64,000 nt of DNA from Nanobdellota archaeon (GTDB taxonomy: Archaea; Nanobdellota; Nanobdellia; Woesearchaeales; GW2011-AR4): positions 47,039-111,038 of the forward strand of contig JBBSWH010000009.1 of the NCBI GenBank assembly GCA_038046385.1, read 5' to 3'. The position numbers and the translations under genes were made by a program. The notes below the pieces were generated by a model, which was not told where the DNA came from, searched no databases, and worked only from the letters and a program-made list of their open reading frames with translations. Shown one piece after another: positions 1-64,000 of this stretch. Numbering within the stretch: the first letter of the stretch is position 1; each line of letters starts with the position of its first letter.

Positions 1-409
1 GGAAAGAAGAAAGTATTGCAGGCAAAAATCCATACAGGCTTCTTATAACAAAAAACAAGGATACCAATATCGCTGTTGCAAATATTGCATTGGTAAGGTA
101 AACAGGAACAACCCTTTCAGGAGCAAATGATGATATTATTGCAAGGTCTGTGTGAAAAGGAGGAGGGTACCATAATGTATGCGGCCTGAATGAATTCTGG
201 CCGCCATAAGAATAATCTATAAAAGGGGGAAGATCTATAAATGTTTTATCTGTCTCGGCAATATAATCTGACAGTTCCCAGTGGGAGATTGCATCAAACT
301 CTCCGTAAGGGGTCCTGTTTTTCTGGAAAGGCAATGTCCACATGTATAATGCAAAAAGATAAACTGCAAGAAAGATTATAGACTCTACATGGCTTTTTTT
401 TATCTTCAT
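1..409 (-). CDS. GT-C-fold membrane glycosyltransferase-like protein (5' part; runs off the window edge)
   Basis: Not in the ORF track. Manual translation from ATG at 409 gives MKIKKSHVESIIFLAVYLFALYMWTLPF...GEFDAISHW...YPPPFH... followed by hydrophobic helices. The TM1, acidic loop and YPP pattern is shared with the other GT-C proteins here. Confidence 0.6.
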   Translation of the reverse strand, partial: MKIKKSHVESIIFLAVYLFALYMWTLPFQKNRTPYGEFDAISHWELSDYIAETDKTFIDLPPFIDYSYGGQNSFRPHTLWYPPPFHTDLAIISSFAPERVVPVYLTNAIFATAILVSLFFVIRSLYGFLPAILSSF

Positions 410-410
410 T

Positions 411-1631
411 TTAAATAATCTTTTTTACTGTTTTATATACTTTTTCAACTTCAATGCTTTTGAGGCACAGATTGTCATTGCACGGGCTTAATCTCTGGTT
501 GAATGCAGAAACGCAAGGGCTGCATGCATAATTTGAGTACATGACGGTGCAATTATCAGTCAAAGGCCTGTAAAGCTCCGGTGTTTCAGGCCCAAAAAAC
601 ACAATTATGTGTATATTTGTCAATGACGCAAAATGAGCAGGCCCGCTGTCGTTTGTTATCAATACGCTTCCTATATTGAACAGGTCAACAAGCTGCCTTA
701 AAGTCGTTTTTCCGGTCAAATCAATGACCCTTTTGCTTTTTACATAGCCGGTTATGTACTCTGCATCTGATTTTTCATTTGCCACTCCGGTTATTACAGC
801 ATAGACATCTTTGTCCTCAACTAATTTTTTCACAAGCTTTGCGTAATTTTCCAGTGGCCATTTTCTTATGCTTATCAGCTTGCTGGCATTTGGGTTCACA
901 AGAACAATTTTTTTATTTTCGCTTATTTCCGGATTTATTTCTTTAAGCATTTTCCATATATTCTGCTTTGATTTGCTGTCAGAAACTATTTTTGGCACTT
1001 CAAGTTTTTCATTTGATATGGAAAATTTTGCCATTGGAATTTCGTTTACCGGAGACTGCAAAGAGCTGACCAAAGCAATAAATGAGTGCGCAGTGTGTAT
1101 GTGCGGGTTGTATATCACTTTATGAGTTACAAAATTTCCTATGTAAAGCCCCTCCTGACTGTACCTGTAGAAGCTTACTCTTTTTCCTGCCCCGCTCAAG
1201 TAACCCAGTATTGCGCTGTACCTTGCAAACATTTCTAAATTTATTGCAGTATCAATATTTTTTTGCCTGCATATAATCATAAACTTAATAGTGTCTCTTA
1301 CCAGAGTAAATACTGACTTAACTTCTATAGTTATGACATTTTCTTTCGGCACAACATCAAGCAAATCCATGCTTGCTTCTATATGCTTGAAAAGCAGAAA
1401 GTAAACATTGGAGTTTGGATAATTTTTCTTCAGCTTTTTGATTGCAGGATAAGCCAGAACAGTGCTTCCCATCTCTGCTAACTCTATCAGCAGTATGTTT
1501 TTTGGCTTCTCGCTGTATTTTGGGCTTTTTAATCCAATAAGCCTTTGTACTTTATACATAACTGACAAAATAAAGCATATTGGCATGCCTATCCAATAAT
1601 CAAATCTCCTCATAGTGTTTGGCTCAATCAC
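411..1631 (-). CDS. Glycosyltransferase family 9 (heptosyltransferase-like)
   Basis: Motifs KNILLIELAEMGS, RKWPLENY, DLTGKTTL, ITNDSGPAHFA, FFGP and CSPC...C...C. GTG start with a TATA-like box 23 nt upstream. Confidence 0.88.
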   Translation of the reverse strand: MIEPNTMRRFDYWIGMPICFILSVMYKVQRLIGLKSPKYSEKPKNILLIELAEMGSTVLAYPAIKKLKKNYPNSNVYFLLFKHIEASMDLLDVVPKENVITIEVKSVFTLVRDTIKFMIICRQKNIDTAINLEMFARYSAILGYLSGAGKRVSFYRYSQEGLYIGNFVTHKVIYNPHIHTAHSFIALVSSLQSPVNEIPMAKFSISNEKLEVPKIVSDSKSKQNIWKMLKEINPEISENKKIVLVNPNASKLISIRKWPLENYAKLVKKLVEDKDVYAVITGVANEKSDAEYITGYVKSKRVIDLTGKTTLRQLVDLFNIGSVLITNDSGPAHFASLTNIHIIVFFGPETPELYRPLTDNCTVMYSNYACSPCVSAFNQRLSPCNDNLCLKSIEVEKVYKTVKKII

Positions 1632-1737
1632 TTCAGCTTAAAATCCGAAATTTGTTTTTAAAGGTTTGCTTTGGAAAAGGGGTAATTTGAGCACACTCTA
1701 AAAACATTTTTAAAGCACTGTTCATAAGTTTTAGACT

Positions 1738-2742
1738 ATGAAAATAGCTATTTTGACACCGACTTTTAGCTATCACAGCGGAATAGACAGAGTTGTGCAG
1801 CAGCAGGCAGAAGACTATGCGAGAAAAGGCAGCAAAGTGACTGTTATAGCGCTTGAGGCAGATATAAAGCCGAAAAACTACAGTGTAGAGATTCTCGGCA
1901 CACCAAAAAACCAATTATTGCAGCGCCTTCATAGGCTGCTTTTTTTCCTTGACTTCGGCAAAATGCAATATTACAAGAAACTTGCAGATTATGATCTTGT
2001 GATAAGCCATTTCTATCCAATGAACTGGCTAGCTTACAAAGCAAAAAAACATTTTAAAGTCAAATATTTTTATTTTAATCACGGCATAAACACAGAAGAG
2101 CTTGGAAGCCCTCTGCAGAAAGTTTACATGAAATTATTTTCTTTTTTCAATAACATCACACTGAAAAACGTAGATGAAGCGTTTTCCGTGAGCAAATATG
2201 TTCAACAATCTTTGAAAAAAGAATCAGGGATGGACAGCAAAGTTGTTTACAACAAAATTGACACTCAAAAATTCAATCCAAAAGTAAGCGGAGACAAGAT
2301 AAGAAAAAAATACAATATTCAATCTAAAAAAGTGCTGCTGTATGTCGGCAGGATTGCTCCGCATAAGGGCATTCACCTCCTTATCGAAGCGTTCAAAGTC
2401 ATTAAATCAAAGATTCCAGATGCTGTACTTCTTATTGTTGGCAAGCCGACATTTAGCAATTATTTCAACAAACTAAAAAAAACTGCAGGAGATGGAGTTG
2501 TATTTGCAGGATTTGTTGCTGATAAGGATTTGCCAAATTACTATGCAGCATGCGATGTTTATGCGACAGCATCATTATGGGAGGGATTTGATTTGCCGGC
2601 AGCAGAGGCACAGGCCTGCGGGAAAAGAGTTGTTGCATTCAATATAGGATCACATCCGGAGATAGTAAAGAATGGAATTCTCGTTGAAAAAGCCAACGCG
2701 GAGAATTTTTCAAATGCCGTAATTAAACTGCTTTCACTATAG
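1738..2742 (+). CDS. Glycosyltransferase family 4
   Basis: Motifs YVGRIAPHKG and EGFDLPAAEAQACG (ExF-x7-E). Confidence 0.92.
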   Translation: MKIAILTPTFSYHSGIDRVVQQQAEDYARKGSKVTVIALEADIKPKNYSVEILGTPKNQLLQRLHRLLFFLDFGKMQYYKKLADYDLVISHFYPMNWLAYKAKKHFKVKYFYFNHGINTEELGSPLQKVYMKLFSFFNNITLKNVDEAFSVSKYVQQSLKKESGMDSKVVYNKIDTQKFNPKVSGDKIRKKYNIQSKKVLLYVGRIAPHKGIHLLIEAFKVIKSKIPDAVLLIVGKPTFSNYFNKLKKTAGDGVVFAGFVADKDLPNYYAACDVYATASLWEGFDLPAAEAQACGKRVVAFNIGSHPEIVKNGILVEKANAENFSNAVIKLLSL

Positions 2743-2797
2743 AGAATTTTGAATCTAATATATAATCCAGATAGGTTATTCAAAGTTCTCTATAATT

Positions 2798-3511
2798 TTA
2801 TATTTTTTTTATATTTTCCATCCATAGGATTATTCTTAGCATTATTAAGTCAGAAAATGCCTTGAAAGTCCTCAATACTATGCTTTTTTTCCTTTTTCTT
2901 TCTTCATGCACTATTATATCTCTTTCTATTATCCTAAGATTGCGGTACTGGGCTCTGATTATGACCTCGCTTGAAAATACCGATCTTCCCATAACTGCGA
3001 GTTTTATTATATTGGCTACCTTTTTCCTATTATAGACTATTAAACTATGGGTGTCAGTCACTTTCAGCCCGAAAAGCGTTTTAAGCGCAAAATTATATCC
3101 GTGAGATATCACTCTTCTGAATATCGGCCTTTGGTCGCAGCCCGGCCTTGACTTGGTTCCGACTACAATATCATTTTTCTTGAGCAGGGGCATTGAGGAT
3201 TTTATGAATTCTACATCATACCAGTCCACAGAGGCGTTCGCAAGATATTTTCCGGTTGCACTCAGATAACCCTGCCTGAGCGCTTTTCCAATGTTAGCTT
3301 CTGCAATGCTGCTTACTTTTATTTCCGGCCGCTTGATTTCAATCCTGCGGAGAATCTCAAGCGTTCTGTCGCTGCTCCCGTTTTCAGAGCATATTATTTC
3401 AAACGAGTTTCCAAAAACACCCTTCATTTTTTTGTCTATATCCAGTATTATCTTTTCAACGATTTTTTCCTCGTTGTGAATTGGTATAACCAAAGAAATT
3501 TTAGGTTTCAT
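2798..3511 (-). CDS. Glycosyltransferase family 2 (polyprenol-phosphate glycosyltransferase-like)
   Basis: Motifs ISLVIPIHNEE, ENGSSDRT, DIVVGTK and VTDT. The DxD region is degenerate (ASVDWYD). Confidence 0.85.
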   Translation of the reverse strand: MKPKISLVIPIHNEEKIVEKIILDIDKKMKGVFGNSFEIICSENGSSDRTLEILRRIEIKRPEIKVSSIAEANIGKALRQGYLSATGKYLANASVDWYDVEFIKSSMPLLKKNDIVVGTKSRPGCDQRPIFRRVISHGYNFALKTLFGLKVTDTHSLIVYNRKKVANIIKLAVMGRSVFSSEVIIRAQYRNLRIIERDIIVHEERKRKKSIVLRTFKAFSDLIMLRIILWMENIKKI

Positions 3512-3538
3512 TTTTTATCCGCTCATAGCATGAATTTC

Positions 3539-4552
3539 CTAAACGGCTTTTAAACTTTGCTGTTGTTTTTTTTCTGCAAGAAGAAGGAAAAGAGGCAGAA
3601 TCCCTGTAATTGCGAACAGCATTAAGGACAAGGTATGGACAGCAACCGCATAGGCAACCGCGCTGCTCTGGCCTATTCCGAATGAGATAAGCGGAAGGGC
3701 TATTCCGGTCTCATAAGTCCCGAAATTCGCAATTCCCTGCAATGGAATCACAACCGCAAAGCCCAGCACAACAAGTACAATTATAGATTGTATTATGCCA
3801 AGGGAGCCCAGGTTGACGCTCCTGAAAAGCGCCAGGAGCAGCAAAGCCTGCAGTGCCCATATCAGAATGCTAATGACTGCAACTCTGAATAGCACAATAG
3901 CCCCGAGCTTTGAGAAAGACTCTACAGATATTCTTAGCCTTTTAAGCACATAATCGGCTGCTTTTATTTTGTAGAAGGGAGTTTTCCTTATTACTGCCTT
4001 TAGCATCCCCAATGCCCATTTTCCCCTCGTAATCAGCAAAAAGAGCAGTGTTATCATCGCTAAAACAACTATTGCAAGCGGCACTTTGACAGAATTAATT
4101 AAAAGATTATTCGAAGGAAAAGCCAAAACTGCCATCAAAAAAAGAATGCCAAGAGATATGAAATCAAAAATTCTTGACGCTGCCCAGCTGACTATTCTTT
4201 CTCCTGTTTTGAGCCCGCCTCTTTTTCTGGTCAACAGCAAGTATGAAATTTCTCCAGACTTAAGCGGCATTACATTTGAAAGGAAATTGTAGGAAGCAGT
4301 TATCTTGAACAGCTCTGCAAAAGGAATATCTTTGGTGAGAAGCATTCGGAATCGAAATGTCTTAAGGATTAAAATGCCAGTGTACATAACAAGGCACAGG
4401 GCAAAAAATGGAAAAGATAATTGGGAAAGAATATTCGCTATTGTATGAATATCTGTTTTTGAAAAAAGGTAAATAAATAATATAATGCTCCCAATCATGC
4501 TGGCCAATATTTTTATTTTATGCGTCAATTCAGTTTGCACCTTATTTTTCAT
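3539..4552 (-). CDS. Lysylphosphatidylglycerol-synthase TM-domain / UPF0104 flippase-like membrane protein
   Basis: Multi-TM protein with FRFR, SNVMPLKSGE, RIFD and IPLQGIANFGTYE motifs typical of this family. It lies next to a GT2. Confidence 0.8.
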   Translation of the reverse strand: MKNKVQTELTHKIKILASMIGSIILFIYLFSKTDIHTIANILSQLSFPFFALCLVMYTGILILKTFRFRMLLTKDIPFAELFKITASYNFLSNVMPLKSGEISYLLLTRKRGGLKTGERIVSWAASRIFDFISLGILFLMAVLAFPSNNLLINSVKVPLAIVVLAMITLLFLLITRGKWALGMLKAVIRKTPFYKIKAADYVLKRLRISVESFSKLGAIVLFRVAVISILIWALQALLLLALFRSVNLGSLGIIQSIIVLVVLGFAVVIPLQGIANFGTYETGIALPLISFGIGQSSAVAYAVAVHTLSLMLFAITGILPLFLLLAEKKQQQSLKAV

Positions 4553-4698
4553 GACAAAGACATATTAGGATAATAATCTATGTTAAGACTGGCAATTGAA
4601 TGCCTGCTAAAAAATAACTTAATTATAAAAATAATAAAACTTAACTTTGTTAATGCAATACTTTTATTCTTATGATTTGATAGGAAAACCATAGACTC

Positions 4699-6360
4699 TT
4701 AGTTTCTGATTACTTTATAGATATAAACCTCATCTTTGCGTTTTGGATCTTCCTCATCGTAAAATTGGCTATAATCTTCTTGGATAGTCGCAATAAGCTT
4801 GAATTTGTCAGGGTTGTTTTTAACATATTCTACAGTTTCAAGCTTATAACGGCTTTTTTGGCCGTAAGTGTAGTAGTATCCGAATATGTAATAGCTTACA
4901 TTATAATATTCAATCATGTAATCTAATTTAGCCGGATCCGGATAAGATCCTACAAGTTTATTGTCTGTCAGGTAGATTAATTTTACTTCATACCCCTGAA
5001 AGCCCATCAACACCGCTTTACTGTCGATATTTTTGTTTATATAATCTATAGTATTCTTGGATGTCGGATAGACATCATTAAAAAAAACAAAGTGCGGATT
5101 ATTTAAAATCCAGAATGGCACCAGCATTAACAGCAAAACAGCTATTACTGCAATAATCTTATCTATCTTTTTGCTTAATCCTAATTTATTTAATAGCAAA
5201 AATAATCCAAGGGCAAGCAGATAATAAAAAGTTATATAGGAGATATACAAATATCTTGGAGAGATATAGGAAGCCTGGAACAGCGGGATAATAAATATGC
5301 TAAAGATTCCAAGCACATATAAATTGCCGTTATTATGGATTTTTCTTTTTCGGATAAAACTAAAAACTAGGTGAAAGATTCCGTAAGATACTATTAATGC
5401 AAGCGGCAGGTAAACCAAAAACATATAGGCAATATGGAACGGGTGCAAGAGATACTTCATTGAACTGAAATTAAGCCCGAGAGGTATGGGGACCGGCTGC
5501 AAATTAAAGAGGTATCCAAAATTAAATGCCAATCTTTTAACTGTCGGAACAGTCCCCTCAGGGAAATCAAAAGAAGAGCTAAAGTCCTTAAAAAATCCAG
5601 GGTAGGTTGCAGATAGCAAGCTTAGGTCATCGGTTTTTATCGGAGTTCCGCCTGGGCCGTTTGGATAGTATTCATATTGGGAATACTGATAGTATTTTAC
5701 AAGAATCCATGAGCCAAAAAATAATGATGTCACTATTAATGGAAGGATTGCATAAGCTATGCTCGTCTTTTTATTTCTAAAGAACAGGTAGGACAATACA
5801 AATGCCGGAAAAAGGAAAAGGGTGTGGTCTGTGGTTATTCCCACCAAGCCGCCAAACAACGAAGAGGCGACAATTGATTTGTGATTGTTGAATTTAAGCC
5901 CCTTAACATAATAATATAGGGCCGACATTATCAGCATAATGGCAAAAGACTCCATTAATACCTGGGTAGAAGCGATTATCAACGGCACAGATAATGTATA
6001 GAATACCAATACCATAAAAGTCAGGTTAAAATTATCAGTCAGCATCATAAAAAATTTATACAAAACAAAGAACAGGATTACTGAAGAAAGAAAACTGACC
6101 AGCATAGCTGCTGTATAGTCCTGCGGAACAAAAAAATCAAATATATGTATGGCATACGGATATAAAGGCGAATGAAGCAGGTACATCTGATCGTTGTATA
6201 ATTTATGATAAGGAAACTGCTTTGCAGTTTCCAGCCATTTATAATTATCAGACCCAAACAAAAAAGTAGGGAAATCCACAAACAATCTCAGAAGAACAAA
6301 TACCAGAAATAATGCAATAAGAAGGTTTCTTTTACTATAAAATGCAGATAATCTTTTCAT
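4699..6360 (-). CDS. GT-C (ArnT/PMT_2, GT39-like) membrane glycosyltransferase
   Basis: TM1 is followed by GSDNYKW and HSPLYP, then about 12 TMs, an RY motif and a soluble C-terminal domain. Confidence 0.75.
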   Translation of the reverse strand: MKRLSAFYSKRNLLIALFLVFVLLRLFVDFPTFLFGSDNYKWLETAKQFPYHKLYNDQMYLLHSPLYPYAIHIFDFFVPQDYTAAMLVSFLSSVILFFVLYKFFMMLTDNFNLTFMVLVFYTLSVPLIIASTQVLMESFAIMLIMSALYYYVKGLKFNNHKSIVASSLFGGLVGITTDHTLFLFPAFVLSYLFFRNKKTSIAYAILPLIVTSLFFGSWILVKYYQYSQYEYYPNGPGGTPIKTDDLSLLSATYPGFFKDFSSSFDFPEGTVPTVKRLAFNFGYLFNLQPVPIPLGLNFSSMKYLLHPFHIAYMFLVYLPLALIVSYGIFHLVFSFIRKRKIHNNGNLYVLGIFSIFIIPLFQASYISPRYLYISYITFYYLLALGLFLLLNKLGLSKKIDKIIAVIAVLLLMLVPFWILNNPHFVFFNDVYPTSKNTIDYINKNIDSKAVLMGFQGYEVKLIYLTDNKLVGSYPDPAKLDYMIEYYNVSYYIFGYYYTYGQKSRYKLETVEYVKNNPDKFKLIATIQEDYSQFYDEEDPKRKDEVYIYKVIRN

Positions 6361-6439
6361 GTAAAAATAAGGATTAACCCAATATAAAAATCTTTTCCTT
6401 TTTTCGGTTTTTCTGAAAATTTTTAGATTTTTGGTAAAT

Positions 6440-7696
6440 CTAATTTATAATTCTTGGCTCAGGCAACGGCACAATGAATTTTCCCTTAAATCCTTTTGCT
6501 TTTAGTTTTGGAATAAGCTCGTCTGCAATATGCCAAGAAAGCAAAAGCGCGTAATCCGGCTGGTCATCAAATAACCTTGATTCCTCTACAACCGGTATTA
6601 ATGTCCCCGGCATGTATTTTCCAGTCTTGTGCGAGCCCTTGACTTCCAGGACACAGTCAATAATCCCGTCATCCAGCCCAACATAATTGATAAGGGTGCT
6701 TGCCCTTGACGGGGCTCCAATTGCATAAATCTTCTGCCCTTTGCCTTTTATCCCGAGCAAAAGCGAATAAAGCTGCATTTTCGACAAAACAACCCTGTTT
6801 TTGAATTCCATCAATTTTTCTTTTTTAAGAACTACATTTTTTTCCTTATCGAGAATTTTTTTAACAGAATCCCTGGCAGGATATATCCCCTTTCTTGATG
6901 CATAAACCATTATTGAGCCGCCGTGAGTAGGAATCTCTTTTGCATGAATCACTTCAAGCCCATGTTTTTCAAGAAGGAACTTCAGGCTGTGCAGAGAATA
7001 ATACCTTAAGTGCTCATGATAAATTGTATCATACTGAAGAGTCTCTATAAGCGGCAGCAGATAATGGGATTCTGAGATGAAAATTCCATCTTTTTCAAGA
7101 ATTTCCAGCACCAGTTCGGTTATTTCATTTATGTTCTCGATATGCGCAAAAACATTTGTAGCTGTTATTGCCTTAGCCTTTCCGTGCTCATTTTTTGCTT
7201 TATCAACAACTTCTTTTCTGAAATAATCAATTATTGTCGGTATTCCTTTTTCAATTGCAATCTTCCCAATCTCTTCAGGGGTTATTCCAAGAACTCTGTG
7301 ATTGCCTTTAAAATTACTCAGGAGGTTTCCGTCATTTGAGCCGATGTCTATGACTAGGTCATTTTTTTGGAGATTTACTATTATTTTGCATTCCTGATAA
7401 AGCTCTGCAAAATTCTCTCTCAATATTTTTGTCGTGCTGCTTGTATAAGGGTAGCTTGCTGGAAACAATATCTTTGGGTCCACTATCAATCCGAGCTGGA
7501 CAAGATGGCAGTTTGTGCAGTATAAGACTTCAGCAGGATAGCTTGGCTGCTCATCCGGCCTTTCGCCTATTGTTCGCATCTGGTTTACAGGCGGCATGTA
7601 GCCAAGGAACATAATAGATTCTAATTGCGTGCTTTCACACACTTGGCACTTTACCACTACAATGCTAGATCCTGAGCCGAAAGCTTTTTTTCCCAT
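6440..7696 (-). CDS. NDP-sugar C-methyltransferase (TcaB9/KijD1/NovU-like)
   Basis: Zn-binding CQVC and CTNC, SAM motif DIGSNDG, catalytic NVFAH and YHEH, PTHGGS, and C-terminal KFIVPLP. Confidence 0.9.
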   Translation of the reverse strand: MGKKAFGSGSSIVVVKCQVCESTQLESIMFLGYMPPVNQMRTIGERPDEQPSYPAEVLYCTNCHLVQLGLIVDPKILFPASYPYTSSTTKILRENFAELYQECKIIVNLQKNDLVIDIGSNDGNLLSNFKGNHRVLGITPEEIGKIAIEKGIPTIIDYFRKEVVDKAKNEHGKAKAITATNVFAHIENINEITELVLEILEKDGIFISESHYLLPLIETLQYDTIYHEHLRYYSLHSLKFLLEKHGLEVIHAKEIPTHGGSIMVYASRKGIYPARDSVKKILDKEKNVVLKKEKLMEFKNRVVLSKMQLYSLLLGIKGKGQKIYAIGAPSRASTLINYVGLDDGIIDCVLEVKGSHKTGKYMPGTLIPVVEESRLFDDQPDYALLLSWHIADELIPKLKAKGFKGKFIVPLPEPRIIN

Positions 7697-7707
7697 AAGA
7701 TTAAGAT

Positions 7708-8247
7708 TTATTTTTTAAAATCCCATACCCCAAGATAATACCTTTTCAATAAATATGTTTTTTCCTGTGCAGGCTCTCCCAAGTATACTCTCAAGGCAGA
7801 AGGGGTTATTGCCCATAAATGCCCCTGTTCCCATATTAAAAACCTGAACAAAGTAAAGAAAGGCTCATTTGGCACAGTGATTATCAGCCTTTTTTTTGTT
7901 ACTCTTTTTAATTCCTGCATCGCTTTAATCGGGTTTTCAACATGCTCTAAAACTTCAGAGCAGATTACATAATCAAAAGAATTGTCTTTGTAAGGGAGCT
8001 TATGGATATCCCCATACTCAACTCCCTCAGAAGGATCAATATCTACAGCCCTGTATTCCATTCCCTTCATCTGCACTTGGTCCTTTAAGTAAGGTGTCCT
8101 GCAGCCAATATCCAATACATTTTTTCCCTTTACGACAAACTCCATTAATTTTCTTCTTCTTATTGTCGATATAGCATCGGATATCAGTCTAAATAACGGA
8201 GTGACTATCTTATATATCAATGGAATTTTTTGTTTACTTTTTACCAT
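7708..8247 (-). CDS. Class I SAM-dependent methyltransferase
   Basis: Motifs VLDIGC, LPYKDNSFD and CSEVLEH. Confidence 0.88.
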   Translation of the reverse strand: MVKSKQKIPLIYKIVTPLFRLISDAISTIRRRKLMEFVVKGKNVLDIGCRTPYLKDQVQMKGMEYRAVDIDPSEGVEYGDIHKLPYKDNSFDYVICSEVLEHVENPIKAMQELKRVTKKRLIITVPNEPFFTLFRFLIWEQGHLWAITPSALRVYLGEPAQEKTYLLKRYYLGVWDFKK

Positions 8248-8307
8248 AAGCTACCTCATAAATATAAATCCTTTTCAGCCCTTCTTGTATAAATCCGGCA
8301 GTTATTT

Positions 8308-9309
8308 TTAAATCTTCCCGCTATTCCAATTTATCTTTCTGGCTTTTTCAGCATTGTCATTATACCATTTGACTGTTCTGGCCAAGCCGTTATCAAAAGA
8401 TATTTTTGGCTTATATCCCATCTTTTTTAATTTTACTATGTCGGGGCATCTTCTTGGAGTGCTTCCCTTCAGAACATCTGAAGGCATAATTTCAACATCT
8501 TTTCCAAAGCATTTTCCGATTTTTTTAGCAACATCTGTAATTGAAATCTCTTCCATTGTCCCTATGTTGTATGTATTAAGATGCATTCCCTTTTTGAGCA
8601 TAATCATAAGGCCGTCTGTAAAGTCATCAATGTAAACAAAAGCCCTTGTCTCTTTTCCGCTGCCCTGTATTGTAAATTTTATTTTTTTTGAAGTGTCCTT
8701 TTTACACAAATCCTTCATTCTCAATGACATTTGCGGTATTACATGCTCCCATCCCATGTCGGGCCCATAAACATTGTGCGGCCTGAAAATCAAAACCCTG
8801 TTAAAATGTTTTCTTCCATAATTTATTGCCATCATCTCGCTTATTATCTTGCCTGCGCCATAAGAATATCTTGGATTGGCAGAGTCTGGCACAACCAAAG
8901 CCGCATTCTCATCTGTAGGCACTTTTTTTGGTGTCTGGTAAACCTCAGAGCTTGAAGCAAGAACAAGCTCCTTAACATTTTCTTTCATACAGCCGTCAAT
9001 TACGTTAATAATCCCCTTTACTCCGACTTCAAGCACGAGTTCCGGCATCTTATAGAAATATTCTGTTCCGTTTATGTAAGCAAGATGTATTACGCTGTCC
9101 ATTCCCCTGCATGCCTTCTGCACTTCATCTGGATTTCTTATGTCTCCTGCAACAAGCTCAATTTTATCCTTGATGCCCGCAAGCCTTGAGGATACACCGC
9201 GTAAATCATTGTCAAATACCCTTACAAAGTTTTTTTCCTTAACGAGCCTTTTTACAAGAGCGCTTCCTATAAAGCCCGTGCCGCCAGTCACTAGATATTT
9301 TTTAGCCAT
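8308..9309 (-). CDS. NAD-dependent nucleotide-sugar epimerase/dehydratase (extended SDR)
   Basis: Motifs TGGTGFIG, SSSEVY, YGAGK and HNVYGP. Confidence 0.92.
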   Translation of the reverse strand: MAKKYLVTGGTGFIGSALVKRLVKEKNFVRVFDNDLRGVSSRLAGIKDKIELVAGDIRNPDEVQKACRGMDSVIHLAYINGTEYFYKMPELVLEVGVKGIINVIDGCMKENVKELVLASSSEVYQTPKKVPTDENAALVVPDSANPRYSYGAGKIISEMMAINYGRKHFNRVLIFRPHNVYGPDMGWEHVIPQMSLRMKDLCKKDTSKKIKFTIQGSGKETRAFVYIDDFTDGLMIMLKKGMHLNTYNIGTMEEISITDVAKKIGKCFGKDVEIMPSDVLKGSTPRRCPDIVKLKKMGYKPKISFDNGLARTVKWYNDNAEKARKINWNSGKI

Positions 9310-9336
9310 CTTATTTTATGTTTTAACTTCATTATT

Positions 9337-10116
9337 CTATCTTGCTGTGCTTTTTGGAATCCTGACTATTGTTTTTTTTATTCCGGTTCTTTTCATGTTT
9401 TTTATTCCCCAGAAAAACCATTTTAAATATTCCTTGAACCACGGACCTAGGGAAAATGTTGAGCTTCCTCCGTAGAGCCGGTCTATTGATACTATCGGAA
9501 CTTCTCCAAGCTTCATGCCGGCAGCCTGCGCTTTTATTGCAAGCTCAAAGACAACTGCCCAGCCTACAGGGCTGGCTTCCAGCCTGATTGTGTTAAATAT
9601 GGATTTTCTGAACATTTTGATTCCCGTAGTTGAGTCTGTAAGAACAGAACCCGACATCAGCCGGAAAATTCTGTTTCCTGCCCTTGACAAAAGCCCCCCG
9701 ATAAAAGATCCTCCAAGGCGCCTGCCTCCGTAAGCGTATCTGGTGCAGCTTACAAGATCGCACCCTTCGTCCATTAATTCAAGCATTTCTTCTATTGCGA
9801 GGGCAGGCCCTACTTCATCGACTGCAAAAATAAGGATATATTTTCCTTTTGCCCTGTTTACTCCGGACCTTATTGCATTTGCAACTCCTCTTCCAAGGCT
9901 GTTATAAACGAGATTTACGTTGCTAAACCTTGGCCTTAGCCTGCTGACTGTGGCAATGCAGTCATCATCTTTTGAATCATAGATAACAAGAATTTCATGG
10001 GGAACCTCTATGACAACAGAGAGTATCTTCAGCATTATCTCTACATTTATGCCTTCATTTCTTACAGGCAATAATATAGACAGCTTAGCTTTTTCCTTCA
10101 CATACTGCATTAACAT
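9337..10116 (-). CDS. Glycosyltransferase family 2 (polyprenol-phosphate glycosyltransferase-like)
   Basis: Motifs SILLPVRNEG, DLVSCTRY and TDSTTG. AVDE stands in place of DxD. A GGTGA SD-like sequence lies immediately upstream. Confidence 0.85.
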   Translation of the reverse strand: MLMQYVKEKAKLSILLPVRNEGINVEIMLKILSVVIEVPHEILVIYDSKDDDCIATVSRLRPRFSNVNLVYNSLGRGVANAIRSGVNRAKGKYILIFAVDEVGPALAIEEMLELMDEGCDLVSCTRYAYGGRRLGGSFIGGLLSRAGNRIFRLMSGSVLTDSTTGIKMFRKSIFNTIRLEASPVGWAVVFELAIKAQAAGMKLGEVPIVSIDRLYGGSSTFSLGPWFKEYLKWFFWGIKNMKRTGIKKTIVRIPKSTAR

Positions 10117-10120
10117 TCAC

Positions 10121-11215
10121 CTATTTAAGAAATTTCCTAATATGGCTGCAAACTTCATTTATATCTTCATCTGAAAGCGTGAATGCGGACGGAAGCCACA
10201 ATGCTTTTTTCGAAAGCGATGTGCTGTTTGGAAATTTGTCATCAGGAAGCCTGTATGGCTTTTGCGTGTGAATCGGGTGCCAGAATCTTCTGCATATAAT
10301 TTTTTTTGACAGCAAATAAGAGTCAAGATCATCTCTTTTTTCTACAATGGCGTCAGTCCACTGTGGAACTTCCCCGTTTTTTATGTCAAAATCAAATAAC
10401 TTAATGCCTTTAACCCCTTCAAGGCCTTTCCTGTAAATCTCATTTATTTTTGCCTGCCTTTTTACCCTTTTATCAAGATAATGCAGCTGCCCCAAGCCGA
10501 CAGCAGCCTGCAGATCAGTGAATTTGAAGTTATATCCTATTGAGTTATGCATGTCATCCCCGCCAGTGCCCCTCACAGGCCTGCCGTGGTCCTTTATCTC
10601 GATGAGCCTTTTATGAAGCGCATCGTCATTTGTTACGATAACTCCTCCCTGTCCCATTGTTATCGTCTTGTGGGCCGAAAAGGAAAAACATCCTGTTGCG
10701 CCGAAAGTTCCGAGATACTTATTATTGTGCTTTGACATTAGGGCCTCTGCAGCATCCTCAACAACATGCACATTATTTTTTTTGGCTATTTCTATAATCT
10801 CTTCCATGGGTGCGGCCCTTCCTGTCACGTGCACCGGAACGACAGCTTTTGTCTTTTTGCTTATTGCATCCCTGAAGGATTTTGCGCTTATGTTAAGATC
10901 TTCTTTATTGACATCAACCAGCACCGGCTTTGCGCCTGTCATTTCCACTGCATTTGCAGTTGCTATGAATGTGATATCAGGCACGATAACCTCGTCGCCA
11001 TGGCCGACGCCCAACGCCTTCAGCGAAACATAAATTGCAGCAGTGCAGCTTGTCACAACAACCGCGTGTTTGCAATTGACAAGCTTACATATTTCTTGCT
11101 CAAATCTTGCAGACATCGGGCCTTCGTTCGGGAAGCTGCTGTCAAGAACTTCTTTTATGTATTTGTGCTCTTCTTTCCCTATTTCAGGAACCCACCATTT
11201 TATAGGATTTGGCAT
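10121..11215 (-). CDS. DegT/DnrJ/EryC1/StrS PLP-dependent sugar aminotransferase
   Basis: Motifs TFIATANA, EDAAEA, SFSAHKTITMGQGG (Schiff-base Lys) and GYNFK. Confidence 0.93.
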   Translation of the reverse strand: MPNPIKWWVPEIGKEEHKYIKEVLDSSFPNEGPMSARFEQEICKLVNCKHAVVVTSCTAAIYVSLKALGVGHGDEVIVPDITFIATANAVEMTGAKPVLVDVNKEDLNISAKSFRDAISKKTKAVVPVHVTGRAAPMEEIIEIAKKNNVHVVEDAAEALMSKHNNKYLGTFGATGCFSFSAHKTITMGQGGVIVTNDDALHKRLIEIKDHGRPVRGTGGDDMHNSIGYNFKFTDLQAAVGLGQLHYLDKRVKRQAKINEIYRKGLEGVKGIKLFDFDIKNGEVPQWTDAIVEKRDDLDSYLLSKKIICRRFWHPIHTQKPYRLPDDKFPNSTSLSKKALWLPSAFTLSDEDINEVCSHIRKFLK

Positions 11216-11736
11216 TATAATATTTTCTTCAGCTTATTATGCTGTTTCAGCACATTTGCTTTATTTCTTTTTCTGATGAATCTTATCGGAATCCCTGCAT
11301 ATACTGACCAAGGCTTAAACTTAAAATTCGACGGCACAAAACTCAATGCCCCTATAACGGTGCCGTCCGGTATGGTGTTTTTCGGCATAATAACTGAATT
11401 TGACCCAACAGCGCACATATTGCCTATTTTAACATTTCCGGCTATTAAATTTGATTTTATATTTTTTGCATTCTTAGGCACAATAATCACCATATCATTA
11501 ACAAAATCGTCGCTTGTACACCATATTTTTACTCCAGACGACAAGCTGCAGAAATCTCCCAAGCTGAACTGCATTTCTTTGCCACCGGCAATGCTGCAGC
11601 CAGAGGCGATATGGGAACACTTGCCCACTTTAACCTTTGCTGAAAAATAGCAATAATCGTCAATTATTGAATAATCTCCAACAAAGAAATTTTCAGGGCA
11701 CCTTATTCTGATATTTTTTGATATAATCGGTTTCAT
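11215..11736 (-). CDS. Hexapeptide-repeat (left-handed beta-helix) sugar acyltransferase
   Basis: Repeated V/IG-x-x-x hexapeptides and C-terminal VYAGIPIRFI. Confidence 0.85.
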   Translation of the reverse strand: MKPIISKNIRIRCPENFFVGDYSIIDDYCYFSAKVKVGKCSHIASGCSIAGGKEMQFSLGDFCSLSSGVKIWCTSDDFVNDMVIIVPKNAKNIKSNLIAGNVKIGNMCAVGSNSVIMPKNTIPDGTVIGALSFVPSNFKFKPWSVYAGIPIRFIRKRNKANVLKQHNKLKKIL

Positions 11737-11740
11737 AAAA

Positions 11741-12925
11741 TCAATTCCTTTTTATGGTGTTCCACAGGTCGATTACAACTTTGCCTTTAGGAATAAAAGT
11801 GGATTTGTATGCCGAGTGAGGGACTCCAATGATTATAATTTCACATTCCTTAATGAGCTTTTCTTTAGTGATAAAAGTAGCATCTTTCACGAATTCATCA
11901 GAATAGTAAACCTTAGCCCCATGAAATCTAAGTATCTTGCCGAGCTTGTAAGACAAAGAGTCTCTTATGTCGTCTATGTCCGCTTTAAATGCCATTCCAA
12001 GTATGCCGACTTTTTTCTTTGAAATGTCATATTTTTTTCTCAAATCGTCAACAATGAAATTTGGAAGCCCCTCATTTACCATCATTGCAGCGTGCCCAAG
12101 AAGAAAATTATTGCTGCTGAAAGCAGAAAGCTGCATTGTGTCTTTGAGAAGGCATGGGCCTGCTGCAAATCCAGCCCCGGGCAATGAATGCGCCCTTTCA
12201 TAGCTTTCTCTCATTGCATACCTTACCTTGTCGTAATCAACCCCAAAGTTATTTGAAATAATGTAGAACTGGTTGGCAACTGCAAATTGGATATAGCGCC
12301 ATGCATTTGAGAAAAGCTTTACAAGCTCGGCTTCTCCCATTGAAGCCGGTATTATTTTTGGAGATATTCTTCCGAATAGTTCAGAAGCTTCTTTTACAGC
12401 ATTGCCGCTCATGCCTGCAACTACCTGCGGCAGCCCGTTTAATTCCTTGACAGCATATCCCTGCACGATTCTTTCCGGGCAATATGCTATGTTCCAATCT
12501 TTTCCCAGAAGATTCTGGATTTGCCTGCATGTGTTTGGATATACAGTGCTCCTTATGACTATAATCTGGTCTTTATTCAGATGTTTGCTTATTTTCTGGA
12601 AGAATTCAAGAAACTGTCTGGTTTTTGGATTGAGATATTCATCAACAGGAGTGCCAATCGCAACAATAACACATTTTGCCTTTGAGATGGATTTTTCGTC
12701 AAGAGAAATGCTTAATTTTTTGTTTTGCAGGACTTTTTTCAATATAGAATCTGCACCATATTCTATGAAAGGCATAATCCCATTTTTTACAGATTCTGCC
12801 TTTTTCGGGTCAATGTCATAGAGGCATACACTTATTCCTTTGTCTGCAAAAACTATTCCAAGCGGCAGACCTACGTGGCCAAGACCGCCAACAATGACGA
12901 CATCATATTCATAATTTTTAACCAT
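11741..12925 (-). CDS. Nucleotide-sugar 6-dehydrogenase (WecC/Ugd family)
   Basis: Motifs GGLGHVGLP, RSTVYP, YCPER, AELVK, GPCLLKD and AFKADIDDIRDS. Confidence 0.92.
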   Translation of the reverse strand: MVKNYEYDVVIVGGLGHVGLPLGIVFADKGISVCLYDIDPKKAESVKNGIMPFIEYGADSILKKVLQNKKLSISLDEKSISKAKCVIVAIGTPVDEYLNPKTRQFLEFFQKISKHLNKDQIIVIRSTVYPNTCRQIQNLLGKDWNIAYCPERIVQGYAVKELNGLPQVVAGMSGNAVKEASELFGRISPKIIPASMGEAELVKLFSNAWRYIQFAVANQFYIISNNFGVDYDKVRYAMRESYERAHSLPGAGFAAGPCLLKDTMQLSAFSSNNFLLGHAAMMVNEGLPNFIVDDLRKKYDISKKKVGILGMAFKADIDDIRDSLSYKLGKILRFHGAKVYYSDEFVKDATFITKEKLIKECEIIIIGVPHSAYKSTFIPKGKVVIDLWNTIKRN

Positions 12926-13049
12926 AAACCAACCAAATTAGCACTATATCAACTCATTTTTGAATATAAGTATTCCTTTAAAAAACTTATGATTGACGCT
13001 TTCAGCTTAAAGCGAAAGTCTTTTAATAAACAAATTTTTTACATTATCA

Positions 13050-14345
13050 ATGGCAAAAACAATTACTGTAGTGGGGCTGGGATACGTTGGATTGCCGGTT
13101 GCATGCCTTTGCGCAGAAAAAGGGCTTAAGGTCTACGGATTTGAAATAAGCAGCGAAAAAGTTTCTTCTATAAACAAATGGGAAAGCCCGATAAAAGATG
13201 ACTACATCTCTGGCAAGCTTCTCCAGCTAAAAAGCCACGGCATAAAAATACACGCTACAACAAACCCGGCAGAGTGCATTCCATTTTCAGATGCAGTAAT
13301 AATCTGCGTTCCAACGCCAATTGACAGGCACAACTCTCCAGATTTAACCGCATTGATGGAATCAACAGCATCTGTTTCGAAACATATTAAGAAGGGAACT
13401 CTTCTTGTGATAGAGTCAACAATATATCCGGGAACAATTGAGGAGATTGTTTTGCCTATACTGGAAAAGCAAAAATTCGATTCCCATAATGATGATGTTT
13501 TTGTAGCTCACTGCCCTGAAAGGATAGACCCAGGCAACAGAAAATGGACAATAGAAATGCTACCAAGAGTTGTTGGCGGAGTTACAAAAGAATCCACAAA
13601 AAAAGCAGCTGAATTTTACAGAAGCATAATCGAAGCTGATGTGATTGAGCTCAGCAGCGTAAAGGCAGCTGAAGCAACTAAGATAATGGAAAATACATTC
13701 AGGGATATAAACATAGCATTTGTCAACGAGATGGCGCAGAGCTTTGACAAAGCCGGAATCGATATAATGGAAGTAATCAAAGGAGCATCAACAAAACCGT
13801 TTGCATTCATGCCGCATTATCCTGGTGCCGGAGTTGGCGGGCACTGCATACCTGTAGACCCTTATTATCTAATCGAAAAAGCCAAGCAAATAGGATTCAA
13901 CCATAAATTCCTAAGCCTGGCAAGAGAGATAAATAACAGCATGCCGCATTATACGATACAGCTGCTCGAAAACGAGCTGCATAAGCTGAAAAAATCAATA
14001 AAAGGCGCAAAAGTCGGCGTTCTTGGGCTTGCGTACAAATCCAATGTGGACGACATAAGGGAAAGCCCGTCAGTTGAAGTAATAAATATTTTGAAGACAA
14101 AAGGCGCAGAAGTTTTAGTATATGATCCATACATTGCCAAGGAGAGCACAGCCTCAAGCCTGGATGAACTTTTGAGCCACAGCGACTATATTGTTCTGGT
14201 TACAGACCACGAAGAATTCAAAAGCATTGATCCAAAAAAATTAAAGGACAAGAAGATACATATAGTAATAGACGGAAGAAACTGCCTTGACAAGGAAAAA
14301 ATCAAGTCCATGGGAATATCTTATCACGGAATCGGAAGATACTAG
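13050..14345 (+). CDS. UDP-N-acetyl-hexosamine 6-dehydrogenase (WecC/WbpA family)
   Basis: Motifs GLGYVGLP, CVPTP, ESTIYPGT, PERIDPG, ENTFRDINIA and GVGGHCIPVDP. Confidence 0.93.
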   Translation: MAKTITVVGLGYVGLPVACLCAEKGLKVYGFEISSEKVSSINKWESPIKDDYISGKLLQLKSHGIKIHATTNPAECIPFSDAVIICVPTPIDRHNSPDLTALMESTASVSKHIKKGTLLVIESTIYPGTIEEIVLPILEKQKFDSHNDDVFVAHCPERIDPGNRKWTIEMLPRVVGGVTKESTKKAAEFYRSIIEADVIELSSVKAAEATKIMENTFRDINIAFVNEMAQSFDKAGIDIMEVIKGASTKPFAFMPHYPGAGVGGHCIPVDPYYLIEKAKQIGFNHKFLSLAREINNSMPHYTIQLLENELHKLKKSIKGAKVGVLGLAYKSNVDDIRESPSVEVINILKTKGAEVLVYDPYIAKESTASSLDELLSHSDYIVLVTDHEEFKSIDPKKLKDKKIHIVIDGRNCLDKEKIKSMGISYHGIGRY

Positions 14346-14350
14346 ATAAA

Positions 14351-15205
14351 ATGGCAAAAATATGCATAGCCTGCAACAGCAAAAACAGCATAAAATTATT
14401 CAAAAAAACATCATTTCTAAAATATCCTCTTTATATCTGCGCATCATGCGGACTTTCTTTTTACTATGCAGATGACAAAGACGTAGAAAAAAAATGCGAT
14501 GAGTACTACAATTCCGCATACTGGGGCAGCGTAAGAAAAGATTGGGATGACCAGAGAAAGCTGATACTACCGATAATAAAAATAATGAGGATAATGAAGA
14601 CAAAGCCGCTGCAGCAGATGTGGCATCACAGGCTTATGCAGAAGCACTCGGCATCGAAAGGCAAGCTTTTGGACATAGGCTGCGGCAAGGGAGAATTCAT
14701 GATGTTCTTTCATCAAATGGGATATGATGTTGCAGGCATAGAGCCGGACAGAAACAATGCAGAACTTATCAACAAAAAGTTCAAAAGAGATGTGTGCATA
14801 AACAGCATTGCAGAAAAAGCAAAGCTAAAGGGCAAATACGACATTGTTTACCTGTGTCACGTATTTGAGCACCTTATAAGGCCGGATAATTTCCTGAAGA
14901 ACATGAAGAAAAACATATCAAAGAATGGAATGGTATTCATTGAGGTGCCAAACTGCGAAAATCCAAGAATACTGGATAATTCAATAAAGCACCACCCGCA
15001 TGTGTACAACTTCACTGCAAAATCACTGAAGAATCTTTTTGAAAACTGCGGCTATGAAATACTCGAGATAGGGCCATATTCAGAAAAAAGAGGCAATTAT
15101 GCATTGAAATTTTTTTTAATGGCGATGCAGCTTAATAATTATAGAAAAGCAAGCAACAAAGACGGAGAAATGCTCATAGTGCTGGCAAAGCCAAAAAGAC
15201 AATGA
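14351..15205 (+). CDS. Class I SAM-dependent methyltransferase with N-terminal Zn ribbon
   Basis: CIAC...CASC, LLDIGCGKG, HVFEH and EVPN. Confidence 0.88.
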   Translation: MAKICIACNSKNSIKLFKKTSFLKYPLYICASCGLSFYYADDKDVEKKCDEYYNSAYWGSVRKDWDDQRKLILPIIKIMRIMKTKPLQQMWHHRLMQKHSASKGKLLDIGCGKGEFMMFFHQMGYDVAGIEPDRNNAELINKKFKRDVCINSIAEKAKLKGKYDIVYLCHVFEHLIRPDNFLKNMKKNISKNGMVFIEVPNCENPRILDNSIKHHPHVYNFTAKSLKNLFENCGYEILEIGPYSEKRGNYALKFFLMAMQLNNYRKASNKDGEMLIVLAKPKRQ

Positions 15206-15206
15206 A

Positions 15207-16391
15207 ATGACAATTTTAAAATATCTAAATTATTCATATTCGCTTATTGCAAAAGGCTCGCCTTTTTTTCTTGCAAACGAAATATCGAAGGATTTTCTCG
15301 GAATCAGAAACAAAACAGAAAAAAATTCTATCCATATAAAATCAGCTGTTGAATGGATTTTGAATGCGCAAAAAGCAAACAGCGACGGCGGGGTTTCTGA
15401 AATGTATTCTCTGTACAGGGGATGGCACGGATCTTATTCAGAGACAACCGGATACATAATCCCGACAATGTACAACTATTACAATAAAACAAAAAACCCA
15501 ATAATAAAAGAGTCTGCAATCAGAATGGCAGAATGGGAACTGACAAAACAGCTTGATTGCGGCGCATTTCCAGGCGGAGCAACTGCGGACGGAAAAGAAT
15601 TTCCCATTATATTCAACACAGGCCAGGTTCTTTTTGGAATGTCAAGGGCGTTTCAGGAGACTAAAGAAGAAAAGTACAGAAAATCTGCTGCAATGGCTGC
15701 AGACTGGCTTGTAAAAATACAGAACGCAAAAGGGCATTGGCAAAAATCAGAGTATCTTGAGACAATACACACTTACAACACAAGAACAGCATGGGCGCTG
15801 CTGAAAGCATATGAAATAACCGGCAATAAAAATTATGCAAAATCATCAGCAAAAAACATAGACTGGGCGCTGAATCAGCAGAATGAAAACGGATGGTTTG
15901 AAAACAATGCATTTCATAAAAATCAGGAGCCTTTGCTGCATACAATAGCATACACAATACAGGGAATTCTCGAATGCGGAATTTCTCTGCAAAACGACAA
16001 ATACATTAATTCTGCAAAGCTATCATCAGACAAGATTATTGGCATGATGAAAGAAGACGGCTCAATTGCAGGAAGCTTTGACAGCAAATGGAAAAGCAGC
16101 GTTTCATGGTCATGCCTGACAGGAAACTGCCAGATGTCAATTGTATGGCTCAGGCTTTATTATATTACAAAAGACAGGAAATACCTTGAAGCTGCAAAAA
16201 AATCCAACAATTTTGTAAAATCAACACAAAACATAAATTCAGGCCATGGCGGAATAAGGGGAGGTATAAAGGGCGCTTACCCGATTTACGGCTGGTATGC
16301 GCCGTTCTGCTACATAAACTGGGGCGCGAAATTTTTTGTTGATGCTTTAATGCTGGAAGAATACAAAAAAATCGGAAACTTTTTGTCATAG
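15207..16391 (+). CDS. Alpha/alpha-toroid (prenyltransferase/squalene-cyclase repeat or six-hairpin glycosidase-like) protein
   Basis: Repeated W-L-x-x-x-Q-x-x-x-G-x-W/F motifs (WILNAQ, WELTKQLDCGAF, WLVKIQNAKGHW, WALNQQNENGWF) and a YSETTGY motif. Confidence 0.7.
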   Translation: MTILKYLNYSYSLIAKGSPFFLANEISKDFLGIRNKTEKNSIHIKSAVEWILNAQKANSDGGVSEMYSLYRGWHGSYSETTGYIIPTMYNYYNKTKNPIIKESAIRMAEWELTKQLDCGAFPGGATADGKEFPIIFNTGQVLFGMSRAFQETKEEKYRKSAAMAADWLVKIQNAKGHWQKSEYLETIHTYNTRTAWALLKAYEITGNKNYAKSSAKNIDWALNQQNENGWFENNAFHKNQEPLLHTIAYTIQGILECGISLQNDKYINSAKLSSDKIIGMMKEDGSIAGSFDSKWKSSVSWSCLTGNCQMSIVWLRLYYITKDRKYLEAAKKSNNFVKSTQNINSGHGGIRGGIKGAYPIYGWYAPFCYINWGAKFFVDALMLEEYKKIGNFLS

Positions 16392-17279
16392 CTGCCTGTT
16401 AAGGACAATTCTAGAAAATATCTTGTCCATAATCTTTGCAAAAGGCTTAAAGTATTTTATGAAAGGGTAAATTGCTATATTGAAAATCTTGAAGGCACCG
16501 TCATTTCTCAGGAAAAAATAAGGGTCCTTGCCGAGGAGATTAGTTCCTTCCTCAAACAGTTTGGAAGATTCAACTGCAATAATCTTTCCATTGCCAAGCT
16601 GCACTTCTTTCATAGTCTTATTTTTAATTAAGCAATTTTCAAACTTTGCCAATGAAGTGAAGAAATAGCTGTATTTCTCGTAGTATTTTATACTGCAGTC
16701 TTTTGGTTTTTTATTTTCAATCATTTTTCCCTTTATTTTTACAATATTCCTGTAAGGAACCCCGTGCATCTGCTCGATATAATGCGCAAATGTAAGCGAC
16801 TGAAAAGGAGCGCCTAGAAACACAACCTTGCCGTTGCTCATGTGCAATTTTGCAAACACAGAATCAGGCCCAAACGTATCTTCGCCTTTTTCAGAAAAAT
16901 AATCTTTTAGGTTTCCCCAAACAGCAACAGAATGTGTTGGATGCAATGTTCTTTTTACTCCTTTCTGCTTCCTGAAGAATTCAGTCAATGTGCCTACTGA
17001 AGATTTTGTTGAATCAGGGTCAAAGACTTCTTTTTTTTCTATGCTATAGGAAAATGTCGGAAGTATTATTGTTCCTGATTTGCCTACTGATTCCTTAAGC
17101 GATTCGATAAGCGAGCCAAGAAGCAGTTCTCTGCCAGAAGCAAGTAGTTTTCCAAAAGACCCTATGTCGGAATGCACAAAAATAATATCTCCTTTTTCTA
17201 TTCCTGCCTTTTTCAGGCTTTTCTGGAAGTCTATCTTCCTTAATATTGCACCGTTTGCCTCATACAGCGGCTCATTCAT
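16386..17279 (-). CDS. AAC(3)-family (Antibiotic_NAT) N-acyltransferase
   Basis: Motifs IFVHSD, IILPTFSY, GTLTEFFR, RTLHPTHSVAVWG and HYIEQ. Start moved to ATG 17279, which overlaps the end of the maoC-like gene. Confidence 0.88.
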   Translation of the reverse strand: MNEPLYEANGAILRKIDFQKSLKKAGIEKGDIIFVHSDIGSFGKLLASGRELLLGSLIESLKESVGKSGTIILPTFSYSIEKKEVFDPDSTKSSVGTLTEFFRKQKGVKRTLHPTHSVAVWGNLKDYFSEKGEDTFGPDSVFAKLHMSNGKVVFLGAPFQSLTFAHYIEQMHGVPYRNIVKIKGKMIENKKPKDCSIKYYEKYSYFFTSLAKFENCLIKNKTMKEVQLGNGKIIAVESSKLFEEGTNLLGKDPYFFLRNDGAFKIFNIAIYPFIKYFKPFAKIMDKIFSRIVLNRQL

Positions 17280-17697
17280 TTTTGAATATGACCTGGACGA
17301 TTCCATTGCCCCTGAATATAAGCTCGTTTTTGTTTCTGTATATCTCTGTTTTTATCTCTACAAATTTTGTAGACTCAATTTTTCTTGTAACCTTTCCAAC
17401 CACTTTTAATTCATCGCCTATAAAATAGGGCTTTACAAACTCAGCATCCTGCTTTATGCAGACTGAAGTGCCTCCGGGAAGGTATTCCCCATAGAGCCGT
17501 GATACAAAACTCGTGAGGAGAAAAGCATACCCTATTCTTTTTCCGAATTTTGTCTTTGATGAAAATTTTTCATTACAGTGTATTGGGCTTTTGTCCCCTG
17601 AGAGGTTAGAGAAGGCATTGTGGAGCTTCTCATCACACTTTACAGTAAAGCTTGCCTCGTCCCCAATGCCTATTTCTGAAAATATTTTTCCTTTCAT
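17272..17697 (-). CDS. MaoC-family hot-dog-fold (de)hydratase
   Basis: Hydratase motif FSNLSGDKSPIH (D-x-x-P-x-H), then FGKRI, LPG and FVKPYFIGD. Confidence 0.9.
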   Translation of the reverse strand: MKGKIFSEIGIGDEASFTVKCDEKLHNAFSNLSGDKSPIHCNEKFSSKTKFGKRIGYAFLLTSFVSRLYGEYLPGGTSVCIKQDAEFVKPYFIGDELKVVGKVTRKIESTKFVEIKTEIYRNKNELIFRGNGIVQVIFKNE

Positions 17698-17924
17698 TTT
17701 GCCTTGGCCTTTTTTTCAAACGAGTTTTTTAAGTCACCAAATGATTTTATGCTTTCTATTTCTTTTATAGTGAATTTTATCCCTGTTTTCTTTTCTATCT
17801 CGCTCATCAGCATCAGGTGATTGAATGAATCCCATTCTTCTGAATTGTCCCTGCTGAAACTGTCGTTCAGCTTTTCCTGCTTTATTCTAAGCACAGAAGC
17901 CATTATTGACTTTAAATTTTCCAT
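17694..17924 (-). CDS. Acyl carrier protein
   Basis: 76 aa with a WDSFNH phosphopantetheine attachment motif (Ser) followed by helix II LMLMSEIE. Confidence 0.88.
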   Translation of the reverse strand: MENLKSIMASVLRIKQEKLNDSFSRDNSEEWDSFNHLMLMSEIEKKTGIKFTIKEIESIKSFGDLKNSFEKKAKAK

Positions 17925-17925
17925 T

Positions 17926-19734
17926 TTATTTTTCCATCACTTTTATAAAATCAGGGGCATTGTATTTTTTTGAAATGTCATATTGCCACAGCTCCGTTCC
18001 ATTTTTCTTTTCCTTTAGCTTAAACCCATTATTCTTATAAAAATCCTTTGCAACTTCATTCTTATTTGTAGGAATAAAAAATGCCTTTAGCTGTTTTGCT
18101 TTTTTGGCTTTTGCTTCTTTTATTATAAACCAGAGCATAGACTCTTCAATCTTTCTTCCAATAACCCTGCAGCTCAGAAGGAATGTGTCAATTTCCCATT
18201 CATCAGCAGATTTTTTGATGATTGCTGCTCCTACAATCCCATTGTCCCCAAATTTATCCCTGCTCCTGACAGAAACTACAATCTCATTTTTGTTATTTGA
18301 CATTTTTTGAATATCCTCTTCAAGATACCTTTTTGTTGTCATATTGAACTGGTTTGTTTTTTGAGTCAGCTGTGATATCCTCGGAATGCTGAAGCTGCTG
18401 GCTTTTTCTATTGCAACAACGCTTCCAAGGCTTTTGAGATAAGAGTCTATATCTTTTGATGAGCTTTGAAGCTCTGCCCTTTTCCTTTGCTCTGCATACA
18501 TTTTTCCTTTTTTAAAATCCTCTTCAGTTATGCTGAATAAATTGAAGTCATTTGTTTCCATCAGGGTTTTTAGGTAAAGCGACGGGTCTTCCGGCATGTC
18601 AACAACAGTTACCTCGGGAAGCATTTTCCTGACAAAATCCCTGTTTAATTTATCATCGTCAATGAAGACCAGGCTATCTAAGCCTATGTTAAGCTCTTTT
18701 GCAATTTCTGCAATGTTTGATGCTTTGTCATCCCAGTTTATTTTCATGGATGCGAAATTGTTTTCCCTTAAGACCATGTCGGGATGTTTTTTAAAAACTT
18801 CAATTGCATCATTAAAATTGTTTTTGCTGCTTATTGCAAGTATCACACCTCTTTCGAACATCGCCAGCAGCGCTTTCTGGAACTCCGTAAACGGCCTTCC
18901 TTCAGGAGTGTTTCCTATTTTTATGCCTTCAATTCCGTCTTCTCCTATTATTCCGCCCCAAAGCGTGTTGTCAAGATCAAGCACGATGCATTTTTTTGTC
19001 AGGATCATCAACGGCTTTATGTAACCCATGTAATCTTTGCACAAATAAGGAACGCTCTGAATGCTTAGCCTGATATCTCCCATGTAATACATCTTGAAAT
19101 CTGTTGTATTTTCTTTGCCGATTTTTGAGCAGAACGATTCATAATCAAACAGGAACACTTTTGGATTATTTTTGCAATAATCCCTTAAATCAGAGTTTAA
19201 TTTTTCAACAGACTCTTTTAACCCAAAATCCTGCCGGTTTTCAAGAATTCCTATAGGGGAGTAAACAGGAACTTCAAAGTTATGCACAACTATTTTTGCA
19301 GTTGTTTTTTTCTCCAGTTTTTCAATAAGAATTTTTATGTCATTAAATTTTGAATTTATGTATGTTTTTCTCTTGCCGGATGATATGGAATACGGATTTA
19401 GGAAATAATCCTGCAGAATTGATTTTGTGTCAATGAAAAGAATCACAAGGCTTGGATTGAATTTGTACAAATCACTCGAATCATCAAGGATTTCCTGGGA
19501 ATACTGATTATATCCCCCGATGTAAATATCTGGGGTTATGCCTGCTTCGCAGCATTTCACAAAGATAGATTCTTTAAATCCGTTTGAAGTAAAGCTCGAG
19601 AGAAAGGCAACTTTCAGCTTCTTGCCGCTTATCTTATTTTTTTTAATTTCAGAATTCAGATGTTTGTAGAGGTTGATGTAGTCCGGCATGTTTTTTGGAT
19701 TTTTTTTCTTTATTATCTGGATTATTCTTTTCAT
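17926..19734 (-). CDS. FkbH-like HAD-IIIC glyceryl-transferase/phosphatase
   Basis: Motifs VLDLDNTLWGG, SKNN, KINWDDK, FIDD, QKTNQFN, DKFGDNG and LLSCRVIGR (acyl-carrying Cys), with a long N-terminal extension. Confidence 0.93.
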   Translation of the reverse strand: MKRIIQIIKKKNPKNMPDYINLYKHLNSEIKKNKISGKKLKVAFLSSFTSNGFKESIFVKCCEAGITPDIYIGGYNQYSQEILDDSSDLYKFNPSLVILFIDTKSILQDYFLNPYSISSGKRKTYINSKFNDIKILIEKLEKKTTAKIVVHNFEVPVYSPIGILENRQDFGLKESVEKLNSDLRDYCKNNPKVFLFDYESFCSKIGKENTTDFKMYYMGDIRLSIQSVPYLCKDYMGYIKPLMILTKKCIVLDLDNTLWGGIIGEDGIEGIKIGNTPEGRPFTEFQKALLAMFERGVILAISSKNNFNDAIEVFKKHPDMVLRENNFASMKINWDDKASNIAEIAKELNIGLDSLVFIDDDKLNRDFVRKMLPEVTVVDMPEDPSLYLKTLMETNDFNLFSITEEDFKKGKMYAEQRKRAELQSSSKDIDSYLKSLGSVVAIEKASSFSIPRISQLTQKTNQFNMTTKRYLEEDIQKMSNNKNEIVVSVRSRDKFGDNGIVGAAIIKKSADEWEIDTFLLSCRVIGRKIEESMLWFIIKEAKAKKAKQLKAFFIPTNKNEVAKDFYKNNGFKLKEKKNGTELWQYDISKKYNAPDFIKVMEK

Positions 19735-20090
19735 TTTTTCATGACAATTGCGAATGCCAATGCCTTGTCTTTGCAGTGGGATAGGCTTATTTTAATCTTC
19801 ACATTTTTGAATTTGTTTAGACTTGCTTTTGGAGCGTCATCAGTACTCGTTATCTCAATGTCATTGTACGAGACTTTTGATTTAATACTTATGGAAGACA
19901 AAGCCTTAACTATAGACTCTTTTCCGGCAAACCTTGCTGCAAGATGCTGTCCCGGAGATTTTTTTGAGTAGCAGTAATCAAGCTCTTTGCCGGTATATAT
20001 CTTTTTCAAAAATATTTTATCTTTTATCCTGCTTAATTTCTTAAACCTTTTTATATCCTCTATATCAGTTCCTATACCAATTTCTTTCAT
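19731..20090 (-). CDS. acpS: Holo-[acyl-carrier-protein] synthase (4'-phosphopantetheinyl transferase)
   Basis: Motifs GIGTDIE, HLAARFAGKESIVKA and ISLSH. Confidence 0.93.
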   Translation of the reverse strand: MKEIGIGTDIEDIKRFKKLSRIKDKIFLKKIYTGKELDYCYSKKSPGQHLAARFAGKESIVKALSSISIKSKVSYNDIEITSTDDAPKASLNKFKNVKIKISLSHCKDKALAFAIVMKK

Positions 20091-20096
20091 AGCGCC

Positions 20097-21188
20097 TTAG
20101 CAAACATTTTCTATAATACTTACAATCCTCTCAGTAGCCTTTCCGTCCCACAATTTAGGGATTTTATTCTTTACTTTTATTTTTCCGCTTATTATTTCAA
20201 GAGATTTGCTTATTACTTTTTTGCTGTCTGTGCTAACAAGCAAATTTGTGCCCTGGCTTACAGTCACTGGCCTTTCTGTGCTGTTCCTCATGGTTATGCA
20301 CGGTATTCTAAGAACCGTTGTTTCCTCCTGTATACCGCCGGAATCTGTCAAAACAAACCTGCTGTTTGACATCAGGCAAAGAAAGTCAAGGTATCCTAAT
20401 GGATCCGTGACAATCAAATTTTTCATTGATGATATCTTATTATTTAGGCCAAAAGACTCAATATTTTTTCTTGTTCTTGGATGAACCGGAAAAACAATCT
20501 TGATTTTATTTTGGACTTTTTCAAGTATTGATATTATTTTTTTAAGGCCGTTTTTAGTGTCTACGTTGCTGGGCCTGTGCAGCGTTAATACGCAGTATTC
20601 TTTTTTCTTTAATTTAAGATCTTTAAGAATTTTTGATTTGGAAGCTTTTTCTTTGTGCTGAAGAAGCGTGTCTATCATCACATTACCGACAAAGAAAATC
20701 CTTTCATTTGGTATTTTTTCATTAAGCAGGTTTTTCCTTGCGCTTTCTTCTGTTGTGAAAAGAAAATTGCTTATTCCGTCTGTAAGGATTCTGTTTATCT
20801 CTTCAGGCATTTCCATGTCGAAGCTCCTTAATCCGGCTTCAACGTGCGCAACCTTTATTCCAAGGTGCTTTGCAGCAAGCGCCCCTGCAAATGTAGAGTT
20901 TACGTCACCAACAACAACAACCAAATCAGGATTTTCATTCTTCAGCACTTTTTCAATCTCAGATGTCATTTTTTCTATCTGCTCCATTCTGTTTCCTGAG
21001 CTGATTCCAAGATTAACATTCGGCTTTGGCAAATTTAATTCATCGAAGAAAAGCCTGCTCATCTTTTTATCGTAATGCTGGCCCGTATGGACAAGAATGT
21101 GGTTTATTTTTCTTTTTTTGAATTCTTTTATCAGCGGGGCAATCTTCATGAAATTCGGCCTTGTTCCAACTATGCTGACAATTTTCAT
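20097..21188 (-). CDS. wecB: UDP-N-acetylglucosamine 2-epimerase (non-hydrolysing; WecB/WbpI-like)
   Basis: Motifs GTRPNFMK, HTGQHY, HVEAGLRS, MPEEINR, TLHRPSN and TDSGGIQEE. ATG 21188 is preferred over the upstream TTG. Confidence 0.93.
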   Translation of the reverse strand: MKIVSIVGTRPNFMKIAPLIKEFKKRKINHILVHTGQHYDKKMSRLFFDELNLPKPNVNLGISSGNRMEQIEKMTSEIEKVLKNENPDLVVVVGDVNSTFAGALAAKHLGIKVAHVEAGLRSFDMEMPEEINRILTDGISNFLFTTEESARKNLLNEKIPNERIFFVGNVMIDTLLQHKEKASKSKILKDLKLKKKEYCVLTLHRPSNVDTKNGLKKIISILEKVQNKIKIVFPVHPRTRKNIESFGLNNKISSMKNLIVTDPLGYLDFLCLMSNSRFVLTDSGGIQEETTVLRIPCITMRNSTERPVTVSQGTNLLVSTDSKKVISKSLEIISGKIKVKNKIPKLWDGKATERIVSIIENVC

Positions 21189-21208
21189 GATACTCCGCAA
21201 CCCAAATC

Positions 21209-21218
21209 TATTTAAATA
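21209..21218. promoter_or_regulatory. Palindromic TATA box shared by divergent genes
   Basis: TATTTAAATA is a perfect palindrome located exactly 20 nt from the ATG at 21188 (-) and 20 nt from the ATG at 21239 (+). Confidence 0.6.
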
Positions 21219-21238
21219 ATTTCCTATTAGCTGAAAGC

Positions 21239-22366
21239 ATGGGAAAACTGACAGTTGCTATTGTAATGCCGACGCATTTTGATGTTCATTCCTCACTTCT
21301 TAACTTTCTCAAGACATATGAATACCTTATCAAAAACAGGAATATTGATGTAACACTTTTTACGGACAGCAGGAATAAAGTAGATTACAAAAAACTGAAA
21401 ATAGAGAAGATTGAAGGGTTTGATTACGGAACCGGAATCGACAAAATTCTTTTCCTGCTCGGAATCCCGAGGTTTTATTATAAAAAACTTGACGAAAAAT
21501 TAAAGAAGTTTGATGTCATAACATCAAATAATCCTGAATTTTATGCTTTTGCATACCAGTCATACAAAGCAGCAAAAAGGCACAACAAGAGATTTGTATT
21601 AAGGACTTCACAGAGCGTTGAAGGATTCTTTTTCTTTAAGCTGACAAAATTCTTTTTATGCCCTTTTGTCAAAAAGGCATACGATTATTCCAAGTTTGTG
21701 GTATTTTCAAATCCTCAGGCAGAGGAAAGGTGCTTAAAATTAGGGCTTATTGACGACAGGAGAAAGAGCATAATCACTGGCCATGCGACTGATGTTGAAT
21801 GTTTTAAACCTATTAAAACGAAAAAAGGAAAAAATACAATCCTGCTTTCTGTCGGAGGATTATTGGAGCTTAAAGGACATCATTTAATAATAAAGTCACT
21901 TAAGAAGATTATTGACAACGGCCATAAAAACACAGAATTATGGATTGTTGGCGAGGGTTATTACAAACAAAAACTGCAGGATCTTGCAAAAGAGCTCGGA
22001 GTGGAAGATAATGTAAGGTTCCTCGGCAAGAAAGGCCACAATGAGCTTGCAACGATTTACAACATGTCAGACATTTTTGTCCTTGCCAATTATCAGGAGA
22101 TAACCCCTGCTGTGAACGAGGCGCTTGCTTGCGGAAAGCCTGTTGTTGCCATGGAATGCGGCGGCTGCGAATTTGTAATTCCCAACAAAAATTATGGATT
22201 GGTTTCAAGAAGATTTGATGTTGATGATATGGCAAGCAAGATAATCCTGCTGATGAAAGACAAGAAGCTTGCCTCCAAAATTGCAGCAAACGGAAGAAAA
22301 AGGATTCTTGAGAATTTCTCCATAGAAAAAGTGGCAGACAAGGTATACAGGGCATATACAGAATGA
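21239..22366 (+). CDS. Glycosyltransferase family 4
   Basis: Motifs SVGGLLELKG, IVGEG and EITPAVNEALACGKPVV. Confidence 0.9.
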   Translation: MGKLTVAIVMPTHFDVHSSLLNFLKTYEYLIKNRNIDVTLFTDSRNKVDYKKLKIEKIEGFDYGTGIDKILFLLGIPRFYYKKLDEKLKKFDVITSNNPEFYAFAYQSYKAAKRHNKRFVLRTSQSVEGFFFFKLTKFFLCPFVKKAYDYSKFVVFSNPQAEERCLKLGLIDDRRKSIITGHATDVECFKPIKTKKGKNTILLSVGGLLELKGHHLIIKSLKKIIDNGHKNTELWIVGEGYYKQKLQDLAKELGVEDNVRFLGKKGHNELATIYNMSDIFVLANYQEITPAVNEALACGKPVVAMECGGCEFVIPNKNYGLVSRRFDVDDMASKIILLMKDKKLASKIAANGRKRILENFSIEKVADKVYRAYTE

Positions 22367-22392
22367 TTTTGCATACTAATAGTATTTGATAT

Positions 22393-22409
22393 CATAAGCT
22401 TTATAAAGC
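22393..22409 (+). promoter_or_regulatory. Archaeal BRE/TATA-like promoter of the wbp-like cassette
   Basis: CATAAGCTTTATAAAGC, with TTTATAAA 22 nt before ATG 22430. A 16/17-identical copy is at 28104-28120. Confidence 0.55.
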
Positions 22410-22429
22410 CATTTTAGCGCTTATCGATT

Positions 22430-23014
22430 ATGCCAAAATTTCTCATACATCCGACAGCAGATGTTGCAAAAAATGCAAAAATAGGAAATGGAACTAAGAT
22501 ATGGCACCATTGCCACGTAAGGGAAAATGTTTCTATAGGGAAAAACTGCATTCTTGGCAAGAATGTTTACATTGACCATAATATCAAAATAGGCAACAAT
22601 GTAAAGATACAGAACAACTGCTCCATTTATTTTGATTCTAAAATTGAAGACGGAGTTTTTATAGGGCCCCATGTGGTTTTTACAAACGACACAAATCCAA
22701 GGGCGATCACAAGAGACGGGAAAATTAAATCAGCAAATGAATGGAATGCCGGAAAGATTCTGATAAAAAAAGGAGCTTCAATAGGCGCACGCTCTGTTTT
22801 ACTGCCGAATTTGACTATTGGAACCTTTGCAATGGTTGGCGCAGGATCTGTTGTAACAAAAAATGTTGGTGATTACCGCTTGGTGTATGGGAATCCTGCA
22901 AGAGTCATGGGCTTCGTATGCGCGTGTGGGCATAAAATAAAAAATCCAGAGATGGAAAAATCCAAGATAGTATTGAAATGCGATAAGTGCAAGCATACCA
23001 CAATAACAAAATGA
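22430..23014 (+). CDS. WbpD/WlbB-like sugar N-acetyltransferase (hexapeptide repeat)
   Basis: Motifs IHPTADV, KIWH, KIQNN, FTND..PR, GNPAR and a C-terminal CxCG...CxxC. Confidence 0.9.
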   Translation: MPKFLIHPTADVAKNAKIGNGTKIWHHCHVRENVSIGKNCILGKNVYIDHNIKIGNNVKIQNNCSIYFDSKIEDGVFIGPHVVFTNDTNPRAITRDGKIKSANEWNAGKILIKKGASIGARSVLLPNLTIGTFAMVGAGSVVTKNVGDYRLVYGNPARVMGFVCACGHKIKNPEMEKSKIVLKCDKCKHTTITK

Positions 23015-24108
23015 TAAATATTTCCAAGCCTTCTATCGGAAAAGAGGAGATTGATGCTGTTGTTAATGTCCTTAAATCAGGAATGATAGCGCAGGGGCCG
23101 AAAACAAAGGAATTTGAGCAGGAATTTGCAAAATTTGCTGGGGTAAAATATGCTGTAGCAATGAATTCCGGAACAGCAGCCCTGCACGCTGCGCTTTATG
23201 CAGCAGGCGTGAAAGAAAATGATGAAGTCATAACAACTCCATTTACATTCATTGCAACTGCAAATTCCATTCTTATGCAGAATGCAAAGCCAGTCTTTGC
23301 TGATATAGAAGAAGATAATTTCAACATTGATGCTTCCCAGATTGAAAATAAAATAACAAAAAAGACAAAGGCAATACTTGCTGTTGACCTTTATGGGCAC
23401 CCTTATGCTTATGATGATGTAAAGGAGATTGCTGACAAGCACGGGCTTAAGATAATAGAGGATGCATGCCAGGCTGTTGGCGCTGATTTTAACGGAAAGA
23501 AATGCGGCTCTTTAGGGGATATTGGAACGTTTTCATTCTATGCGACAAAAAACATGACAACAGCAGAGGGCGGAATGCTCACGACAGACAATGAAGAATA
23601 CGCTGAGCTTGCAAAACAGCTTCGTCATCATGGGCAGAGCGAAAAAGTAAGATACGAATATTTCGGCCTTGGATACAATTACAGGATGACAGACATAAAT
23701 GCTGCAATCGGGCTTGAGCAGATGAAGAAGATAAATGAATGGAACAAAAAAAGGATAGACAATGCAGCTTTTTTGAGCAAACGCCTTGGGAAAATAAAAG
23801 GAATAAAAGTTCCTGCTGTTCAGAAGAACTGTACGCACGTTTTCCACCAATATACCATTATTGTAAAAGATGATTTCAAAATGAAAAGAGACGGGCTTAT
23901 GGAACATCTTAAGCAGAAAGGCGTTGGAAGCGGAGTTTATTATCCAAAGCCGCTGCACTTATTTAAGCACATTTCAAAATTCGGATACAAGCAAGGGGAT
24001 TTTCCGGTTGCAGAAAAACTTTCTCAGCAGGTTTTGTCTTTGCCAATCCATCCGCAGCTTACAAAAGAAGAGCTTGAAACAATAGCAAAAGCATTCGAGG
24101 AAATATGA
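23011..24108 (+). CDS. WbpE/WlbC-like DegT aminotransferase
   Basis: Motifs NSGTAAL, EDACQA, SFYATKNMTTAEGG and GYNYRM. ATG 23011 overlaps the previous stop (ATGA). Confidence 0.92.
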   Translation: MINISKPSIGKEEIDAVVNVLKSGMIAQGPKTKEFEQEFAKFAGVKYAVAMNSGTAALHAALYAAGVKENDEVITTPFTFIATANSILMQNAKPVFADIEEDNFNIDASQIENKITKKTKAILAVDLYGHPYAYDDVKEIADKHGLKIIEDACQAVGADFNGKKCGSLGDIGTFSFYATKNMTTAEGGMLTTDNEEYAELAKQLRHHGQSEKVRYEYFGLGYNYRMTDINAAIGLEQMKKINEWNKKRIDNAAFLSKRLGKIKGIKVPAVQKNCTHVFHQYTIIVKDDFKMKRDGLMEHLKQKGVGSGVYYPKPLHLFKHISKFGYKQGDFPVAEKLSQQVLSLPIHPQLTKEELETIAKAFEEI

Positions 24109-25100
24109 AACTTAAAGTTGCAGTTATCGGAGCAGGTGCAATGGGCAAGAACCATGCAAGAGTTTATTCTGAGATGAAGAATGTTGAGCTTGTTGCAGTA
24201 TGCGATTCCAGCAAAGAAGTTGGCGGGCAGATTGCAGCGCTTTACGGCGCAAAATACTATTCTGATTACAAAGATATGCTTGCAAAAGAGAAGCTTGACG
24301 CGGTTTCAATCTGCGTTCCGACAAAATTTCACCGTGAAGTTTCTATTGCAGTTATCAAAAAGAAAATAAATGTGCTTGTTGAAAAGCCGATTGCGACTAC
24401 TGTTTCGGAAGCAGAAGAAATAATTTCAGAAGCGCAGAAAAATAAAGTAAAACTAATGATTGGCCACATTGAGTGCTTTAATCCGGTTGTTGTTGAACTG
24501 AAAAGAAGAATTGCCGGGGGAGAGCTTGGCAAGATATACAAAGTCCATTGCAACAGGATGGGGCCTTCTGTTCAGAGAATTTATGATGTTGGCGTTATCA
24601 TAGACATTGCAATCCATGAGATTTACATTCTGAAGTACCTTATTGACTCTGATGTCAAGAGAGTTTATGCAGAGACAGAAAGGAAGATACACTCAACACA
24701 CGAAGATTTGCTTATAGGGACAATACGATTCAGCAACGATGTGCTTGGTGTTATCAATGCAAACTGGATTACGCCTAGGAAGTTCAGGGAGATAACGGTT
24801 ACAGGCGAGAAAGGAATGTTTGTTGCCAATTATCTGACCCAGGATCTTGATTTTTATGAGAACGATTTTGTCAAGAAAAATATTGACTACAAAAGCCACA
24901 CAATGCTTGTGATGGAAGGAAAGAAAATTCCTATTGATGTGAAGAAAAGCGAGCCACTTCGCAATGAGCTTGATGCTTTTGTTGACTGTGTTTTAAACGA
25001 CAAAAAAGTGCCTGTAACTGGCAATGAAGGGCTTGAAGCTTTGCGTGTTGCGCAGAAGTTCCTTGAGTCATCTAAACAGAATAAAGTGATGGAATTATGA
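24105..25100 (+). CDS. WbpB/WlbA-like Gfo/Idh/MocA sugar 3-dehydrogenase
   Basis: Motifs GAGAMGKNHAR, VEKP, GHIECFNP and DIAIHE. Confidence 0.9.
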   Translation: MKLKVAVIGAGAMGKNHARVYSEMKNVELVAVCDSSKEVGGQIAALYGAKYYSDYKDMLAKEKLDAVSICVPTKFHREVSIAVIKKKINVLVEKPIATTVSEAEEIISEAQKNKVKLMIGHIECFNPVVVELKRRIAGGELGKIYKVHCNRMGPSVQRIYDVGVIIDIAIHEIYILKYLIDSDVKRVYAETERKIHSTHEDLLIGTIRFSNDVLGVINANWITPRKFREITVTGEKGMFVANYLTQDLDFYENDFVKKNIDYKSHTMLVMEGKKIPIDVKKSEPLRNELDAFVDCVLNDKKVPVTGNEGLEALRVAQKFLESSKQNKVMEL

Positions 25101-26275
25101 AAATAAGCGTTTCCGGCTTGGGAAAGGCAGGATTGCCATTGGCTGCGGTTATTGCAGATGCAGGAATTGATGTTATCGGAATAGATGTTGATGTTAAAAG
25201 GGTTGCCGACATTAACAATGGAGTTAATCCAATACCGGAAGAAACCGGATTATCTTCTTTAATTAAGAAATACGGCGGGAAGAGATTAAAGGCAACTACA
25301 AATGCTGCCGATGCTGTAAAGGAAACTTCTGCCCATATTGTGATTGTTCCTTTGTTTATTGATTCCGCGAAGAAATGCGATTTTTCTTTGTTACAGAAGG
25401 CTTTTACTGATATTGGAAACTCTCTTAAGAAGAATGATGTTGTTGTGCTTGAAACAACTGTTCCGGTTGGGACAACAGAGACTTTTGTGAAAGGGATACT
25501 TGAGAAAGAGTCTGGACTTAAATGTGGTTCTGATTTTTACCTTGCATATTCTCCTGAGAGGATAATGACGGGATATTCTATTTCACGCTTTAAGGAATTT
25601 CCAAAATTGGTTGGAGGGGTTGATGCTAAAAGTTCGCAAAAGGCATTTGAAGTTTATTCAAAGTTTGCAAACCCTGTCAAGGTTAGTAATTCAAGAACAG
25701 CAGAGCTTGCGAAAGTATCTGAAGGCGTTTATCGCGATGTCAATATTGCTTTAGCCAATGAATTGCTTAAAGTTGCTGAACATTATTCAATAGACTTCTG
25801 GGAGATGAAAGAGGCTGCAAATCACCAGTTTTGCAACATACACGAGCCAGGGAATGTCGGAGGGCATTGTATTCCAGTCTATCCGTGGTTTTTAATTAAT
25901 TCACTTGATGTTCCACTGATTAAAGTTGCACGCAAACTGAATGATGATATGATTGAATTCTATGCTGGCAAGGTTGCTGCAATTGGTGGGAAGAAAGTCG
26001 GAGTGATTGGACTAAGCTACAGGGAAGGCGTCAAGGAAAAGGCATATTCACGCTCTGTTGACATGATTAAACTGCTTCAGAAGAAAGGATATGATGTTTA
26101 TGGGTATGATCTGCTTTATTCTGCAGAAGAAACTTTGAAAGAGTTCGGCTGCAAGTATCTTGATGACTTTGGAAAGATGGATGTTTTGATACTGATGAAC
26201 AAGGAAGTTTCTTTGAAAAGCAAATTACTTAAGATGAAGGATAAGGTTGTTGATGTGAAGAATGTTTTAAGATGA
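25097..26275 (+). CDS. WbpA-like UDP-GlcNAc 6-dehydrogenase
   Basis: Motifs GLGKAGLP, ETTVPVGTT, YSPER, YRDVNIALANE and GGHCIPVYP. Confidence 0.9.
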   Translation: MKISVSGLGKAGLPLAAVIADAGIDVIGIDVDVKRVADINNGVNPIPEETGLSSLIKKYGGKRLKATTNAADAVKETSAHIVIVPLFIDSAKKCDFSLLQKAFTDIGNSLKKNDVVVLETTVPVGTTETFVKGILEKESGLKCGSDFYLAYSPERIMTGYSISRFKEFPKLVGGVDAKSSQKAFEVYSKFANPVKVSNSRTAELAKVSEGVYRDVNIALANELLKVAEHYSIDFWEMKEAANHQFCNIHEPGNVGGHCIPVYPWFLINSLDVPLIKVARKLNDDMIEFYAGKVAAIGGKKVGVIGLSYREGVKEKAYSRSVDMIKLLQKKGYDVYGYDLLYSAEETLKEFGCKYLDDFGKMDVLILMNKEVSLKSKLLKMKDKVVDVKNVLR

Positions 26276-26279
26276 AACA

Positions 26280-28034
26280 TTAATCAATAAGTTTACGATA
26301 AGCTTCATTTATTTTTCTAAATCTACTATCTGCCAAAATTTGAAATTGTTTATCTAAGTGGTTTACTTTATCTGGGTGATTTAAGCTAGCCAATTTTTTA
26401 TAAGCAGATGTAATCTCTTCTTTGCTAGAATTTTTTAGAATTCCTAAAATTTCGAAAGGGTCGGTTATGGAATTACCTCCTAGTTCTTCTATATGCGGTT
26501 GATGAATACCTAATATTTTTAATTCTTCAATTCCCGATTTCCAATTCATATGTTGACTTTTTTTGTGCAATTTTTCGTGTTGTTTATGAGTTATAATTGC
26601 TAAATTAGATAAATCATAATTTGAAATATCTTTATCTACGTGGTGCACAACCAAGTCCTCAAAACTTTTTCCAGGATAATGCTTGTTAAACCACCTGGAG
26701 TAAAAGTCAAATATTTCTTTTTTTGCTAGATATTTATGAATTTCAGTATCTGTTTTTACTGTATATATCCCATTTTCATCTTTGTTAACAAAACAGGGAT
26801 AATATGCATTCTTTATATTTGGATTTCTCCATTCCCAAAAACCTCTAGTAGGACTAGGCCTTGGTACAGTCAAATCTTTAATTTTTTCTTTAGATTCCAA
26901 CAATTCTTTTTCCCGTTCAGCAATATCTTTTCTTTCAGATTCTATTTTTTCTTTCATTTCTTGTGTCTTATCTAAATTACTCCTTGCTTCGGTTAACATA
27001 CTTTTTGAATCAGATAGTTGTCTTTTTTTATCTTCTAAAGCCTCCTCCTGAAATTTAATATTTTGAACCAATATGTTTTGTTTTTTTACTAATTCGTTAT
27101 GGGATTTCTCGTGACGTTTTTTTGCATCTTCATATTCTTTTTTTGCAGCTTCTCTAGCTTTCTTTCTTTGTATTGCTTCTCTTTCCATCCATCTTTTTTT
27201 ATTTTTATAGTTGTACAACCATATTAAGGATATTATGAGAATAATAAGAAGTACCACAAAAGCAATACCTAATATTGTTTTAGTTCTTTCTCGTTTTATT
27301 TTTTCTGCCTCAATCTGTGTTGGAGACTTAGCACACCTACCACTATCATCGGTAAAATTAGTTTTACATTCAATAGGGCCACAAAATGGGATATCTCCTT
27401 CAGGCAGATTATTGTATACACATCTATTATTTTTACATTGAATCATATCCCATCTTTCACATCTACAATTATCTAAATAACATTCTGGTTTATTGTTGCA
27501 GATTTTCTCAACACAAAACCCCCCACCACACTCCTCTTTTGTGGAACATTCAGCACCATCATCTAGACAAGATACACCATTGCATACTTTACATACATCC
27601 CTTTTTTTTGTTACATTTATTTCTTTAGGAACCAAAAATTTTGGTTCGGATAGATAATAAGTGATATTATCTTTTTTTATGCTACATTCTCCATAAACAT
27701 TATCTTTAAAACATATTTCATTTATTTTATCATAATCTTTAGCTTTAATTCTTGATGAAGAAGTTGATACATCAGAAATAAAACCTTCTATACTATAAGT
27801 AATAAATGCTTTTATTTCGTATGGATTAGGGTTAAACACCGTAAAAATGCTTTTATTATTCACACTTATAAAATCTGAAAATACCAATGCGTCTGCAATC
27901 TTTACTGAAGAATCTTGATACGTTAGTGCTATCTCTAGTTGTTGATATTCTTCTTGTAGATTATATTGACAAGCAAAAGAACCAGTTGATAAAAGTAACA
28001 GTATCAACAAACCAATAATTATCAGTTTACTCAT
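26280..28034 (-). CDS. Single-pass membrane protein: signal peptide, Cys-rich ectodomain, TM, coiled coil, HNH endonuclease, C-terminal J (DnaJ) domain
   Basis: N-terminal MSKLIIIGLLILLLLSTGSFAC, a Cys-dense block, TM TILGIAFVVLLIILIISLIWLY, a K/E-rich coil, HNH VVHHVDKDISNYDLSNL...HEKLH, and J-domain DPFEILG...AYKKLA..NHPDK...FRKINEAY. Confidence 0.82.
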   Translation of the reverse strand: MSKLIIIGLLILLLLSTGSFACQYNLQEEYQQLEIALTYQDSSVKIADALVFSDFISVNNKSIFTVFNPNPYEIKAFITYSIEGFISDVSTSSSRIKAKDYDKINEICFKDNVYGECSIKKDNITYYLSEPKFLVPKEINVTKKRDVCKVCNGVSCLDDGAECSTKEECGGGFCVEKICNNKPECYLDNCRCERWDMIQCKNNRCVYNNLPEGDIPFCGPIECKTNFTDDSGRCAKSPTQIEAEKIKRERTKTILGIAFVVLLIILIISLIWLYNYKNKKRWMEREAIQRKKAREAAKKEYEDAKKRHEKSHNELVKKQNILVQNIKFQEEALEDKKRQLSDSKSMLTEARSNLDKTQEMKEKIESERKDIAEREKELLESKEKIKDLTVPRPSPTRGFWEWRNPNIKNAYYPCFVNKDENGIYTVKTDTEIHKYLAKKEIFDFYSRWFNKHYPGKSFEDLVVHHVDKDISNYDLSNLAIITHKQHEKLHKKSQHMNWKSGIEELKILGIHQPHIEELGGNSITDPFEILGILKNSSKEEITSAYKKLASLNHPDKVNHLDKQFQILADSRFRKINEAYRKLID

Positions 28035-28103
28035 TATTATTCATAACCCCCAACACCAAATCTCGATAAACACTATTTAAACTTTGCCAATAGAACCTCC
28101 TTC

Positions 28104-28120
28104 CATAAGCTTTTTAAAGC
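28104..28120 (+). promoter_or_regulatory. Archaeal BRE/TATA-like promoter
   Basis: CATAAGCTTTTTAAAGC, with TTTTTAAA 22 nt before ATG 28141. Confidence 0.55.
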
Positions 28121-28140
28121 ATTAAATAGAGCGTTATTAT

Positions 28141-29094
28141 ATGAAAATAAAGGGAAAGAAGCTGTTCATCACAGGCGGAGCTGGATTCATTGCAAGCCAT
28201 TTAATCGAACGCTTGATAGATGACAATGAAATCATCGTTTACGACACGATGCACAGGAATGCGCTGCAATACACTGACCTTCAAAAGCACAAGAATCTCA
28301 AGATAATAAAAGGCGATGTTCTGGATCAAGAGCAATTAGAAAAGTCATTAGGAAATTCTGATACTGTTATCCACATGGCGTCAATTGCAGGAGTTTCAAC
28401 TGTTGTCGAGCATCCAGCCTTGACATTAAAGATAAACTTGATTGGAACTTATAATCTTCTCGAGGCGTGCAGGAAAAAAGGAATAAAAAGGTTCATTTCA
28501 TTCTCCACAAGCGAAGTTTACGGCCCAAATATATACCAGGCTGATGAAAACGGATTTACAACAATAGGCGCAGTAGGCCAGCCAAGATGGACATATGCCA
28601 TGTCAAAATTGGCAGGCGAGTTTATGGCTTACAGCTACTTCAAGGAGCACGGGATAAGGTTTACAAGCTTAAGGCCGTTTAATGTCTATGGCCCAAGGCA
28701 GGTTGGGGAAGGCGCAATCCACAATTTCATTGTTAAAGCCGTAAATGGTGAGCCATTGACAGTCCACGAGCCTGGCTCGCAAGTAAGGTCATGGTGCTAC
28801 ATAACGGATATGGTAGATGCAATAGAATCAGTTTTGACAACAAAAGAATCTGAAGGGGAAGTTTTCAACATAGGAACGCCGCAGGCGACTTCAACAACGC
28901 TGCAGACAGCTGAAACTGTTATAAGGCTTGCAAATTCAAAATCAAAGATAGAATTCAAGGAGATAAAATACCCTGATGTTGAGATAAGGGTTCCAAGCAT
29001 AAAGAAGGCAGAAAGAATTCTCAATTTTAAGCCAAAAGTGGGCTTTGAAGAAGGCATAAAGAATACAATCGAGTGGTATAAAAAGCAAAAATGA
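28141..29094 (+). CDS. NAD-dependent nucleotide-sugar epimerase/dehydratase/decarboxylase (extended SDR)
   Basis: Motifs TGGAGFIA, STSEVYG, RWTYAMSK and FNVYGP. Confidence 0.92.
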   Translation: MKIKGKKLFITGGAGFIASHLIERLIDDNEIIVYDTMHRNALQYTDLQKHKNLKIIKGDVLDQEQLEKSLGNSDTVIHMASIAGVSTVVEHPALTLKINLIGTYNLLEACRKKGIKRFISFSTSEVYGPNIYQADENGFTTIGAVGQPRWTYAMSKLAGEFMAYSYFKEHGIRFTSLRPFNVYGPRQVGEGAIHNFIVKAVNGEPLTVHEPGSQVRSWCYITDMVDAIESVLTTKESEGEVFNIGTPQATSTTLQTAETVIRLANSKSKIEFKEIKYPDVEIRVPSIKKAERILNFKPKVGFEEGIKNTIEWYKKQK

Positions 29095-29996
29095 AAATAT
29101 TGCTTACCGGCGCATCAGGCTTCATCGGAAAAAATTTCCTTGAGCTTGCGCCAAAAGATCTAGAAATTGTTGCAGTTTACAATAATTCTAAAGATGTTGA
29201 AAATTTTGTAAAAGAAAAGAAGCTAAGCAACGTAACGCTGCACAAATGCGACTTAAACAATGAAGATGAAGTAAAACATCTTTTCAAGAAGCACGGGCAT
29301 TTTGACAACTGCATTTATTTAGCTGGAAATGTCAACATACCTTTGTCGATAAAAGAGCCGATGAAAGATTTGAATGCGAATGTATTTGCCTTAATTAATT
29401 TCCTCAAAAATTCTGATATTGACAGGATAATCTATATGTCATCTGCAGCTGTTTACGAGGGCAATAGCGGAAAAGTAACGGTTTCAACACCGTTGAATCC
29501 GCATGTGCCTTATAGCATCTCGAAGCTGCTTGGGGAGCAGTGTGTCATTGCATTCTGCAACACAAAAAAAATAAAGAATTATGCTATAATAAGATTTGGG
29601 GGAGCATTCGGAAAGTATTCGGAGCATAAGTTCATGACACAATTAGCAAGGCAATTACTGCAAGGCAGCAAAACAATAGAAGTTTACGGCGATGGCACAA
29701 ACATAATCAATGTGATGTATGCCAAAGACACAATAAATGCCCTGATAAAATGCCTGAAGAGCAGAAAAATAAATAATATATCCAACCTCGGGCAGGATAA
29801 CATGACAATAGCCCAAACAGTAAAAAGGACAGCAAAGGCTTTGAACAAAAAAATAAAAATAACTTATACAGAAAAAAGAAAAGACCAGAAATACATATCA
29901 TTCAGCACAGACAACAGCTTCAACAAAATCTTTAATTTTAAGCCAAAGTATTCTTTTGAAGAGGGAATAAAAGAATTTGCATCGACACTAAAATGA
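29091..29996 (+). CDS. NAD-dependent epimerase/reductase (extended SDR)
   Basis: Motifs TGASGFIG, SSAAVY and YSISK. Confidence 0.88.
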   Translation: MKILLTGASGFIGKNFLELAPKDLEIVAVYNNSKDVENFVKEKKLSNVTLHKCDLNNEDEVKHLFKKHGHFDNCIYLAGNVNIPLSIKEPMKDLNANVFALINFLKNSDIDRIIYMSSAAVYEGNSGKVTVSTPLNPHVPYSISKLLGEQCVIAFCNTKKIKNYAIIRFGGAFGKYSEHKFMTQLARQLLQGSKTIEVYGDGTNIINVMYAKDTINALIKCLKSRKINNISNLGQDNMTIAQTVKRTAKALNKKIKITYTEKRKDQKYISFSTDNSFNKIFNFKPKYSFEEGIKEFASTLK

Positions 29997-30952
29997 AAAT
30001 TAAAATATCTTTTGTGATTCTGTCATACAATGACTCAGACATGGCAATAAATGCCATACAATCAATAAAAAAGCTGAAAACAAAATACAAATATGACATT
30101 TTTGTCGTTGACAACGGCTCAATAGGCGGCGCAAAATCAATAAAAAACAAATTCAAGGACGTAAAAGTAATTGAGCTAAAGGAAAATGCCGGGACAGCTG
30201 CATATGACTATGCCATAAAAAAATCAGATGCAAAGTACATATATTTTACCGGCTGCGACATTGAAGCAAAAGAAGACATGCTGGACAAACTTGTACATTT
30301 CCTAGAAAAAAACAATGACGCAGTGCAGGCGGCGCCAAAATATATAAGCATATACGATAAAAAGACAATCGATTTAGCAGGAACGTGGCTTTCAAGATCT
30401 TTTTATTCAGGAACTTTCAAGGACAATACTCTTGGAAGCAAGCCGGCTGAGATACCCTACATTGGAACGGGACTGATAAGGAAGGATTTTATTGACAGAT
30501 GGGGATATTTATTTGATAATGATTATTTTTTCTATGGGGAAGATGTTGATTTAGGATTAAGAATAAGACTGATGGGCTACAAAGTCTATTACATACCAGA
30601 TTCAATTGTTTACCATGCAGGATCAATGTCAAGAAGAGTGCATAAACCATCATACCTTACCTTTTTGATGGAAAGAAACCTTATGAGGACATTTTACCAG
30701 ACAATGTCAGTCAAAAGCATAATGAAATTTAAGATATACGGCCTGCTGATGCGGATTATTGCAATAATAAAAGACATTTTGACATTAAATATAGGAAATG
30801 CATTTGCAAGGTTAAAGGCAATTCTTTGGATGATATTTAACATCGTTAAAGTATTCAGAAAAAGAAATGAAGTGCAGAAGATGAGAAAAGTTAAAGACGA
30901 AGAACTGCTGAAGCATTTCAGCGAAAAGCACTTATGGAGCAGAATTATATAA
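29993..30952 (+). CDS. Glycosyltransferase family 2 (WbbL/rhamnosyltransferase-like)
   Basis: Motifs VILSYN, VVDNGS, FFYGEDVDLGLR, VYH and ERN. Confidence 0.88.
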   Translation: MKIKISFVILSYNDSDMAINAIQSIKKLKTKYKYDIFVVDNGSIGGAKSIKNKFKDVKVIELKENAGTAAYDYAIKKSDAKYIYFTGCDIEAKEDMLDKLVHFLEKNNDAVQAAPKYISIYDKKTIDLAGTWLSRSFYSGTFKDNTLGSKPAEIPYIGTGLIRKDFIDRWGYLFDNDYFFYGEDVDLGLRIRLMGYKVYYIPDSIVYHAGSMSRRVHKPSYLTFLMERNLMRTFYQTMSVKSIMKFKIYGLLMRIIAIIKDILTLNIGNAFARLKAILWMIFNIVKVFRKRNEVQKMRKVKDEELLKHFSEKHLWSRII

Positions 30953-30962
30953 AAAAATCAAA

Positions 30963-32402
30963 ATGAAAAAAACTCCAATTTACAAAAACAAAAAACTATT
31001 GCTGGCGTTAATAGTTTTATTTGGGATTATCTTGAGGCTTGCATTCTTTACAGGCATGGCAATATCAGATTCGCTGGCATACAGCAAGGCTGCAAACGAC
31101 ATAAATCTCGGAAAAGGGATTGACCAGGGAAGCACTTTAACTTTGTCTACGAGAATTGGAATAGTCTATGCAACAGCTTTATCTTACAGGATTTTCGGAA
31201 TCAGTGATTTTTCATCTGTATTTTTTGTATTGCTCAGCTCGATAGGGGGAATCATACTGATTTATTATTTTGGAAAGCTATTGTTTAATGAGAATATAGG
31301 ATTAATAGCAGCTTTCCTGCTGTCTTTTTTCCCGCTGGATGCTGTTTATTCTACACAGGTTGTTTCAGACATTCCATCAGCATTTTTTATGTCTCTTGGA
31401 GTTTATGTTTTCCTGTACAATGAGATAAAAAACAAATCCGGATGCCTGAATTACCTGCTATCCGGATTATTCATAGGGATTGGATATTTAATAAGGGAAA
31501 GCGCACTGCTTATTGCACTGTTCTTCATTGCTTATATCATCTACAGCAGAAAAATAAAGCTCCAGTATCTCATGGTTCCGCTCGGAGTCTTGATTGTGCT
31601 GGCATTTGAAATGCTTGTTTTCTTTAATCTTACCGGAGATCCTTTCTTCAGGTTTACAGCATCGCAAAATTACCTTAAGGAAGCTTCTGCATTGCACAAT
31701 TACTTCGGAAGGCTAGATTTTCCTGCAGGATTATTCCATTATCCGTGGATGTTCCTCACAAACGGGCTTTTGTCAGGATTTTATACCCTGGCTTTTATTG
31801 CTGCATTATATTTTCTGATTAAGAGGAAAAAGAAAACATATTTTCTTTTGCTTTGGTTTATTTCTTTGCTTACCTACTTAAGCTTCGGCTCCGGCAGCCT
31901 GACATCATACATACCATTCCGCGCTGTTGACAGGTACACAATGATAGCAACAGTTCCTGCATTGCTTTTGGTTGCAGTGTTCCTAAAAGAAAACAGATTT
32001 ATTGAAAATAAAAAATTAATGCTTTTTGTTATTGGACTTTTGTTGCTATTATCAGTCTTTGCAATACACCTGCACGACAACAGAAACCAGCTCGGAAGAT
32101 TAAGGGAGCTTAGTTTAGAAATCTCAGGATTTCAAAAGCCAATTTACATTGATGAAAGGTCTGTGCTTGCGCTGGGCTACATATCCAGCTTTAAAAGCAG
32201 CCTTGATTTAAGGCAATATCCGGATGACATGTCAAAAATAAGCAGTTCTTATGCAATAATAAATGCGGAAATGATAAGAAACATCAGGGAGGCAAACCCA
32301 ACAATAATTTTTCCAAAAGAAACGGAAAGCATACCTCTGAACTGGCAATTGGCAAAAGAAATTGGAACAAAGGAAAAAATATCCATTTATGAGATAAAAT
32401 GA
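30963..32402 (+). CDS. GT-C (ArnT/PMT_2, GT39-like) membrane glycosyltransferase
   Basis: LRL-TM1 is followed by SDSLAY, then multiple TMs, GDP and DRY motifs. Confidence 0.8.
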   Translation: MKKTPIYKNKKLLLALIVLFGIILRLAFFTGMAISDSLAYSKAANDINLGKGIDQGSTLTLSTRIGIVYATALSYRIFGISDFSSVFFVLLSSIGGIILIYYFGKLLFNENIGLIAAFLLSFFPLDAVYSTQVVSDIPSAFFMSLGVYVFLYNEIKNKSGCLNYLLSGLFIGIGYLIRESALLIALFFIAYIIYSRKIKLQYLMVPLGVLIVLAFEMLVFFNLTGDPFFRFTASQNYLKEASALHNYFGRLDFPAGLFHYPWMFLTNGLLSGFYTLAFIAALYFLIKRKKKTYFLLLWFISLLTYLSFGSGSLTSYIPFRAVDRYTMIATVPALLLVAVFLKENRFIENKKLMLFVIGLLLLLSVFAIHLHDNRNQLGRLRELSLEISGFQKPIYIDERSVLALGYISSFKSSLDLRQYPDDMSKISSSYAIINAEMIRNIREANPTIIFPKETESIPLNWQLAKEIGTKEKISIYEIK

Positions 32403-33892
32403 ACTACACCAAACTGGCAGTAAGGGGGGCGGCAATAGTATTTGCAACTTCAATAGTGGCTGCATTTTTAGGATATCTCGTAAGGCTTGTGATGGTAAGG
32501 AACTTAAGCCTTGAGGATGTCGGTCTATTTTATTCTATTTTCTCGTTTTTAAGCGTTCTTAACGTCTTCAAGGCTCTTGGAGTCGATACCGCTCTTGTAA
32601 AGTTCATTCCGGAATTTTTAAGCAAGAAGAAGAATGATTATGCCAAATCATCTATTGTGTATGCGACTGTAATCCAGCTGATAAACAATACGATAATACT
32701 CGGAAGCGTTTATTTTTTTTCCAGCTACCTTAGCGTGCATTATTTTCACAGCGAGAAAGCCGTAATTCTTCTAAGGTTGATGCTGGTTGCCTTCTATATA
32801 GACAGCCTTACACTGATATTGAAATACTCGTTCCAGGGATTCAAGGACATGATTAATTTCTCCGTGATAGATTTGGTAAGGATGATGCTGATAATCGCAG
32901 TGCTTTTGATAGGGTTTAAGCTCAATGCAGGAATATTAAGCCCGGCAATAGCATACATACTGGTTCCAATAATTCTTCTCATGATTTTTGGAAACATACT
33001 TTTCAGAAAAACATTCCCGCAGTTTTCAAAATCCAACCTAGTCAAAGATGCAAAGTTCTTCAGGGAGATGGTAAGGTACGGGATACATGTCATGGCAGTC
33101 AGCGTCGGAAACGTAATACTGGGAAACATCGATATCATGGTGCTCACATATTTTTCAGGATTGGCAAGCGTCGGTCTTTACAGTGTTGCCCTTCCAACAG
33201 GAAAGCTGCTGCTTTATCTTCCAAGAGCCATAGGGGGAATAATGCTTCCTTTGAGCGCAGAGCTGTGGGCAGAAAACAAGAAGCATATTCTTAAGGCAGG
33301 GATAGAGAAGCTTTACAAGTATTCCATTATAGCAATAGTGCCGCTGGTATTTGCAATTTTCTCATTTTCAGATTTTATTCTTAATATGTTCTTTGGCAGC
33401 GCATATGCTGCTGCAGGCATGGCATTGAAAATACTCGTAATAGGAATGATATTTGCAGCTATTTACGGCATTAATATAAACTTCTTTGCTGCCATAGGCA
33501 AGCCGGAAATCAACAGCAAAATAATTTACAGCGCAGCTGTGTTTAACCTGATAGGAAACCTGATTATGGTTCCTTTAATAGGGATAAAAGGGGCTGCAAT
33601 TTCAACTTCCGTAAGCTACCTGATAATGATGGTAATCGGGCTTTTTTACATAAAAAAATACATAAAAATAAAGCTTCCGTTTAGAAACTGGGCTATGTCC
33701 ATTTTATCCGGAATGGCATTCATATTTGTAATATTCACATTAAAAAAATTGATGATGTTTAATGTGTGGGTTGAGGCCGCATTGTCGCTGACAGCAGCAT
33801 CGTTGGCTTATATTGCACTGCTTCTTCTTATTAAAGTCATAAGCATTGAAGAATTAAAGTCAGTATACGAAAGAATATTCAGGCAGTCATAG
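32399..33892 (+). CDS. Oligosaccharide flippase (Wzx/MOP superfamily)
   Basis: About 14 TMs with motifs R-x-L-S-x-E-D-V-G, IDIMVL..F....VGLYS and LIGIKGAAIST. Confidence 0.9.
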   Translation: MNYTKLAVRGAAIVFATSIVAAFLGYLVRLVMVRNLSLEDVGLFYSIFSFLSVLNVFKALGVDTALVKFIPEFLSKKKNDYAKSSIVYATVIQLINNTIILGSVYFFSSYLSVHYFHSEKAVILLRLMLVAFYIDSLTLILKYSFQGFKDMINFSVIDLVRMMLIIAVLLIGFKLNAGILSPAIAYILVPIILLMIFGNILFRKTFPQFSKSNLVKDAKFFREMVRYGIHVMAVSVGNVILGNIDIMVLTYFSGLASVGLYSVALPTGKLLLYLPRAIGGIMLPLSAELWAENKKHILKAGIEKLYKYSIIAIVPLVFAIFSFSDFILNMFFGSAYAAAGMALKILVIGMIFAAIYGININFFAAIGKPEINSKIIYSAAVFNLIGNLIMVPLIGIKGAAISTSVSYLIMMVIGLFYIKKYIKIKLPFRNWAMSILSGMAFIFVIFTLKKLMMFNVWVEAALSLTAASLAYIALLLLIKVISIEELKSVYERIFRQS

Positions 33893-34549
33893 CTTCTCAA
33901 TAATGAAATAAGCATGGCTGCATTCTATTATGCCGTTCTTTAATTTGAAAAATTTTCTGAAACTCTCGCTTGCGTTTTCATGCTCTTTCAGAAGGCCCCA
34001 GACATTAAGGTTGATATTGAATTTTATTTTTCCTTCTTTTATTATTTTTACATCATTTTTTTTGAGGAGCAGGCTGCGCCACTCACTTTGCGTAAGGTAC
34101 GACCTTTTTCCCTTGCTGCTCATCATTTTTTTATACTCTTCCGCAACTTCTTCAGGGAGATGGCTCACGCTTGCGACAATTTTTCCACGTGGCTTAAGCA
34201 CCCTGATGAGCTCGCTATAAGCTTTTTCAGGATTTTCAAGCCTGTGCAAAACAGACCTGCAGAAAATTGCGTCAAAAACACTGTCCTTTATCATCCACAG
34301 GTCAAGTATGCTTGTCCTTAAGGTAGAGGCGTGATGCACCATTGCGTTTTTGCTTAGCATGGCCCAGTCATAGTCAATCTGCAGAACATCCTTCACTTTT
34401 GGCCTTACTTCTTCGGCTACATAGCCGCTGCCGCATCCTGCGTCAAGAACATAATTGTTTTTGTCAAGCTTAACAAGATTTACAAATTGCCGTATGTAAT
34501 CTCTGTCTTTCATCCAGTCGTCGCTTTTTGAATAGTCTATTTTATCCAT
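33887..34549 (-). CDS. Class I SAM-dependent methyltransferase
   Basis: Motifs VLDAGCGSG, FD and RVLKPRG. The start may alternatively be GTG 34570. Confidence 0.85.
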   Translation of the reverse strand: MDKIDYSKSDDWMKDRDYIRQFVNLVKLDKNNYVLDAGCGSGYVAEEVRPKVKDVLQIDYDWAMLSKNAMVHHASTLRTSILDLWMIKDSVFDAIFCRSVLHRLENPEKAYSELIRVLKPRGKIVASVSHLPEEVAEEYKKMMSSKGKRSYLTQSEWRSLLLKKNDVKIIKEGKIKFNINLNVWGLLKEHENASESFRKFFKLKNGIIECSHAYFIIEKL

Positions 34550-34575
34550 AGGTATCAGCCTGAAAAACACACAAT

Positions 34576-35697
34576 CTACTGCTCAGAATCCAGCAATCCC
34601 ATTAAATAGTTTTCTATTTCAGGAAATTTTCCGATTAAGCTGATGTTTTCTTCCGGGTCATCTTCAAGATTGTAAAGCTCGTTTTTTCCGCTGGTTTCGT
34701 TGATTATAAGCTTCCATTTGCTGTTTCTTACGCACTTGACATTATGTTTTTCAGGAGACGGAGTTGGGCCCCCCAAGCCTCCTGTTTCGGAATACGATGT
34801 TCTTTCGTCTTTTTTGCCTTTTATCAGCGGAAGGAAAGTTTTTCCCTGCATTTTCATATAATCTGATTTTTCTTTGATTCCAAGAGCATCAAGCAGCGTC
34901 GGCATTATGTCTATGCTTCTTACAAGGCCGTTTACTTCAAGCCCTTTTGTGAAGCCATTGCCGATGGCATATAAAAAGCACTTTATAGTATAATCATAAA
35001 GATATGAGCCGTAAGCCTTTTCCCCAACTTTGTCCCCTATGCTTGCCCCATGATCATTAAAAACAATTATTATGGAATTTTCCCACAGCCCCAATTCTTT
35101 TATCTTATTGATTATCGATTTCAAATAAACCGCGCTTGCCTCAAGATATTTTATGTAGCTTTCCAGATTCTTATCCTTATTTTTGAAGTATTCCTCATCG
35201 AAATCGGTGTATTTTTTTATCACATTGCTGACAAGGCTTGTGTGCAGCTTGCTGTAGTCAAGGAAAAGATAAAAAGGAAGCTTGCCTTTTATTCTGGTTA
35301 GGATTTCCGAATGTCTTTCTACTAAGTCATCATTGAACTCGTCATGAACAGTCAGCTTGTCAAACCCCTGAGAAGGAACAGTGTCGCCGCGTATCAAATC
35401 ACCTTCAGTATAGTATCCCTGTTCCTTTAAGTATTGAGGAAGCGTAAAGCATTCTTTCTTTTTGAAGCTGAATGCTTTGTAGTATCCGTCAACTCCGTTT
35501 TTATTTCCATATACTCCTGAGAATGTGGCGTGCAATGAGGCTATCGTGTAAGGCGCATAAGTTATCATCTGCGAGAAAAAAACACCTTCTTTTTTCAGCT
35601 CATTGTAGTAAGGCACTTTTTCTAAAGTGTTGTGCCTTGCCCCGTCCATCAGTATCATTATTACATTGGGCCTTTTTCTTTTCAAAAAACTGAGCAT
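34576..35697 (-). CDS. Sulfatase-like / alkaline-phosphatase-superfamily hydrolase or transferase
   Basis: Motifs RPNVIMILMD, PYTIASLHATFSG, NDHG, DIMPTLLD and ELYNLEDDPEE. Confidence 0.85.
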   Translation of the reverse strand: MLSFLKRKRPNVIMILMDGARHNTLEKVPYYNELKKEGVFFSQMITYAPYTIASLHATFSGVYGNKNGVDGYYKAFSFKKKECFTLPQYLKEQGYYTEGDLIRGDTVPSQGFDKLTVHDEFNDDLVERHSEILTRIKGKLPFYLFLDYSKLHTSLVSNVIKKYTDFDEEYFKNKDKNLESYIKYLEASAVYLKSIINKIKELGLWENSIIIVFNDHGASIGDKVGEKAYGSYLYDYTIKCFLYAIGNGFTKGLEVNGLVRSIDIMPTLLDALGIKEKSDYMKMQGKTFLPLIKGKKDERTSYSETGGLGGPTPSPEKHNVKCVRNSKWKLIINETSGKNELYNLEDDPEENISLIGKFPEIENYLMGLLDSEQ

Positions 35698-35734
35698 AAG
35701 AAAGATTAATATCTGTAATTTATAAATTTATCAG

Positions 35735-37066
35735 TCAGTCCATATATCCGAGGCTGCGCAGCAGCTTTTTTGACTTTTCTGTCAAGTCAGGCTCGTTCCC
35801 ATCTGATTTTTCATTACGCATCCATGCCTGAAGGCCTGCTTTGAGCGCATCTGCCTTTTCCTTTTCCGCATCTATCATATTTTTTGTTTCATCAGGATCT
35901 TCTTTTATGTTGTAAAGCTCGAAAATGCTGTTTTCGGGATGCGGTATGCAAATCAGCTTCCACTCATTGGACCTTATCATGCGCCATTTGCCCTTTATGC
36001 CGTCTATGTAATGCCTGCTATTATCCTTAAAGTAGCTTATCCCCCCTTCTGCATACGAGAGCTTTCTCCATTCTGACTTCTCGGCGCATTTTACCAGACT
36101 TTTGCCGTCAATCTTGTCTATGAGCGGCATCTTCAGAATATCCAATATTGTTGGCATTATGTCGGTGGACTGCACCTGGAAATCATACCTCGAATCGGGA
36201 AGAATCTTTTTGCTGAATATCAGCGGGACTTTCAGCTCTGCGTCATATGCATAGTCTCCATGGCTGAAGTAAATATTATGCTCCCCTAGAGACTCGCCGT
36301 GGTCTGAAGTGACAATTATCAGGGTCTCATCAATCAGCTTCTTTTTTTCAAGGTGGCTGATTATCCGGCCTATCTGGAAATCAATATACCTTAAGGCGCC
36401 GTCGTAATGGGATATTGCATGCGTTATCTCCTTTTGTGAAAGATTGTTCCTGAAAATCAAGTCGCTTCTCCTGATTTTTTTAAGGTTCATGAAGATATGC
36501 TCTCCAGTATACTCCTTATCAAACATTTTACTGTAAGGGTGTTCTACATCATAGGGCCAATGCGCGTCTACATAATGCAGATAAAGAAAAAAATTCTTGC
36601 CTTTTGCTTCATTTATCTTTTTCACTGCAAAATTCGTCAGGGCTTTTCCAGTGCCTTCTTTATGCTTCCACTTCACTGCCTTTATCATTGACCTTCTTAT
36701 CTTGTTGATTATTTTCCATGACAGCGGATTAAAAGAATCAAATCCTTTTTCTAATCCGGAATTCCTTATATCTATTGAATGGCCAGAAGTCTTATATCCA
36801 TGGGATTTCAGTATTTCCTGCAATGTTGATACAGAAGGCTTCAGCCTGTCAGTGTACAGCTCTCTTATTCCATGGGAATGCGGATAAAGTCCCGTGAGAA
36901 TCGAGGCCACTGAAGGGGTTGTTCTTGGTATTGTTGCCATGCAATTCGGAAAAATGACGCCATTTTTTGCAAGCCCGTCTATGTTTGGAGTCGTATCTCT
37001 TTTGTACCCGTTTATGCCAAGATGATCCGACCTAAGGCAATCGACAACTATTAAAATTACATTCAT
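35735..37066 (-). CDS. Sulfatase-like / alkaline-phosphatase-superfamily hydrolase or transferase
   Basis: Motifs NVILIVVDCLRSDH, TPNID, RTTPSVASILTG, DAHWPY, TSDHGE, ELYNIKEDPDE and C-terminal LRSLGY. Confidence 0.9.
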   Translation of the reverse strand: MNVILIVVDCLRSDHLGINGYKRDTTPNIDGLAKNGVIFPNCMATIPRTTPSVASILTGLYPHSHGIRELYTDRLKPSVSTLQEILKSHGYKTSGHSIDIRNSGLEKGFDSFNPLSWKIINKIRRSMIKAVKWKHKEGTGKALTNFAVKKINEAKGKNFFLYLHYVDAHWPYDVEHPYSKMFDKEYTGEHIFMNLKKIRRSDLIFRNNLSQKEITHAISHYDGALRYIDFQIGRIISHLEKKKLIDETLIIVTSDHGESLGEHNIYFSHGDYAYDAELKVPLIFSKKILPDSRYDFQVQSTDIMPTILDILKMPLIDKIDGKSLVKCAEKSEWRKLSYAEGGISYFKDNSRHYIDGIKGKWRMIRSNEWKLICIPHPENSIFELYNIKEDPDETKNMIDAEKEKADALKAGLQAWMRNEKSDGNEPDLTEKSKKLLRSLGYMD

Positions 37067-37170
37067 TCTGCCTGTATACTCCTGATAGATATAAATATCT
37101 TGTGAAACATCATCTCACAAAACTTTATAAACGCCTATCATTACTCTTTAATATTTAGTATAAGAATAAA

Positions 37171-39177
37171 ATGGAAAGAAACGTAAATAAGGCTGTGCCA
37201 AAGATTCTTCTTGTGGGGGTAGGGGCATTTGGGAAAAATCATCTTAAAGTATTGCAAAAATTTGAAAATAACGGAGAAGTTATTATTTTTGGAGCAGTTA
37301 CGTTAACAGAAGAATCCAAAAAGAATATTGAAAAAGAATACGGAATTCCCGTCTACACTCAAGTTTCACCTGAAATTCTTAGGCAAGTTGATGCAGTCGA
37401 TATAGTTACGCCATATCCTACTCATTTTGAAATTGCAAAAAAATGCCTAAATTATGCTGATGTGATTATAGAAAAGCCACTAGCTTCCAATTCAGTTGAT
37501 GCTGAAAATCTGGCCCAAATTGCGGAAAAAAATAATAGAATACTAATGGTTGCCCATATCTACAGATTTCATCCAGTTGTCAAAAAAATCAAGTCCATCA
37601 TTTCAGATTCAAATGATAAGCCTTATATGATAAAAGGGTCATTCATCAATCCTGTTAGCAATGACAGGGGGAGGGAAATTTTATTAGAGCTTTCTCATTA
37701 CTTTGATGTTATTGATTATTTCTTCGAAGATGCTCCCGATATTGTTTGGACTCAGGCTAAAAAAAGGGTAAACATAGTGAGTCTCAGATATCCTAACAAA
37801 ACTGATTGTATATTCAATTTAGGCTGGGAAGATAATAAAAAAATCAGGACGTTAGATTTATATTTTTCAGATAGGACCATTAAATGCAATCTTCATGACA
37901 ATAAGATCCTAGTCATAGGTTCGGATTCTATAAAAGAGATTCCAGTAGAAATGACTAAAGAACCATTGGAGGAAGAATTATCTACTTTTTTAAGGGCGAT
38001 AAGGGAAAGGAATATTGATTATCCTGACGGTAAAATTGGGTCAAGAATAGTAAAAATAGCAGAAAAAGCTAAATTGCTTGTCAATCATAACCGGCCTAAG
38101 GTCGCAATTATAGGGGCAGGATTGTTCGGTACTAATTGTGCTATTGAAATGGATAAATACTGTGATGTGACTATTTTTGAAAGAAATAAAGATATCATGA
38201 TGGAAGCATCTTATGTAAACCAGTATCGTCACCATTGGGGTTATCACTATCCAAGGAGCGTTGAGACAGTAAAAGACATCAGAAAGGCAATTCCAAGTTT
38301 CGAATCTCTTTATAATGACGCAATTGTTAGAAATTTTCCAACTTATTATAGTGTTGCTAAAGAAGGATCCAAAACCTCTTCTAAGGATTATTTGGAATTT
38401 TGCAGAAAAAATGAATTGCCGTTTACTGAGGAATTTCCCGATTCAAAATACCTTAACAGGGACAAAATAGATGCCTGCATAAAGACTTTTGAGCCTATTT
38501 ATGATTTCGATAAGTTGAAGGATATGGTACAGGGGTATTTATCTTCAAGTAAAAATGTGAAAATCAGAGTCAATAGTAATGTAATCGGCGCAAGCATAGA
38601 AAAAAATGGTAAAAAAAAGATAGTCATCAGTTGCAATGACGGTGCCAAAGAAGAATATTTCGATTATATCATTAATACAACATATGGCAATCATAACCAA
38701 CTTTGCTATTGGTTGAATTTTCATATGAAGCCAATCCGCATAGATCTCGTCGAGGCATTGGTTGTTAAATTACCAATACCCAAGATTTCTCTAGCAGTTA
38801 TGGATGGACCATTTACTAATCTTGTTCCCATAAAACACTCAAACACATTTACTTTAGTCCACATCAAAGAATCCATCCATCAGAGATATGTTCCAAAGAA
38901 CGGATTGCCAGACGAAGTTATTAATCCACAGAGCAGGAAAAAGGAAATTATGGAAAAAAGCGAGGAATGGTTCCCCATTCTTAAAGATGCAGAGATTATA
39001 GAGTCTCGCTATGTATTTAGGGCAGTCAATGCTTACAGGGAATTTGATGATGCCAGACCGTCAGACATAACCAATCATGGATTTGGATGCTGGTCCATAT
39101 TAGGTGGAAAGATTGTTAATTGCGTATATATAGCTAAGGAACTCGCTGAAGAGATTTTTTCAAATACTAATGTTTAA
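37171..39177 (+). CDS. Fusion of Gfo/Idh/MocA oxidoreductase and FAD-dependent (DAO-like) oxidoreductase
   Basis: N-half has GVGAFG, IEKP, HIYRFHP and ELSHYFD. C-half has IIGAGLFG, IFER, ASYVNQYRHHWGYHYPRS, MDGPF and GGKI. Confidence 0.82.
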   Translation: MERNVNKAVPKILLVGVGAFGKNHLKVLQKFENNGEVIIFGAVTLTEESKKNIEKEYGIPVYTQVSPEILRQVDAVDIVTPYPTHFEIAKKCLNYADVIIEKPLASNSVDAENLAQIAEKNNRILMVAHIYRFHPVVKKIKSIISDSNDKPYMIKGSFINPVSNDRGREILLELSHYFDVIDYFFEDAPDIVWTQAKKRVNIVSLRYPNKTDCIFNLGWEDNKKIRTLDLYFSDRTIKCNLHDNKILVIGSDSIKEIPVEMTKEPLEEELSTFLRAIRERNIDYPDGKIGSRIVKIAEKAKLLVNHNRPKVAIIGAGLFGTNCAIEMDKYCDVTIFERNKDIMMEASYVNQYRHHWGYHYPRSVETVKDIRKAIPSFESLYNDAIVRNFPTYYSVAKEGSKTSSKDYLEFCRKNELPFTEEFPDSKYLNRDKIDACIKTFEPIYDFDKLKDMVQGYLSSSKNVKIRVNSNVIGASIEKNGKKKIVISCNDGAKEEYFDYIINTTYGNHNQLCYWLNFHMKPIRIDLVEALVVKLPIPKISLAVMDGPFTNLVPIKHSNTFTLVHIKESIHQRYVPKNGLPDEVINPQSRKKEIMEKSEEWFPILKDAEIIESRYVFRAVNAYREFDDARPSDITNHGFGCWSILGGKIVNCVYIAKELAEEIFSNTNV

Positions 39178-39224
39178 GAATAATGTTAATTTATCACGTC
39201 TCCAATAAAAATTAGCGGTTCATA

Positions 39225-40490
39225 ATGGTCAAAAAAAAAATCAAGCTCCTAATCGTCTCGTCTGCCTTTCCTACTAAATTCAATCCTTTGGCAGCACCAT
39301 GGATTATCAATCAGTTAAGAGAACTAAAAAAATATTGTGAGGTGAAAGTGCTGTTTCCCTATCCTTATGCACCAAAAATAAAATTCTTGAACCCGTATTA
39401 TAAATATTCTACAATAAAGCATAAGGATTATGTGGATGGCATAGAAGTTTACTATCCAAAATGTTTTATGTTCCCAAGAATCCTATTTGTACCTAGTTTT
39501 CTAAATTTTTTCTTGAGCCTTGAGGCATTTATTTCATATTTTTCTACCAAAAAAACTGTGGATAATCTAATGGAAGATTGGAACCCTGACATAATAAACT
39601 TACATGGATTGCTTGGAGACGGACTCATAGGGATTAGAATCAAAAACAAGTACAAAAAGCCTGTTCTGTTGACAATACATGGCGAGGATATGACAAAATA
39701 TGCACAAAAAATGTTTTCCAAAATGTTAAGCAAATACACTCTTAGTAATGTTGATGCTATAAACAGCCAGAGCAATTTCTTAAAAAATATTGCTAAAAAA
39801 TTAGATATAGGGGACAAAAAAATCTATCTGATACCTATGGGGGCCGATATAGCAAAATTCAGGCCAAGGAACACTTCAAAATCAAGAAAAATTTTGGGCC
39901 TGCCCCAAAATAAAAAAATAATTCTTTTTATCGGTCACTTAATTATAAGAAAATCACCAGAGTACCTCATTAAGGCAATGAGCCACGTTATCAAGGATAG
40001 GGATGATGTCTTATGCTGCTTGATAGGGGAAGGTACAATGAAAAACGATTTGATAAAATTAGTATCTCAGTTGAGGATTGAGCCATGGATAAGGTTTTTA
40101 GGGCAAATGCCTAACAAGGAAGTTGCTATCTATTTAGATGCATGCGACATTCTGGTTTTACCTAGCTTAAATGAAGGACTCCCGGTTGTCCTGTGCGAGG
40201 CTCTGGCTTGCGGAAAACCTGTTGTTGCTTCTAATGTTGCAGCTATCCCCGAGTTAATCAATAAAGATGTGGGATACCTGTCAATGCCCAAGAATGATGT
40301 AGACCTAGCAAAAAAGATAAATTTGGCATTGAACAAGAAATGGGATAAAAACAAGATAATAAAAAGAAGTAAAAGAGTCAGTGTCCCAAATTCTGCAAAA
40401 AAATTAGTGAAAGCTTATGAATATATGATCAAAAAAAATAAAATTAAACATTTAGGTATCCCTGTTGATGCTATAAATAAAAAAGAATAA
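39225..40490 (+). CDS. Glycosyltransferase family 4 (TuaC-like)
   Basis: Motifs TIHGED, FIGHLIIRK and PSLNEGLPVVLCEALACG. Confidence 0.9.
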   Translation: MVKKKIKLLIVSSAFPTKFNPLAAPWIINQLRELKKYCEVKVLFPYPYAPKIKFLNPYYKYSTIKHKDYVDGIEVYYPKCFMFPRILFVPSFLNFFLSLEAFISYFSTKKTVDNLMEDWNPDIINLHGLLGDGLIGIRIKNKYKKPVLLTIHGEDMTKYAQKMFSKMLSKYTLSNVDAINSQSNFLKNIAKKLDIGDKKIYLIPMGADIAKFRPRNTSKSRKILGLPQNKKIILFIGHLIIRKSPEYLIKAMSHVIKDRDDVLCCLIGEGTMKNDLIKLVSQLRIEPWIRFLGQMPNKEVAIYLDACDILVLPSLNEGLPVVLCEALACGKPVVASNVAAIPELINKDVGYLSMPKNDVDLAKKINLALNKKWDKNKIIKRSKRVSVPNSAKKLVKAYEYMIKKNKIKHLGIPVDAINKKE

Positions 40491-40714
40491 TCTATATATA
40501 TCATCCTAACATATTCCATGAGATTTCACGCCCGATACCCGCGAACCAAGAATAGCAAATACCAATTCACATCTTTTTTTGAATACGCAATAACCTCAAT
40601 CTTTCTAATATTTTGAATTATAGCAAATCACACTAATATTCGTATGTTTTATTGTGGTTTGCTTATTAGGAAATAACGAATATATCCGAAAATTAAAGTC
40701 ATTTCCTATAAGTA

Positions 40715-42526
40715 TCAAACTTTGAGTATTACTGCCCCATTATTCTGGAACACTGGCCTGTACAAGCCTGACTCGCCAAACCCTTTTAGCTTGCTGTTTG
40801 TTTCTTCCGCGCCAAAATATTTCATGGTTTGCCCGTCTATTATAATATATTCATAAGAATGCGATTTCAGCCAATCGTGTGTCTGTTGCGCACTCTGGTT
40901 AAATCCGGTTTTCATATAACTCCGTATATCCTGGCACCAATGGCAGTTGTACATGTCCATGCCTATGATAGGGCCGTCGTTCCAGTATGTAAAAACCTGC
41001 GAGTTTTTCGGAAGATTCTGATACATCCATATGTACGCACCTACCTCCTCTCCTGAAGTCCAGAAAGCGCCAGGAGGCCACTGTGCTGTGTTAACTGCAA
41101 TCTTCTGCTGGCCCGATGTAAAATACACGCCAACAATAATCAAAATTAATAAAATATATTTTCCAGCATTTCCAGATATTTTTTTTGCAATGCCCATGAT
41201 GCCTGAAGCGCCTTCTGCTGCCAGCATGCAGACAGGAATAGCAAGCAGCATCCAGGCCCTGAAAGGCGAGATTTTTATTGGAAGCTTTGTTGCATTGACA
41301 GCATAAAAGGTAAGTATAAACCATGCAAGAACAACAGCAAGCCAGTATTTTTCATCCCCTTTGGCTGACAGCTTTAAAAACAGGAAAACAAGGCCAATTA
41401 TCGTTAGAATTGACAAAACAAACCCTATTCCCACAGGGTTATTTATCATATTTTGGCTCTGGGCAAAAAGAAAATCTCTGACAGTATAAACCCTGTCGCC
41501 GGTTCCGCCCACGCTAAATGCCCCGGTCCCTGCGCTCACAAGGATTCCAAGCCCCTTTAAAGTTCCGAAAAACCCATGCTGCTTTATCATTGGCAGCCAC
41601 CAAAATGCAAATGAAACAGCAACTCCCATGATTCCGGCCAGCCACTCATAAAGGGCAAGTTTTCTCTGGGATATCATTTTCGCAGCAATGTAAAACACAA
41701 AAAATAATCCAAAGTAAGTGCTGTGGGTGGGAGTTGCAGTGAACGGAGTTGCCATAACCAATCCGGCTATTATCCACCATTTTTTGTCGTGCTTGATTCT
41801 TTCAAGAGCATAAAAGGCAACAAAATACAGCGGAACTGCAATGGAAATTGCCCATATGAAATGCGACATGAATGCGGGTATTGAAACAAGCGCAAATGCA
41901 GCAAACAATGCCTTGTCTTTGCTCCCTGAAATTTCTTTTACAAAAAAGTAGAAGAAAATTGTGCTAAGCGATATAATCAGGGCATTGAAGAATTTGATAG
42001 TCCAGTAAACAGAGTCGTTTGTCTGGTGCAGAATGCCAAGCAATATATCATAAGTTGGAGGGTATGGGTTTATGTAACTGACATAATCGGTTTCTTTGTC
42101 AAAGACATTAAGATTCATTGAAACATACTTGACTCCGAATGCGTGGGCCCACGAATCGTCGTCTTCAAGGTAAGGGTAGCTGAAGGCGCCGGACATATAA
42201 ACATACAAATTCACTGCAAATAAAAGAAGCATTGCAAAAATGTAAAGGTCACTTTTGGTCAATTTAACTGAAAAACTGAAATTTTTATAATTCTTTATAA
42301 GATAATAGGCAGGATAGGCTGCGCTCAGCAAAAAAATTATTCTCCAGTCTGCAGGTATTCTTATTATATTGAGGATAATCCCAAGAAATGGCATGAAAGA
42401 AAGCCCGAAACCGAGCCTCATTAGGTTCCTTTCCAGAAAATTGTCTGAATTTTTTGCAAATGCTGACAACGTAAAACCTAGCAAAAATGTGCAGGCAAAG
42501 AACAATGCTATTGTTAAAAGATACAT
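40715..42526 (-). CDS. GT-C-fold multi-pass membrane glycosyltransferase-like protein
   Basis: N-terminal TMs, acidic loop YLEDDDSWAH, PYPP, many further TMs and a soluble C-terminal domain. Confidence 0.65.
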   Translation of the reverse strand: MYLLTIALFFACTFLLGFTLSAFAKNSDNFLERNLMRLGFGLSFMPFLGIILNIIRIPADWRIIFLLSAAYPAYYLIKNYKNFSFSVKLTKSDLYIFAMLLLFAVNLYVYMSGAFSYPYLEDDDSWAHAFGVKYVSMNLNVFDKETDYVSYINPYPPTYDILLGILHQTNDSVYWTIKFFNALIISLSTIFFYFFVKEISGSKDKALFAAFALVSIPAFMSHFIWAISIAVPLYFVAFYALERIKHDKKWWIIAGLVMATPFTATPTHSTYFGLFFVFYIAAKMISQRKLALYEWLAGIMGVAVSFAFWWLPMIKQHGFFGTLKGLGILVSAGTGAFSVGGTGDRVYTVRDFLFAQSQNMINNPVGIGFVLSILTIIGLVFLFLKLSAKGDEKYWLAVVLAWFILTFYAVNATKLPIKISPFRAWMLLAIPVCMLAAEGASGIMGIAKKISGNAGKYILLILIIVGVYFTSGQQKIAVNTAQWPPGAFWTSGEEVGAYIWMYQNLPKNSQVFTYWNDGPIIGMDMYNCHWCQDIRSYMKTGFNQSAQQTHDWLKSHSYEYIIIDGQTMKYFGAEETNSKLKGFGESGLYRPVFQNNGAVILKV

Positions 42527-42549
42527 TGGATTAGGTGTAAATTATCGCT

Positions 42550-42578
42550 TATTTAAATATTACCAATAATTTTTTAAA
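42550..42578. promoter_or_regulatory. Back-to-back TATA boxes of a divergent promoter
   Basis: TTTAAATA on the minus strand (42550-42557) is 23 nt before ATG 42526. TTTTTAAA (42571-42578) is 22 nt before ATG 42601. Confidence 0.55.
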
Positions 42579-42600
42579 TGTACGTTAAATTAGCAGTAGA

Positions 42601-43296
42601 ATGAAAAAACTCTCTGTTATAATTCCGGCTTATAATGAGGCAGGAACAATAGCCGATGTAATCAGGAAGGTAAAGAACGCAAAACTGGAAAATATATCCA
42701 AGGAGATAATAATAGTTGATGATGCATCTACAGACGGCACGGAAAAAATACTGGCAAAAATAAAAGACCCTTCAATAAAAATAATCAGGCATAAGAATAA
42801 CTTGGGGAAAGGAGCTGCAATAAGGACAGCATTAAAGCATGTCACCGGAGATATGGTTATTGTGCAGGATGCAGACCTTGAATACAACCCGAATGAATAT
42901 CAGTCCCTACTGCAGCCGATAATTGAAAAAAAAGCCAAAGTTGTTTACGGCTCAAGGCTGCTTGGCAAAAAAAAATCAAGATACTCAAAATGGGCTTACT
43001 ACATTGCAGGACGGTCGCTGACATTCATAACAAACACGCTTTATGGAACAAAAATAACTGACGAGCCCTGCGGCTACAAGGTTTTTGACACCAAAACAAT
43101 AAAAAGCATCAAGCTTGAGTGCAACAGGTTTGAATTTTGCCCTGAAATAACGGCAAAAATAGCAAAAAATAAGATACCTATTTATGAAGTGCCTGCATCA
43201 TACAATCCAAGATCAAGGGAAGAAGGAAAGAAAATAAGGTTCAGGGACTGGCTAGAAGCAGTCTATACACTGATAAAATACAGGTTTTTTGACTGA
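42601..43296 (+). CDS. Glycosyltransferase family 2 (DPM1/polyprenol-phosphate glycosyltransferase-like)
   Basis: Motifs IIPAYNE, VDDASTDGT, GKGAA, QDADLEY and VVYGSR. Confidence 0.92.
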   Translation: MKKLSVIIPAYNEAGTIADVIRKVKNAKLENISKEIIIVDDASTDGTEKILAKIKDPSIKIIRHKNNLGKGAAIRTALKHVTGDMVIVQDADLEYNPNEYQSLLQPIIEKKAKVVYGSRLLGKKKSRYSKWAYYIAGRSLTFITNTLYGTKITDEPCGYKVFDTKTIKSIKLECNRFEFCPEITAKIAKNKIPIYEVPASYNPRSREEGKKIRFRDWLEAVYTLIKYRFFD

Positions 43297-43325
43297 GCAT
43301 ACGCTTAACAAAAAAGTTCCTAAAA

Positions 43326-44789
43326 ATGAAATCCGGATTTTACTCAAGAGCGGCAGTTGCTGTGATAATTTTAGGAATACTTCTGAGGGCAATGCTTTTA
43401 TTCACCCATACAATTTCCGGAGATGCCTGCTGGCATCATACCGCATCAAAATTCATAGCGGAAGAAGGAAAATTTCCCTTATATGAGCAGGTCGGAAGAG
43501 ATGAACCGTTCTGGCCGCCGCCGCTTTTCCATATAATTGCAGCATTTTTCTATTCCTTATTTGGAGAACCCGGACTCAAGATAGCCCCATTCCTTTTTGG
43601 AAGCCTTGCGCTGATTTTCTCGTACAAGCTTTTGCGCAAGATGATGGGGGAGAGGGCATCATTTTATGCAATATTGTTCATGGCATTCATACCAATATCA
43701 GTTGATTACAGCGTTCTTGGGTATGTTGACTCAATAATCCCATTTTTTACAATCGCAGCAATCTATTTTGCCATCGACAAAAGATTTGTGCTGAGCGGAG
43801 TGATGGCTGGCCTTGGAATACTGGCAAAATACAACGCGGTCTTCCTTATTCCGGTTTTGATGTACATAGCCTGGATAAAAAGCAGCAAAGATTCACGCTG
43901 GAAGAATATTATATTAGTTACATCAATTCCAATAATCATAAGCCTGCCCTGGTTTATCAGGAACTGGATTTTGCTTCATAATCCTATATGGCCTTTCCTT
44001 AATTTTGTGTTCCACGGATACGAAGCTTTTCCAAGAGGCGCTTATTCAGGGATAAGCCTTGTCAACCTCTCTTCCATTTACACATATATCATGATTTATC
44101 TTGGCTTTTTTGGCGTGCCTGACGGAGCTTATTGGCTTTTGTTCTTTTACAATACTCCATACATATGGTTTCTGATATCGCTGTTTCTTGCAGGAACTCT
44201 TATTTTTGTCGTTCCGCTTTTCTTCGGATTCGGCAAGAACAGGCATAGGAAAATATTTTATGTGCTTATTGCATCATTTATGGTTTTGTTTTTCCTTTTT
44301 GAGCTAAACGTTAGGCCGGCTGTATCAAGAATAATGCTTCCGGCACTTATCGGGGCAGCATTTATTTACGGAAACGGAATGGAAAGGATACTAAAAAAAT
44401 ACTCAAAATATTCAAAAATAATAAATCTGATTATAATTGTTGCAGTTGCAGGATTCATTTTTGCGGAGTCTGTGAAATTCACATCAGCCACAAAAAGCTG
44501 GAACCTTTACAAAGATGATTTTGAATGGGTAAAATCCAACACCAGCAAGGACGCAGTCTTCCTGATGGGGAGCCAATGCATTCCTTTGCGCATAGACAGG
44601 AAATCGGTTTTTCCCTCTTTAAGCATAGATTCAAATGATTATGATTATGTGTGGGTAAACCAGGAATTCAAACTGGAGCCGCAGTCCGTATTGCCTGATG
44701 CATACATAACAAGGATTGAAAACAAAAATCCCCAGACGGTTTACAGCAACAACAGGACAAAAACCAGCATTTTCAAAGTGCAGAAATAA
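43326..44789 (+). CDS. GT-C (ArnT/PMT_2, GT39-like) membrane glycosyltransferase
   Basis: Motifs GDACWH, PPPLF, AKY and PWFIRNW...NP across multiple TMs. Confidence 0.8.
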   Translation: MKSGFYSRAAVAVIILGILLRAMLLFTHTISGDACWHHTASKFIAEEGKFPLYEQVGRDEPFWPPPLFHIIAAFFYSLFGEPGLKIAPFLFGSLALIFSYKLLRKMMGERASFYAILFMAFIPISVDYSVLGYVDSIIPFFTIAAIYFAIDKRFVLSGVMAGLGILAKYNAVFLIPVLMYIAWIKSSKDSRWKNIILVTSIPIIISLPWFIRNWILLHNPIWPFLNFVFHGYEAFPRGAYSGISLVNLSSIYTYIMIYLGFFGVPDGAYWLLFFYNTPYIWFLISLFLAGTLIFVVPLFFGFGKNRHRKIFYVLIASFMVLFFLFELNVRPAVSRIMLPALIGAAFIYGNGMERILKKYSKYSKIINLIIIVAVAGFIFAESVKFTSATKSWNLYKDDFEWVKSNTSKDAVFLMGSQCIPLRIDRKSVFPSLSIDSNDYDYVWVNQEFKLEPQSVLPDAYITRIENKNPQTVYSNNRTKTSIFKVQK

Positions 44790-44816
44790 CTCGCTGTATA
44801 TAAAATCAAAAATAAT

Positions 44817-45866
44817 TTATTTTACAGATTCTGACATTAATTTAATGTCATAATCGACCATAAGATTGACTAGATCGCTGAAAGTGGTCTTTGGTTTCCA
44901 TCCGAGCTTTTTCTTTGCATAAGATGAATCTCCAAGAAGCTCTTCAACTTCAGTAGGCCTGAAATAAACCGGATCAATTTTCACTATTGTTTTTTTTGTT
45001 TTTTGGTCAATTCCTATCTCATTAATCCCCTTTCCTTCCCATACTATGTTAATGCCAACTCTTGCAAATGCCTTTTCTACAAATTCCCTTACTGTGTGGT
45101 TTTAGCCTGTTGCTATAACAAAATCTTCCGGCTCTTTTTGCTGCAGCATAAGCCACATTGCTTCTACATATTCCTTTGCATAACCCCAGTCCCTTTTTGC
45201 ATCAAGGTTTCCGAGGACAAGCTGGTTATCCAGCCCGAGCTTGATTTTAGCAACCTGCTGCGTCACTTTCTTCGACACAAAATTTTCCCCCCTTCTTTCA
45301 GATTCGTGGTTGAAAAGTATGCCGTTGCAGCAGAACATTTTGTAAGCTTCCCTGAAGTTGATGGTTATCCAATGAGAATACAGCTTGGCTATTCCGTAAG
45401 GGCTTCTTGGATAAAAAGGCGTTTTTTCAGTCTGGGGGACTTCAAGAACCTTGCCATAAAGCTCGCTTGTGGATGCATTGTAAAACCTTACCTTATCCAC
45501 CATGTTAAGATTTTTTATTGACTCAAGAATCCTTAAAGTTCCCAGTGCATCTGAATTTGCCGTATATTCAGGTATCTCAAAAGAAATCTTTACGTGGCTT
45601 TGCGCTGCAAGGTGGTAAACTTCAGTTGGCATTACATCCTTAAGAATCTTTATTATGGAGCTTGAGTCGGTCATGTCCCCGTAATGCAGCGTTAATTTGC
45701 CCCTTTCTTCATGGTCATAGTCATAGATGCTCTTCAGCCTTTCCCTGTTGAATGAGCTTGAGCGCCTTGCTATCCCATGGACTTCGTAGCCTTTCTTAAG
45801 CAAGAATTCAGCGAGAAAAGACCCGTCCTGCCCAGTAATTCCGGTAATCAAAGCAACTTTCTTCAT
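44817..45866 (-). pseudogene. gmd: GDP-mannose 4,6-dehydratase interrupted by an in-frame TAA at 45102-45104
   Basis: Reads [39 protein letters not shown]-stop-NHTVREFVEKAF...YFRPTEVE.LLGD...LGWKP. The frame continues to TAA at 44817-44819, giving a full-length 350 codons. Confidence 0.9.
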
Positions 45867-45887
45867 AATTTTACAGAAAAGGAACTG

Positions 45888-45897
45888 TATTTAAATA
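45888..45897 (-). promoter_or_regulatory. TATA box of gmd
   Basis: TATTTAAATA lies 21 nt upstream of ATG 45866. Confidence 0.5.
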
Positions 45898-45997
45898 TTT
45901 TCTATTTTAGGTGTTATTGAAAAGTTCGCAGCTTTGAGCTTTGGGTTGCCATCGCTCAGCTTGGGATTTATTGTTAAATTGCATTTTTCTCTCTGGA

Positions 45998-46046
45998 ATG
46001 TCAAAAATCAATGATTTTTGAGCATACGCAAATCCTAGGGATTTGC
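45998..46046. repeat. Twin-hairpin palindromic unit, copy 1
   Basis: ATG-TCAAAAATC-AAT-GATTTTTGA-GCATAC-GCAAATCC-TAG-GGATTTGC. Confidence 0.75.
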
Positions 46047-46090
46047 TTTACTCCGAAAAATGCCTAATTCACTATTTTGATAAGCTTCGC

Positions 46091-46142
46091 ATGTCGAGAA
46101 ATGCTTTGCATTTTCGATCACCCCGAAAATCTTTGATTTTCG
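46091..46142. repeat. Twin-hairpin palindromic unit, copy 2
   Basis: ATG-TCGAGAAATGC-TTT-GCATTTTCGA-TCACCC-CGAAAATC-TTT-GATTTTCG. Confidence 0.7.
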
Positions 46143-46242
46143 TTGTATTGATGGCAACCTTCAACTTTTCAATAACGCCCTATTTTGCATATTATGCTTT
46201 AAGGAAACTTTATATACTAAGATTTACGCTTGTCAGCATACG

Positions 46243-46653
46243 ATGGGGAAGAATAAAACAGAGAAGATAAATTCAAAAAACGGGCTTCTGGCTATAATAA
46301 TAAGAAAAGGGTATGGCACAGAAGGAGTTAACTTTGTTTCTCCTGACAATTTTCCGCTGCAGCTTGGCATGCATCTAAGGAAGAAAGGCGATTTCATCAA
46401 GCCGCACAAGCACGTGCCGTTTGATAAGCTGCTGAATATTCCTGTGCAGGAATTTATATATGTGGAATCCGGCAGGGTGCAGATAAACATATTTGAAGGA
46501 AACAAAAAAATAAAGAAAGTTTCATTGTCAGGCGGGGATATGATACTTCTCAACTGTGCGCATGATTTAAAGTGCGTTGAAAAAACCAAGATGATAGAAA
46601 TAAAGCAGGGCCCCTACAGGGGAAAACAAGAGGAGAAAAGATTTCTAAAATGA
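46243..46653 (+). CDS. Cupin-fold protein (WbuC-like, polysaccharide-locus associated)
   Basis: Motifs PHKH...QE, H and EIKQGPY. TTTATATA lies 26 nt upstream. Confidence 0.75.
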   Translation: MGKNKTEKINSKNGLLAIIIRKGYGTEGVNFVSPDNFPLQLGMHLRKKGDFIKPHKHVPFDKLLNIPVQEFIYVESGRVQINIFEGNKKIKKVSLSGGDMILLNCAHDLKCVEKTKMIEIKQGPYRGKQEEKRFLK

Positions 46654-47771
46654 AAATACCGGTCTGCGAGCCAACATTAATGGGCAATGAGCTGAAGTAT
46701 GTAACAGAGTGCGTTAAAACAGGCTGGGTTTCCTCGTCAGGAAAGTTCATACAAGAATTTGAGGAAAAGTTCAGCGATTACTGCAATGCAAAACACGGGG
46801 CAAGCTGCTCATCCGGAACAGCGGCAATACATCTCGCAATTGAGGCAATGGGAATAGGAAAAGGGGACGAAGTAATAATCCCGACTTTTACGATGATTGG
46901 CGCGTGCAATGCCGTAATATATGCCGGAGCAAAGCCGGTTCTTGTGGATTCTGAAATGTGCACATGGAACATGGACCCGGAAAAAATTGAAGAGAAAATA
47001 ACAAAAAAAACTAAGGCAATAATGGTAATGCATACCTACGGGCACCCGTGCGATATGGACAAAATAAAGAAAATAGCGCACAAACACAGCATTCCAATAA
47101 TAGAGGACGCAGCCGAAGCGCACGGAGCAGAGTATAACGGAAAAAAAACAGGCAGCCTCGGAGACATTGCGTGCTTCAGCTTTTACGCAAATAAGATAAT
47201 GACAACAGGGGAAGGCGGAATGATAGTCACAGACAACAAGAAATGGGCAGAAAATGCAAAATCACTGAGAAACCATTGTTTCGGCGAGCCAAGATTTCTG
47301 CACAAGAAAGTGGGCTATAATTACAGGATGACCAACATACAGGCTGCAATAGGAGTTGCTCAGCTTGAGAAGATAGATGAATATGTGGAAAAAAGAAGAT
47401 CAAATGCAAAACTATACAACAAGCTACTCAACAATGTGAAAGGAATAAAAACCCCTCCAGAGGCAAAATGGGCGAAGAATGTTTACTGGATGTACGGGAT
47501 TCTTGCAAATGAAGATTTTGGTATGAGCATGCCGAAAATCAGGGATGAACTGGCAAAAAATGGCATTGAAACAAGGACATTTTTCATAGGCATGCACAAG
47601 CAGCCGGCTTACACGGCCAAAGATGAAAGGTTTCCGGACTTGAAGGGAAAATATCCTGTATGCGACGAACTTCAAAAAAAAGGGCTTTACCTGCCGTCAT
47701 CAACACACCTTACAAAAGAGCAGATAACTTACGTTGCCAACTCCATTAAATCCATAAAAAAAAGATTATAA
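46650..47771 (+). CDS. DegT-family aminotransferase, GDP-perosamine synthase-like
   Basis: Motifs GWVSSSG, EDAAEAHG, SFYANKIMTTGEGG and GYNYRMTNIQAAIG. It is divergent from gmd. Confidence 0.9.
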   Translation: MKIPVCEPTLMGNELKYVTECVKTGWVSSSGKFIQEFEEKFSDYCNAKHGASCSSGTAAIHLAIEAMGIGKGDEVIIPTFTMIGACNAVIYAGAKPVLVDSEMCTWNMDPEKIEEKITKKTKAIMVMHTYGHPCDMDKIKKIAHKHSIPIIEDAAEAHGAEYNGKKTGSLGDIACFSFYANKIMTTGEGGMIVTDNKKWAENAKSLRNHCFGEPRFLHKKVGYNYRMTNIQAAIGVAQLEKIDEYVEKRRSNAKLYNKLLNNVKGIKTPPEAKWAKNVYWMYGILANEDFGMSMPKIRDELAKNGIETRTFFIGMHKQPAYTAKDERFPDLKGKYPVCDELQKKGLYLPSSTHLTKEQITYVANSIKSIKKRL

Positions 47772-47798
47772 TAAAATTATAAACTCCCGGTTAATTTT

Positions 47799-49289
47799 AT
47801 GAAACAAATTATAAAAAACAAAACTACGCTGCTGGCTCTAATATTGCTATTGGGCTTCTTTTTGAGATTTTACAGCCTTGGCGCAGAAAGCTTTTGGCTC
47901 GATGAAGGCGCAACAGGCCTTGCAATAAAAAAATATTCCCCATTAGAAATCATACAAAACGTAAGAGAAAAAGGGCAGATACTGCCGGATTATTATGCAC
48001 ATAATGATGACTTGCCGGCATATTATGTTCTGCTCAGCTTTTGGTCAAAATTTTTCGGAACAGATGAATTTGCACTGCGAGCATTCTCCGCAGCTTTTGG
48101 ATTCCTTTCAATATTACTGGTATTTTACATCGGGATGGAATTATTTGATCCAAAAACCGCGCTTTTGTCGTCTTTTTTGGCGTCAATAAACCTTACCCTC
48201 CTGTGGTACTCACAGGAAGCAAGACAATATATATTCCTGCTATTCCTCAGCTTATTTTCGGTTTTGATGCTGTTCAAATACCTTAAAGCCCAGAAATCCA
48301 GATTTCTTGCAGGACTCTTCATATCAAATGCCCTGATTGTGTATTCTCAGTTTTCATGGATAATCTTCCTTTGCTTTGAAGGAATTTACATCCTGTACGT
48401 ATCATACAGCAATTTTGTAAAGCATAAAAAAATATATTGGCAGCTTCTGGCTCTTTTTTTGGTTCTGGCGCTTCTTTACATTCCGATAATAGGGAAGGCA
48501 ATTTTCAGCAAAACCGATACTGTAAGGCTTTATGGCAGGCCAGACATAAGGCAGTTTGCAGAGTTTGGAATAAGGCTTGTGACGTGGATGTACCCAAGCG
48601 AACCAATGCGGCAGAAGATTTATGAATTTTCATTTGCCAAATTCAGTTTATTTGAATGGCTTTTGCTATTGTCTACAGCAGCTTTACTATTGCTTATGAT
48701 GGCCTTCTTTTTGATTGGGTTTGCCAAGCTATTTCAAAACAGGAACATATTTTTATTTATTTTATTGATGATGGTTTTTCCAATACTTTTTGCCTTAACA
48801 GTCTCCTTTTTGCACCCAATAATCAACCTTTTCAGCATCAAACAGGTTATTTACGTGATACCTGCGTTTATTTTCGCCGTTTCATTTGGAATCCTCAGCA
48901 CAAAAAAAGCCAAAACAATAGTGGCGGCAGTCATCCTGCTGTCAGCTCTTCCGGTTTTTTCTTATTATGCAAATCCGGACAAACAACAGATAAGAGAAAT
49001 ATCCCAATATATCCCTGCGGACGAGCCTGTGTTCCTTAACATAAGATCAGCTCAGGTAGTATACAAATACTACAGCGGAGAGAAAGAGAACATAAACGGA
49101 GTTACAAGCGTTGATGAGTTAAAAAACAAATTAAAAGATAAAAATGATTTCTGGGTGATATTGACTTTTACAAAATATTCAGATCCAAAAGGCAATATTA
49201 AAGATTATCTCAGCAGAAATTACATGCTCTCAGAGAAAAAAACATATTTTGACGTTGAAGCGCTACATTACAAAACAGCAGCCCCTTAA
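47799..49289 (+). CDS. GT-C (ArnT/PMT_2, GT39-like) membrane glycosyltransferase
   Basis: Motifs LRFY.L...SFWLDE, PAYY, ALR.FS and YSQEARQY across multiple TMs. Confidence 0.88.
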   Translation: MKQIIKNKTTLLALILLLGFFLRFYSLGAESFWLDEGATGLAIKKYSPLEIIQNVREKGQILPDYYAHNDDLPAYYVLLSFWSKFFGTDEFALRAFSAAFGFLSILLVFYIGMELFDPKTALLSSFLASINLTLLWYSQEARQYIFLLFLSLFSVLMLFKYLKAQKSRFLAGLFISNALIVYSQFSWIIFLCFEGIYILYVSYSNFVKHKKIYWQLLALFLVLALLYIPIIGKAIFSKTDTVRLYGRPDIRQFAEFGIRLVTWMYPSEPMRQKIYEFSFAKFSLFEWLLLLSTAALLLLMMAFFLIGFAKLFQNRNIFLFILLMMVFPILFALTVSFLHPIINLFSIKQVIYVIPAFIFAVSFGILSTKKAKTIVAAVILLSALPVFSYYANPDKQQIREISQYIPADEPVFLNIRSAQVVYKYYSGEKENINGVTSVDELKNKLKDKNDFWVILTFTKYSDPKGNIKDYLSRNYMLSEKKTYFDVEALHYKTAAP

Positions 49290-49303
49290 TCGCAAGCAAT
49301 TTC

Positions 49304-49945
49304 CTATTTTTCTATGACAGCAACTATGTACAAAAACATGGTTTTCCAGTCCAGCCTGATTTTGTAATTTACATTAAGCTCTTTAACCTGGTTAGAAAGC
49401 ATCCTGTAACTGTAAAACCTGTGCTCGTCCCACGGATAAATTCTGTTGAGGCCAGGGACTCTAGAAAAAATATAGTATAAGTAGTATGGAGAATAGACGG
49501 ACGGCACAAGCACAACTATTTTCCCTCCTTTTTTTGTTACCCTTATCATTTCCTGCAGCGGCCTGCTGTTTATCCTATCATCATCAAAATGCTCTATGAC
49601 CCCTGCGTTGAAAACTATGTCAAATGTGCCGTCTCTGAATTTCATATTCTGAATATTGTCTATAAGAAGGGAGTATTTTTCCTTCCGGATGCCGTTCTTT
49701 GAAAATTTTTTTTTTGATATGTCGAGAGCCTTTTTTGATATATCTGTTCCAGTGACCTTTTTGGCTTTTTTTGCTATAACAACCAGGGTTTCTGACGTGC
49801 CGCATCCGGCTTCCAGCACATTTTTATTTTTTAAATTGCCCAGATAACCTAATGGCACGCCTGCAAAATAATGTTTTCTTGCAAAATCCACAATACGGTT
49901 CAAAACGCTTCCAGATTTCCAGAAGCCTTCCCAATCTTCCGCCAT
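49304..49945 (-). CDS. Class I SAM-dependent methyltransferase
   Basis: Motifs VLEAGCG, FDIVFNAGVIEHF and RVTKKGG. Confidence 0.88.
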   Translation of the reverse strand: MAEDWEGFWKSGSVLNRIVDFARKHYFAGVPLGYLGNLKNKNVLEAGCGTSETLVVIAKKAKKVTGTDISKKALDISKKKFSKNGIRKEKYSLLIDNIQNMKFRDGTFDIVFNAGVIEHFDDDRINSRPLQEMIRVTKKGGKIVVLVPSVYSPYYLYYIFSRVPGLNRIYPWDEHRFYSYRMLSNQVKELNVNYKIRLDWKTMFLYIVAVIEK

Positions 49946-50009
49946 AAAGGCAAACCTTTTATATCTCTTTAAATAAATTGCTATCTAAATAACAGCCAAT
50001 TTTGACGCA

Positions 50010-50756
50010 ATGGAAAAAAGAGAATATTCTTTGATGTTTGAGACAGAAAATGAACACTGGTGGTTCAAAGGCAAGAGAAACATAATCTCCTCCCAAATCA
50101 AAAAATACATAACTGGCAATAAAAACACTATCCTTGACATAGGCTGCGGAACAGGCATAATGACTGCTTCCCTGAAAAAATATGGGGATGTTGTCGGGCT
50201 GGATTACGAAATTGAAGCGCTTAGATTTTGCGGCAGAAGAGGGCTGAAAAATTTAGTGAACGCGGACATAATGAAGATGCCATTTAAAAAAAACACTTTT
50301 GATGCAGTCTGCATGTTTGACGTACTTTACCACAAGGCAATAAACTCCGACAAAAATGCCCTGGCAAGGATACACTATGTGCTAAAGCCGCATGGGTTTT
50401 TAATCCTGACAGATGCAGCTGATATAGGGGTAAAGAGCAGGCACGACATTGCAACTCATGTAAGGGAAAGATATACCAAAGACAAAATGTCAGGGCTTCT
50501 TTTGCAGTCTGGCTTTAAACTGAGGAGAATCAGCTATTTCAACACATTTTTATATCCTGCGATATACATTGCAAGGGCACTTGACAACGCAATAAACTCC
50601 GGCAAACCTGCAAAATCCAATATAAAAAAATCCGGAAGCTTTGTGAACGGCATGCTTTACAGAATAATGGCGCTTGAGGGAGCCATAATGAAAAAATCAA
50701 ACCTTCCGTTTGGAGTGTCAATATTTGCAGTAGCGGAAAAAATCCCGAAACAATAA
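50010..50756 (+). CDS. Class I SAM-dependent methyltransferase
   Basis: Motifs EHWWF, ILDIGCGTG, FDVLYH, HD...H.RERY and PFGVS. Confidence 0.88.
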   Translation: MEKREYSLMFETENEHWWFKGKRNIISSQIKKYITGNKNTILDIGCGTGIMTASLKKYGDVVGLDYEIEALRFCGRRGLKNLVNADIMKMPFKKNTFDAVCMFDVLYHKAINSDKNALARIHYVLKPHGFLILTDAADIGVKSRHDIATHVRERYTKDKMSGLLLQSGFKLRRISYFNTFLYPAIYIARALDNAINSGKPAKSNIKKSGSFVNGMLYRIMALEGAIMKKSNLPFGVSIFAVAEKIPKQ

Positions 50757-50814
50757 AATAAATTTAAATACCCATCTTTATATTCCTATTTTTCAATAAA
50801 AACCCAAACTGAAA

Positions 50815-51513
50815 ATGCAAAAAAATATTTCTGTCATACTCCCGACTTATAATGAGGGAATGAATATAGCTGAAATGATAAACGGAATAAACAGTAACAT
50901 AAAAAATCTCAGAGAAATAATAGTTGTGGACGATAACAGCCCGGACGGAACCGGTCTGAAAGCCAAAAGGATGAAAAACACCCGCGTTATAATCAGAAAA
51001 AAAGAACGCGGGGTCGGCTCTGCTGTTTATCGCGGAATCAAAGCAGCCAAGGGAGATATAATCGCATGGATGGACTGCGATCTTTCGATGCCTCCGGAAG
51101 CCCTTGCCAGAATGATAGAATCCCTTGATATTTATGACGTTGCTGTCGGCTCAAGATATGCTCCCGGAGGAAGAGATAAGAGAGATGCTCTCAGGGTGAT
51201 AACAAGCAGGGCAATAAACCTTATGGCAAATTTTGTCCTTAATTTCAAAGTCAAGGACTACGGCAGCGGATTCGTTGCGACAAAAAAAAGCGTTCTTGAA
51301 AAAGTTATTTTTGACCCGAAAGGGCACGGTGAATACTGCATAGAGTTCCTCTATAAATGCACAAGGAAAAACCTAAAAATAAGGGAAGTAGGCTATGTTT
51401 TCGAGGACAGGAAGAAGGGAACATCAAAATCAAACGAATCTTTGTTTAAATTCCTGAAATTCGGGGTCCAGTATGCGCTGAGAATTCTAAGGATAAGGAT
51501 GGTCAATCCGTAA
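50815..51513 (+). CDS. Glycosyltransferase family 2 (dolichol-phosphate mannosyltransferase-like)
   Basis: Motifs ILPTYNE, VDDNSPDGT, MDCDLS, VGSRY and F.DR..G.SK. Confidence 0.92.
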   Translation: MQKNISVILPTYNEGMNIAEMINGINSNIKNLREIIVVDDNSPDGTGLKAKRMKNTRVIIRKKERGVGSAVYRGIKAAKGDIIAWMDCDLSMPPEALARMIESLDIYDVAVGSRYAPGGRDKRDALRVITSRAINLMANFVLNFKVKDYGSGFVATKKSVLEKVIFDPKGHGEYCIEFLYKCTRKNLKIREVGYVFEDRKKGTSKSNESLFKFLKFGVQYALRILRIRMVNP

Positions 51514-51572
51514 AACTAATCCACATATGCCCATTAGAAACATATTTAAATCGTCCTTCTTTAGTCTGCTAC

Positions 51573-52469
51573 ATGCAAATAGCAGTGACAATACCGGCAT
51601 ATAACGAAGAGGATACAATAGCCGGAGTGATAAACGACATACACGCAGTTATGAAAGGCCGCAGGTATAACTATAAGGTTTTGGTGGTTGATGACGGCTC
51701 CTCAGACAGGACTGCTGCGATTGCAAAAAAGGCAGGAGCCATAGTATACTCCCATCCAAAAAACTACGGTCTTGCTGAGGCATTCAAGTCAGAAATAAAA
51801 AAAGCGCTTGAGCTAAAAGCAGACATTATTGTTCATACAGATGCTGACGGACAGTATCTTGCAAAAGAAATCCCAAAGCTTATTGATGAAGTGCAAAAAG
51901 GAAACGATCTTGTTCTTGGCAGCAGATTCAAGGGAAAAATCGAGAGCATGCCCCTAATAAAAAGAATGGGTAACATTGCATTTTCAAGGGTTATATCAAA
52001 CATCGTAGAATTGAAAATCTCAGATGCACAGACTGGCTTTAGGGCCTTTACAAAAGAAGTCGCAAATGATATACATATTATCTCTGACCACACTTATACG
52101 CAGGAGCAGGTGATAAAAGCAGTTCGCCAGAAATTCAGGATAAAAGAAATTCCAATTTACTTTGCAAAAAGAAAAGACAAGAGCAGGCTGATAAGCACTC
52201 CTTTTGGATATGCGACAAGGGCATGGATAAACATAATAAGGATATACCGGGATTACAAGCCGCTGAAATTTTTTGGTGTCATCGGCGCAATTATTTTTGC
52301 TTTTGGATTTGTTCTTGGGCTTTATCTTACTTATATCCAGCTGTTTGCAGAGGGCATAAACAGGCATCTCCCGCTGACGATGCTTGACATTCTGGTTTTG
52401 AGCATCGGGCTGCAGATTATAATATTCGGCTTTGTAGCCGACATGATGAAGAACAATTTTCAGAATTGA
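51573..52469 (+). CDS. Glycosyltransferase family 2 with two C-terminal TMs (polyprenol-phosphate glycosyltransferase)
   Basis: Motifs IPAYNEE, VDDGSSD, DADGQY, GSRF, DAQTGFRAF and PLKFF followed by 2 TMs. Confidence 0.92.
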   Translation: MQIAVTIPAYNEEDTIAGVINDIHAVMKGRRYNYKVLVVDDGSSDRTAAIAKKAGAIVYSHPKNYGLAEAFKSEIKKALELKADIIVHTDADGQYLAKEIPKLIDEVQKGNDLVLGSRFKGKIESMPLIKRMGNIAFSRVISNIVELKISDAQTGFRAFTKEVANDIHIISDHTYTQEQVIKAVRQKFRIKEIPIYFAKRKDKSRLISTPFGYATRAWINIIRIYRDYKPLKFFGVIGAIIFAFGFVLGLYLTYIQLFAEGINRHLPLTMLDILVLSIGLQIIIFGFVADMMKNNFQN

Positions 52470-52478
52470 TTTTAATTT

Positions 52479-53525
52479 CTATACTTTTCCGGCTGTTTTC
52501 AATGTTGTAAATTCAACATCTTTATGATTTTTCGCAAATGATATGAACTTTTCAAGGTCTTTGCAAACCTGAGTTGCGCTTCCGTCTTTTTTTGTGGCTT
52601 CTGAGCTGTGTGTTATGACAACAAAAACAAACGGCTTTTTTGACCTGTCAGCATTATTGTAATACTCCAGGAACGCTTTTTCAAGAAGGACAGAATTCAC
52701 AGGATCTGCTCTCATTTTTATCCCAAAAAAGCTGAAAGTTGCAATAGGAATCTCTGTTACACCTGAATTATGAGATATAGATTGGTAGTCTAACGTGCTT
52801 AATTTCCAAGGATAATGCATGCTGACTTTGCTCCAGTCATATTTCATCGTGTCATCTGAATGGCCTTTGATTCCCGGCACTGCTGAACTGTCTATTTTAA
52901 ACCCAAATTCTCCGATTGCCTTAGCCCCGTCTGTGTCAATGGCCCAGTTGCCCCACCTGAAGCTTACAAGGTTTTTTTCTGCATTTGCTCCAATATTCTC
53001 CTCTACAAGCTTTTTTGCAGCTGAAACAAGCTCTAATTTTTCCCCGTAATCATAGAAGAAAGCGCTTGTTGCAGGAAATTTCCTTGACAATTTATGCTGC
53101 AGCGCTAGGTCAGAGTCAGGATGCAGGTGCAGCCCAATCTCGTGCTTGTTTTTTATTAATTTGTTTAGTTCCTTTTTTATCAATATCAATTCTTTCCCTT
53201 TGCTTGAAAAGCAGTTTGTTGATATGAAGAATGTTGTTTTTATTTTATATTTTTTAAAAATGTTTAGCAGGTTCCCTATGCCATAATAATACCCCTGATA
53301 AGCCTTTGGATTTTCAATCTGCCAGACTCTTCTTTCGCTGCCTTCAACATATCCTGATTCTGTGTCTGTTGTTATTGCGACAATGAACTTGTGTTTTTTT
53401 GGCTTGTTTTTTCCATTAAGGCCATTTACGCTTATTCCAAAAGACATAAAACTTAGCAGGGATTTTCCAATCTTTGACGACGAAGCCCTATAAATAAGCA
53501 GCTTTATGCCCAATCCTAAATTCAT
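52479..53525 (-). CDS. Polysaccharide deacetylase-like (NodB/WalW-type) protein
   Basis: Motifs ITTDTE, TTFF, HEIGLHLHP, SFRWG, DSS and EIP. Confidence 0.78.
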   Translation of the reverse strand: MNLGLGIKLLIYRASSSKIGKSLLSFMSFGISVNGLNGKNKPKKHKFIVAITTDTESGYVEGSERRVWQIENPKAYQGYYYGIGNLLNIFKKYKIKTTFFISTNCFSSKGKELILIKKELNKLIKNKHEIGLHLHPDSDLALQHKLSRKFPATSAFFYDYGEKLELVSAAKKLVEENIGANAEKNLVSFRWGNWAIDTDGAKAIGEFGFKIDSSAVPGIKGHSDDTMKYDWSKVSMHYPWKLSTLDYQSISHNSGVTEIPIATFSFFGIKMRADPVNSVLLEKAFLEYYNNADRSKKPFVFVVITHSSEATKKDGSATQVCKDLEKFISFAKNHKDVEFTTLKTAGKV

Positions 53526-54724
53526 TTTAGCACCTTTTTGTACAAATCTTCAAATTTTTTTGAGATTTCTTGCCATGAGTAGTTATTTTTTACAAATGCT
53601 GATGCGTTTTTTCCCAATAATTCCCTTTTTTTCGGATTATCCAGCAGACTGACAACAGCCTTTGAAATTTTATCTGAACTTTTTTGTTTTATTATTATTC
53701 CATTGACGCTGTTTTTAATAACAAATTTTATCCCGCCAACATCAGTTCCTATGACGGCGCAGCCGGAAGACATTGCCTCAAGCAGCGATAATCCGAGGGC
53801 TTCTGTTCCGGTTTTGTTTGACAATGACGGAAGGATAAAAATATCGGCCATATTGTAATATTTTGAAACGTCTGATGACGGAAGCGCACCAAGAAAATCA
53901 ACATTACCCTGAACACTGTTTAATTTAATTTTTTGCCGCAGTTCTTTTTCATAAGGCCCTTCGCCTATGACTATAAGCTTTACAGAATCATCATGGCTTA
54001 ATATTGCAGGCATGGCTTCTATAACATACTGCAGGCCCTTCTGATCGCTTAATCTTCCAACAAAAACAAGCAGCTTGTTTTTTGAATACTTCGCCGGCTT
54101 TTTTATAGCTCTTTTTTTGAATATGTCAATATCCACTCCCATAGGGATTACTGCAATTTTTTCTTTGAATTCAGGAAATCTACTGACAAGTTCATCAGCC
54201 GCAGCCTTATTTGCAGTTATAAAATCGGCATTTTTGCAGACAAAGCGCTGCAATCCCATAAGCATTCTGTTTTTCAGCGGAAACAGGTCGCTTCCGTGAA
54301 TTGTAACAATCAAAGGAACATTATAGATTTTTTTCAGCCAAACCCCCACAAGGCCCTGGGGAAGCATCCAGTGAGCATGAACAAGGTTTATCCTCTCATT
54401 TTTGATTATTTTTTTGGCAGCAAAGAATTCTGAAATTATAAGAAAAGGCATCTGGATTGTTGCAAGCAAGCTGTTTTTCATATTAGGTATAATCCCTCCA
54501 CCATAGCAAATCTTTTGCATGCTTTCCGGCTTGAAGTATGCAAATCTTCTCACATCAAGCCCTTCCATTTTCTCTATTTTCAAAGAGTTTTTGTCGTGCG
54601 GCGCAAGCGCAACTATATTAAACGCTGAAATGAGCCTTTTTGAGAGGTCAAAAACGAACCTTGGAGTGGAGTCTCCCGAGTACCTTGGGAATGTGCTTGC
54701 CATAACAAGTACGTTGTTTTTCAT
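53522..54724 (-). CDS. Glycosyltransferase family 4
   Basis: Motifs HAHW.LPQG, TIHGSD, FVGRLSDQKG and EALGLSLLEAM. Confidence 0.92.
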   Translation of the reverse strand: MKNNVLVMASTFPRYSGDSTPRFVFDLSKRLISAFNIVALAPHDKNSLKIEKMEGLDVRRFAYFKPESMQKICYGGGIIPNMKNSLLATIQMPFLIISEFFAAKKIIKNERINLVHAHWMLPQGLVGVWLKKIYNVPLIVTIHGSDLFPLKNRMLMGLQRFVCKNADFITANKAAADELVSRFPEFKEKIAVIPMGVDIDIFKKRAIKKPAKYSKNKLLVFVGRLSDQKGLQYVIEAMPAILSHDDSVKLIVIGEGPYEKELRQKIKLNSVQGNVDFLGALPSSDVSKYYNMADIFILPSLSNKTGTEALGLSLLEAMSSGCAVIGTDVGGIKFVIKNSVNGIIIKQKSSDKISKAVVSLLDNPKKRELLGKNASAFVKNNYSWQEISKKFEDLYKKVLK

Positions 54725-54808
54725 GCTTTATCCGGGCTTTACACCCTTTAAATGCCTTATGAACGTGTTTTTAAAAAGCTTTTTAAATGTAATAGCTAAA
54801 CTTAGCAT

Positions 54809-55510
54809 ATGCAGGTTGTAATACTTTGCGGGGGCAAGGGCACTAGGCTAAGCGAGTATACAGAGGAAATACCAAAGCCGCTTGTGGCAATAGGCAAAAA
54901 GCCCATAATCCATCATCTGATGGAGATGTATTCTTCGTATGGGCATACCGATTTCATATTGTGCCTTGGCTATAAAGGCAATAAAATAGAGAATTATTTC
55001 AAGAACAACAAGGCCAGCAAAAAGTGGAATATATCTTTTGCGCAGACCGGAGAGAACTCTACAAAAGCAGAAAGGCTGATTAAAGTGCGTAAAATGATAA
55101 AAGGAAAGATTTTTCTTGTTTCCTATGGCGACGACTTAAGCGACGTTGATATAAATAAAGTTGTTCTGCATCACGAGAAAAGCAAAAAAACAGTCACTCT
55201 TACAGCAGTTCCGCTAGTTTCCCCTTTTGGAGTAATAGACATAAACAAAAAAAATGAAGCAGTTAAATTCAGGGAAAAACCAAAACTTGACAGCTGGATG
55301 AACGGAGGATTTTATGTTATGGACAAAAAAATATTTGATTTCTTAAATCCCCGGCAGGAACTGGAAAAAGATGCTTTTGAGAATCTTTCTGCAAAAAAAC
55401 AGATTTCAGTTTACAGGCACAATGGATTCTGGAAGTCGATGAATACTTTAAAAGATGTTCTTGAGCTTAATGATATGCACAATCGGGGAGAAACGCCATG
55501 GATAAAATAA
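54809..55510 (+). CDS. rfbF: Glucose-1-phosphate cytidylyltransferase (RfbF-like)
   Basis: Motifs LCGGKGTRLSEYT..IPKPLV, LGYKG, YGD, NGGF and HNGFWKSMNT. It lies directly upstream of an RfbG-like gene. Confidence 0.8.
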   Translation: MQVVILCGGKGTRLSEYTEEIPKPLVAIGKKPIIHHLMEMYSSYGHTDFILCLGYKGNKIENYFKNNKASKKWNISFAQTGENSTKAERLIKVRKMIKGKIFLVSYGDDLSDVDINKVVLHHEKSKKTVTLTAVPLVSPFGVIDINKKNEAVKFREKPKLDSWMNGGFYVMDKKIFDFLNPRQELEKDAFENLSAKKQISVYRHNGFWKSMNTLKDVLELNDMHNRGETPWIK

Positions 55511-56511
55511 ACTGGAAAAAAACAAAAGTCCTTGTGACAGGAGCGGATGGATTTATCGGAAGCCATGTGGCAAAAGAGCTTGCGGACAGGGGATCAGAAG
55601 TCACTGCTATTGTTCGTGATATAAAAAAACAGAGCAATATCGATGTTCTCGGATTAAAAAATAAACTCAATATAATCCATGGAGACCTTGTAAACTTTGA
55701 GGACTGCGAAAGGTGCTTTAATGAATATGAAATAGAATTTTGCTTTCACATTGCCGCACAGGCAATTGTAGGGCCGGCAAACAGAAGCCCGCTGTCAACA
55801 TTTGAATCAAACATAAAAGGAACATGGAACATTTTAGAGGCTGCAAGAAATTCAAAGATGATAAAGGGGCTGGTTATAGCCTCATCAGACAAGGCATACG
55901 GACAGCAAAAAAAATTGCCGTATACGGAAGAATCCCCACTGAACGGGTATTATCCTTATGATGCATCCAAAGCATGCGCAGAAATTCTTGCAAGATGCTA
56001 TTTTATGACATACAAAATTCCGCTGGCAATAACGAGGAATGCCAACACTTATGGGCCGGCAGATATGAACTTCAGCCGCATAATCCCGGATGTGATAACC
56101 AGGCTGATTAAAGGGGAAGAGCCGGTAATAAGAAGCGACGGAACTCCGGAAAGGGATTACATGTTCATAGAAGATGCAGTCAGCGCATACATTACTCTTG
56201 CAGAAAATCTTCACAGAAAAGAAATTGTCGGGGAAGCATTCAATTTCGGCACAGGAAAGCCAATAAGCGTGACTGAGCTTTACAGCAAAATAATAAAAAT
56301 AATGGGAAGCAAGGCAAAGCCTAAAATCCTTGGCGAAGCGAAGAACGAGATTGACAGGCAGTACCTTGACTCAAGCAAGGCAAAAAATATGCTGAAGTGG
56401 GAAGCAAAATACAGCATAGATGCAGGCCTTAAAAAAACCATTGAATGGTACAAATCACACCTAAAATCTCAGAAATCTTCGATTTCTGATGATGCTCAAA
56501 AATCCGGGTGA
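55498..56511 (+). CDS. rfbG: CDP-glucose 4,6-dehydratase-like extended SDR
   Basis: Motifs W...VLVTGADGFIG, HIAAQAIV, SSDKAY, PYDASK, N.YGPADMNFSRIIP and AFNFG. Confidence 0.78.
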   Translation: MDKINWKKTKVLVTGADGFIGSHVAKELADRGSEVTAIVRDIKKQSNIDVLGLKNKLNIIHGDLVNFEDCERCFNEYEIEFCFHIAAQAIVGPANRSPLSTFESNIKGTWNILEAARNSKMIKGLVIASSDKAYGQQKKLPYTEESPLNGYYPYDASKACAEILARCYFMTYKIPLAITRNANTYGPADMNFSRIIPDVITRLIKGEEPVIRSDGTPERDYMFIEDAVSAYITLAENLHRKEIVGEAFNFGTGKPISVTELYSKIIKIMGSKAKPKILGEAKNEIDRQYLDSSKAKNMLKWEAKYSIDAGLKKTIEWYKSHLKSQKSSISDDAQKSG

Positions 56512-56521
56512 TTTTTGACAT
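56469..56521. repeat. Twin-hairpin palindromic unit, copy 3 (inverted relative to copies 1-2)
   Basis: TCAGAAATC-TTC-GATTTCTGA-TGATGC-TCAAAAATC-CGGGT-GATTTTTGA-CAT. Its reverse complement shares ATGTCAAAAATC and GATTTTTGAGCAT with copy 1. Confidence 0.75.
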
Positions 56522-57614
56522 GAAAATTCTTGTTCTGATGAAGCGCTTCGGCGCCAATAAGGACATGGTTCTTGAGAATTTTGGAAGGCAAGTAAGATTA
56601 TTTGAAGAACTTTCAAAGCTCGGGCACAAAATAGACTTTTTTTGCCCGGACTATAAAAAACACGAAAGAAAGGACATCAAGAGAAAAGGAATAAACTATC
56701 ATGTGAGGCCTTATTCATTAAAACTGCATTTTAAATTTTCAGAAGAGTTGATACGGCTAATAAAAAAAAATAATTACGATGTTATTGTAGGCTCAACCGA
56801 TCCGTTGTGGGGAATCCTCGGATACAGATACTCAAAAAAATTTAACATTCCCTGTATTTATGACATGCAGGATGATTACAGCTCCTATGAAAGCCACAAA
56901 AACCCGCTTGTCAGGCACTTTGACAGAACTGCAGTCAAAAATTCAGATATTGTCCTGACAGTCAGCGATTCCCTGAACCAGCACATTTCAAAATTCAGGA
57001 AAAGGGCCACAATTACAATACAGAACGGCTTTGATGCAAAAGATTTCAGCAAAATCAGCAAAGAAACCGCAAGAAAAAAACTAAACCTGCCAAACGGAAA
57101 AATTGCAATATACGCCGGCGAGATAAGCAAGTTTAAGGGCGTTGATGTTCTTGTGGAAGCATTTGAAGATGTTGCAAAAAAAATACCGGATGCAAGGCTG
57201 CTGCTAAGCGGCAAAATAATCGATGTTGATGTAACGCGTAAATATATTATTTATGAATCATATTCCAAGAGGAAAGACTTAATGGATGCATTATCTGCGG
57301 CAGATGTTGCGGTGCTTCCCAACATAAATAATGAATTTTCAAGATACTGCTTTCCTTACAAGCTTGTTGAATACATGGCAGCAGGCCTTCCAATTGTTGC
57401 AACAAAAGTGGGAGATGCATCTTCAATCCTTTCAAAGCACAATAAGCTGCTGTGCGAGCCCAACAACAAAAAAGATATGGCAGAAAAGTTAATATACGCA
57501 TTGAAAAGCAGCAAGAAGCCTGATTACCGAAATGCGCTAAAAAAGCTGACATGGCAGAATCTTGCAAAAAAACTGGACGATACAATCAGGAACAAGCTAA
57601 AATGGAATCAATAA
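56520..57614 (+). CDS. Glycosyltransferase family 4
   Basis: Motifs YDMQD, IQNG, YAGEISKFKG and FPYKLVEYMAAGLPIV. ATG 56520 is preferred over GTG 56508. Confidence 0.9.
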   Translation: MKILVLMKRFGANKDMVLENFGRQVRLFEELSKLGHKIDFFCPDYKKHERKDIKRKGINYHVRPYSLKLHFKFSEELIRLIKKNNYDVIVGSTDPLWGILGYRYSKKFNIPCIYDMQDDYSSYESHKNPLVRHFDRTAVKNSDIVLTVSDSLNQHISKFRKRATITIQNGFDAKDFSKISKETARKKLNLPNGKIAIYAGEISKFKGVDVLVEAFEDVAKKIPDARLLLSGKIIDVDVTRKYIIYESYSKRKDLMDALSAADVAVLPNINNEFSRYCFPYKLVEYMAAGLPIVATKVGDASSILSKHNKLLCEPNNKKDMAEKLIYALKSSKKPDYRNALKKLTWQNLAKKLDDTIRNKLKWNQ

Positions 57615-58411
57615 AAGAGCTAAGGGCAATCTGCCAGACAAAAAAACAGCCGATGTACATGCAGCTGGTTTCAACACGCATATCGATATACATCACAAAA
57701 CTTTACCTTTACACCGGGCTTTCTGCAGACTATGTGACTATTTTTATGATGCTCCTAGTCATAGCCGGCTCAATCATAATGGCAACAGGAAGCTTATGGA
57801 ACATTCTTATCGGCATACTTCTGATTCATTTCACAATAATTCTTGACAATGTAAACGGGGAAGTTGCGCGCTACAACAGGGAAGACGGGCTTATAGGGAC
57901 TTTTCTTGAGCAGGTTTACCATAACCTTGCAGTGCCCTCATTGTTTTTTTCCATTTCATTCGGAGTTTTCACTGCAACAGGAACCAAATCAGTCTTGATT
58001 TTTGGATTCCTCGCTTCCATATTCGGGATGCCGATAATTCTGAAATCAATAAAGGATGCAGTAATAGATGAGAGATTAAGCGAAATAAAAAAAGGAAGGA
58101 AGCGGCAGAAAATAAGCTTAAAATCAACAAACATACAGGGAGGCGGCTCATTATTCGGAGGCATGCTTTACTCCCTTTATGAAAAATTCAGGGCAATATG
58201 GGTTTACCCTGCAAACATAGTTCACATAACGGTTCTGGCAATAATTGAAATTTTAAACATAAAAAGGGGCTACTTCACGCCGTATTCATCATTTGTTTAT
58301 TACATATGGATATATGGCTCTGTTTCTGCCATAGTGCAGTCAGCGGCGTTTATTGTAAACTACAGGGGAAAAACAATAGACCATTATTACAAGGAGCTTT
58401 TTGGGAAATAA
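57602..58411 (+). CDS. CDP-alcohol phosphotransferase family protein (degenerate motif)
   Basis: Motifs SADYVT and ILDNVNGEVAR...GTFLEQVYH, against canonical DxxDGxxAR...GxxxDxxxD. ATG 57602 is preferred. Confidence 0.75.
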   Translation: MESIKELRAICQTKKQPMYMQLVSTRISIYITKLYLYTGLSADYVTIFMMLLVIAGSIIMATGSLWNILIGILLIHFTIILDNVNGEVARYNREDGLIGTFLEQVYHNLAVPSLFFSISFGVFTATGTKSVLIFGFLASIFGMPIILKSIKDAVIDERLSEIKKGRKRQKISLKSTNIQGGGSLFGGMLYSLYEKFRAIWVYPANIVHITVLAIIEILNIKRGYFTPYSSFVYYIWIYGSVSAIVQSAAFIVNYRGKTIDHYYKELFGK

Positions 58412-58412
58412 T

Positions 58413-59843
58413 ATGAAATTCGGCACTGCAAGGAGAATAACTGCCAATTTTGCGAGCCTCGCTACAGCAGAAATAACATCAAAAATCATTCAGGCGCTTA
58501 TTTTTATTTATCTTGCAAGATTTCTCGGCAAAGATGATTTTGGAATTTTCAGCTTCAGCATTTCCTTTAGCCTTATTTTCATGATATTGGCTGATTTTGG
58601 CATGGGGACGCTGTTTGTTAGGGAGATAAGCAGGAAAAAGGAGCAAGCTTCAAAATTCTTCTCGCACGGCCTGGCAATAAAGGCAGTGCTTGCCGCCATC
58701 AGCCTTGCGCTTGGCTACATGTTCCTTAATATTATGGGATATCCGCAAAGGACAGTTTATGTTGCATCAATAATGCTGCTGTTCGCAGCGCTGCAGTCAT
58801 TCACAGAACTGCATTTCTCCATCTTCAGGGCATTTGAAAAAATGCATTATGAGATGATTTTAAAGGTCATTAGGATATTATCAATTGCCGGCCTCGTCCT
58901 TTATCTGACAAAAAACGGGCACGGGATAATTGCAGCTTCCCTTATTTTTCCCCTTATAGAATTTATAATGCTTCTTTTTGCCTTTGTAATAGTCAGTGCA
59001 AAATTTGCGAAAGTTGACCTGAGGCTGGATTTTGAATTTTCAAAATCAATACTGAAAGAATCATACATACTCTTCCTTTCATTGCTGTTTGCAACCCTTT
59101 ACCTGTATGTTGATGTAGTGATGCTGTCAAAAATGCGCACAAATGCAGAAGTTGGAATTTACTCGGCAGCGTCCAATATAGTCATAGCGCTGATTTTTGT
59201 ACCTTTGATGTACGCGAATTCTATATATCCGACAATCTCCAGATTTTATATCACATCAAAAAAATCCTTGGCCTGGGTGTATGAGAAATCCTTTAAGTAC
59301 ATGCTTATGCTCGGGTGCCCGATAGCAGCAGGGCTGTTTGTTTTGTCTGATAAAATAATAAATTTCCTGTATGGCCAGCAGTATGCCCAGTCTGCTGCAG
59401 TGCTTATGGTATGGTCAGGATACATTTTGCTGAAATTTCTTAATCCTATCGGCGGATACACACTTCTTGCAACTGACCAGCAGCATAAACGCCTTGCCGG
59501 CCAGGGCGCAGCTGCTGCCATAAACATAATACTGAACATTATCCTTATTCCGGCTTACGGAATCATGGGGGCTGCTTTTGCCACCCTAATCACAGAAATA
59601 ATATTCACAGCAATATACTGCTCATTCATGGCCAAATTCGGAATTAATTTCAAGTTCCTGAAGAAGTTTTCCTATAAGATTGTGATTGCCGTTTTGGCTA
59701 TGGCAATCATATTATTTTACATCAGAAATCTTGCCGCTGCAATATTGATAGGCGCATCGGTATACCTGGCTGTGATATTTTTACTGCGGGTTATTGATGA
59801 AGAAGACAAAGCTTTATTTAACAGGGTTGTAAGAAACACCTGA
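58413..59843 (+). CDS. Oligosaccharide flippase (Wzx/MOP superfamily)
   Basis: Motifs ARFLGKDDFG, DFG....VREIS, DVVMLS....VGIYSAA and LIPAYGIMGAA. Confidence 0.92.
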   Translation: MKFGTARRITANFASLATAEITSKIIQALIFIYLARFLGKDDFGIFSFSISFSLIFMILADFGMGTLFVREISRKKEQASKFFSHGLAIKAVLAAISLALGYMFLNIMGYPQRTVYVASIMLLFAALQSFTELHFSIFRAFEKMHYEMILKVIRILSIAGLVLYLTKNGHGIIAASLIFPLIEFIMLLFAFVIVSAKFAKVDLRLDFEFSKSILKESYILFLSLLFATLYLYVDVVMLSKMRTNAEVGIYSAASNIVIALIFVPLMYANSIYPTISRFYITSKKSLAWVYEKSFKYMLMLGCPIAAGLFVLSDKIINFLYGQQYAQSAAVLMVWSGYILLKFLNPIGGYTLLATDQQHKRLAGQGAAAAINIILNIILIPAYGIMGAAFATLITEIIFTAIYCSFMAKFGINFKFLKKFSYKIVIAVLAMAIILFYIRNLAAAILIGASVYLAVIFLLRVIDEEDKALFNRVVRNT

Positions 59844-59849
59844 TCTATT

Positions 59850-60719
59850 TTATTCAGGAGACTTTTTTTTCTTTAAGTTATAAAGCACAATGTCAGGCAC
59901 ATTAACTTCCCCCAGCTTAGACCTGTAATTTCCATGATAATCATTTCCGCCGCTTTCAAGTATTTTTTTTGATTTGACAATGTTCCTGTAAAAATCTATC
60001 AGGCCGATGTTGCCTTTCGCGTCAAGATGCAGATGAGGGCAGATTACATGGTAGGGGTAATAGGTTTCAATGCCATCCCCCCCTTCACCTATGAAAAAAT
60101 CTATTATTTTCAATGACCTGTCTTTCGGATATACTCCCGGATGGGCAAGTATTGCAACTCCTCCTGCATTTTTTATTGTCTGAATTCCTTCTTTTATCGA
60201 CACTCTTCCTTCTGTGCCTACAAAAGCAGGCTTTCCTGTGCCTATAAGCTGGTCAAAAACATCAGCCACTGACTTGAATTTATCAGGATATTTTTTCAGA
60301 AGAAACTTGGCAATGTGGGGCCTGCCAAAAGTCCCTTTTGCTGTTTTTTTCACTTCGTCAAAATCAATTTCAAAGCCAAGGCTATTGAGCTTCTTTATAA
60401 CCTCTCTTTTGTTCTCGTCTCTTTTTTTGTTGATATGCTCTGTAAGCTTAATAAGGTATTTATTTTTGTAATCCACAAGAAGCCCAAGAACATCAATCTT
60501 ATCTAGGCCAAACAAAGGATCATCGCAGCTGAGCTCTATTCCGGGAACAATTTCTATTCCTTTGGCTTTTGAATAATCGACGGCTTTTTTGATTGATGCA
60601 AGTGTGTCATGATCTGTTATTGCAATTGCTTTAATCCCTTTGGCTACTGCAAGGTCAACAAGCTCTTCAGGGGACAATTCCCCGTCCGATGCAACGGTGT
60701 GGCTTTGTAGATCTATCAT
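59850..60719 (-). CDS. PHP-domain metal-dependent phosphoesterase (TrpH/YciV, 3',5'-nucleoside bisphosphate phosphatase-like)
   Basis: Motifs DLQSHTVASDG, AITDHD, GIELS, GRPHIA, LAHP and GGNDYHG. Confidence 0.9.
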   Translation of the reverse strand: MIDLQSHTVASDGELSPEELVDLAVAKGIKAIAITDHDTLASIKKAVDYSKAKGIEIVPGIELSCDDPLFGLDKIDVLGLLVDYKNKYLIKLTEHINKKRDENKREVIKKLNSLGFEIDFDEVKKTAKGTFGRPHIAKFLLKKYPDKFKSVADVFDQLIGTGKPAFVGTEGRVSIKEGIQTIKNAGGVAILAHPGVYPKDRSLKIIDFFIGEGGDGIETYYPYHVICPHLHLDAKGNIGLIDFYRNIVKSKKILESGGNDYHGNYRSKLGEVNVPDIVLYNLKKKKSPE

Positions 60720-60724
60720 TTTAA

Positions 60725-61354
60725 TTAGAAACTTTTATTTTTTAATATTCCTACAATATCTTTTGCTAGCCTATTGAATTTTTCCGGATTAATTATTGTT
60801 TTTTTAACCGGACTCATTTTCACAAATTCTTCTCCTGCCTTTTCTTTGAATATTTCTTTTTTCTCGAAAGAGCTGTCAACAGTATACGGCTGGCCTATAT
60901 TTCCCCTGAAAGGGAATATCTTGATGTGCAAATGCTCCTTCTTGTCTTCCCAGGTAGTGCATTTTCCGTATGCTGCTATCGGAACTGATTTGTTTTTTTC
61001 AGATGTATGCGAAAGAAGATTTTCATCCTTTATCATTATTGATGCCATTGCCATGTTAAGCTTTGCAAACGCCATTCCAAAATTTTCTGCAAGTTTCGGA
61101 TATGAGCTTATCTGGGAAAAATGAGTAAGATGCAGCATAGGCATTATCTGGATTGTAAAGTCTGATTTTAATCCCCCTGTTTTCGGAGACAAAGTGGCAA
61201 ACCACCCGTTTTTTCTGTTCCCGATTTTGTAGATTACAGTGCCATACCCTGTATTTTTGCCCACTGCAGAATTTGCTTCCCTGCACAGGCTGCATTCCTT
61301 CCTTGTGCCTGTTTTCTCGCTGAACAGTTTTATTGCTTCTTTTGTCTTTTGCAT
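60725..61354 (-). CDS. HIT-like nucleotide hydrolase/transferase
   Basis: N-terminal CSLC, a P-x-x-H segment (IMPMLHLTHF), and EHLHIKIFP resembling the HxHxH triad with His-to-Lys at the third position. Confidence 0.55.
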   Translation of the reverse strand: MQKTKEAIKLFSEKTGTRKECSLCREANSAVGKNTGYGTVIYKIGNRKNGWFATLSPKTGGLKSDFTIQIMPMLHLTHFSQISSYPKLAENFGMAFAKLNMAMASIMIKDENLLSHTSEKNKSVPIAAYGKCTTWEDKKEHLHIKIFPFRGNIGQPYTVDSSFEKKEIFKEKAGEEFVKMSPVKKTIINPEKFNRLAKDIVGILKNKSF

Positions 61355-61355
61355 T

Positions 61356-62444
61356 TTAATCGTGGACTACCCTCATATACTCATTGTCCCTCTTTTCAGT
61401 CAAATAAGAGTCAAAGTATCCCATAACAATCCTATAATATACTGGGCCTCGCTTTGGCTTTACTTCCTCAACAATGCCGCTTGCCTCAACCTTTTCTTCA
61501 GGATATGCAAGCATGCAATAGTCCCTCGAATAAAAAACTACCTTGCTTATTGGAAGATTTTTGCATGCATCGTCTCCTGAGATAAATCTGGAATTGGATA
61601 TTCCATAGCATCCCGGACGCACGACAGAATCTTTGTTGCTGGTTACAGTGCCGTAAAATTTTGCCGTGCCGACTCTTTTGTATTTTTCCCTGCCCCATTC
61701 GAACCAGGATTCATTTTTATTTTCAACAGCAAAAATGATAAATAACGTATCCATGAAAAAACCCTCTGATTTTTTCCTGTGCATATTTTTTATGTAAATC
61801 TCCTTATTGTGCACCATGTGCCTGTTGCGCTTTTTGTAAAAATGCTCCCATTCATCATATGTTTTCCATCTTAAATTCCGGTTATTAGATGATTCCATGA
61901 ACTTCATTAATTTCCAGAACTTATCCTTGCCGTAGACCACTATGTTTATGTCAGATATTTTCGGGGAGTAGTGCCCCATAAGAGTTGAGTATGTAACTCC
62001 AAAATCATTCAGCTTAAGGCCGCTTTCCAGCAAAAAAGTTATGAGCTTTGTGACTTTTTGAAGATGCAGGTCCAAATCCTTTTCCGGTATTTTCATCAAG
62101 CCGGACAATCCTTTTCTTGGAGAATACTCCCGCTCTATCTTGCTTTTAGGCACTGCAAAAAAAAGTGGGCTTATGTCGTGGACACTGCTTTTGTAGATGT
62201 AATGCCTGTATTTTTTCCTGAAATCATCAATGTATTTTTTCAGCTCACTTGGATTTATCCATAGGTCAAGCCTGTTCATTTTCATTCCGGAGATAAATCT
62301 GTAAGGCAATGCATCAGAGGAAATTTTATTTGTAGGAATATATTTTGGCTTGACTAAAATCCTTCCGTCAGGATGCTCATTGCCGTAAACCTGGCAGTGC
62401 AACCCGTCTTTTGTCGTTATTATTGAAGATTCGTAGAAGTGCAT
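61356..62444 (-). CDS. Archaeal-type predicted nucleotidyltransferase (COG1665-like, Pol-beta fold), paralog B
   Basis: GVTYSTLMG....SDINIVVYG, N-terminal HP.G....KY and a C-terminal OB-like region. Confidence 0.72.
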   Translation of the reverse strand: MHFYESSIITTKDGLHCQVYGNEHPDGRILVKPKYIPTNKISSDALPYRFISGMKMNRLDLWINPSELKKYIDDFRKKYRHYIYKSSVHDISPLFFAVPKSKIEREYSPRKGLSGLMKIPEKDLDLHLQKVTKLITFLLESGLKLNDFGVTYSTLMGHYSPKISDINIVVYGKDKFWKLMKFMESSNNRNLRWKTYDEWEHFYKKRNRHMVHNKEIYIKNMHRKKSEGFFMDTLFIIFAVENKNESWFEWGREKYKRVGTAKFYGTVTSNKDSVVRPGCYGISNSRFISGDDACKNLPISKVVFYSRDYCMLAYPEEKVEASGIVEEVKPKRGPVYYRIVMGYFDSYLTEKRDNEYMRVVHD

Positions 62445-62445
62445 T

Positions 62446-63546
62446 TTAGATCTCGGATTTTATGAATTCTTTTTCTCTTCTGTCGCTTATGTAGGCGTCA
62501 AAATATCCAACGACAATTCTGTAATATTTTTTTCCTTTTTTTGGAGCTGCGAGCTCAAGCAGGCCGCATGCTGTAATCTGCTCCCCTTTCAGCGCCTGCT
62601 GCACAAATGGGATGGAGTACGTAACTACTTTAGTTATAGGAATGGATTTGTCAATATTTAAATTTTCTCCTGAGCTTTTTATCATTTTTCCATCAGATAT
62701 CTCATAGCATCCCGGCCTCACAAGGCTGTTGTAGTGGCCTGTGACTTTACCTGTTATTGTAGCAGTTCCTATTGGCCTGTATTTTTCTTCACCCCATTTG
62801 AACCACGATTCTTTGGCCTCTTCAACAGTGAACAATGTAAAAACATTTCCTCCAAACATGCCTTCATATCTTTTTCTTCTCATATGGCTTACATATTCCT
62901 GCTCTGTGAAATGCATTGACTCTGATGTTTTGTGTTCCTTGTAGTATTCTGCCCATTCTTTGTCGGTTTTCCAGTGAAGCTTCTCGTGTTTTGCAGTCTT
63001 TAAGTAGTCAAGTATTTTCCATCCGTTTTCTTTTCCGTAGATTATGATGTCTATGTCTGATTTTCCAGGAGTGTAGTTTCCAAGCAGAGTTGAATGTGTT
63101 ATGCCAAGATTATTCATGCTTACGCCGCTCTTTGCCAAAAATTCCACAAGCTCCCTTACAAGTGTCAGGTATTGGTCAAGGTCTTTTTCAGGGACTTTCA
63201 TCAGCTCCACAAGCCCTTTTTTTGAGTCATGCACTGTTTTTATTTTTTTTGTGGGAACAGCGAAATACCAGTTGCCGGTGTCTTTGCACTCATATATATA
63301 ATCCGGAAACTTTTTTTTGAATTGCTTTATGGACTCTTTTAGCTTTTCCTTGTCAGAAAAAAGATTGAAGCGTATCATGCACTTTTCAAAAAGAAACCGG
63401 TACTTCAGGCCTTTGAGGTCAAGGGCGTCTTTTGGTATATATTTTGGCTTTACAATGATATACCCTTTAGGGTGCTGATTGGAATATGACTTGCACTGGA
63501 AGCCGTCTACAGTGTCAATAAGAATCGATTCGTAAAAGTGCACCAT
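62446..63546 (-). CDS. Archaeal-type predicted nucleotidyltransferase (COG1665-like, Pol-beta fold), paralog A
   Basis: GITHSTLLG.....SDIDIIIYG, with the same architecture as the adjacent paralog. Confidence 0.78.
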   Translation of the reverse strand: MVHFYESILIDTVDGFQCKSYSNQHPKGYIIVKPKYIPKDALDLKGLKYRFLFEKCMIRFNLFSDKEKLKESIKQFKKKFPDYIYECKDTGNWYFAVPTKKIKTVHDSKKGLVELMKVPEKDLDQYLTLVRELVEFLAKSGVSMNNLGITHSTLLGNYTPGKSDIDIIIYGKENGWKILDYLKTAKHEKLHWKTDKEWAEYYKEHKTSESMHFTEQEYVSHMRRKRYEGMFGGNVFTLFTVEEAKESWFKWGEEKYRPIGTATITGKVTGHYNSLVRPGCYEISDGKMIKSSGENLNIDKSIPITKVVTYSIPFVQQALKGEQITACGLLELAAPKKGKKYYRIVVGYFDAYISDRREKEFIKSEI

Positions 63547-63567
63547 ACGTTTCAGAATATTTTCCCC

Positions 63568-63575
63568 TACTTAAA
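63568..63575 (-). promoter_or_regulatory. TATA-like box of the NTase-NTase-HIT-PHP operon
   Basis: TTTAAGTA on the minus strand, 21 nt before ATG 63546. Confidence 0.45.
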
Positions 63576-63634
63576 TCTTACTAAACTGTCTTCTATAGGC
63601 TTTATGAAAAACACTCAAAGAAATAAAGAAACAG

Positions 63635-63904
63635 TTATTGTTTTTTTGGTTTTTTAAAGTAGAAAAATACCCCTATATAAAACACAGTAGTTACGATGGC
63701 AATTACATATTTGATTATAAGCGGCATCTGATTTATCATCAAAGCATAAGCCAAGGCAATAAAGTTTGCCACAAGATATATTACAAAAAGCAGCAGGCTA
63801 ACTCCGCTGGTATCTTTCATCTTTAAAGTTTTTATTATCTGCGGGATTATCATCACAGAAAATAAAAATGTGGCAATCCATCCCAATGTTTGAGCTAAGT
63901 CCAT
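63635..63904 (-). CDS. SemiSWEET / PQ-loop small transporter
   Basis: 89 aa with 3 TMs and motifs LGWIA, IPQIIKT and TSGVS. TTTATAAA lies 21 nt upstream. Confidence 0.88.
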   Translation of the reverse strand: MDLAQTLGWIATFLFSVMIIPQIIKTLKMKDTSGVSLLLFVIYLVANFIALAYALMINQMPLIIKYVIAIVTTVFYIGVFFYFKKPKKQ

Positions 63905-63947
63905 ACTATTTTTTTAATGGGCTTATTTATAAATATTTGCAAAGCTT

Positions 63948-63997
63948 ATTGTAAATTCATGGGTTTAAAACCCCATGCTTTAGCATGAATTTACAAT
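63948..63997. repeat. Nested inverted repeat
   Basis: ATTGTAAATTCATG (63948-63961) and CATGAATTTACAAT (63984-63997) form a perfect 14-bp IR, with nested palindromes GGGTTTAAAACCC and CATGCTTTAGCATG overlapping the arms. Confidence 0.7.
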
Positions 63998-64000
63998 CCC

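Follow-up and report, generated by a model that had tools for sequence, protein, structure and literature searches.

What might a set of acyl carrier protein (ACP) genes be doing amid the glycan genes of an archaeon? In the window, by which we mean the whole 64,000-nucleotide stretch of Nanobdellota archaeon DNA analysed here, an earlier note had described five tightly packed genes with intact catalytic motifs, and our gene calls, the family profiles and alignments of relatives bear out that description. The limit of five genes, however, does not hold: the gene of a WecB-type epimerase ends 6 nt upstream of the AcpS gene on the same strand, and the operon, of which it is the first gene, therefore comprises six genes. 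The features referred to below are these:

20097-21200, minus strand: WecB/WbpI-type UDP-N-acetylhexosamine 2-epimerase (PF02350, 374 bits; TIGR00236, 360.7 bits)
19731-20090, minus strand: AcpS-type 4'-phosphopantetheinyl transferase, 119 aa (PF01648, TIGR00516)
17926-19734, minus strand: FkbH-like loader, 602 aa (TIGR01686 and FkbH_N)
17694-17924, minus strand: stand-alone ACP, 76 aa (PP-binding; Ser33)
17272-17697, minus strand: MaoC/(R)-hydratase-type hot-dog dehydratase, 141 aa (PF01575)
16386-17306, minus strand: AAC(3)-like (Antibiotic_NAT-fold) acyltransferase, 306 aa (PF02522)
15207-16391, plus strand: (alpha/alpha)6-barrel protein, convergent neighbour conserved beside the AAC(3)-like gene (Foldseek on a model)
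21239-26275, plus strand: divergent operon of a GT4 glycosyltransferase, LbH N-acetyltransferase, DegT, GFO/IDH/MocA oxidoreductase and UDP-sugar 6-dehydrogenase (Pfam)

Gene content of the operon and its surroundings

The genes for AcpS and FkbH overlap by 4 nt, those for FkbH and ACP are 1 nt apart, those for ACP and MaoC overlap by 4 nt, and those for MaoC and the AAC(3)-like enzyme by 35 nt (8 nt if the latter starts at Met10). The order WecB-AcpS-FkbH-ACP-MaoC-AAC(3) was also found in metagenome loci L068, L070, L074 and L076; because gene order repeats in other genomes and on metagenome contigs, the five-gene arrangement is not a chance juxtaposition.

AcpS exceeds the cut-offs of both of its profiles (PF01648, 51.3 bits against 25; TIGR00516, 65.3 bits against 59.8). 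The ACP, at 19.4 bits, lies slightly below the Pfam cut-off for PP-binding (20.8); in an alignment of 11 cassette ACPs its S33 is invariant and D32 at least 90% conserved, within a WDSFN motif. FkbH (TIGR01686, 322.5 bits; cut-off 146.65) consists of an FkbH_N domain, a HAD-IIIC phosphatase and a C-terminal acyltransferase with an SCR cysteine; residues 22-404 match PDB 3SLR (BF1531) at 4.7e-60, and D253 and D255 of the DxD motif, S303, K337, D359, D360 and S521-C522-R523 are invariant in 16/16 aligned sequences. Among solved structures MaoC (PF01575, 49 bits; cut-off 27) comes closest to two (R)-specific enoyl-CoA hydratases, 5CPG and 1IQ6, and to a 3-hydroxyacyl-thioester dehydratase, 3IR3; D35, P38 and H40 are invariant across the 11 cassette MaoCs aligned. 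The AAC(3)-like enzyme scores 143.5 bits with PF02522 (cut-off 25) and 89.3 bits with NCBIfam AAC_3, below the cut-off of 270. Its alignment retains the TxxHxxE motif as defined for this fold in the part of PMC8956665 available to us, with T172 invariant and H175 and E178 at least 90% conserved.

In the whole genome (G000) the single ACPS match and the single PP-binding match both lie inside the cassette, which agrees with the earlier proposal that the cassette brings its own phosphopantetheinyl transferase to a host that has no other. A profile search of this 85%-complete genome also found no ketoacyl synthase, in line with the expectation that other ACP and fab genes would be absent; nor was CoaB (DFP), relevant to the supply of CoA for priming, found in it. 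PGK and GAPDH are encoded, and 1,3-bisphosphoglycerate (1,3-BPG) should therefore be available to FkbH. The cassette had further been said to contain no ketoreductase, and we found no match to a classical SDR family among the 59 window ORFs scanned. The genome does encode two generic SDRs at other sites, which share 26% identity with a cassette-linked SDR from the same genus and might conceivably reduce an ACP-bound product.

Some 111 kb of glycan genes surround the cassette, and AglB lies on the same contig. Judged by its domain content, the divergent operon presumably corresponds to the WbpD/E/B/A pathway, which leads to UDP-2,3-diacetamido-uronic acids, and it may supply the acceptor amine; its LbH acetyltransferase would compete for the same hypothetical amine. 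The three DegT genes previously noted in the window are present (10121-11215, 22987-24108 and 46650-47771). On the other side, the (alpha/alpha)6-barrel gene adjoins the AAC(3)-like gene in L021, L022, L026 and L028 and occurs in 14 of 79 metagenome loci, chiefly those of the closest relatives. Its model (pLDDT 82.9) has unsaturated glucuronyl hydrolases (2FV0, E 7e-10) and sugar 2-epimerases as top Foldseek matches, and whether the protein belongs to the acyl system is uncertain.

Relatives of the cassette and of its acyltransferase

Of 79 metagenome loci picked by an AAC(3)-clade profile alone, 49 have an ACP gene within 3 kb of the transferase. Twenty-seven of the loci are well flanked, with sequence extending 3 kb or more to either side; an ACP gene lies that close to the transferase in 23 of them, and the counts for the other genes are 18 for AcpS, 16 for FkbH, 11 for MaoC and 7 for an SDR. 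Since seven of the 27 have an ACP without FkbH and four have no ACP, the transferase clade is not specific to FkbH. MaoC-AAC(3) fusion proteins make up 7 of 70 homologues and occur in four metagenome loci. A complex model of the AAC(3)-like enzyme with the ACP scored 0.68, against 0.07 for the best of three controls, with 100% of contacts agreeing between runs and a pLDDT of 87 for the ACP. Of 157 solved complexes, 116 attain the mark that this model passes, compared with 2 of 215 mismatched pairs; both counts are rough here because our own alignments were used. The modelled contacts join Ser33 and helix II of the ACP (residues 29, 32-34, 36-38, 40-41 and 44) to residues 47-54, 58-63 and 101-109 of the enzyme. 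Linkage, fusions and model together lend support to the hand-over from ACP to AAC(3)-like enzyme that had been suggested, and the ACP linkage and MaoC fusions of the clade point to an acyl-ACP donor with a C3 acyl group. We stress that no ACPS match was found in the related genome G233, which is 95% complete on a single contig and encodes a short FkbH, MaoC and an AAC(3)-like protein; relatives of the cassette enzymes can evidently dispense with a carrier protein and may act on CoA thioesters instead.

The survey across archaeal relatives shows that the core of the cassette repeats, both on the metagenome contigs and in 13 archaeal long-FkbH loci (the window, L018-L023 and L055-L060). The FkbH-ACP-AcpS core recurs throughout these loci, with AcpS in 12 and ACP in 12; MaoC is found in all 13, twice as a fusion (MaoC-SDR, in L056, and MaoC-methyltransferase) and once 7 kb away, and an SDR in seven. 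The adjoining acyltransferase is AAC(3)-like in four, LbH in three (L018, L019, L060) and MBOAT in three (L020, L055, L057), with none seen in the other three. In our sample of the phylum, ACPS occurs in 9/9 genomes with a long FkbH over the cut-off (7/7 without the unpublished G402 and G290) versus 24/392 others. The cassette is thus one flavour of a modular family with three acyltransferase folds and an optional MaoC, ketoreductase or methyltransferase, and this family extends beyond archaea: a Rhodobacteraceae plasmid carries an ACP-FkbH-MBOAT set. The 34 FkbH-linked AAC(3) metagenome loci divide into 16 with MaoC but no SDR, 8 with MaoC and SDR and 10 that lack the two; MaoC unaccompanied by a ketoreductase recurs as a design of its own and does not represent a loss.

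A proposed route and its alternatives

From these observations, we consider it probable, with some reserve, that the six-gene operon builds a C3 acyl donor on its dedicated ACP and N-acylates a nucleotide-linked amino sugar of a cell-surface glycan. AcpS would prime Ser33 of the ACP with phosphopantetheine from CoA. FkbH would take up glycolytic 1,3-BPG, its HAD domain would strip the 3-phosphate, and glycerate held on Cys522 would pass to holo-ACP. MaoC would then remove the 3-hydroxyl as water, giving 2-hydroxyacryloyl-ACP (enolpyruvoyl-ACP) and, as its tautomer, pyruvoyl-ACP. The Antibiotic_NAT-fold enzyme would dock the ACP, and its Thr-His-Glu motif would move the acyl group onto the amine of a sugar. 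This acceptor is probably a UDP-2-acetamido-3-amino(uronic) sugar that the Wbp-like enzymes encoded next to the cassette would supply and the WecB/WbpI-type enzyme would epimerise at C2. The 1,3-BPG substrate, the dehydration product, the direct hand-over and the acceptor are steps that we infer. We found no paper linking FkbH to glycans in the literature searched, and sugars with an N-pyruvoyl group are not known to occur in glycans.

There is a small but real chance that plain N-glyceroyl is delivered instead, MaoC acting as an editing thioesterase, as a hydratase on another substrate or as a scaffold. The ten FkbH-linked loci without MaoC imply that the clade apparently accepts undehydrated glyceryl-ACP, and the C3 amide documented in bacterial glycans is N-glyceroyl (Tannerella Pse5Am7Gra, in the part of PMC5378307 available to us); against this stand the invariant hydratase Asp and His of the cassette MaoCs, the presence of MaoC in every archaeal long-FkbH locus, and its fusions to ketoreductase, methyltransferase or AAC(3)-like enzyme, which fit tailoring of an ACP-bound acyl group. 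We think it improbable that the AAC(3)-like enzyme functions as a conventional acetyl-CoA N-acetyltransferase beside carrier genes whose acyl-ACP serves another acceptor: its link to the ACP in 23 of the 27 loci chosen through the transferase alone, the MaoC-AAC(3) fusions and the model with Ser33 against the enzyme all speak for an ACP donor, and gene calls and Pfam profiles find no other acyltransferase within the operon, even though G233 and the four loci without ACP, together with the acetyl-CoA chemistry described for the fold (PMC8956665, as far as available), would suit a CoA-dependent enzyme.

That the product is a small polyketide- or tetronate-like secondary metabolite, and not a glycan decoration, seems very unlikely. 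It is from polyketide pathways that FkbH/ACP pairs are most familiar, and a homologue on a Pseudalkalibacillus plasmid lies among ketosynthases and FabZ; the present genome yielded no ketoacyl synthase, however, the setting is one of glycan genes, and relatives adjoin genes for WecB, glycosyltransferases, STT3 and CMP-sugar synthetase. We give least credence of all to a bacterial or chimeric contig, with the archaeal setting a binning artefact. It is true that neither SSU rRNA nor ribosomal protein S3Ae was found in the 85%-complete genome, that no informational gene was found on the cassette contig (C9), and that two close FkbH homologues carry the labels Omnitrophica bacterium and 'bacterium'; in a quick tree, however, these two nest within the archaeal clade, and the closest FkbH and AAC(3) homologues (85% identity) are labelled Candidatus Nanoarchaeia archaeon, the closest names being Nanoarchaeia/Woesearchaeota. 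The genome encodes TBP, C9 carries AglB/STT3, its GC (0.377) is like that of the other contigs (0.358-0.404), and genome contamination is 0.41%. In a genome of the same genus (G012) 2 kb separate this cassette from STT3, and in G224 a single 1.0-Mb contig holds TBP and, about 80 kb away, a related cassette. Contigs of an independent study cover 30/30 bins of window positions 12000-26000 and bridge the flanks of the cassette; the pieces listed show no differences. The archaeal origin that the earlier note had assumed is thereby upheld.

Comparison with known systems

FkbH/OzmB-type formation of glyceryl-ACP feeds methoxymalonyl-ACP and tetronate units in polyketide pathways. The cassette shares with these systems the family (TIGR01686), the HAD DxD motif and SCR cysteine and a dedicated small ACP alongside; unlike them, it resides in an archaeon without a ketosynthase, PKS or other carrier-protein metabolism, and its output would go to a glycan acyltransferase and not to a chain-extension module. 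DH-KR-FkbH-ACP loading modules such as that of bryostatin BryA have been proposed to supply lactyl starter units, and their sequence of FkbH loading, dehydration to pyruvoyl and optional ketoreduction resembles that of the archaeal kin with MaoC and SDR, fused in L056; in the window, by contrast, the proteins are free-standing, a MaoC-type hot-dog protein stands in place of a PKS DH domain, there is no ketoreductase and the product would pass to a sugar amine. Bacteria also acylate through carrier proteins with LpxA/LpxD (LbH fold, acyl-ACP) and the DltC/DltB carrier-MBOAT pair. There, too, a carrier protein hands an acyl group to a sugar-modifying transferase, and LbH and MBOAT versions of the FkbH-ACP core exist; the cassette differs in its predicted donor, a glycolysis-derived C3 unit and not a fatty acid or D-alanine, and in using AAC(3) as a third fold.

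To our knowledge, all characterised AAC(3)-fold members use acetyl-CoA, whereas genes of the cassette clade are linked to those for ACP, AcpS and FkbH, and some of its members are MaoC fusions. FrbF (3SMA) and YokD (2NYG), the solved structures that match the cassette enzyme best in sequence, share its PF02522 fold family and Thr-His-Glu motif, and FrbF, its nearest solved relative, YokD and BA2930 are listed in the available part of PMC8956665 as fold members without aminoglycoside activity. In bacteria, Tannerella forsythia and Campylobacter jejuni make nonulosonic acids with N-glyceroyl and di-O-methylglyceroyl groups; these, too, are C3 hydroxy-acyl amides of surface sugars, here built on pseudaminic acid. 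The C. jejuni locus probably contains genes for HAD-IIIC, ACP and AAC(3)-like proteins. The accessible portions of the two sources on these acids (PMC5378307, PMC3068675) state no link to FkbH, and the former called the genetic basis of the T. forsythia glyceroyl group unsolved in 2017.

The carrier-protein cassette design is widespread in related uncultured archaea. If the proposed route is correct, the family would be predicted to deliver glyceroyl groups where MaoC is missing, pyruvoyl or enolpyruvoyl groups where MaoC is present, and lactoyl groups where MaoC is joined by a ketoreductase.

The operon and its catalytic residues

The earlier note described five closely spaced genes, encoding AcpS, an FkbH-like protein, an acyl carrier protein (ACP), a MaoC protein and an AAC(3)-like acyltransferase (here AAC3). 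The gene calls in the window agree with this arrangement and its spacing, and they make the unit one gene longer, by a WecB-type 2-epimerase that is transcribed first. In order of transcription, the genes are:

20097-21200, minus strand: WecB-type 2-epimerase
19731-20090, minus strand: AcpS
17926-19734, minus strand: FkbH-like protein
17694-17924, minus strand: ACP, 76 aa
17272-17697, minus strand: MaoC hot-dog protein
16386-17306, minus strand: acyltransferase of the AAC(3) fold

From 5' to 3', 6 nt separate WecB from AcpS, AcpS and FkbH overlap by 4 nt, 1 nt lies between FkbH and ACP, and ACP and MaoC again share 4 nt; the MaoC/AAC3 overlap is 35 nt, or 8 nt if AAC3 begins at Met10. Four or more metagenome loci (L068, L070, L074 and L076 among them) likewise have WecB within the operon.

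The family assignments of AcpS, FkbH, MaoC and AAC3 are solid. AcpS, with 119 aa, fits the single-domain type of about 120 aa and passes the cut-offs of both PF01648 (51.3 bits, cut-off 25) and TIGR00516 (65.3 bits, cut-off 59.8). FkbH reaches 322.5 bits on TIGR01686 (curated cut-off 146.65), MaoC 49 bits on its Pfam model (cut-off 27) and AAC3 143.5 bits on PF02522, the Antibiotic_NAT model (cut-off 25). The ACP lies below the gathering cut-off of Pfam PF00550 (19.4 versus 20.8 bits); its orthologues at three related loci (L019, L020 and L023) exceed it, with 23.4-25.3 bits. Membership of the aminoglycoside-resistance AAC(3) equivalog was rejected for AAC3, which scores 89.3 bits on NCBIfam AAC_3 (NF033082) versus a cut-off of 270 and is far below the cut-offs of the subtype models too. 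Among solved structures, its closest matches are FrbF and YokD, which an excerpt of PMC8956665 groups among the members of the fold without aminoglycoside activity.

Alignments of relatives bear out the observation that the catalytic motifs of FkbH, ACP and MaoC are intact. Among 16 aligned FkbH sequences, including four short forms that lack the FkbH_N domain, the residues of the HAD motifs, DxD included (D253, D255, S303, K337, D359 and D360), and the C-terminal S521-C522-R523 are unchanged in all 16; the conserved C-terminal cysteine of FkbH proteins is the acyl-enzyme site. The Asp-Ser attachment motif of the ACP stands at the start of helix II, with S33 constant and D32 at least 90% conserved among 11 cassette ACPs, and the MaoC hydratase motif (D35, P38, H40) is unchanged in 11 of 11 sequences. 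The solved structures nearest to MaoC include (R)-specific enoyl-CoA hydratases and a 3-hydroxyacyl-thioester dehydratase. Within the AAC3 clade (50 members), T172 is constant, and conservation of H175 and E178 is 90% or higher. The AAC3 motif reads T-F-A-H-Y-I-E, with Ile where the Antibiotic_NAT catalytic motif Tx(phi)H(phi)AE, as worded in that excerpt (PMC8956665), has Ala.

Archaeal setting and carrier-protein content

We regard the archaeal setting of the cassette as established. The window is the final 64 kb of a 111-kb contig (C9) of the host genome (G000), which comprises 1.28 Mb in 19 contigs and is 85% complete with 0.41% contamination. The archaeal taxonomy that the earlier note had left to be checked is confirmed by a TBP gene in G000, by a 1085-aa STT3/AglB encoded on C9 and by a genome of the same order (G224), in which the arrangement AcpS...FkbH-[MaoC-SDR]-AAC3, where SDR is a ketoreductase-type protein, lies about 80 kb from TBP on one 1.0-Mb contig (C1). 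The rest of C9 consists almost wholly of glycan genes, its GC content resembles that of the other G000 contigs, and a genome of the same genus (G012) has the same five-gene set 2 kb from STT3. FkbH and AAC3 homologues at 85% identity carry the name Candidatus Nanoarchaeia archaeon, and many at about 60% identity are labelled Woesearchaeota. No informational genes were found on C9, and neither SSU rRNA nor ribosomal protein S3Ae was found in G000, which at 85% completeness does not imply their absence. Contigs from a second study span 30 of 30 bins of window positions 12000-26000 with zero differences in the listed pieces, and they bridge the ACP/FkbH and AcpS/WecB junctions as well as that between AAC3 and the neighbouring (alpha/alpha)6-barrel gene.

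In two runs of the other study, contigs at a depth of about 76-84 link position 22622 to 16476 with 29 other letters between, where the depth of this organism is about 5; loose ends occur at 16493 and 22605 in four of four runs (window 16476-16493 and 22605-22622). This joint depends on pieces of about 18 nt with 90% likeness, and is probably a short stretch shared with a different, abundant organism.

Several further features of the genome were observed. ARAGORN found only 8 tRNA genes in the 1.28 Mb of G000, of which three have odd anticodon loops, and CoaB (DFP) was not found in the genome, with the same caveat of 85% completeness. For a genome of 1.3 Mb, the glycan machinery of C9 (1-111038) is of unusual size: besides AglB/STT3, it includes at least 15 glycosyltransferases, two Wzx-type flippases, several PMT_2 proteins, two sulfatases, three DegT genes, four UDP-sugar dehydrogenases and heptosyltransferase-like GT9s, and an ADP-heptose-like set (SIS, PfkB, HAD, cytidylyltransferase) at 29.4-33 kb of the contig. 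In the window, a 254-aa GDP-mannose 4,6-dehydratase-like ORF (45102-45866, minus strand) covers positions 1-250 of a 332-position profile and is followed downstream by a 55-aa ORF (44817-44984, minus strand); the gene may have suffered a truncation or a frameshift. The glycan genes are also broken up by a gene at 26280-28034 (minus strand), whose 584-aa product has a C-terminal DnaJ domain as its sole Pfam match and which sits where the GC content of the window is lowest (0.304 at 26001-28000).

The earlier note had expected G000 to lack other ACP or fab genes and the cassette to bring its own PPTase. Both expectations hold: with our own HMMs also run, G000 yields one ACPS match and one PP-binding match, both within the cassette, and no ketoacyl synthase. 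This fits an excerpt of PMC3533463, according to which ACP and its synthase are absent from most archaea. Among 401 genomes sampled evenly from the phylum, ACPS (PPTase) was found in 33 and FkbH above the cut-off in 10; unpublished genomes are counted in these tallies, namely G402 and G290 (for ACPS also G291 and G366). All nine genomes with a long FkbH, which has FkbH_N, HAD and C-terminal acyltransferase domains, contain ACPS (7/7 once G402 and G290 are removed); the tenth FkbH genome, G233, carries the short form and yields no ACPS.

The transferase, its carrier protein and related cassettes

The tie between the AAC(3)-like enzyme and the carrier protein, the weakest link of the first reading, is strengthened by gene linkage, fusions and a complex model. 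Working from the transferase side, we used a profile of 50 clade members (A4) to collect 79 metagenome loci, many of them short contigs, and scanned these with HMMs from our own alignments. An ACP lies at most 3 kb from AAC3 in 49 of the 79. In the 27 loci flanked by 3 kb or more on each side, ACP was seen in 23, AcpS in 18, FkbH in 16, MaoC in 11 and SDR in 7; these loci come from kin and are not independent, so the figures are counts rather than statistics. ACP was not seen in four well-flanked loci, and seven have ACP without FkbH, from which it follows that the AAC3 clade is linked to carrier proteins generally and to FkbH often. MaoC-AAC3 fusions of 409-417 aa make up 7 of 70 sequence homologues, with four fusion loci seen.

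A model of the AAC3-ACP complex passed its controls, scoring 0.68 versus 0.07 for the best of the three. Of 157 solved complexes, 116 reach the mark used, as do 2 of 215 mismatched pairs; both counts are only rough because our own alignments were used. Contact agreement between runs was 100%, the ACP has a pLDDT of 87, and the modelled contact places ACP Ser33 and helix II against AAC3 residues 47-54 (right after the VHS motif), 58-63 and 101-109. We know of no solved Antibiotic_NAT-ACP complex, so the pass is unlikely to reflect a structure that the predictor had already seen. The model lends support to a predicted binding of AAC3 to ACP and, together with the linkage and the fusions, points to acyl-ACP rather than acetyl-CoA as the donor of AAC3.

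In a set of loci (L093, L096, L102, L104, L109, L111, L113, L116, L132, L133 and L144), ACP stands directly upstream of AAC3 and no FkbH is seen; at L116 and L132 the ACP match is inside proteins of 466 and 604 aa. This suggests that the AAC3 clade is also supplied by loading enzymes other than FkbH.

A single FkbH protein searched against genome contigs returned only two loci, and the wider survey combined a genome search with the AAC3-profile metagenome scan. FkbH occurs in 8 of 36 genomes of the same genus and in none of the 24 genomes from other families of the order in our sample of relatives. The 13 archaeal long-FkbH loci are the window, L018-L019 (named archaeal MAGs), L020-L023 and L055-L060. 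AcpS is present in 12 of them, the exception being a 6-kb contig; ACP is also present in 12, MaoC in all 13 (one fused to an SDR, one to a methyltransferase and one 7 kb off) and a FabG-like SDR in seven. The acyltransferase beside the long FkbH varies: it is AAC(3)-like in four, of the LbH fold in three (L018, L019 and L060) and of the MBOAT fold in three (L020, L055 and L057), and none was seen in three. The pairing of MBOAT with an FkbH-ACP core resembles DltB/DltC, and that of LbH with a polysaccharide deacetylase, which is alongside in two of the three LbH loci, resembles a logic of deacetylation followed by reacylation. The MaoC-methyltransferase fusion at L057 has 458 aa and the MaoC-SDR fusion at L056 has 563 aa; L060 also encodes a 2-oxoacid-dehydrogenase-type acyltransferase domain (10480-11127).

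Beyond the archaea, a Rhodobacteraceae plasmid carries an ACP-FkbH-MBOAT set beside sulfotransferase and acyltransferase genes, and a second plasmid homologue is found within a fatty-acid/polyketide-like cluster. In a quick tree, which is unfinished, midpoint-rooted and has long outgroup branches, two close homologues labelled bacterial fall within the archaeal clade, and long branches lead to the plasmid homologues; we claim no donor for transfer between bacteria and archaea.

The short FkbH (about 355 aa) combines HAD and GNAT-like domains, without FkbH_N, and keeps every catalytic residue. It occurs at L024-L029 and L061 (genomes G019, G014, G001, G024, G033, G011 and G233) near AAC3-like, MaoC, WecB and (alpha/alpha)6-barrel genes, and at these loci neither ACP nor AcpS was detected. 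G233, a single 829-kb contig that is 95% complete, combines a short FkbH with MaoC and an AAC3-like gene and gives zero ACPS matches, which suggests that relatives of the cassette enzymes may act on CoA or straight from the FkbH cysteine. The short-FkbH set may thus be a carrier-independent version of the pathway.

The (alpha/alpha)6-barrel gene of the window (15207-16391, plus strand; 394 aa) converges on AAC3 with a 6-nt overlap. It is kept beside AAC3 in the closest relatives (L021, L022, L026 and L028) and in 14 of the 79 metagenome loci. Its model (pLDDT 82.9) has unsaturated glucuronyl hydrolases (GH88) and AGE-type sugar 2-epimerases as top Foldseek matches, many aromatic and acidic residues are invariant, and the protein may act on a uronic-acid sugar.

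Proposed chemistry, acceptor sugar and significance

FkbH enzymes dephosphorylate 1,3-bisphosphoglycerate (1,3-BPG), keep the glycerate on the conserved cysteine and load it on holo-ACP, and by family knowledge the enzyme here would do the same; PGK and GAPDH, suppliers of 1,3-BPG, are present in G000, and the ACP gene adjoins FkbH. MaoC proteins and (R)-hydratases act on 3-hydroxyacyl thioesters. The 2,3-dihydroxypropanoyl-ACP would accordingly be a substrate for dehydration to 2-hydroxyacryloyl-ACP, the enol of pyruvoyl-ACP, before AAC3 would transfer the acyl group onto a sugar amine. Cassettes with both MaoC and a ketoreductase would yield lactyl-ACP, and a lactyl logic is proposed for DH-KR-FkbH-ACP loading modules of the bryostatin type. 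The C. jejuni locus Cj1296-Cj1304 may contain HAD-IIIC, ACP and AAC(3)-like genes; the open-access literature searched confirmed neither this gene content nor the bryostatin-type precedent. Loading followed by dehydration finds support in related cassettes, where MaoC occurs with a ketoreductase, as a neighbour or as a fusion; it is also paired with a methyltransferase or with an AAC3 enzyme.

The 34 FkbH-linked AAC3 loci divide into 16 with MaoC only, eight with MaoC and SDR, and ten with neither. The window and G012 belong to the MaoC-only type, and G005, of the same genus, has an SDR. The statement that the cassette contains no ketoreductase thus stands, and no orthologue of the same-genus SDR was found elsewhere in G000: two classical SDRs (on C6 and C7), considered as displaced ketoreductases, are only 26% identical to it and were rejected. 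We tentatively favour an N-pyruvoyl/enolpyruvoyl amide as the product, at close to an even chance. An N-glyceroyl product is unlikely, and something else altogether is equally so; an N-lactoyl product, which would call for an unlinked reductase, is rather improbable. A methyltransferase gene of the window (14351-15205), tried as an orthologue of the MaoC-linked ones, shows 20-22% identity confined to the generic SAM-binding region, and we therefore leave it out of the pathway.

Beside WecB, a divergent set of genes bears on the acceptor:

21239-26275, divergent from WecB: GT4, LbH acetyltransferase, DegT, GFO/IDH/MocA oxidoreductase and UDP-sugar 6-dehydrogenase

This domain set is that of the WbpD/E/B/A route to UDP-2,3-diacetamido-2,3-dideoxy-uronic acids, in which WecB would stand for the WbpI-type 2-epimerase. 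Our best guess for the acceptor is the 3-amine of a Wbp-type intermediate. The window has two more DegT genes besides this one; in G224, a CMP-sugar synthetase gene follows AAC3, and the acceptor probably differs between loci.

Taken as a whole, these readings would describe a 'mini-PKS for glycans' in DPANN archaea, whose carrier-protein metabolism is otherwise missing, a proposal we regard as possible and still somewhat doubtful. The FkbH/ACP module would be a glycolysis-fed donor of C3 acyl groups, with CoA needed only for priming the carrier. Depending on which of the optional enzymes (dehydratase, ketoreductase, methyltransferase) act, the acyl group would be glyceroyl, pyruvoyl/enolpyruvoyl, lactoyl or a methylated variant, and any of three interchangeable transferase folds (Antibiotic_NAT, LbH and MBOAT) would attach it. 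This Antibiotic_NAT clade would be the first of its fold with an acyl carrier protein as donor, and the flavour in the window, without ketoreductase, would make an N-pyruvoyl sugar, which is not known to us from any glycan.

Each part of the cassette belongs to a known family, and there are precedents for FkbH-to-ACP loading, hot-dog dehydration and carrier-dependent sugar acylation. We found no link between FkbH and glycan acylation in the open-access literature, and such work may exist in subscription journals. What we did not find described is the combination of polyketide-type C3 loading feeding glycan acyltransferases, an ACP-tied Antibiotic_NAT clade and recurrence in DPANN. Bacteria are on record as having N-glyceroyl and di-O-methylglyceroyl sugars (PMC5378307, PMC3068675), and the former, a 2017 Tannerella paper, calls the genetic basis of the N-glyceroyl group an open challenge.

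If correct, our proposal would show, in genes and in mechanism, how C3 hydroxy- and oxo-acyl amides of sugars can be made, by a polyketide-type loading system repurposed for glycan tailoring. It would broaden AAC(3)-fold chemistry from acetyl-CoA to acyl-ACP donors, and would affect how annotations of 'aminoglycoside acetyltransferase' in environmental genomes are read. It would also mean that archaea, as a rule without ACP and its synthase, repeatedly carry a self-priming carrier-protein cassette; for host-dependent, cofactor-limited archaea, direct acyl activation from 1,3-BPG may be an economical means of surface variation.

Follow-up and report, generated by a model that had tools for sequence, protein, structure and literature searches.

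Background

The eukaryotic sensor IRE1 is a bitopic protein in which oligomerisation and a cytosolic nuclease are governed by the outer domain, with an Hsp70 and a J-protein acting as repressors; it combines a kinase with a KEN RNase and meets its Hsp70 on the lumenal side. The DNase colicin E9 carries an HNH motif with the spacing HH-x11-N-x8-H-x3-H, and DjlA, the type III J-protein of Escherichia coli, is anchored by an N-terminal transmembrane (TM) helix and has no ectodomain, coiled coil or nuclease. Few aspects of prokaryotic immunity are as poorly understood as sensing at the membrane, and next to nothing is known about how DPANN archaea, whose growth requires other cells, defend themselves. 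In bacterial Zorya type II, a ZorA5B2 membrane complex is paired with the HNH nickase ZorE (PMC11890865).

We analysed one gene of the window (the whole 64,000-nucleotide stretch of DNA from a Nanobdellota archaeon) whose product joins an outward-facing region to a predicted cytoplasmic HNH nuclease and a J-domain. Our preferred reading, to which we give about an even chance, is that of a membrane-tethered DNase of a conflict module (defence or toxin-like) that is held in check by DnaK through the J-domain.

Results

The gene and its locus

The open reading frame at 26280-28034 on the reverse strand starts with ATG, ends with TAA and encodes 584 amino acids, arranged as a signal peptide, an Ig-like beta-sandwich, a module with 15 cysteines, one TM helix, a coiled coil, an HNH_3 module and a C-terminal J-domain (Table 1); translation confirmed all coordinates. 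It sits inverted within a run of glycan-synthesis genes, 106 nt from the divergent epimerase gene. A TATA-like box and a G-rich GGGGT that follows it, 8-13 nt ahead of the start, are possibly the gene's own promoter and ribosome-binding site; both were read by eye, the box against the archaeal promoter consensus. There is no match to a ribbon-helix-helix (RHH) protein anywhere in the window, no antitoxin-like neighbour and no other obvious partner, and the gene's own neighbours are concerned with glycan synthesis and include no defence genes.

Table 1. Features of the locus, with positions counted from the first letter of the window
Feature	Residues	Position	Strand	Basis or remark
UDP-glucose dehydrogenase-family gene		25097-26275	+	flanks the HNH/J gene, opposite strand
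J-domain, C-terminal, helices I-III	525-584	26283..26462	-	Pfam DnaJ, superposition
HPD tripeptide	553-555	26370..26378	-	translation
HNH_3 module, predicted cytoplasmic	393-520	26475..26858	-	Pfam, PHROGs, six-frame search, AF2
Predicted beta-beta-alpha-Me catalytic core (H464, H465, D467, N477, L478, H486, H490)	462-490	26565..26651	-	AF2 DSSP, conservation
Coiled-coil stalk, predicted cytoplasmic, about 110 aa, alpha-helical	282-390	26865..27191	-	heptad contrast, composition
Single TM helix	254-274	27213..27275	-	hydropathy peak 3.24
Cys-rich module, predicted extracellular, 15 Cys	148-234	27333..27593	-	translation
Ig-like beta-sandwich, predicted extracellular	22-147	27594..27971	-	AF2 model mfba9065867bf
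Signal peptide (MSK + hydrophobic core + SFA)	1-21	27972..28034	-	translation
Candidate TATA-like box TTTAAATA		28074..28081	-	about 40 nt upstream of ATG; read by eye
Epimerase gene		28141-29094	+	flanks the HNH/J gene; divergent

The gene has a GC content of 0.28-0.31, against 0.38-0.42 in its neighbours, and a GC3 of 0.186 against 0.34-0.43. The initial annotation had remarked on this AT-richness and on the inverted position within a glycan operon, and both observations hold at the window locus. However, the position is not conserved in relatives, and the GC3 deficit recurs in the family (4 of 4 family loci tested, from four different genomes) and thus by itself no proof of a recent insertion. 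A DNA search with window positions 23000-31000 returned no syntenic region in the same-genus genome G408 or in G015 and two short pieces only in G144, and so gives no evidence of an insertion at this locus.

We regard the chance of an assembly chimera or a mis-called gene, the former raised as a concern at the outset, as negligible, as far as contigs can tell, and found nothing in its favour. At least 10 independent contigs (P0002-P0007, P0058, L006, L045 and L046) encode the complete architecture, and GC3 is uniform across the four domains of the gene (0.17-0.20). At two junctions, J/HNH (26075-26750) and TM/ectodomain (27106-27583), contigs from an independent study read straight through and match the window letter for letter. 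The sequence is also present in groundwater sample series.

Topology, stalk and ectodomain

The N-terminus reads MSKLIIIGLLILLLLSTGSFA up to residue 21 and continues with C22, and a hydrophobic N-terminal segment is present in 115 of the 124 family members. The residues C22-Q23-Y24, directly after the signal peptide, are invariant. We rejected a lipoprotein reading of SFAC, since the residues ahead of the invariant cysteine vary among relatives (FA, IA, IN, IS, LE, LT, LD, LS) and do not look like a lipobox. A TM helix lies between the ectodomain and the HNH module in all 124 members, with more lysine and arginine after it than before it in 94 and fewer in 13, a positive-charge bias on its C-terminal side. 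Across the family, cysteine density is 7.4 per 100 residues outside versus 0.28 inside, and N-x-S/T sequons number 433 outside versus 328 +- 17 after shuffling and 123 inside versus 141 +- 12; in the window protein itself, 18 of 19 cysteines precede the TM helix and the ectodomain has four sequons. At the level of predicted topology, these features establish a bitopic, receptor-shaped membrane protein with an outward N-terminal part. They bear out the initial annotation, which had called a signal peptide ending SFAC, a Cys-dense region at about 27330-27600, one TM helix at about 27220-27285 and a long coiled coil, and had named topology as a check; the HNH and J-domains are predicted inside.

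The stalk contains no proline or glycine, and K, E, R, Q and D make up 56% of its residues. The a/d positions of its heptads show a hydrophobic contrast of 0.391, versus 0.269 +- 0.05 in shuffled sequences (reached by 7 of 500 shuffles), and it has weak matches to coiled-coil families. Gaps in the alignment show that its length differs among relatives.

The beta-sandwich was modelled with a mean pLDDT of 97.0 and strands all along. Its fold matches are generic only (Foldseek best E 4.7e-3, VIA best Z 7.2), in searches that hardly covered the Cys-rich part, and such a predicted fold names no ligand; there is no family-level match of the ectodomain in Pfam. Cysteines 163, 169, 174, 179, 192 and 205 of the Cys-rich module are invariant in 119 sequences, and the module is present twice in two relatives (L019 and L021). 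Queried with the ectodomain by itself, or with the HNH module by itself among shorter proteins, word-based homology searches retrieved close relatives or one fragment only.

The HNH module

The HNH module is predicted to consist of a three-stranded sheet, helices, a beta-beta-alpha-Me core and a helical extension (AF2 model m2b0d10345cc6, pLDDT 87.7), the core being formed by strands at model residues 78-81 and 94-97 and a helix at 99-106 (pLDDT of the block 90-97). The motif VVHH-D-N-NL-H-H, read earlier from the letters, was located in this core, and the profile evidence is in line with it. Pfam HNH_3 (PF13392) scores 24.9 bits in the 584-aa protein against a cut-off of 24.8, which is marginal alone at 0.1 bit over, and 28.8 bits in a six-frame search of the genome; there are matches to three PHROG HNH families (the best at 30.5 bits, E 5.8e-7), and distant relatives that share the ectodomain reach 32.4-52.5 bits for HNH_3. 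One family member has a classical PF01844 HNH in place of the HNH_3 type. Profile searches of PDB with the HNH core gave I-HmuI and a pyocin AP41 DNase as the best matches, both weak (E 0.028 and 0.05), and a search with the whole cytoplasmic alignment (A3) gave coiled-coil noise only. Among predicted viral folds in BFVD, the nearest are phage HNH proteins (probability 0.9-0.99, E 6e-3 to 8e-2); no solved HNH fold ranked in the fold searches with the HNH+J model, where J-domains filled the lists.

Conservation was scored in 124 members, taken from clusters under 50% identity. H464, H465, N477 and L478 are present in all 124, H486 in 122, and D467 and H490 in 117 each, so that the general-base histidine, structural asparagine and metal-binding histidines (H464/H465, N477, H486 and H490) are all in place, with the HH-x11-N-x8-H-x3-H spacing. 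From this we infer that the HNH domain may work as a DNase that is anchored on the cytoplasmic side of the membrane. We also considered and rejected the identity of an HNH homing endonuclease, since this is a membrane-protein gene between glycan genes and Pfam shows no DNA-recognition modules in it. In PADLOC-DB v2, which includes Zorya, no defence model matches the protein; weak hits of 13-18 bits to LeoBC, LmuB and SAVED_TM fall in or just after the TM helix and coiled coil, and homing-endonuclease models match the HNH part of one relative.

The J-domain and the Hsp70 system

Pfam DnaJ (PF00226) matches the C-terminus with 47.4 bits against a cut-off of 27.8, and the alignment spans positions 1-55 of the 63 in the profile. 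Helix IV of the canonical J-domain is missing because the chain stops short of it, and the model accordingly shows three helices; contacts to DnaK are made by helices II and III and the HPD tripeptide. The model superposes on 2ctq with Z 9.0 and an rmsd of 1.5 A over 57 residues, and on 5nro_B, a J-domain bound to DnaK, with an rmsd of 1.6 A over 60 alignment columns. The initial annotation had proposed a J-domain with intact HPD acting on DnaK; NHPDK is found in all 7 aligned J-bearing sequences, and the genome encodes a grpE-dnaK-dnaJ cluster on contig 1 (DnaK 688, GrpE 145 and DnaJ 92 bits), with dnaK at 133871-135607 of that contig. Two fuller identities were rejected: canonical DnaJ/Hsp40 (TIGR02349) reaches 38.9 bits against a cut-off of 377.2, with the J-domain alone aligning, and DjlA (NF006948) reaches 33.7 bits against 162. 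The J-domain is a sign of Hsp70 recruitment, not of the effect that Hsp70 would have.

The J-domain is also uncommon in the family: by Pfam, eight members carry it, plus one below the cut-off, and a local J profile additionally catches the tail of P0008, which has a Myb domain in place of J. On the HNH tree (FastTree), the J-bearing members group in a single clade, so the HNH-J fusion has been kept down to 39% identity. The J-domain is a minority, later add-on in one HNH lineage, probably gained once. It had been taken as part of the core design in the initial annotation, a point that we do not uphold, as the conserved unit ends at the HNH.

Spread of the family

What is new here is a large family, with 321 clusters in the ectodomain profile search. 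As read from its sequences, its core is ectodomain-TM-coiled coil-HNH, and the J-domain is a minority addition. The HNH module is present in 124 of 154 proteins examined, with HH..N..H..H almost invariant. The nearest named relatives are Woesearchaeota MAGs, which supports a DPANN source, and the related-locus search (alignment A2) reached the close J-lineage only. The one source label that was checked names a fragment simply DnaJ, so current annotation hides the nuclease. That such an architecture had not been described was suspected from the start, and our searches agree: the papers searched yielded no description of a protein that joins TM, coiled coil and HNH, whether or not it ends in a J-domain, and no matching entry was found in Pfam or PADLOC.

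The family was detected in 17 of the 401 genomes of the phylum sample, and it is absent from the same-genus genome and four same-family genomes (92-98% complete). This distribution bears on a role in DNA uptake or nucleotide scavenging, in which the ectodomain would dock to a host or to import machinery and the nuclease would feed an auxotroph. DPANN archaea depend on hosts, the genome is small (1.28 Mb) and the predicted topology puts the nuclease on the inner side of the membrane, all of which fit such a role; a nutritional function should, however, be widespread rather than missing from all five close relatives. Transporter or competence genes also show no recurring linkage at the loci compared, and an RHH partner, toxin-antitoxin and restriction neighbours and a J-domain would be unexpected for a feeding enzyme. 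We therefore consider scavenging distinctly unlikely. Of the two functions offered by the initial annotation, defence fits the patchy spread and the neighbourhoods better, and nucleotide scavenging fits them worse.

Neighbourhoods of relatives

No fixed synteny surrounds the family genes among the loci compared. Toxin-antitoxin, restriction or mobile-element genes lie within three genes on either side at 11 of 19 family loci and at 1 of 17 matched control loci (Fisher p = 0.0013). The rule was fixed before the count; the control is small, the genomes are related to one another, and short contigs hold many of the family loci while long ones hold the controls, which may bias the contrast toward variable regions. 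At 4 of the 19 loci, a CopG-type RHH gene of about 100 aa shares 4 nt with the start of the HNH gene. A single complex prediction for the RHH protein (A8) and residues 285-471 of L029 (A9) gave a score of 0.00, which speaks neither for nor against binding. At L034, the ecto-protein has no HNH and a separate HNH gene adjoins.

The family might represent a selfish addiction or exclusion module, that is, a toxin or entry-exclusion nuclease of integrated plasmids or viruses, kept since loss of its regulator (RHH or DnaK control) kills, or since DNA of competing elements is cut on entry. The 4-nt overlap resembles that of type II toxin-antitoxin pairs, genes for an integrase, a T4SS pilin, Bro-N, ORF6N and a HerA/TrwB-like ATPase occur near family loci, the GC3 deficit looks foreign and the HNH type is nearest to phage homing endonucleases. 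Against this, most loci have no integrase or clear element borders, the viral contigs searched yielded 17 pattern matches and not one relative, and the window copy stands without the antitoxin-like neighbour. An addiction toxin would not need an elaborate, conserved and glycosylation-prone ectodomain either, and we hold this reading to be rather unlikely.

Condensin or gyrase genes are found near 4 of the 19 loci: ScpA is immediately upstream on the same strand at L027, ScpB and gyrA adjoin at L040, SMC is near at L030 and gyrA adjoins at L033. These families occur at none of the 17 control loci; topoisomerase VI is found at control L066. Such neighbours point away from a conflict module and toward chromosome-membrane housekeeping, with an anchored nuclease or nickase acting in segregation, decatenation or division. 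This pattern was spotted after the fact, however, the patchy spread argues against a core role, and housekeeping explains neither the ectodomain nor the RHH gene, which leaves it very unlikely in our view.

Glycosyltransferase genes adjoin two J-lineage loci. Together with the Myb DNA-binding domain that replaces J in one relative, and with a published discussion of HNH-like folds that may serve DNA binding (10.64898/2026.09.30.754977), this would suit a non-catalytic, membrane-tethered DNA-binding regulator that tethers DNA or is released by proteolysis, for example to act on glycan genes. Glycosyltransferase neighbours are, however, also present at 3 of 17 controls (L058, L065 and L069), and the full catalytic set, conserved in 117-124 of 124 members, is not required for binding alone. 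We consider such a regulator highly improbable.

Discussion

Patchy spread, lack of synteny, the GC3 deficit, toxin-antitoxin, restriction and mobile neighbours and the RHH overlap form the basis on which we infer that the gene is accessory and makes up a conflict module, either a defence against viruses or plasmids or a toxin-like element, and is not a housekeeping or nutritional gene. For such a module, we propose that sensing would run from the outside in. The stalk would make parallel oligomers, and ectodomains engaging a virus particle or foreign cell multivalently at the cell surface would cause the stalks to cluster or reorient, which may raise the local HNH concentration or relieve an autoinhibition. 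The HNH would then nick or cut nearby DNA, either incoming DNA or the cell's own as a form of abortive infection. A colicin-like HH-N-H-H DNase at work in the cytoplasm would need a safety catch, and the translationally coupled RHH protein may be that catch in some relatives. In the J-bearing protein, DnaK would gate the nuclease: the J-domain would load DnaK.ATP onto the adjacent nuclease module, which would then stay switched off until titration removes DnaK or the module is remodelled.

A more specific and tentative version, which we think improbable, is that these proteins are single-chain transmembrane immune receptors of DPANN archaea, in which an exposed, fast-diversifying ectodomain detects a virus or foreign cell and, by way of the stalk, directly switches on a cytoplasmic DNase at the point of entry, and in which one lineage has acquired an Hsp70 safety catch through its fused J-domain. 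Should the gene belong to a conflict module, sensor, transducer and effector would be on one polypeptide, and each step could be tested by truncations and point mutants; the J-domain lineage would then make it possible to ask directly if a nuclease can be gated by Hsp70. Even if a defence role fails, a predicted cytoplasmic DNase tethered in cells that are a few hundred nanometres wide raises the question of how the chromosome is spared.

Comparison with known systems

Phage HNH_3 homing endonucleases such as I-HmuI (1u3e) are the best profile family, and the 'hR...HH-D...NN...NL' part aligns. The window protein differs in having no homing-enzyme DNA-recognition domains (by Pfam) and no intron or intein context, and its HNH is anchored to the membrane behind an ectodomain. 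Its last metal ligands are His-His, where the HNH_3 consensus aligns the Asn that is usual in that family. The pyocin AP41 DNase (4uhp) aligns, weakly, over HH..N..H..H, and the colicin and pyocin enzymes are, as this family would be if active, DNases that need a protective partner. However, they are secreted and imported into rivals and come with immunity proteins, whereas the window protein would stay tethered in its own cell, and no immunity-like gene was seen. The RHH genes that overlap at four relatives' loci recall type II toxin-antitoxin systems, yet the putative toxin is here a membrane protein of 380-470 aa.

With DjlA, whose model aligns at residues 489-581, the protein shares a TM anchor, a cytoplasmic C-terminal J-domain and a longer stretch after HPD. 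Sacsin likewise has a J-domain beside a nuclease-family domain in one chain, but it is eukaryotic, giant and soluble, its nuclease-family domain is a HEPN rather than an HNH, the domain order is reversed, and homology is confined to the J-domain (10.64898/2026.09.30.754977). Zorya type II resembles the window protein in its envelope-facing membrane unit, long cytoplasmic helical tail and HNH activity near the membrane at the infection site; it differs in being a three-protein system that has an ion-driven motor of the MotAB-like kind and a soluble, recruited ZorE, whereas the window protein is a single bitopic chain with no motor (PMC11890865). Zorya is bacterial and the window protein archaeal, and no Zor model matches, so the likeness is one of logic only and not of descent. 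The likeness to IRE1-type receptor nucleases is an analogy only. Should the single-chain immune receptor interpretation prove true, these proteins would be the prokaryotic equivalent of receptor nucleases such as IRE1 and would condense Zorya into one protein.

Architecture and integrity of the HNH-J gene

The HNH-J gene lies inverted amid plus-strand glycan-synthesis genes, and the coordinates of every part (see table) were verified by translation. The signal peptide, Cys-dense region, single transmembrane segment (TM, residues 254-274) and long coiled coil named in the initial annotation are all present, as judged by translation, composition and a heptad test (hydrophobic contrast at stalk positions a/d of 0.391 vs 0.269 ± 0.05 in shuffled sequences, reached by 7 of 500 shuffles). 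The reported HNH motif and J-domain each have a Pfam match, and the gene is indeed AT-rich (GC 0.28-0.31, surroundings 0.38-0.42). The UDP-glucose dehydrogenase-family gene stops at 26275 and the convergent HNH-J stop codon occupies 26280-26282; the gap of only 4 bases (26276-26279) leaves no space for separate terminators. An FkbH-like gene (17926-19734) precedes the glycan cluster, and two adjoining sulfatase-family genes (373 and 443 aa; 34576-37066, -) lie just past it.

Features of the HNH-J protein, its gene, related loci and the Hsp70 system of the same genome (G000)
Feature	Location	Observation
HNH-J gene	26280-28034 (-)	584 aa; GC3 0.186, neighbours 0.34-0.43
Upstream genes	all +	GT1 glycosyltransferase, hexapeptide transferase, DegT aminotransferase, GFO/IDH oxidoreductase, UDP-glucose/GDP-mannose dehydrogenase
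Downstream genes	all +	two epimerases, GT2, PMT_2, polysaccharide flippase
N-terminus		MSK, hydrophobic core, SFA, then C22
Cys-rich stretch	residues 148-234	15 Cys
Coiled-coil stalk	residues 282-390	0 Pro/Gly; K/E/R/Q/D 56%
HNH_3	residues 459-487	Pfam 24.9 bits, cut-off 24.8
HNH residue	H464	124/124
HNH residue	H465	124/124
HNH residue	D467	117/124; Asn in remaining 7
HNH residue	N477	124/124
HNH residue	L478	124/124
HNH residue	H486	122/124
HNH residue	H490	117/124
DnaJ	residues 525-584	Pfam 47.4 bits, cut-off 27.8
grpE	G000 contig 1, 132522-132971	
dnaK	G000 contig 1, 133871-135607	
dnaJ	G000 contig 1, 136914-	clustered with grpE and dnaK
Homologue locus	L006	MacB/FtsX, MatE, radical SAM, RLI, 75-aa HNH_3 ORF, MazE-like ORF; GC3 0.271, neighbours 0.47-0.56
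Homologue locus	L045	transketolase, transaldolase, then Polbeta nucleotidyltransferase; GC3 0.235, neighbours 0.35-0.45
Homologue locus	L046	HhH-GPD, radical SAM, RadC-N, then GT2/GT9/GT2; GC3 0.312, neighbours 0.37-0.48
Conflict neighbours	L025	DUF2779, T4SS pilin
Conflict neighbours	L026	DUF2779, NTP_transf_2
Conflict neighbours	L029	MazE
Conflict neighbours	L030	integrase
Conflict neighbours	L031	PDDEXK_1, Polbeta, AAA_21
Conflict neighbours	L032	HsdR
Conflict neighbours	L034	HNH
Conflict neighbours	L036	Bro-N
Conflict neighbours	L038	ParE
Conflict neighbours	L039	HsdR, HEPN
Conflict neighbours	L043	Polbeta
Condensin/gyrA genes	L027:7726-8493; L040:8769-9527 and 2067-6998; L030:2873-6358; L033:4319-6757	

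The gene is not a chimera, a concern raised in the initial annotation. The same parts occur in the same order, at full length, in homologues from other records (P0002-P0007, 64-39% identity) and again in a Woesearchaeota MAG (L006) and two metagenomes (L045 and L046), and GC3 is even across four parts of the gene (0.17-0.20). One contig of the public dataset X1, which may be the source of the window DNA, covers the whole stretch. Contigs from a different study (X4) cover 30/30 bins with zero differing letters; none of them holds the whole gene, and each of two junctions, J/HNH (26075-26750) and TM/ectodomain (27106-27583), is crossed by a single contig. With full-length homologues, even GC3 and bridged junctions, the chance that the gene is an artefact is close to negligible. 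G000 comprises 1.28 Mb in 19 contigs and is 85% complete. Near relatives from the same order, archaeal markers are encoded (eIF-6, deoxyhypusine synthase, L7Ae, S28e, PolD DP2, Hjc and TFIIE), and a DPANN source is upheld. The same 64%-identical homologue is found on two metagenome contigs (L044:4087-5800 and L045:4088-5824), split by a frameshift in the first (143 + 445 aa) and intact in the second (578 aa).

Sidedness of the protein

The TM lies between ectodomain and HNH module in all 124 HNH-bearing members of the family, and 115 of them have an N-terminal hydrophobic segment. When 15 residues are counted on each side of the TM, Lys and Arg are more numerous on the C-terminal side in 94/124, equal in 17 and fewer in 13. 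Across these members Cys amounts to 7.4 per 100 residues outside vs 0.28 inside, and N-x-S/T sequons are enriched outside (433 vs 328 ± 17 expected by composition) and not inside (123 vs 141 ± 12). The charge bias of the window protein itself is neutral (5 vs 5), and its sidedness therefore rests on the family, the signal peptide and the Cys split (18 of its 19 Cys precede the TM). Together, these features place the HNH and J-domains on the predicted cytoplasmic side, the compartment of DnaK, and not outside the cell, the topology that the initial annotation had named as its refutation.

The J-domain and the Hsp70 system

The HPD tripeptide occupies residues 553-555. The model has three helices that overlay those of solved J-domains (Z 9.0, rmsd 1.5 Å, 57 residues), including the DnaK-bound 5nro_B (1.6 Å over 60 columns); helix IV is absent, because the protein stops at position 55 of the 63 in the DnaJ profile. 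Recruitment of DnaK by this predicted domain is well founded, given the HPD, the J fold and the grpE-dnaK-dnaJ cluster of G000. Identity with full DnaJ (38.9 bits vs cut-off 377.2) and with DjlA (33.7 vs 162) was ruled out.

The match of this genome's DnaK (L001, L002) to the HSP70 profile is broken into two segments (profile positions 1-73 and 102-599) within one 648-aa open frame, with about 28 profile positions unmatched near the N-terminus. A 196-aa ORF of G000 encodes a third J-domain (C11:83653-83805, L005; 37.3 bits). In the order-level sample, the full-length profile matched 179/201 genomes, a tally that takes in the unpublished G121, G112, G183 and G132; most of the matches listed cover the J part alone, in ORFs of about 360-400 aa that look like ordinary DnaJ.

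The predicted nuclease module

Taken by itself, the predicted HNH_3 domain of the window protein is marginal. It is backed by a six-frame search of the genome (28.8 bits, the sole HNH_3 match of G000), by three PHROG HNH families (top 30.5 bits, E 5.8e-7) and by the HNH_3 of distant relatives with the same ectodomain (52.5, 51.3, 37.9 and 32.4 bits). Residues 385-584, modelled with AF2 from an 18-row alignment (mean pLDDT 87.7, pTM 0.75), contain a predicted beta-beta-alpha-Me finger made of two strands (78-81, VVHH; 94-97) and a helix (99-106, HxxxH; model numbering). Solved-structure fold searches with this model returned lists filled by J-domains. The two solved structures ranked highest by the HNH-core profile, I-HmuI (E 0.028, 1u3e) and the DNase of pyocin AP41 (E 0.05, 4uhp), are weak matches to active DNases. 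BFVD returned phage HNH and homing endonucleases at prob 0.9-0.99, but with E-values between 6e-3 and 8e-2.

The catalytic set, spaced HH-x11-N-x8-H-x3-H, was counted over 124 representatives of clusters below 50% identity. Its near-invariance against a divergent background argues for a module that is probably an active enzyme, as do the exchange in P0120 for another HNH type (classical PF01844, 21.9 bits vs cut-off 21.4) and the separate HNH gene beside an HNH-less ectodomain protein at L034. The same invariance disfavours a non-catalytic DNA-binding regulator, which we hold to be very improbable.

At L034 the 1195-aa protein (5395-8982, -) has the family ectodomain without the HNH module. 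Behind it on this strand comes a classical HNH gene of 153 aa (4842-5303, -; PF01844, 38.7 bits), next to a RecQ helicase gene. The pair looks like a split form of the ectodomain-HNH architecture.

The ectodomain and the make-up of the family

Residues 20-245 were modelled with AF2 from a 119-row alignment (mean pLDDT 97.0) as a beta-sandwich followed by a small disulfide-rich module. Foldseek gave no match to this model at E <= 0.001; its top row was the TMEM106B lumenal domain (E 4.7e-3), then LEA14, DUF1425 and MG domains. A wide fold search, whose matches span model residues 25-117 only, gave none at Z >= 8 and peaked at Z 7.2 (transglutaminase beta-barrel). Because both searches gave weak, generic matches, the modelled ectodomain is described as a generic Ig-like fold that points to no ligand. 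The Cys-rich part is doubled in L019 and L021.

A profile of ectodomain and TM (A5), built from 12 sequences (the window protein and fetched loci), matched 321 representative clusters among 1.84 billion proteins at E <= 0.001, 197 of them at E <= 1e-30. We examined 154 proteins: the window protein, 8 homologues and 145 more from the best 150 of these 321 matches. A custom HMM found the HNH module in 124; in 10 the chain ends fewer than 40 aa beyond the TM (tail-less or truncated), and another 20, among them P0120, have other tails. Pfam supports a J-domain in only 8 (P0001-P0007 and P0058), the match in P0102 (22 bits) being below cut-off; Pfam was used for this count because a custom J profile also caught the Myb tail of P0008 (27.8 bits vs cut-off 24.4). 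By these domain matches the J-domain is not part of the family core, and the family is wider than the initial finding.

A single clade of 11 rows (support 94) in a FastTree of the HNH module unites the 8 J-bearers with P0008 and two tail-less proteins, a clustering of J-bearers equalled by 0/500 label shuffles. In the ectodomain tree, whose deep forks are weak, the same 11 proteins fall in at least 3 places, all in one half. We read this as a J-domain probably gained once in one HNH lineage, retained to 39% identity and once swapped for Myb; shuffling of outside and inside modules is possible.

Distribution and genomic neighbourhood

At E <= 1e-6 the ectodomain profile matched 17 of 401 sampled genomes of the phylum, including G000 and the unpublished G478, and had no match in G408 of the same genus (93% complete) or in G015, G144, G366 and G449 of the same family (92-98% complete). 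Such patchiness disfavours DNA uptake or scavenging as the role of the protein, which we think quite unlikely. Synteny around the gene is not conserved. In 4/4 loci tested its GC3 is lower than in the genes beside it, and the bias is therefore synonymous and carried along with the gene.

For 19 loci from 19 genomes, three neighbours on each side were scanned with Pfam (E <= 1e-6) for any toxin-antitoxin, restriction/stand-alone nuclease or mobile-element family, a rule fixed before the control was run and after the family neighbourhoods had been viewed. Such neighbours occur at 11/19 family loci. For the control, a fixed rule picked one locus in each of the same genomes, either at a distance of about 40 kb or at 10-27 kb on contig 1; two stretches did not exist, and 1 of the remaining 17 had such neighbours (L064, VapB and PIN), or 2 with an off-list LAGLIDADG ORF. 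The difference (Fisher's exact test, p = 0.0013; 0.0058 with the LAGLIDADG ORF) comes from a small sample of kindred genomes with family loci frequently on short contigs.

At four of the 19 loci (L029, L030, L038 and L040) a same-strand ORF of 101-104 aa runs 4 nt into the start of the family gene. These ORFs are 41-56% identical to each other, and all four match RHH_1 (member 1, 21.4 bits vs 20.5) and CopG_antitoxin; a PHROG scan of the L029 ORF gave matches to Arc-like repressor families. Their HMM found no further copy in the window or any fetched locus. PADLOC has no model for the window protein or its family. In patchiness, lack of synteny, GC3, neighbourhoods, RHH partner and PADLOC result taken together, this accessory gene shows the traits commonly seen in genes of conflict (defence, toxin or addiction). 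Most of this evidence is common to the conflict reading and to an addiction or exclusion module carried by mobile elements; the latter leaves the ectodomain unexplained, and we consider it an unlikely alternative.

ScpA, ScpB, SMC or gyrA is encoded no more than three genes away from the family gene at 4/19 loci, as a role in chromosome housekeeping might predict; this pattern was noticed post hoc, and we regard such a role as improbable. The gyrA of L040 contains inteins with a LAGLIDADG domain.

Several loci have further features. At L006, a 75-aa stand-alone HNH_3 ORF (7705-7932, +; 42.1 bits) shares its last base with the first base of the homologue (7932-9713), giving two HNH genes in tandem, and the MazE-like ORF lies downstream (10101-10424). 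DUF2779 proteins of 466-469 aa are encoded near two family genes (L025:10902-12311 and L026:2768-4168), the one at L026 extending 4 nt into the family gene's start. At L039, ectodomain (7984-8421, +; 145 aa) and HNH part (8675-9433, +; 252 aa) are separate ORFs, probably a broken copy, with type I restriction R subunit, YgjP-like peptidase and HEPN genes beside it.

Proposed mechanism and relation to known systems

The initial annotation pictured an outside-in sensor with a membrane-tethered nuclease gated by DnaK. We likewise propose that the cytoplasmic HNH module would act as a DNase, that the stalk would oligomerise the protein and that activation may come from outside the cell. DnaK may serve as a catch on the nuclease, proposed because a colicin-like DNase within a very small cell must be restrained. 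Restraint may differ by lineage, with the RHH partner in some relatives, the J-domain here and perhaps autoinhibition in others.

As the initial annotation suspected, searches of full-text literature (main articles) returned no account of a protein that combines TM, coiled coil and HNH, whether or not a J-domain follows. A Tiamat paper containing both 'J-domain' and 'HNH' mentions the J-domain plus HEPN of sacsin (10.64898/2026.09.30.754977). The single source label found for a family fragment is DnaJ (COG2214/K03686). Each part is of a known kind; the combination and the family appear to be undescribed. We group the protein with two known kinds, the nuclease effectors found in conflict systems and the J-proteins anchored in membranes. 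Among systems already worked out it comes closest to Zorya II, whose membrane complex has a long cytoplasmic tail and brings in the HNH nickase ZorE at the infection site (PMC11890865); the window protein resembles it in logic, not in descent.

Follow-up and report, generated by a model that had tools for sequence, protein, structure and literature searches.

The question raised by this locus is what four closely packed minus-strand genes, two nucleotidyltransferase (NTase) paralogs followed by a HIT-like protein and a PHP phosphoesterase, do together. The initial annotation described them as a writer/eraser module serving signalling, repair or defence. The ORF listing bears out its spacing of 1, 1 and 5 nt between the genes, here called A, B, HIT-like and PHP. 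The relevant features of the window (the whole 64-kb stretch of DNA analysed) are as follows.

62446-63546, minus strand: A, 366-aa ORF, NTase-OB protein with an intact SDxD, the presumed catalytic subunit
61356-62444, minus strand: B, 362-aa ORF, paralog of A with SDxN and with YS for GS, the presumed non-catalytic or altered partner
60725-61354, minus strand: HIT-like protein, 209-aa ORF, HIT fold, with CxxC + HxxH and HxHxK
59850-60719, minus strand: PHP, 289-aa ORF, TrpH/YciV-type PHP phosphoesterase
63568..63576, minus strand: TATA-like A/T-rich element, TTTAAGTA / ATTTAAGTA, a consensus resemblance only
63635..63904, minus strand: small PQ-loop (SemiSWEET-like) membrane protein, 88 nt upstream of A (Pfam PQ-loop, E 6e-13)
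57551..58411, plus strand: CDP-alcohol-phosphotransferase-like membrane protein with a degenerate motif (PF01066, weak at E 0.023)
54809..59843, plus strand: sugar-1-phosphate nucleotidyltransferase, NAD epimerase/dehydratase, GT4, the CDP-alcohol-like membrane protein and a flippase (Pfam)
34576..37066, minus strand: two sulfatase-family (alkaline-phosphatase superfamily) genes (PF00884, E 5.9e-26 and 1.6e-55)

Gene order and surroundings of the block

The earlier claim of one TATA-like box stood in part: an A/T-rich element does lie about 25 nt upstream of A's ATG, inside the 88-nt gap, and its likeness to a promoter is one of consensus only. The promoter scanner used is of the sigma-70 type, unsuited to archaea. 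The PQ-loop protein beyond this gap may be part of the module. In 4 of 64 loci a homologue of it is found within the block or next to it, and another (65% identity, locus L159) sits right upstream of APS kinase in a locus with canonical sulfurylase, with the ATP-sulfurylase match of that genome just upstream.

Conservation of the neighbourhood had been named as a check, and the four genes do co-occur widely. Their order is far beyond chance and recurs in other genomes, where the block is kept in 64 DPANN loci. B comes after A in 54/54 loci with room for it, HIT is next in 47/50 and PHP directly next in 32/46, with PHP within about 1.1 kb in three more. In a sample of 201 genomes of the phylum, the NTase family was found in 9 and clear A/B pairs in 6, all six of which have HIT.

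The whole window is a glycan island, with four UDP-glucose-dehydrogenase-type genes, a glucuronyl-C5-epimerase-like gene and the two sulfatase-family genes. The polysaccharide flippase gene is convergent on PHP, and the glycan families of 54809..59843 flank the block in 32/64 loci. The CDP-alcohol-transferase-like family is present in 14/64 loci, with homologues that match PF01066 at 5.5e-12 (L021) and 2.5e-10 (L027) and that elsewhere directly follow PHP or APS kinase. The APS kinase of this genome sits on another contig (C4), at whose end a paralog of the CDP-alcohol-transferase-like gene adjoins it. Recurrent partners of the block are APS kinase, sulfotransferases, sulfatase-family and NPP-type enzymes and the CDP-alcohol-transferase-like membrane protein.

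Identities of the four proteins

A and B align end to end and are clearly diverged, as had been noted (44% identity, E 2e-113). The motifs read from the single locus proved near-invariant: SDID (SDxD) is fixed in 57/57 orthologues of A and SDIN (SDxN) in 57/57 of B, and the usual GS is replaced by HS in 56/57 and by YS in 57/57, respectively. In the wider family, GS and DxD are retained by all 143 members examined. Columns conserved at 95% or more number 83 in B versus 62 in A. The early description of an active and an altered NTase held up in that A keeps DxD and the DxN of B is strictly conserved; A is presumed to be the catalytic subunit and B a non-catalytic or altered partner.

A begins with a beta-rich domain (residues 1-120), followed by the Pol-beta NTase core at about 121-246 and, from about 255 to 366, an OB fold. 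It matches Pfam NTP_transf_2 at E 9.5e-4 with 20 bits, under the cut-off of 21. Its AlphaFold model (pLDDT 95.5) was matched by VIA-align to TUT7 (Z 7.4), PolX (Z 7.1), the MCM-N OB fold (Z 7.7) and SSB (Z 7.1), and a cGAS-like receptor was also listed (Z 6.6). Modelling of the A+B complex, likewise suggested at the outset, predicted a dimer with 0.78 against 0.01 for the best of three controls. This mark is reached by 116/157 solved complexes and 2/215 mismatched pairs, counts that apply only approximately because own alignments were used, and the prediction cannot separate a heterodimer from homodimers of the paralogs. Contact agreement between runs was 100%, partner pLDDT was at least 89, and the predicted interface includes residues 154-162, adjoining the catalytic loop. 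B is fused to HIT in P0246, B and HIT share one open frame in G003/L150, and in P0241 A carries a fused HD-like domain. With its catalytic subunit and a diverged partner under equally strong selection, predicted to form a pseudo-symmetric dimer, A·B recalls heteromeric pairs of an active and an inactive NTase and the two-subunit sulfate activation of CysD/CysN. It has no GTPase subunit, however, and its partner B is a paralog with DxN; the likeness is conceptual only.

The HIT-like protein has no sequence match in Pfam, NCBIfam or PDB. Its assignment, first made from CxxC and HxHxK, was supported by the structural model. Its model (pLDDT 72.5) best matches 3ano, an Ap4A phosphorylase, in VIA-align (Z 13.3, rmsd 3.4, 130 aligned); 17 chains reach a Z of at least 8, and the rows listed down to Z 7.2 are HIT, GalT and related folds. 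GalT-like chains score Z 7.2-8.9 and aprataxin Z 5.7-6.2. Residues C21/C24, H75/H78 and H141-x-H143-x-K145 are invariant. The N-terminal CxxC and HxxH form a possible Zn site, and the CxxC resembles the Zn site of GalT. The protein shares its fold with the branch of Ap4A phosphorylase Rv2613c, Apa1/2 and GalT and retains the first two His of the triad, but it has Lys at the third position (HxHxK where HxHxH or HxHxQ is usual), matches no HIT profile or PDB chain in sequence and carries an extra C-terminal segment modelled with low confidence. The Ap4A phosphorylase family also acts on adenylyl sulfate.

PHP scores 53 bits against PF02811 (cut-off 26.4). The proposed TrpH/YciV type was upheld by NCBIfam matches to 3',5'-nucleoside bisphosphate phosphatase (E 1.5e-41) and RNase RNM (E 5e-41), and by PDB matches to 7ug9 (E. 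coli RNase AM, YciV/TrpH; E 6.5e-25) and 2yb1 (Cv1693; E 1.3e-22), a clear homology at E 1e-22 to 6e-25. PHP differs from these enzymes in that its NCBIfam scores fall far under the equivalog cut-offs (142 versus 400 bits) and Gln takes the place of the first His in its N-terminal HxH, as it does in 20/43 PHP genes examined. Homology makes PHP a candidate pAp (3',5'-bisphosphate nucleotide) phosphatase. In one locus, PHP and APS kinase are fused in a single 469-aa ORF directly after A-B-HIT (L012:8796-10205), and the pAp-clearing role of a PHP-family 3',5'-bisphosphate nucleotidase fits this fusion.

The block and canonical ATP sulfurylase

APS kinase (PF01583) was found in 25/64 loci: just downstream on the same strand in 13, divergent upstream of A in 10 and about 3 kb off in 2. 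Sulfotransferases occur in 8/64 loci, sulfatase-family genes in 8/64 and at least one sulfur-related gene in 34/64; this genome itself gave no match to the sulfotransferase families PF00685 and PF13469. Searches for canonical ATP sulfurylase (PF01747) came up empty in this genome (85% complete), in G135 and in all ten further genomes with the operon and APS kinase (0/12 in total). The enzyme is present in 12/18 APS-kinase-positive genomes of the phylum sample that have no block, a contrast that overstates independence because the genomes are mutually related and the completeness of those reached through loci is not known. CysD-type PF01507 is absent from this genome, with weak matches only in 2/5 other genomes.

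Ten canonical loci were taken from the same phylum, and in them ATP sulfurylase is part of a PK-PUA_2-ATP-sulfurylase(-APS-kinase) fusion. Their flanks match those of the block: RHH-NPP lies upstream in L158, L160 and L155 have the CDP-alcohol-transferase-like gene downstream, and genes for a PQ-loop protein, flippase and sulfotransferase lie near them as near the block. A PK-like gene immediately precedes A-B-HIT-PHP-APS kinase in L040, L044, L047 and L049. The block thus has its genomic position and partners in common with ATP sulfurylase/PAPS synthase (Sat), and the two are mutually exclusive in the genomes examined. We propose that the reaction is also identical, with AMP transferred from ATP to sulfate. 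Unlike Sat, A and B combine a Pol-beta fold with an OB domain and would work with a HIT protein, and they are unrelated to Sat in sequence and fold; indeed, no known sulfurylase was similar to the block proteins by sequence or fold. Another difference is that APS kinase is missing from about half of the block-bearing loci. It was missing (E<=1e-10) from 10/10 genomes with RHH-NPP-A-B-HIT-PHP, for which completeness was not given, and a strong APS kinase was missing from 4/6 A/B-pair genomes of the phylum sample; PAPS is therefore not the product everywhere. PHP is kept even in block genomes that have no APS kinase. Moreover, since six genomes with APS kinase carry neither the block nor canonical sulfurylase, the block is not the sole alternative.

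A proposed route to activated sulfate and its alternatives

Based on these observations, the reading we favour, at about even odds, is that A·B-HIT stands in for ATP sulfurylase while pAp is cleared by PHP. A, B and HIT would form one sulfate-activating complex, a non-homologous stand-in for ATP sulfurylase, which would supply APS/PAPS for decorating cell-surface glycans or lipids. The A·B heterodimer would bind ATP-Mg at the DxD...E site of A and transfer AMP to an oxyanion with release of PPi. B, with its fixed DxN, would act as a scaffold or second binding site and dock the HIT subunit. HIT, which keeps the nucleophile His of HxHxK, would then relay or exchange the adenylyl group through a His-AMP intermediate, and in doing so either form APS or proofread it. 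APS kinase, if present, would make PAPS, and after sulfuryl transfer PHP would hydrolyse pAp to AMP or help to pull the reaction by PPi hydrolysis. What the analysis shows is the anatomy of the genes, their folds and conservation, the fusions, an A·B interface in the predicted complex and the genomic complementarity to canonical ATP sulfurylase; the activity of A·B-HIT, its substrate and the assignment of sulfate-anhydride formation to a subunit are proposals. The part identities fit these roles, PHP resembling pAp phosphatase/RNase AM and HIT resembling Ap4A phosphorylase, and the glycan-island setting agrees with sulfate activation. Weighing against this reading are the block genomes that have no APS kinase, the lack of a sulfotransferase match in this genome and the position of the wider NTase-OB family outside sulfur clusters.

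An alternative that we consider unlikely is that the block makes another nucleotide-activated donor, such as an NDP- or AMP-linked sugar phosphate, polyol phosphate or acid, with which surface glycans or lipids would receive a phosphodiester-linked decoration. In this scheme A·B would be CitX-, LicD- or FKRP-like or an X-phosphate nucleotidyltransferase, HIT a GalT-like exchange enzyme, the CDP-alcohol-transferase-like protein the transferase and PHP the remover of a terminal phosphate, with APS kinase as an island neighbour only. The retention of PHP, and often of NPP, in genomes that have no APS kinase (0/10) speaks for this, as do the CDP-alcohol-transferase-like gene in 14/64 loci, the glycan genes in 32/64, and the GalT-like CxxC and structural matches of HIT. 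So does the wider NTase-OB family, which is found in tetrahydromethanopterin-biosynthesis clusters, not sulfur clusters, and directly adjoins a CitG homologue in 41/80 loci. CitX is an NTase-fold enzyme that moves a ribosyl-5-phosphate unit with loss of PPi, a chemistry of the kind proposed for the block, and methanopterin biosynthesis requires the building of a ribose-5-phosphate phosphodiester. Compared with CitG/CitX (MdcB/MdcG), however, A and B are twice the size, with extra N-terminal and OB domains; no block protein matched CitX in Pfam at E<=0.1, CitG was not found in this genome (tblastn, E<=0.01) and the CitG cluster contains none of the 64 DPANN loci. Another donor would leave unexplained the mutual exclusion with ATP sulfurylase (0/12 versus 12/18), the flanks common to the block and PK-PUA-Sat(-APS-kinase), and the PHP-APS-kinase fusion.

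It is improbable that the block instead degrades or regulates adenylyl-sulfate-type or other nucleotides. HIT would then work as an APS/ApnA phosphorylase, the nucleotide phosphoesterases would be PHP and NPP, A·B would have a regulatory or salvage function, and the set would serve to recycle AMP-containing by-products in nucleotide-poor DPANN cells. HIT, PHP, NPP and the HD-like domain of P0241, three or four proteins, do belong mostly to nucleotide-hydrolysing or -phosphorolysing families, and HIT phosphorylases thermodynamically favour breakdown. However, strong selection has kept the NTase catalytic set of A complete, the enzyme whose place the block takes in situ is a biosynthetic one, and no other source of APS was detected in the APS-kinase genomes that carry it.

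The purpose assigned by the initial annotation, in which HIT and PHP erase the nucleotidyl mark or signal produced by a heterodimeric NTase, in signalling or anti-virus defence, fared poorly and now seems very improbable. The Pol-beta fold is common to cGAS/CD-NTases and AMPylators (cGAS-like receptor, Z 6.6), nucleotidyl linkages are cleavable by HIT and PHP families, and the distribution is patchy (family in 9/201 genomes, clear A/B pairs in 6). Against this, PADLOC matched neither A, B nor HIT, and PHP only marginally (E 9e-4), the operon lies in glycan islands, its annotated recurrent neighbours belong to glycan and sulfur metabolism with no defence-island genes seen, and the block takes the place of canonical ATP sulfurylase. 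The B-HIT fusion would put writer and eraser in one polypeptide and suits a catalytic relay better. Because of this context, the Sat position and the lack of a PADLOC match, HIT and PHP look like partners in one metabolic pathway and not like signal erasers.

Least probable of all is nucleic-acid end-processing or repair, in which NTase-OB would extend RNA/DNA ends, HIT remove 5'-AMP like aprataxin and PHP act as a 3'-phosphatase or 5'-3' exonuclease: the OB fold does resemble SSB, MCM-N and aaRS anticodon-binding domains (Z 6-7.7), the NTase core TUTases and PolX (Z about 7) and HIT aprataxin, and PHP is homologous to RNase AM, but these Z scores are all middling, no nucleic-acid enzymes recur near DPANN or wider-family loci, a separate archaeal CCA-adding enzyme is encoded in the genome, and the HIT model is far closer to Ap4A phosphorylase and plain HIT proteins than to aprataxin.

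In conclusion, the proposed sulfate activation by A·B-HIT makes the block of this small groundwater archaeon a candidate new sulfate-activating operon in DPANN archaea. The block stands where relatives carry the normal sulfate-activating enzyme, and it may therefore represent a new route to activated sulfate for cell-surface sugars.

Organization and conservation of the A-B-HIT-PHP operon

The operon consists of four ORFs on the reverse strand, close to the point where both the window and its contig end.

Genes of the operon
62446-63546, minus strand: A, an NTase-OB paralog, ORF of 366 aa
61356-62444, minus strand: B, its paired NTase-OB paralog, ORF of 362 aa
60725-61354, minus strand: HIT-fold protein (HIT), ORF of 209 aa
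59850-60719, minus strand: phosphoesterase of the TrpH/YciV type (PHP), ORF of 289 aa

The gaps of 1, 1 and 5 nt that the initial annotation gave between these genes were reproduced by our ORF calls. A spacer of 88 nt lies 5′ of A and carries the A/T-rich TTTAAGTA approximately 25 nt ahead of the ATG of A; the spacer is adjoined on its upstream side by a same-strand gene for a PQ-loop membrane protein of 89 aa.

Scanning one genome per species yielded 64 loci from DPANN archaea, and the co-occurrence of the four genes across them bears out the expectation that they would be found together elsewhere. B directly follows A in all 54 loci with room for it, and HIT comes next in 47 of 50. Of 46 loci, 32 have PHP directly next and 3 have it within ~1.1 kb; in the remaining 11 it is missing from the stretch. 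Named homologues of the proteins belong to MAGs of Woesearchaeota, Nanoarchaeota, Aenigmatarchaeota and Iainarchaeota. In our phylum sample, the NTase-OB family was found in 9 of 201 genomes, with clear A/B pairs in six. Since HIT is adjacent in each of those six (6/6), the A-B-HIT trio is patchy yet inherited as a unit. Gene fusions were also observed: B is joined to HIT in protein P0246 and in a single open frame of genome G003, and PHP is joined to APS kinase in one 469-aa ORF directly after A-B-HIT (L012:8796-10205, plus strand).

Predicted folds and conserved motifs

A and B align over their full length (44% identity, E 2e-113). Against Pfam NTP_transf_2 (PF01909), A (20 bits) falls just below the gathering cut-off of 21 and no match was obtained for B; P0266, a member of the wider family, is above the cut-off at 29.8 bits. 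The hG[GS]-DxD-carboxylate signature is recognizable in A as H-S...S-D-x-D plus E246, which was invariant in our first alignment. The Gly of the usual GS is a His in A, and the wider family retains GS. Among 57 A/B pairs, every A has S-D-x-D and every B has S-D-x-N (57/57 each), and B thus lacks the DxD motif; the GS position is occupied by HS in A (56/57) and by YS in B (57/57). Columns with at least 95% conservation number 83 in B versus 62 in A in these pairs, and B is constrained at least as strongly as A.

An AlphaFold-type model of A (pLDDT 95.5, from a 60-sequence alignment) was compared with solved structures. Residues 121-246 match Pol-beta-type NTase cores with middling Z scores (TUT7, Z 7.4, rmsd 3.0, 84 aligned; PolX, Z 7.1, rmsd 3.1, 89 aligned), and residues 255-366 match OB folds, again with middling scores (MCM-N, Z 7.7; SSB, Z 7.1). 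On the strength of this model, A is predicted to contain an NTase core. Sequence searches of solved structures found no relative of A or of the family profile, and the ESM Atlas matches of A were only unnamed archaeal NTase-like clusters.

The initial annotation had proposed that A and B act as a heterodimer. The modeled A+B complex scored 0.78 versus 0.01 for the best of three controls. Of solved complexes, 116 of 157 attain this mark, as do 2 of 215 mismatched pairs; these counts are rough because the alignments were our own. Contact agreement across runs was 100%, with a partner pLDDT of at least 89. The predicted interface is pseudo-symmetric, with residues 48-56, 106-127 and 154-162 of both chains taking part, and it contacts the loop leading into the DxD motif. 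A heterodimer is therefore predicted, but because A and B are paralogous the score would also be compatible with homodimers.

The A proteins form two deep groups, with 58-78% (L001-L033) and 45-53% (L034-L061) identity to the A of the window. The split is not mirrored by B, HIT or PHP (at L040, for example, A has 49% identity and B 73%), and this discordance among the sequences suggests mosaic evolution of the operon. Two N-terminal fusions to A were also seen, one with an NPP-type phosphodiesterase (P0243) and one with an HD-like domain (P0241, residues 1-250) that was judged by eye and has no Pfam match.

The HIT protein had no sequence match among Pfam, NCBIfam and PDB profiles and chains, including no Pfam HIT match at E ≤ 0.1. 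Its model (pLDDT 72.5) is structurally closest to 3ano, an Ap4A phosphorylase (Z 13.3), and reaches Z ≥ 8 with 17 chains. All matches listed down to Z 7.2 have HIT, Fhit, GalT-like or related folds (DcpS; DUF4931; one uncharacterised entry). Foldseek gave probabilities of up to 0.99 but an E of 0.016, and matches in the ESM Atlas were HIT-domain clusters (0.91). As modeled, the 209-aa protein clearly has a HIT fold. Invariant positions are C21-x-x-C24, H75-x-x-H78 and H141-x-H143-x-K145. The HxHxHxx triad is incomplete, since its motif reads H141-L-H143-I-K145 with an invariant Lys; both preceding His, one of them the presumed nucleophile, are retained. The GalT/Ap4A-phosphorylase branch of HIT proteins is marked by HxHxQ and an N-terminal Cys/His Zn site; in HIT, CxxC and HxxH are invariant and form a putative Zn site, but the Gln is changed to Lys.

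Three loci carry an additional, distantly related HIT-like paralog (26-28% identity) on the opposite strand, positioned after B and before the usual HIT gene; at L050 a distant HIT-like copy is located upstream. At L025 (8189-9499) and L031, a class-II aminoacyl-tRNA-synthetase-like (ProRS-like) gene stands between B and PHP, replacing HIT.

Distant HIT-like paralogs
L038:8189-8755, minus strand
L056:8169-8777, minus strand
L058:8181-8771, minus strand

PHP scores 53.2 bits against PF02811 (cut-off 26.4) and is homologous to RNase AM (7ug9, E 6.5e-25) and to 2yb1 (E 1.3e-22), which places it among the TrpH/YciV-type phosphoesterases (pAp phosphatase/RNase AM). Its best NCBIfam matches, 3′,5′-nucleoside bisphosphate phosphatase (142 vs 400 bits) and RNase RNM (141 vs 375), fall well short of equivalog level. 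At the N-terminus of PHP (59850-60719, minus strand), the sequence D-L-Q-S-H-T has a Gln for the first His of the HxH metal motif; the same Gln is found in 20 of 43 operon PHP genes, and the others retain His.

Gene neighborhood and canonical sulfate activation

Throughout, genes around the block, including those counted in the conservation analysis above, are labeled by their best tblastn hits, with Pfam checks confined to representatives. The whole 64-kb window is a cell-surface glycan island with many glycosyltransferases, sugar-nucleotide enzymes and two flippases. It also holds four UDP-glucose-dehydrogenase-type genes, a glucuronyl-C5-epimerase-like gene and two sulfatase-family genes, a content suggestive of a glycosaminoglycan-like polymer that is acidic and possibly sulfated. 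An FkbH-like, ACPS and MaoC group is present as well, and the island is notable at 15207-16391, 34576-37066 and 17272-20090.

APS kinase was found in 25 of the 64 operon loci: on the same strand just past PHP in 13, divergent just upstream of A in 10 and ~3 kb off in 2. An NPP-type phosphodiesterase gene lies directly upstream of A in 34/64 loci, often (19) preceded by a small RHH-like gene, and only six loci have both APS kinase and NPP. Glycan genes occur in 32/64 loci, a CDP-alcohol-phosphotransferase-like membrane protein in 14/64, and sulfotransferases and sulfatase-family genes in 8/64 each. In the genome studied here, APS kinase is located at the end of contig C4; its neighbors are a CDP-alcohol-transferase-like gene and further genes for sugar-nucleotide enzymes. 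Genes of the CDP-alcohol-transferase-like type recurrently adjoin APS kinase or PHP, and also a canonical Sat-APS-kinase fusion (L160). Their product could be a candidate transferase that uses the activated donor.

Membrane proteins with a degenerate CDP-alcohol phosphotransferase motif
Window 57551-58411, plus strand
Contig C4 (L149:13097-13858), minus strand

No match to ATP sulfurylase (Sat, PF01747) or CysD (PF01507) was found anywhere in this genome (1.28 Mb in 19 contigs, 85% complete). In the phylum sample, strong APS kinase matches were present in 20 genomes, ATP sulfurylase in 14 and both in 12. Eight genomes have APS kinase without the sulfurylase; two of them, G135 and the genome studied here, have the trio, and six have neither sulfurylase nor operon. 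PF01747 was also absent from ten further genomes with the operon and APS kinase in one locus. Overall, it was present in 0/12 genomes with operon and APS kinase versus 12/18 with APS kinase and no operon, a comparison among mutually related genomes in which completeness is not given for those reached through loci.

Ten canonical loci were then compared. The sulfurylase in these is a PK-PUA_2-ATP-sulfurylase(-APS-kinase) fusion of 748-913 aa, where PK is a pyruvate-kinase barrel. The PK-PUA_2-Sat architecture is unusual and is found in other genomes of the phylum.

PK-PUA_2-Sat fusions
L158:6110-8851, minus strand
L153:4631-6877, plus strand
L160:6343-8820, minus strand

RHH-NPP is immediately upstream of the canonical sulfurylase in L158, as it is beside the operon, and a CDP-alcohol-transferase-like gene is immediately downstream of the sulfurylase in L160 and L155. 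In L159, a PQ-loop gene stands between the sulfurylase match and APS kinase, a short way upstream of the latter. Flippases and sulfotransferases are also found near the canonical loci, and in L040, L044, L047 and L049 a free-standing PK-like gene is directly ahead of A-B-HIT-PHP-APS kinase. These common flanking genes indicate that the operon occupies the place of ATP sulfurylase, a pattern that classically marks non-orthologous displacement. A, B and HIT have no Pfam match to ATP sulfurylase or CysD; our claim is that the operon works like a sulfurylase, not that it belongs to either family.

Several observations count against a simple pathway to PAPS. APS kinase was not found at E ≤ 1e-10 in 10/10 genomes with an RHH-NPP-A-B-HIT-PHP arrangement, and a strong APS kinase is missing from four of the six A/B-pair genomes of the phylum sample. 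PHP is kept in genomes without APS kinase, so clearing pAp from PAPS cannot be its sole role. In this genome, no sulfotransferase of PF00685 or PF13469 was found. Together with the six operon-less genomes and the ProRS-like replacement of HIT, these observations suggest that APS itself may be the product and be used directly, and that the acceptor oxyanion may vary from one operon type to another.

The wider NTase-OB family and a proposed role for the operon

A profile search returned 953 representatives of a wider family at E ≤ 1e-3, with members of ~340 aa in Bathyarchaeia, Thermoproteota, Nitrososphaerota, Methanomethylicia and Hodarchaeota. GS and DxD are retained in all 143 members examined. 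Their context was studied in 80 metagenome loci (L068-L147), obtained by scanning with 12 closer sequences. Adjacent paralogs are common (two or more in 51 loci, three or more in 19), with 2-4 copies in, for example, L073, L102, L104 and L122; none of the 80 loci contains HIT or PHP genes. CitG adjoins the family in 41/80 loci, and methanopterin or C1-pathway genes occur in 52/80. These neighbors include MptE-like, GCHY-1, pterin-binding DHPS-like, GHMP kinase, DUF447, DUF1464, DmrX-like flavoprotein, Ftr and FwdB/D genes. A fusion to HPPK was seen in one representative (P0323). This context indicates that the family has small-molecule substrates and probably serves late steps of the methanopterin pathway that have no assigned enzyme. 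CitG/CitX chemistry is the transfer of ribosyl-5-phosphate, and by analogy the late methanopterin steps would need ribosyl-5-phosphate or adenylyl transfer to build the phosphodiester. The wider family supports a metabolic role for A/B in phosphoanhydride or phosphodiester chemistry; by itself it does not point to sulfate.

CitG was not found in this genome by tblastn, the CitG protein cluster has no member in the 64 DPANN loci, and A/B had no Pfam match to CitX/MdcG at E ≤ 0.1. A methanopterin role in this organism was rejected after tblastn with 12 pathway or cluster proteins taken from loci of the wider family yielded only one short match.

Based on gene context, predicted folds and the predicted interface, we tentatively propose that A·B-HIT is a non-homologous sulfate adenylyltransferase, in which a Pol-beta-NTase/pseudo-NTase heterodimer with OB domains and a GalT-like HIT protein operate an adenylyl relay, and that in many DPANN archaea it has displaced PK-PUA-Sat in situ. 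The same tentative proposal has the GS/DxD relatives beside CitG attaching ribose-5-phosphate and the hydroxyglutarate phosphodiester in tetrahydromethanopterin biosynthesis, the whole family being one of adenylyl or phosphoribosyl transfer to oxyanions or hydroxy acids. A·B would use ATP to adenylylate an oxyanion, namely sulfate in loci of the APS-kinase type. Through its fixed DxN site, B could provide a docking point or an additional binding site and tether HIT, and HIT would relay or exchange the adenylyl group via His143; HIT phosphorylases have ADP-sulfurylase activity. APS kinase would then make PAPS, and PHP might hydrolyse pAp or help pull the reaction.

Among the alternatives, a different nucleotide-activated donor, made for phosphodiester decoration, is unlikely, and a module that degrades or recycles nucleotides is more doubtful still. 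The initial annotation favored a signalling, repair or defence module in which an NTase writes and HIT and PHP erase. We consider a signalling or defence function very improbable: PADLOC families gave no match for A, B or HIT and one marginal match for PHP (E 9e-4), no defence genes were seen among the recurrent annotated neighbor families, and the fusion of B to HIT speaks for a relay. Nucleic-acid end processing, to which the OB and TUTase-like matches might point, has a slighter chance yet, as those matches are middling and the genome has a canonical CCA enzyme, an archaeal cca homologue (279.7 bits, just below the cut-off of 281.3) that led us to reject A/B as a replacement for it.

The superfamilies of the parts and the pathway are known, and the enzyme solution would be new. 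No description of the A/B family, the HIT-like family or the operon was found in family models, solved structures or the titles and abstracts of the literature, subscription journals being outside this scope. To our knowledge, only two enzyme types are known for sulfate activation, Sat and CysDN. If our proposal of a sulfate adenylyltransferase is true, an NTase pair and a HIT protein would provide a third, unrelated route, a textbook case of non-orthologous displacement. The sulfur and sulfation capacity of archaeal genomes, many of which show an apparently orphan APS kinase without a feeder, would then be read differently. For the wider family, the analysis provides concrete candidate genes for the late methanopterin steps, a long-standing gap, and these are directly testable. 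DPANN archaea live attached to host cells, and the proposal, if true, points to sulfated, possibly glycosaminoglycan-like polymers on their surface.
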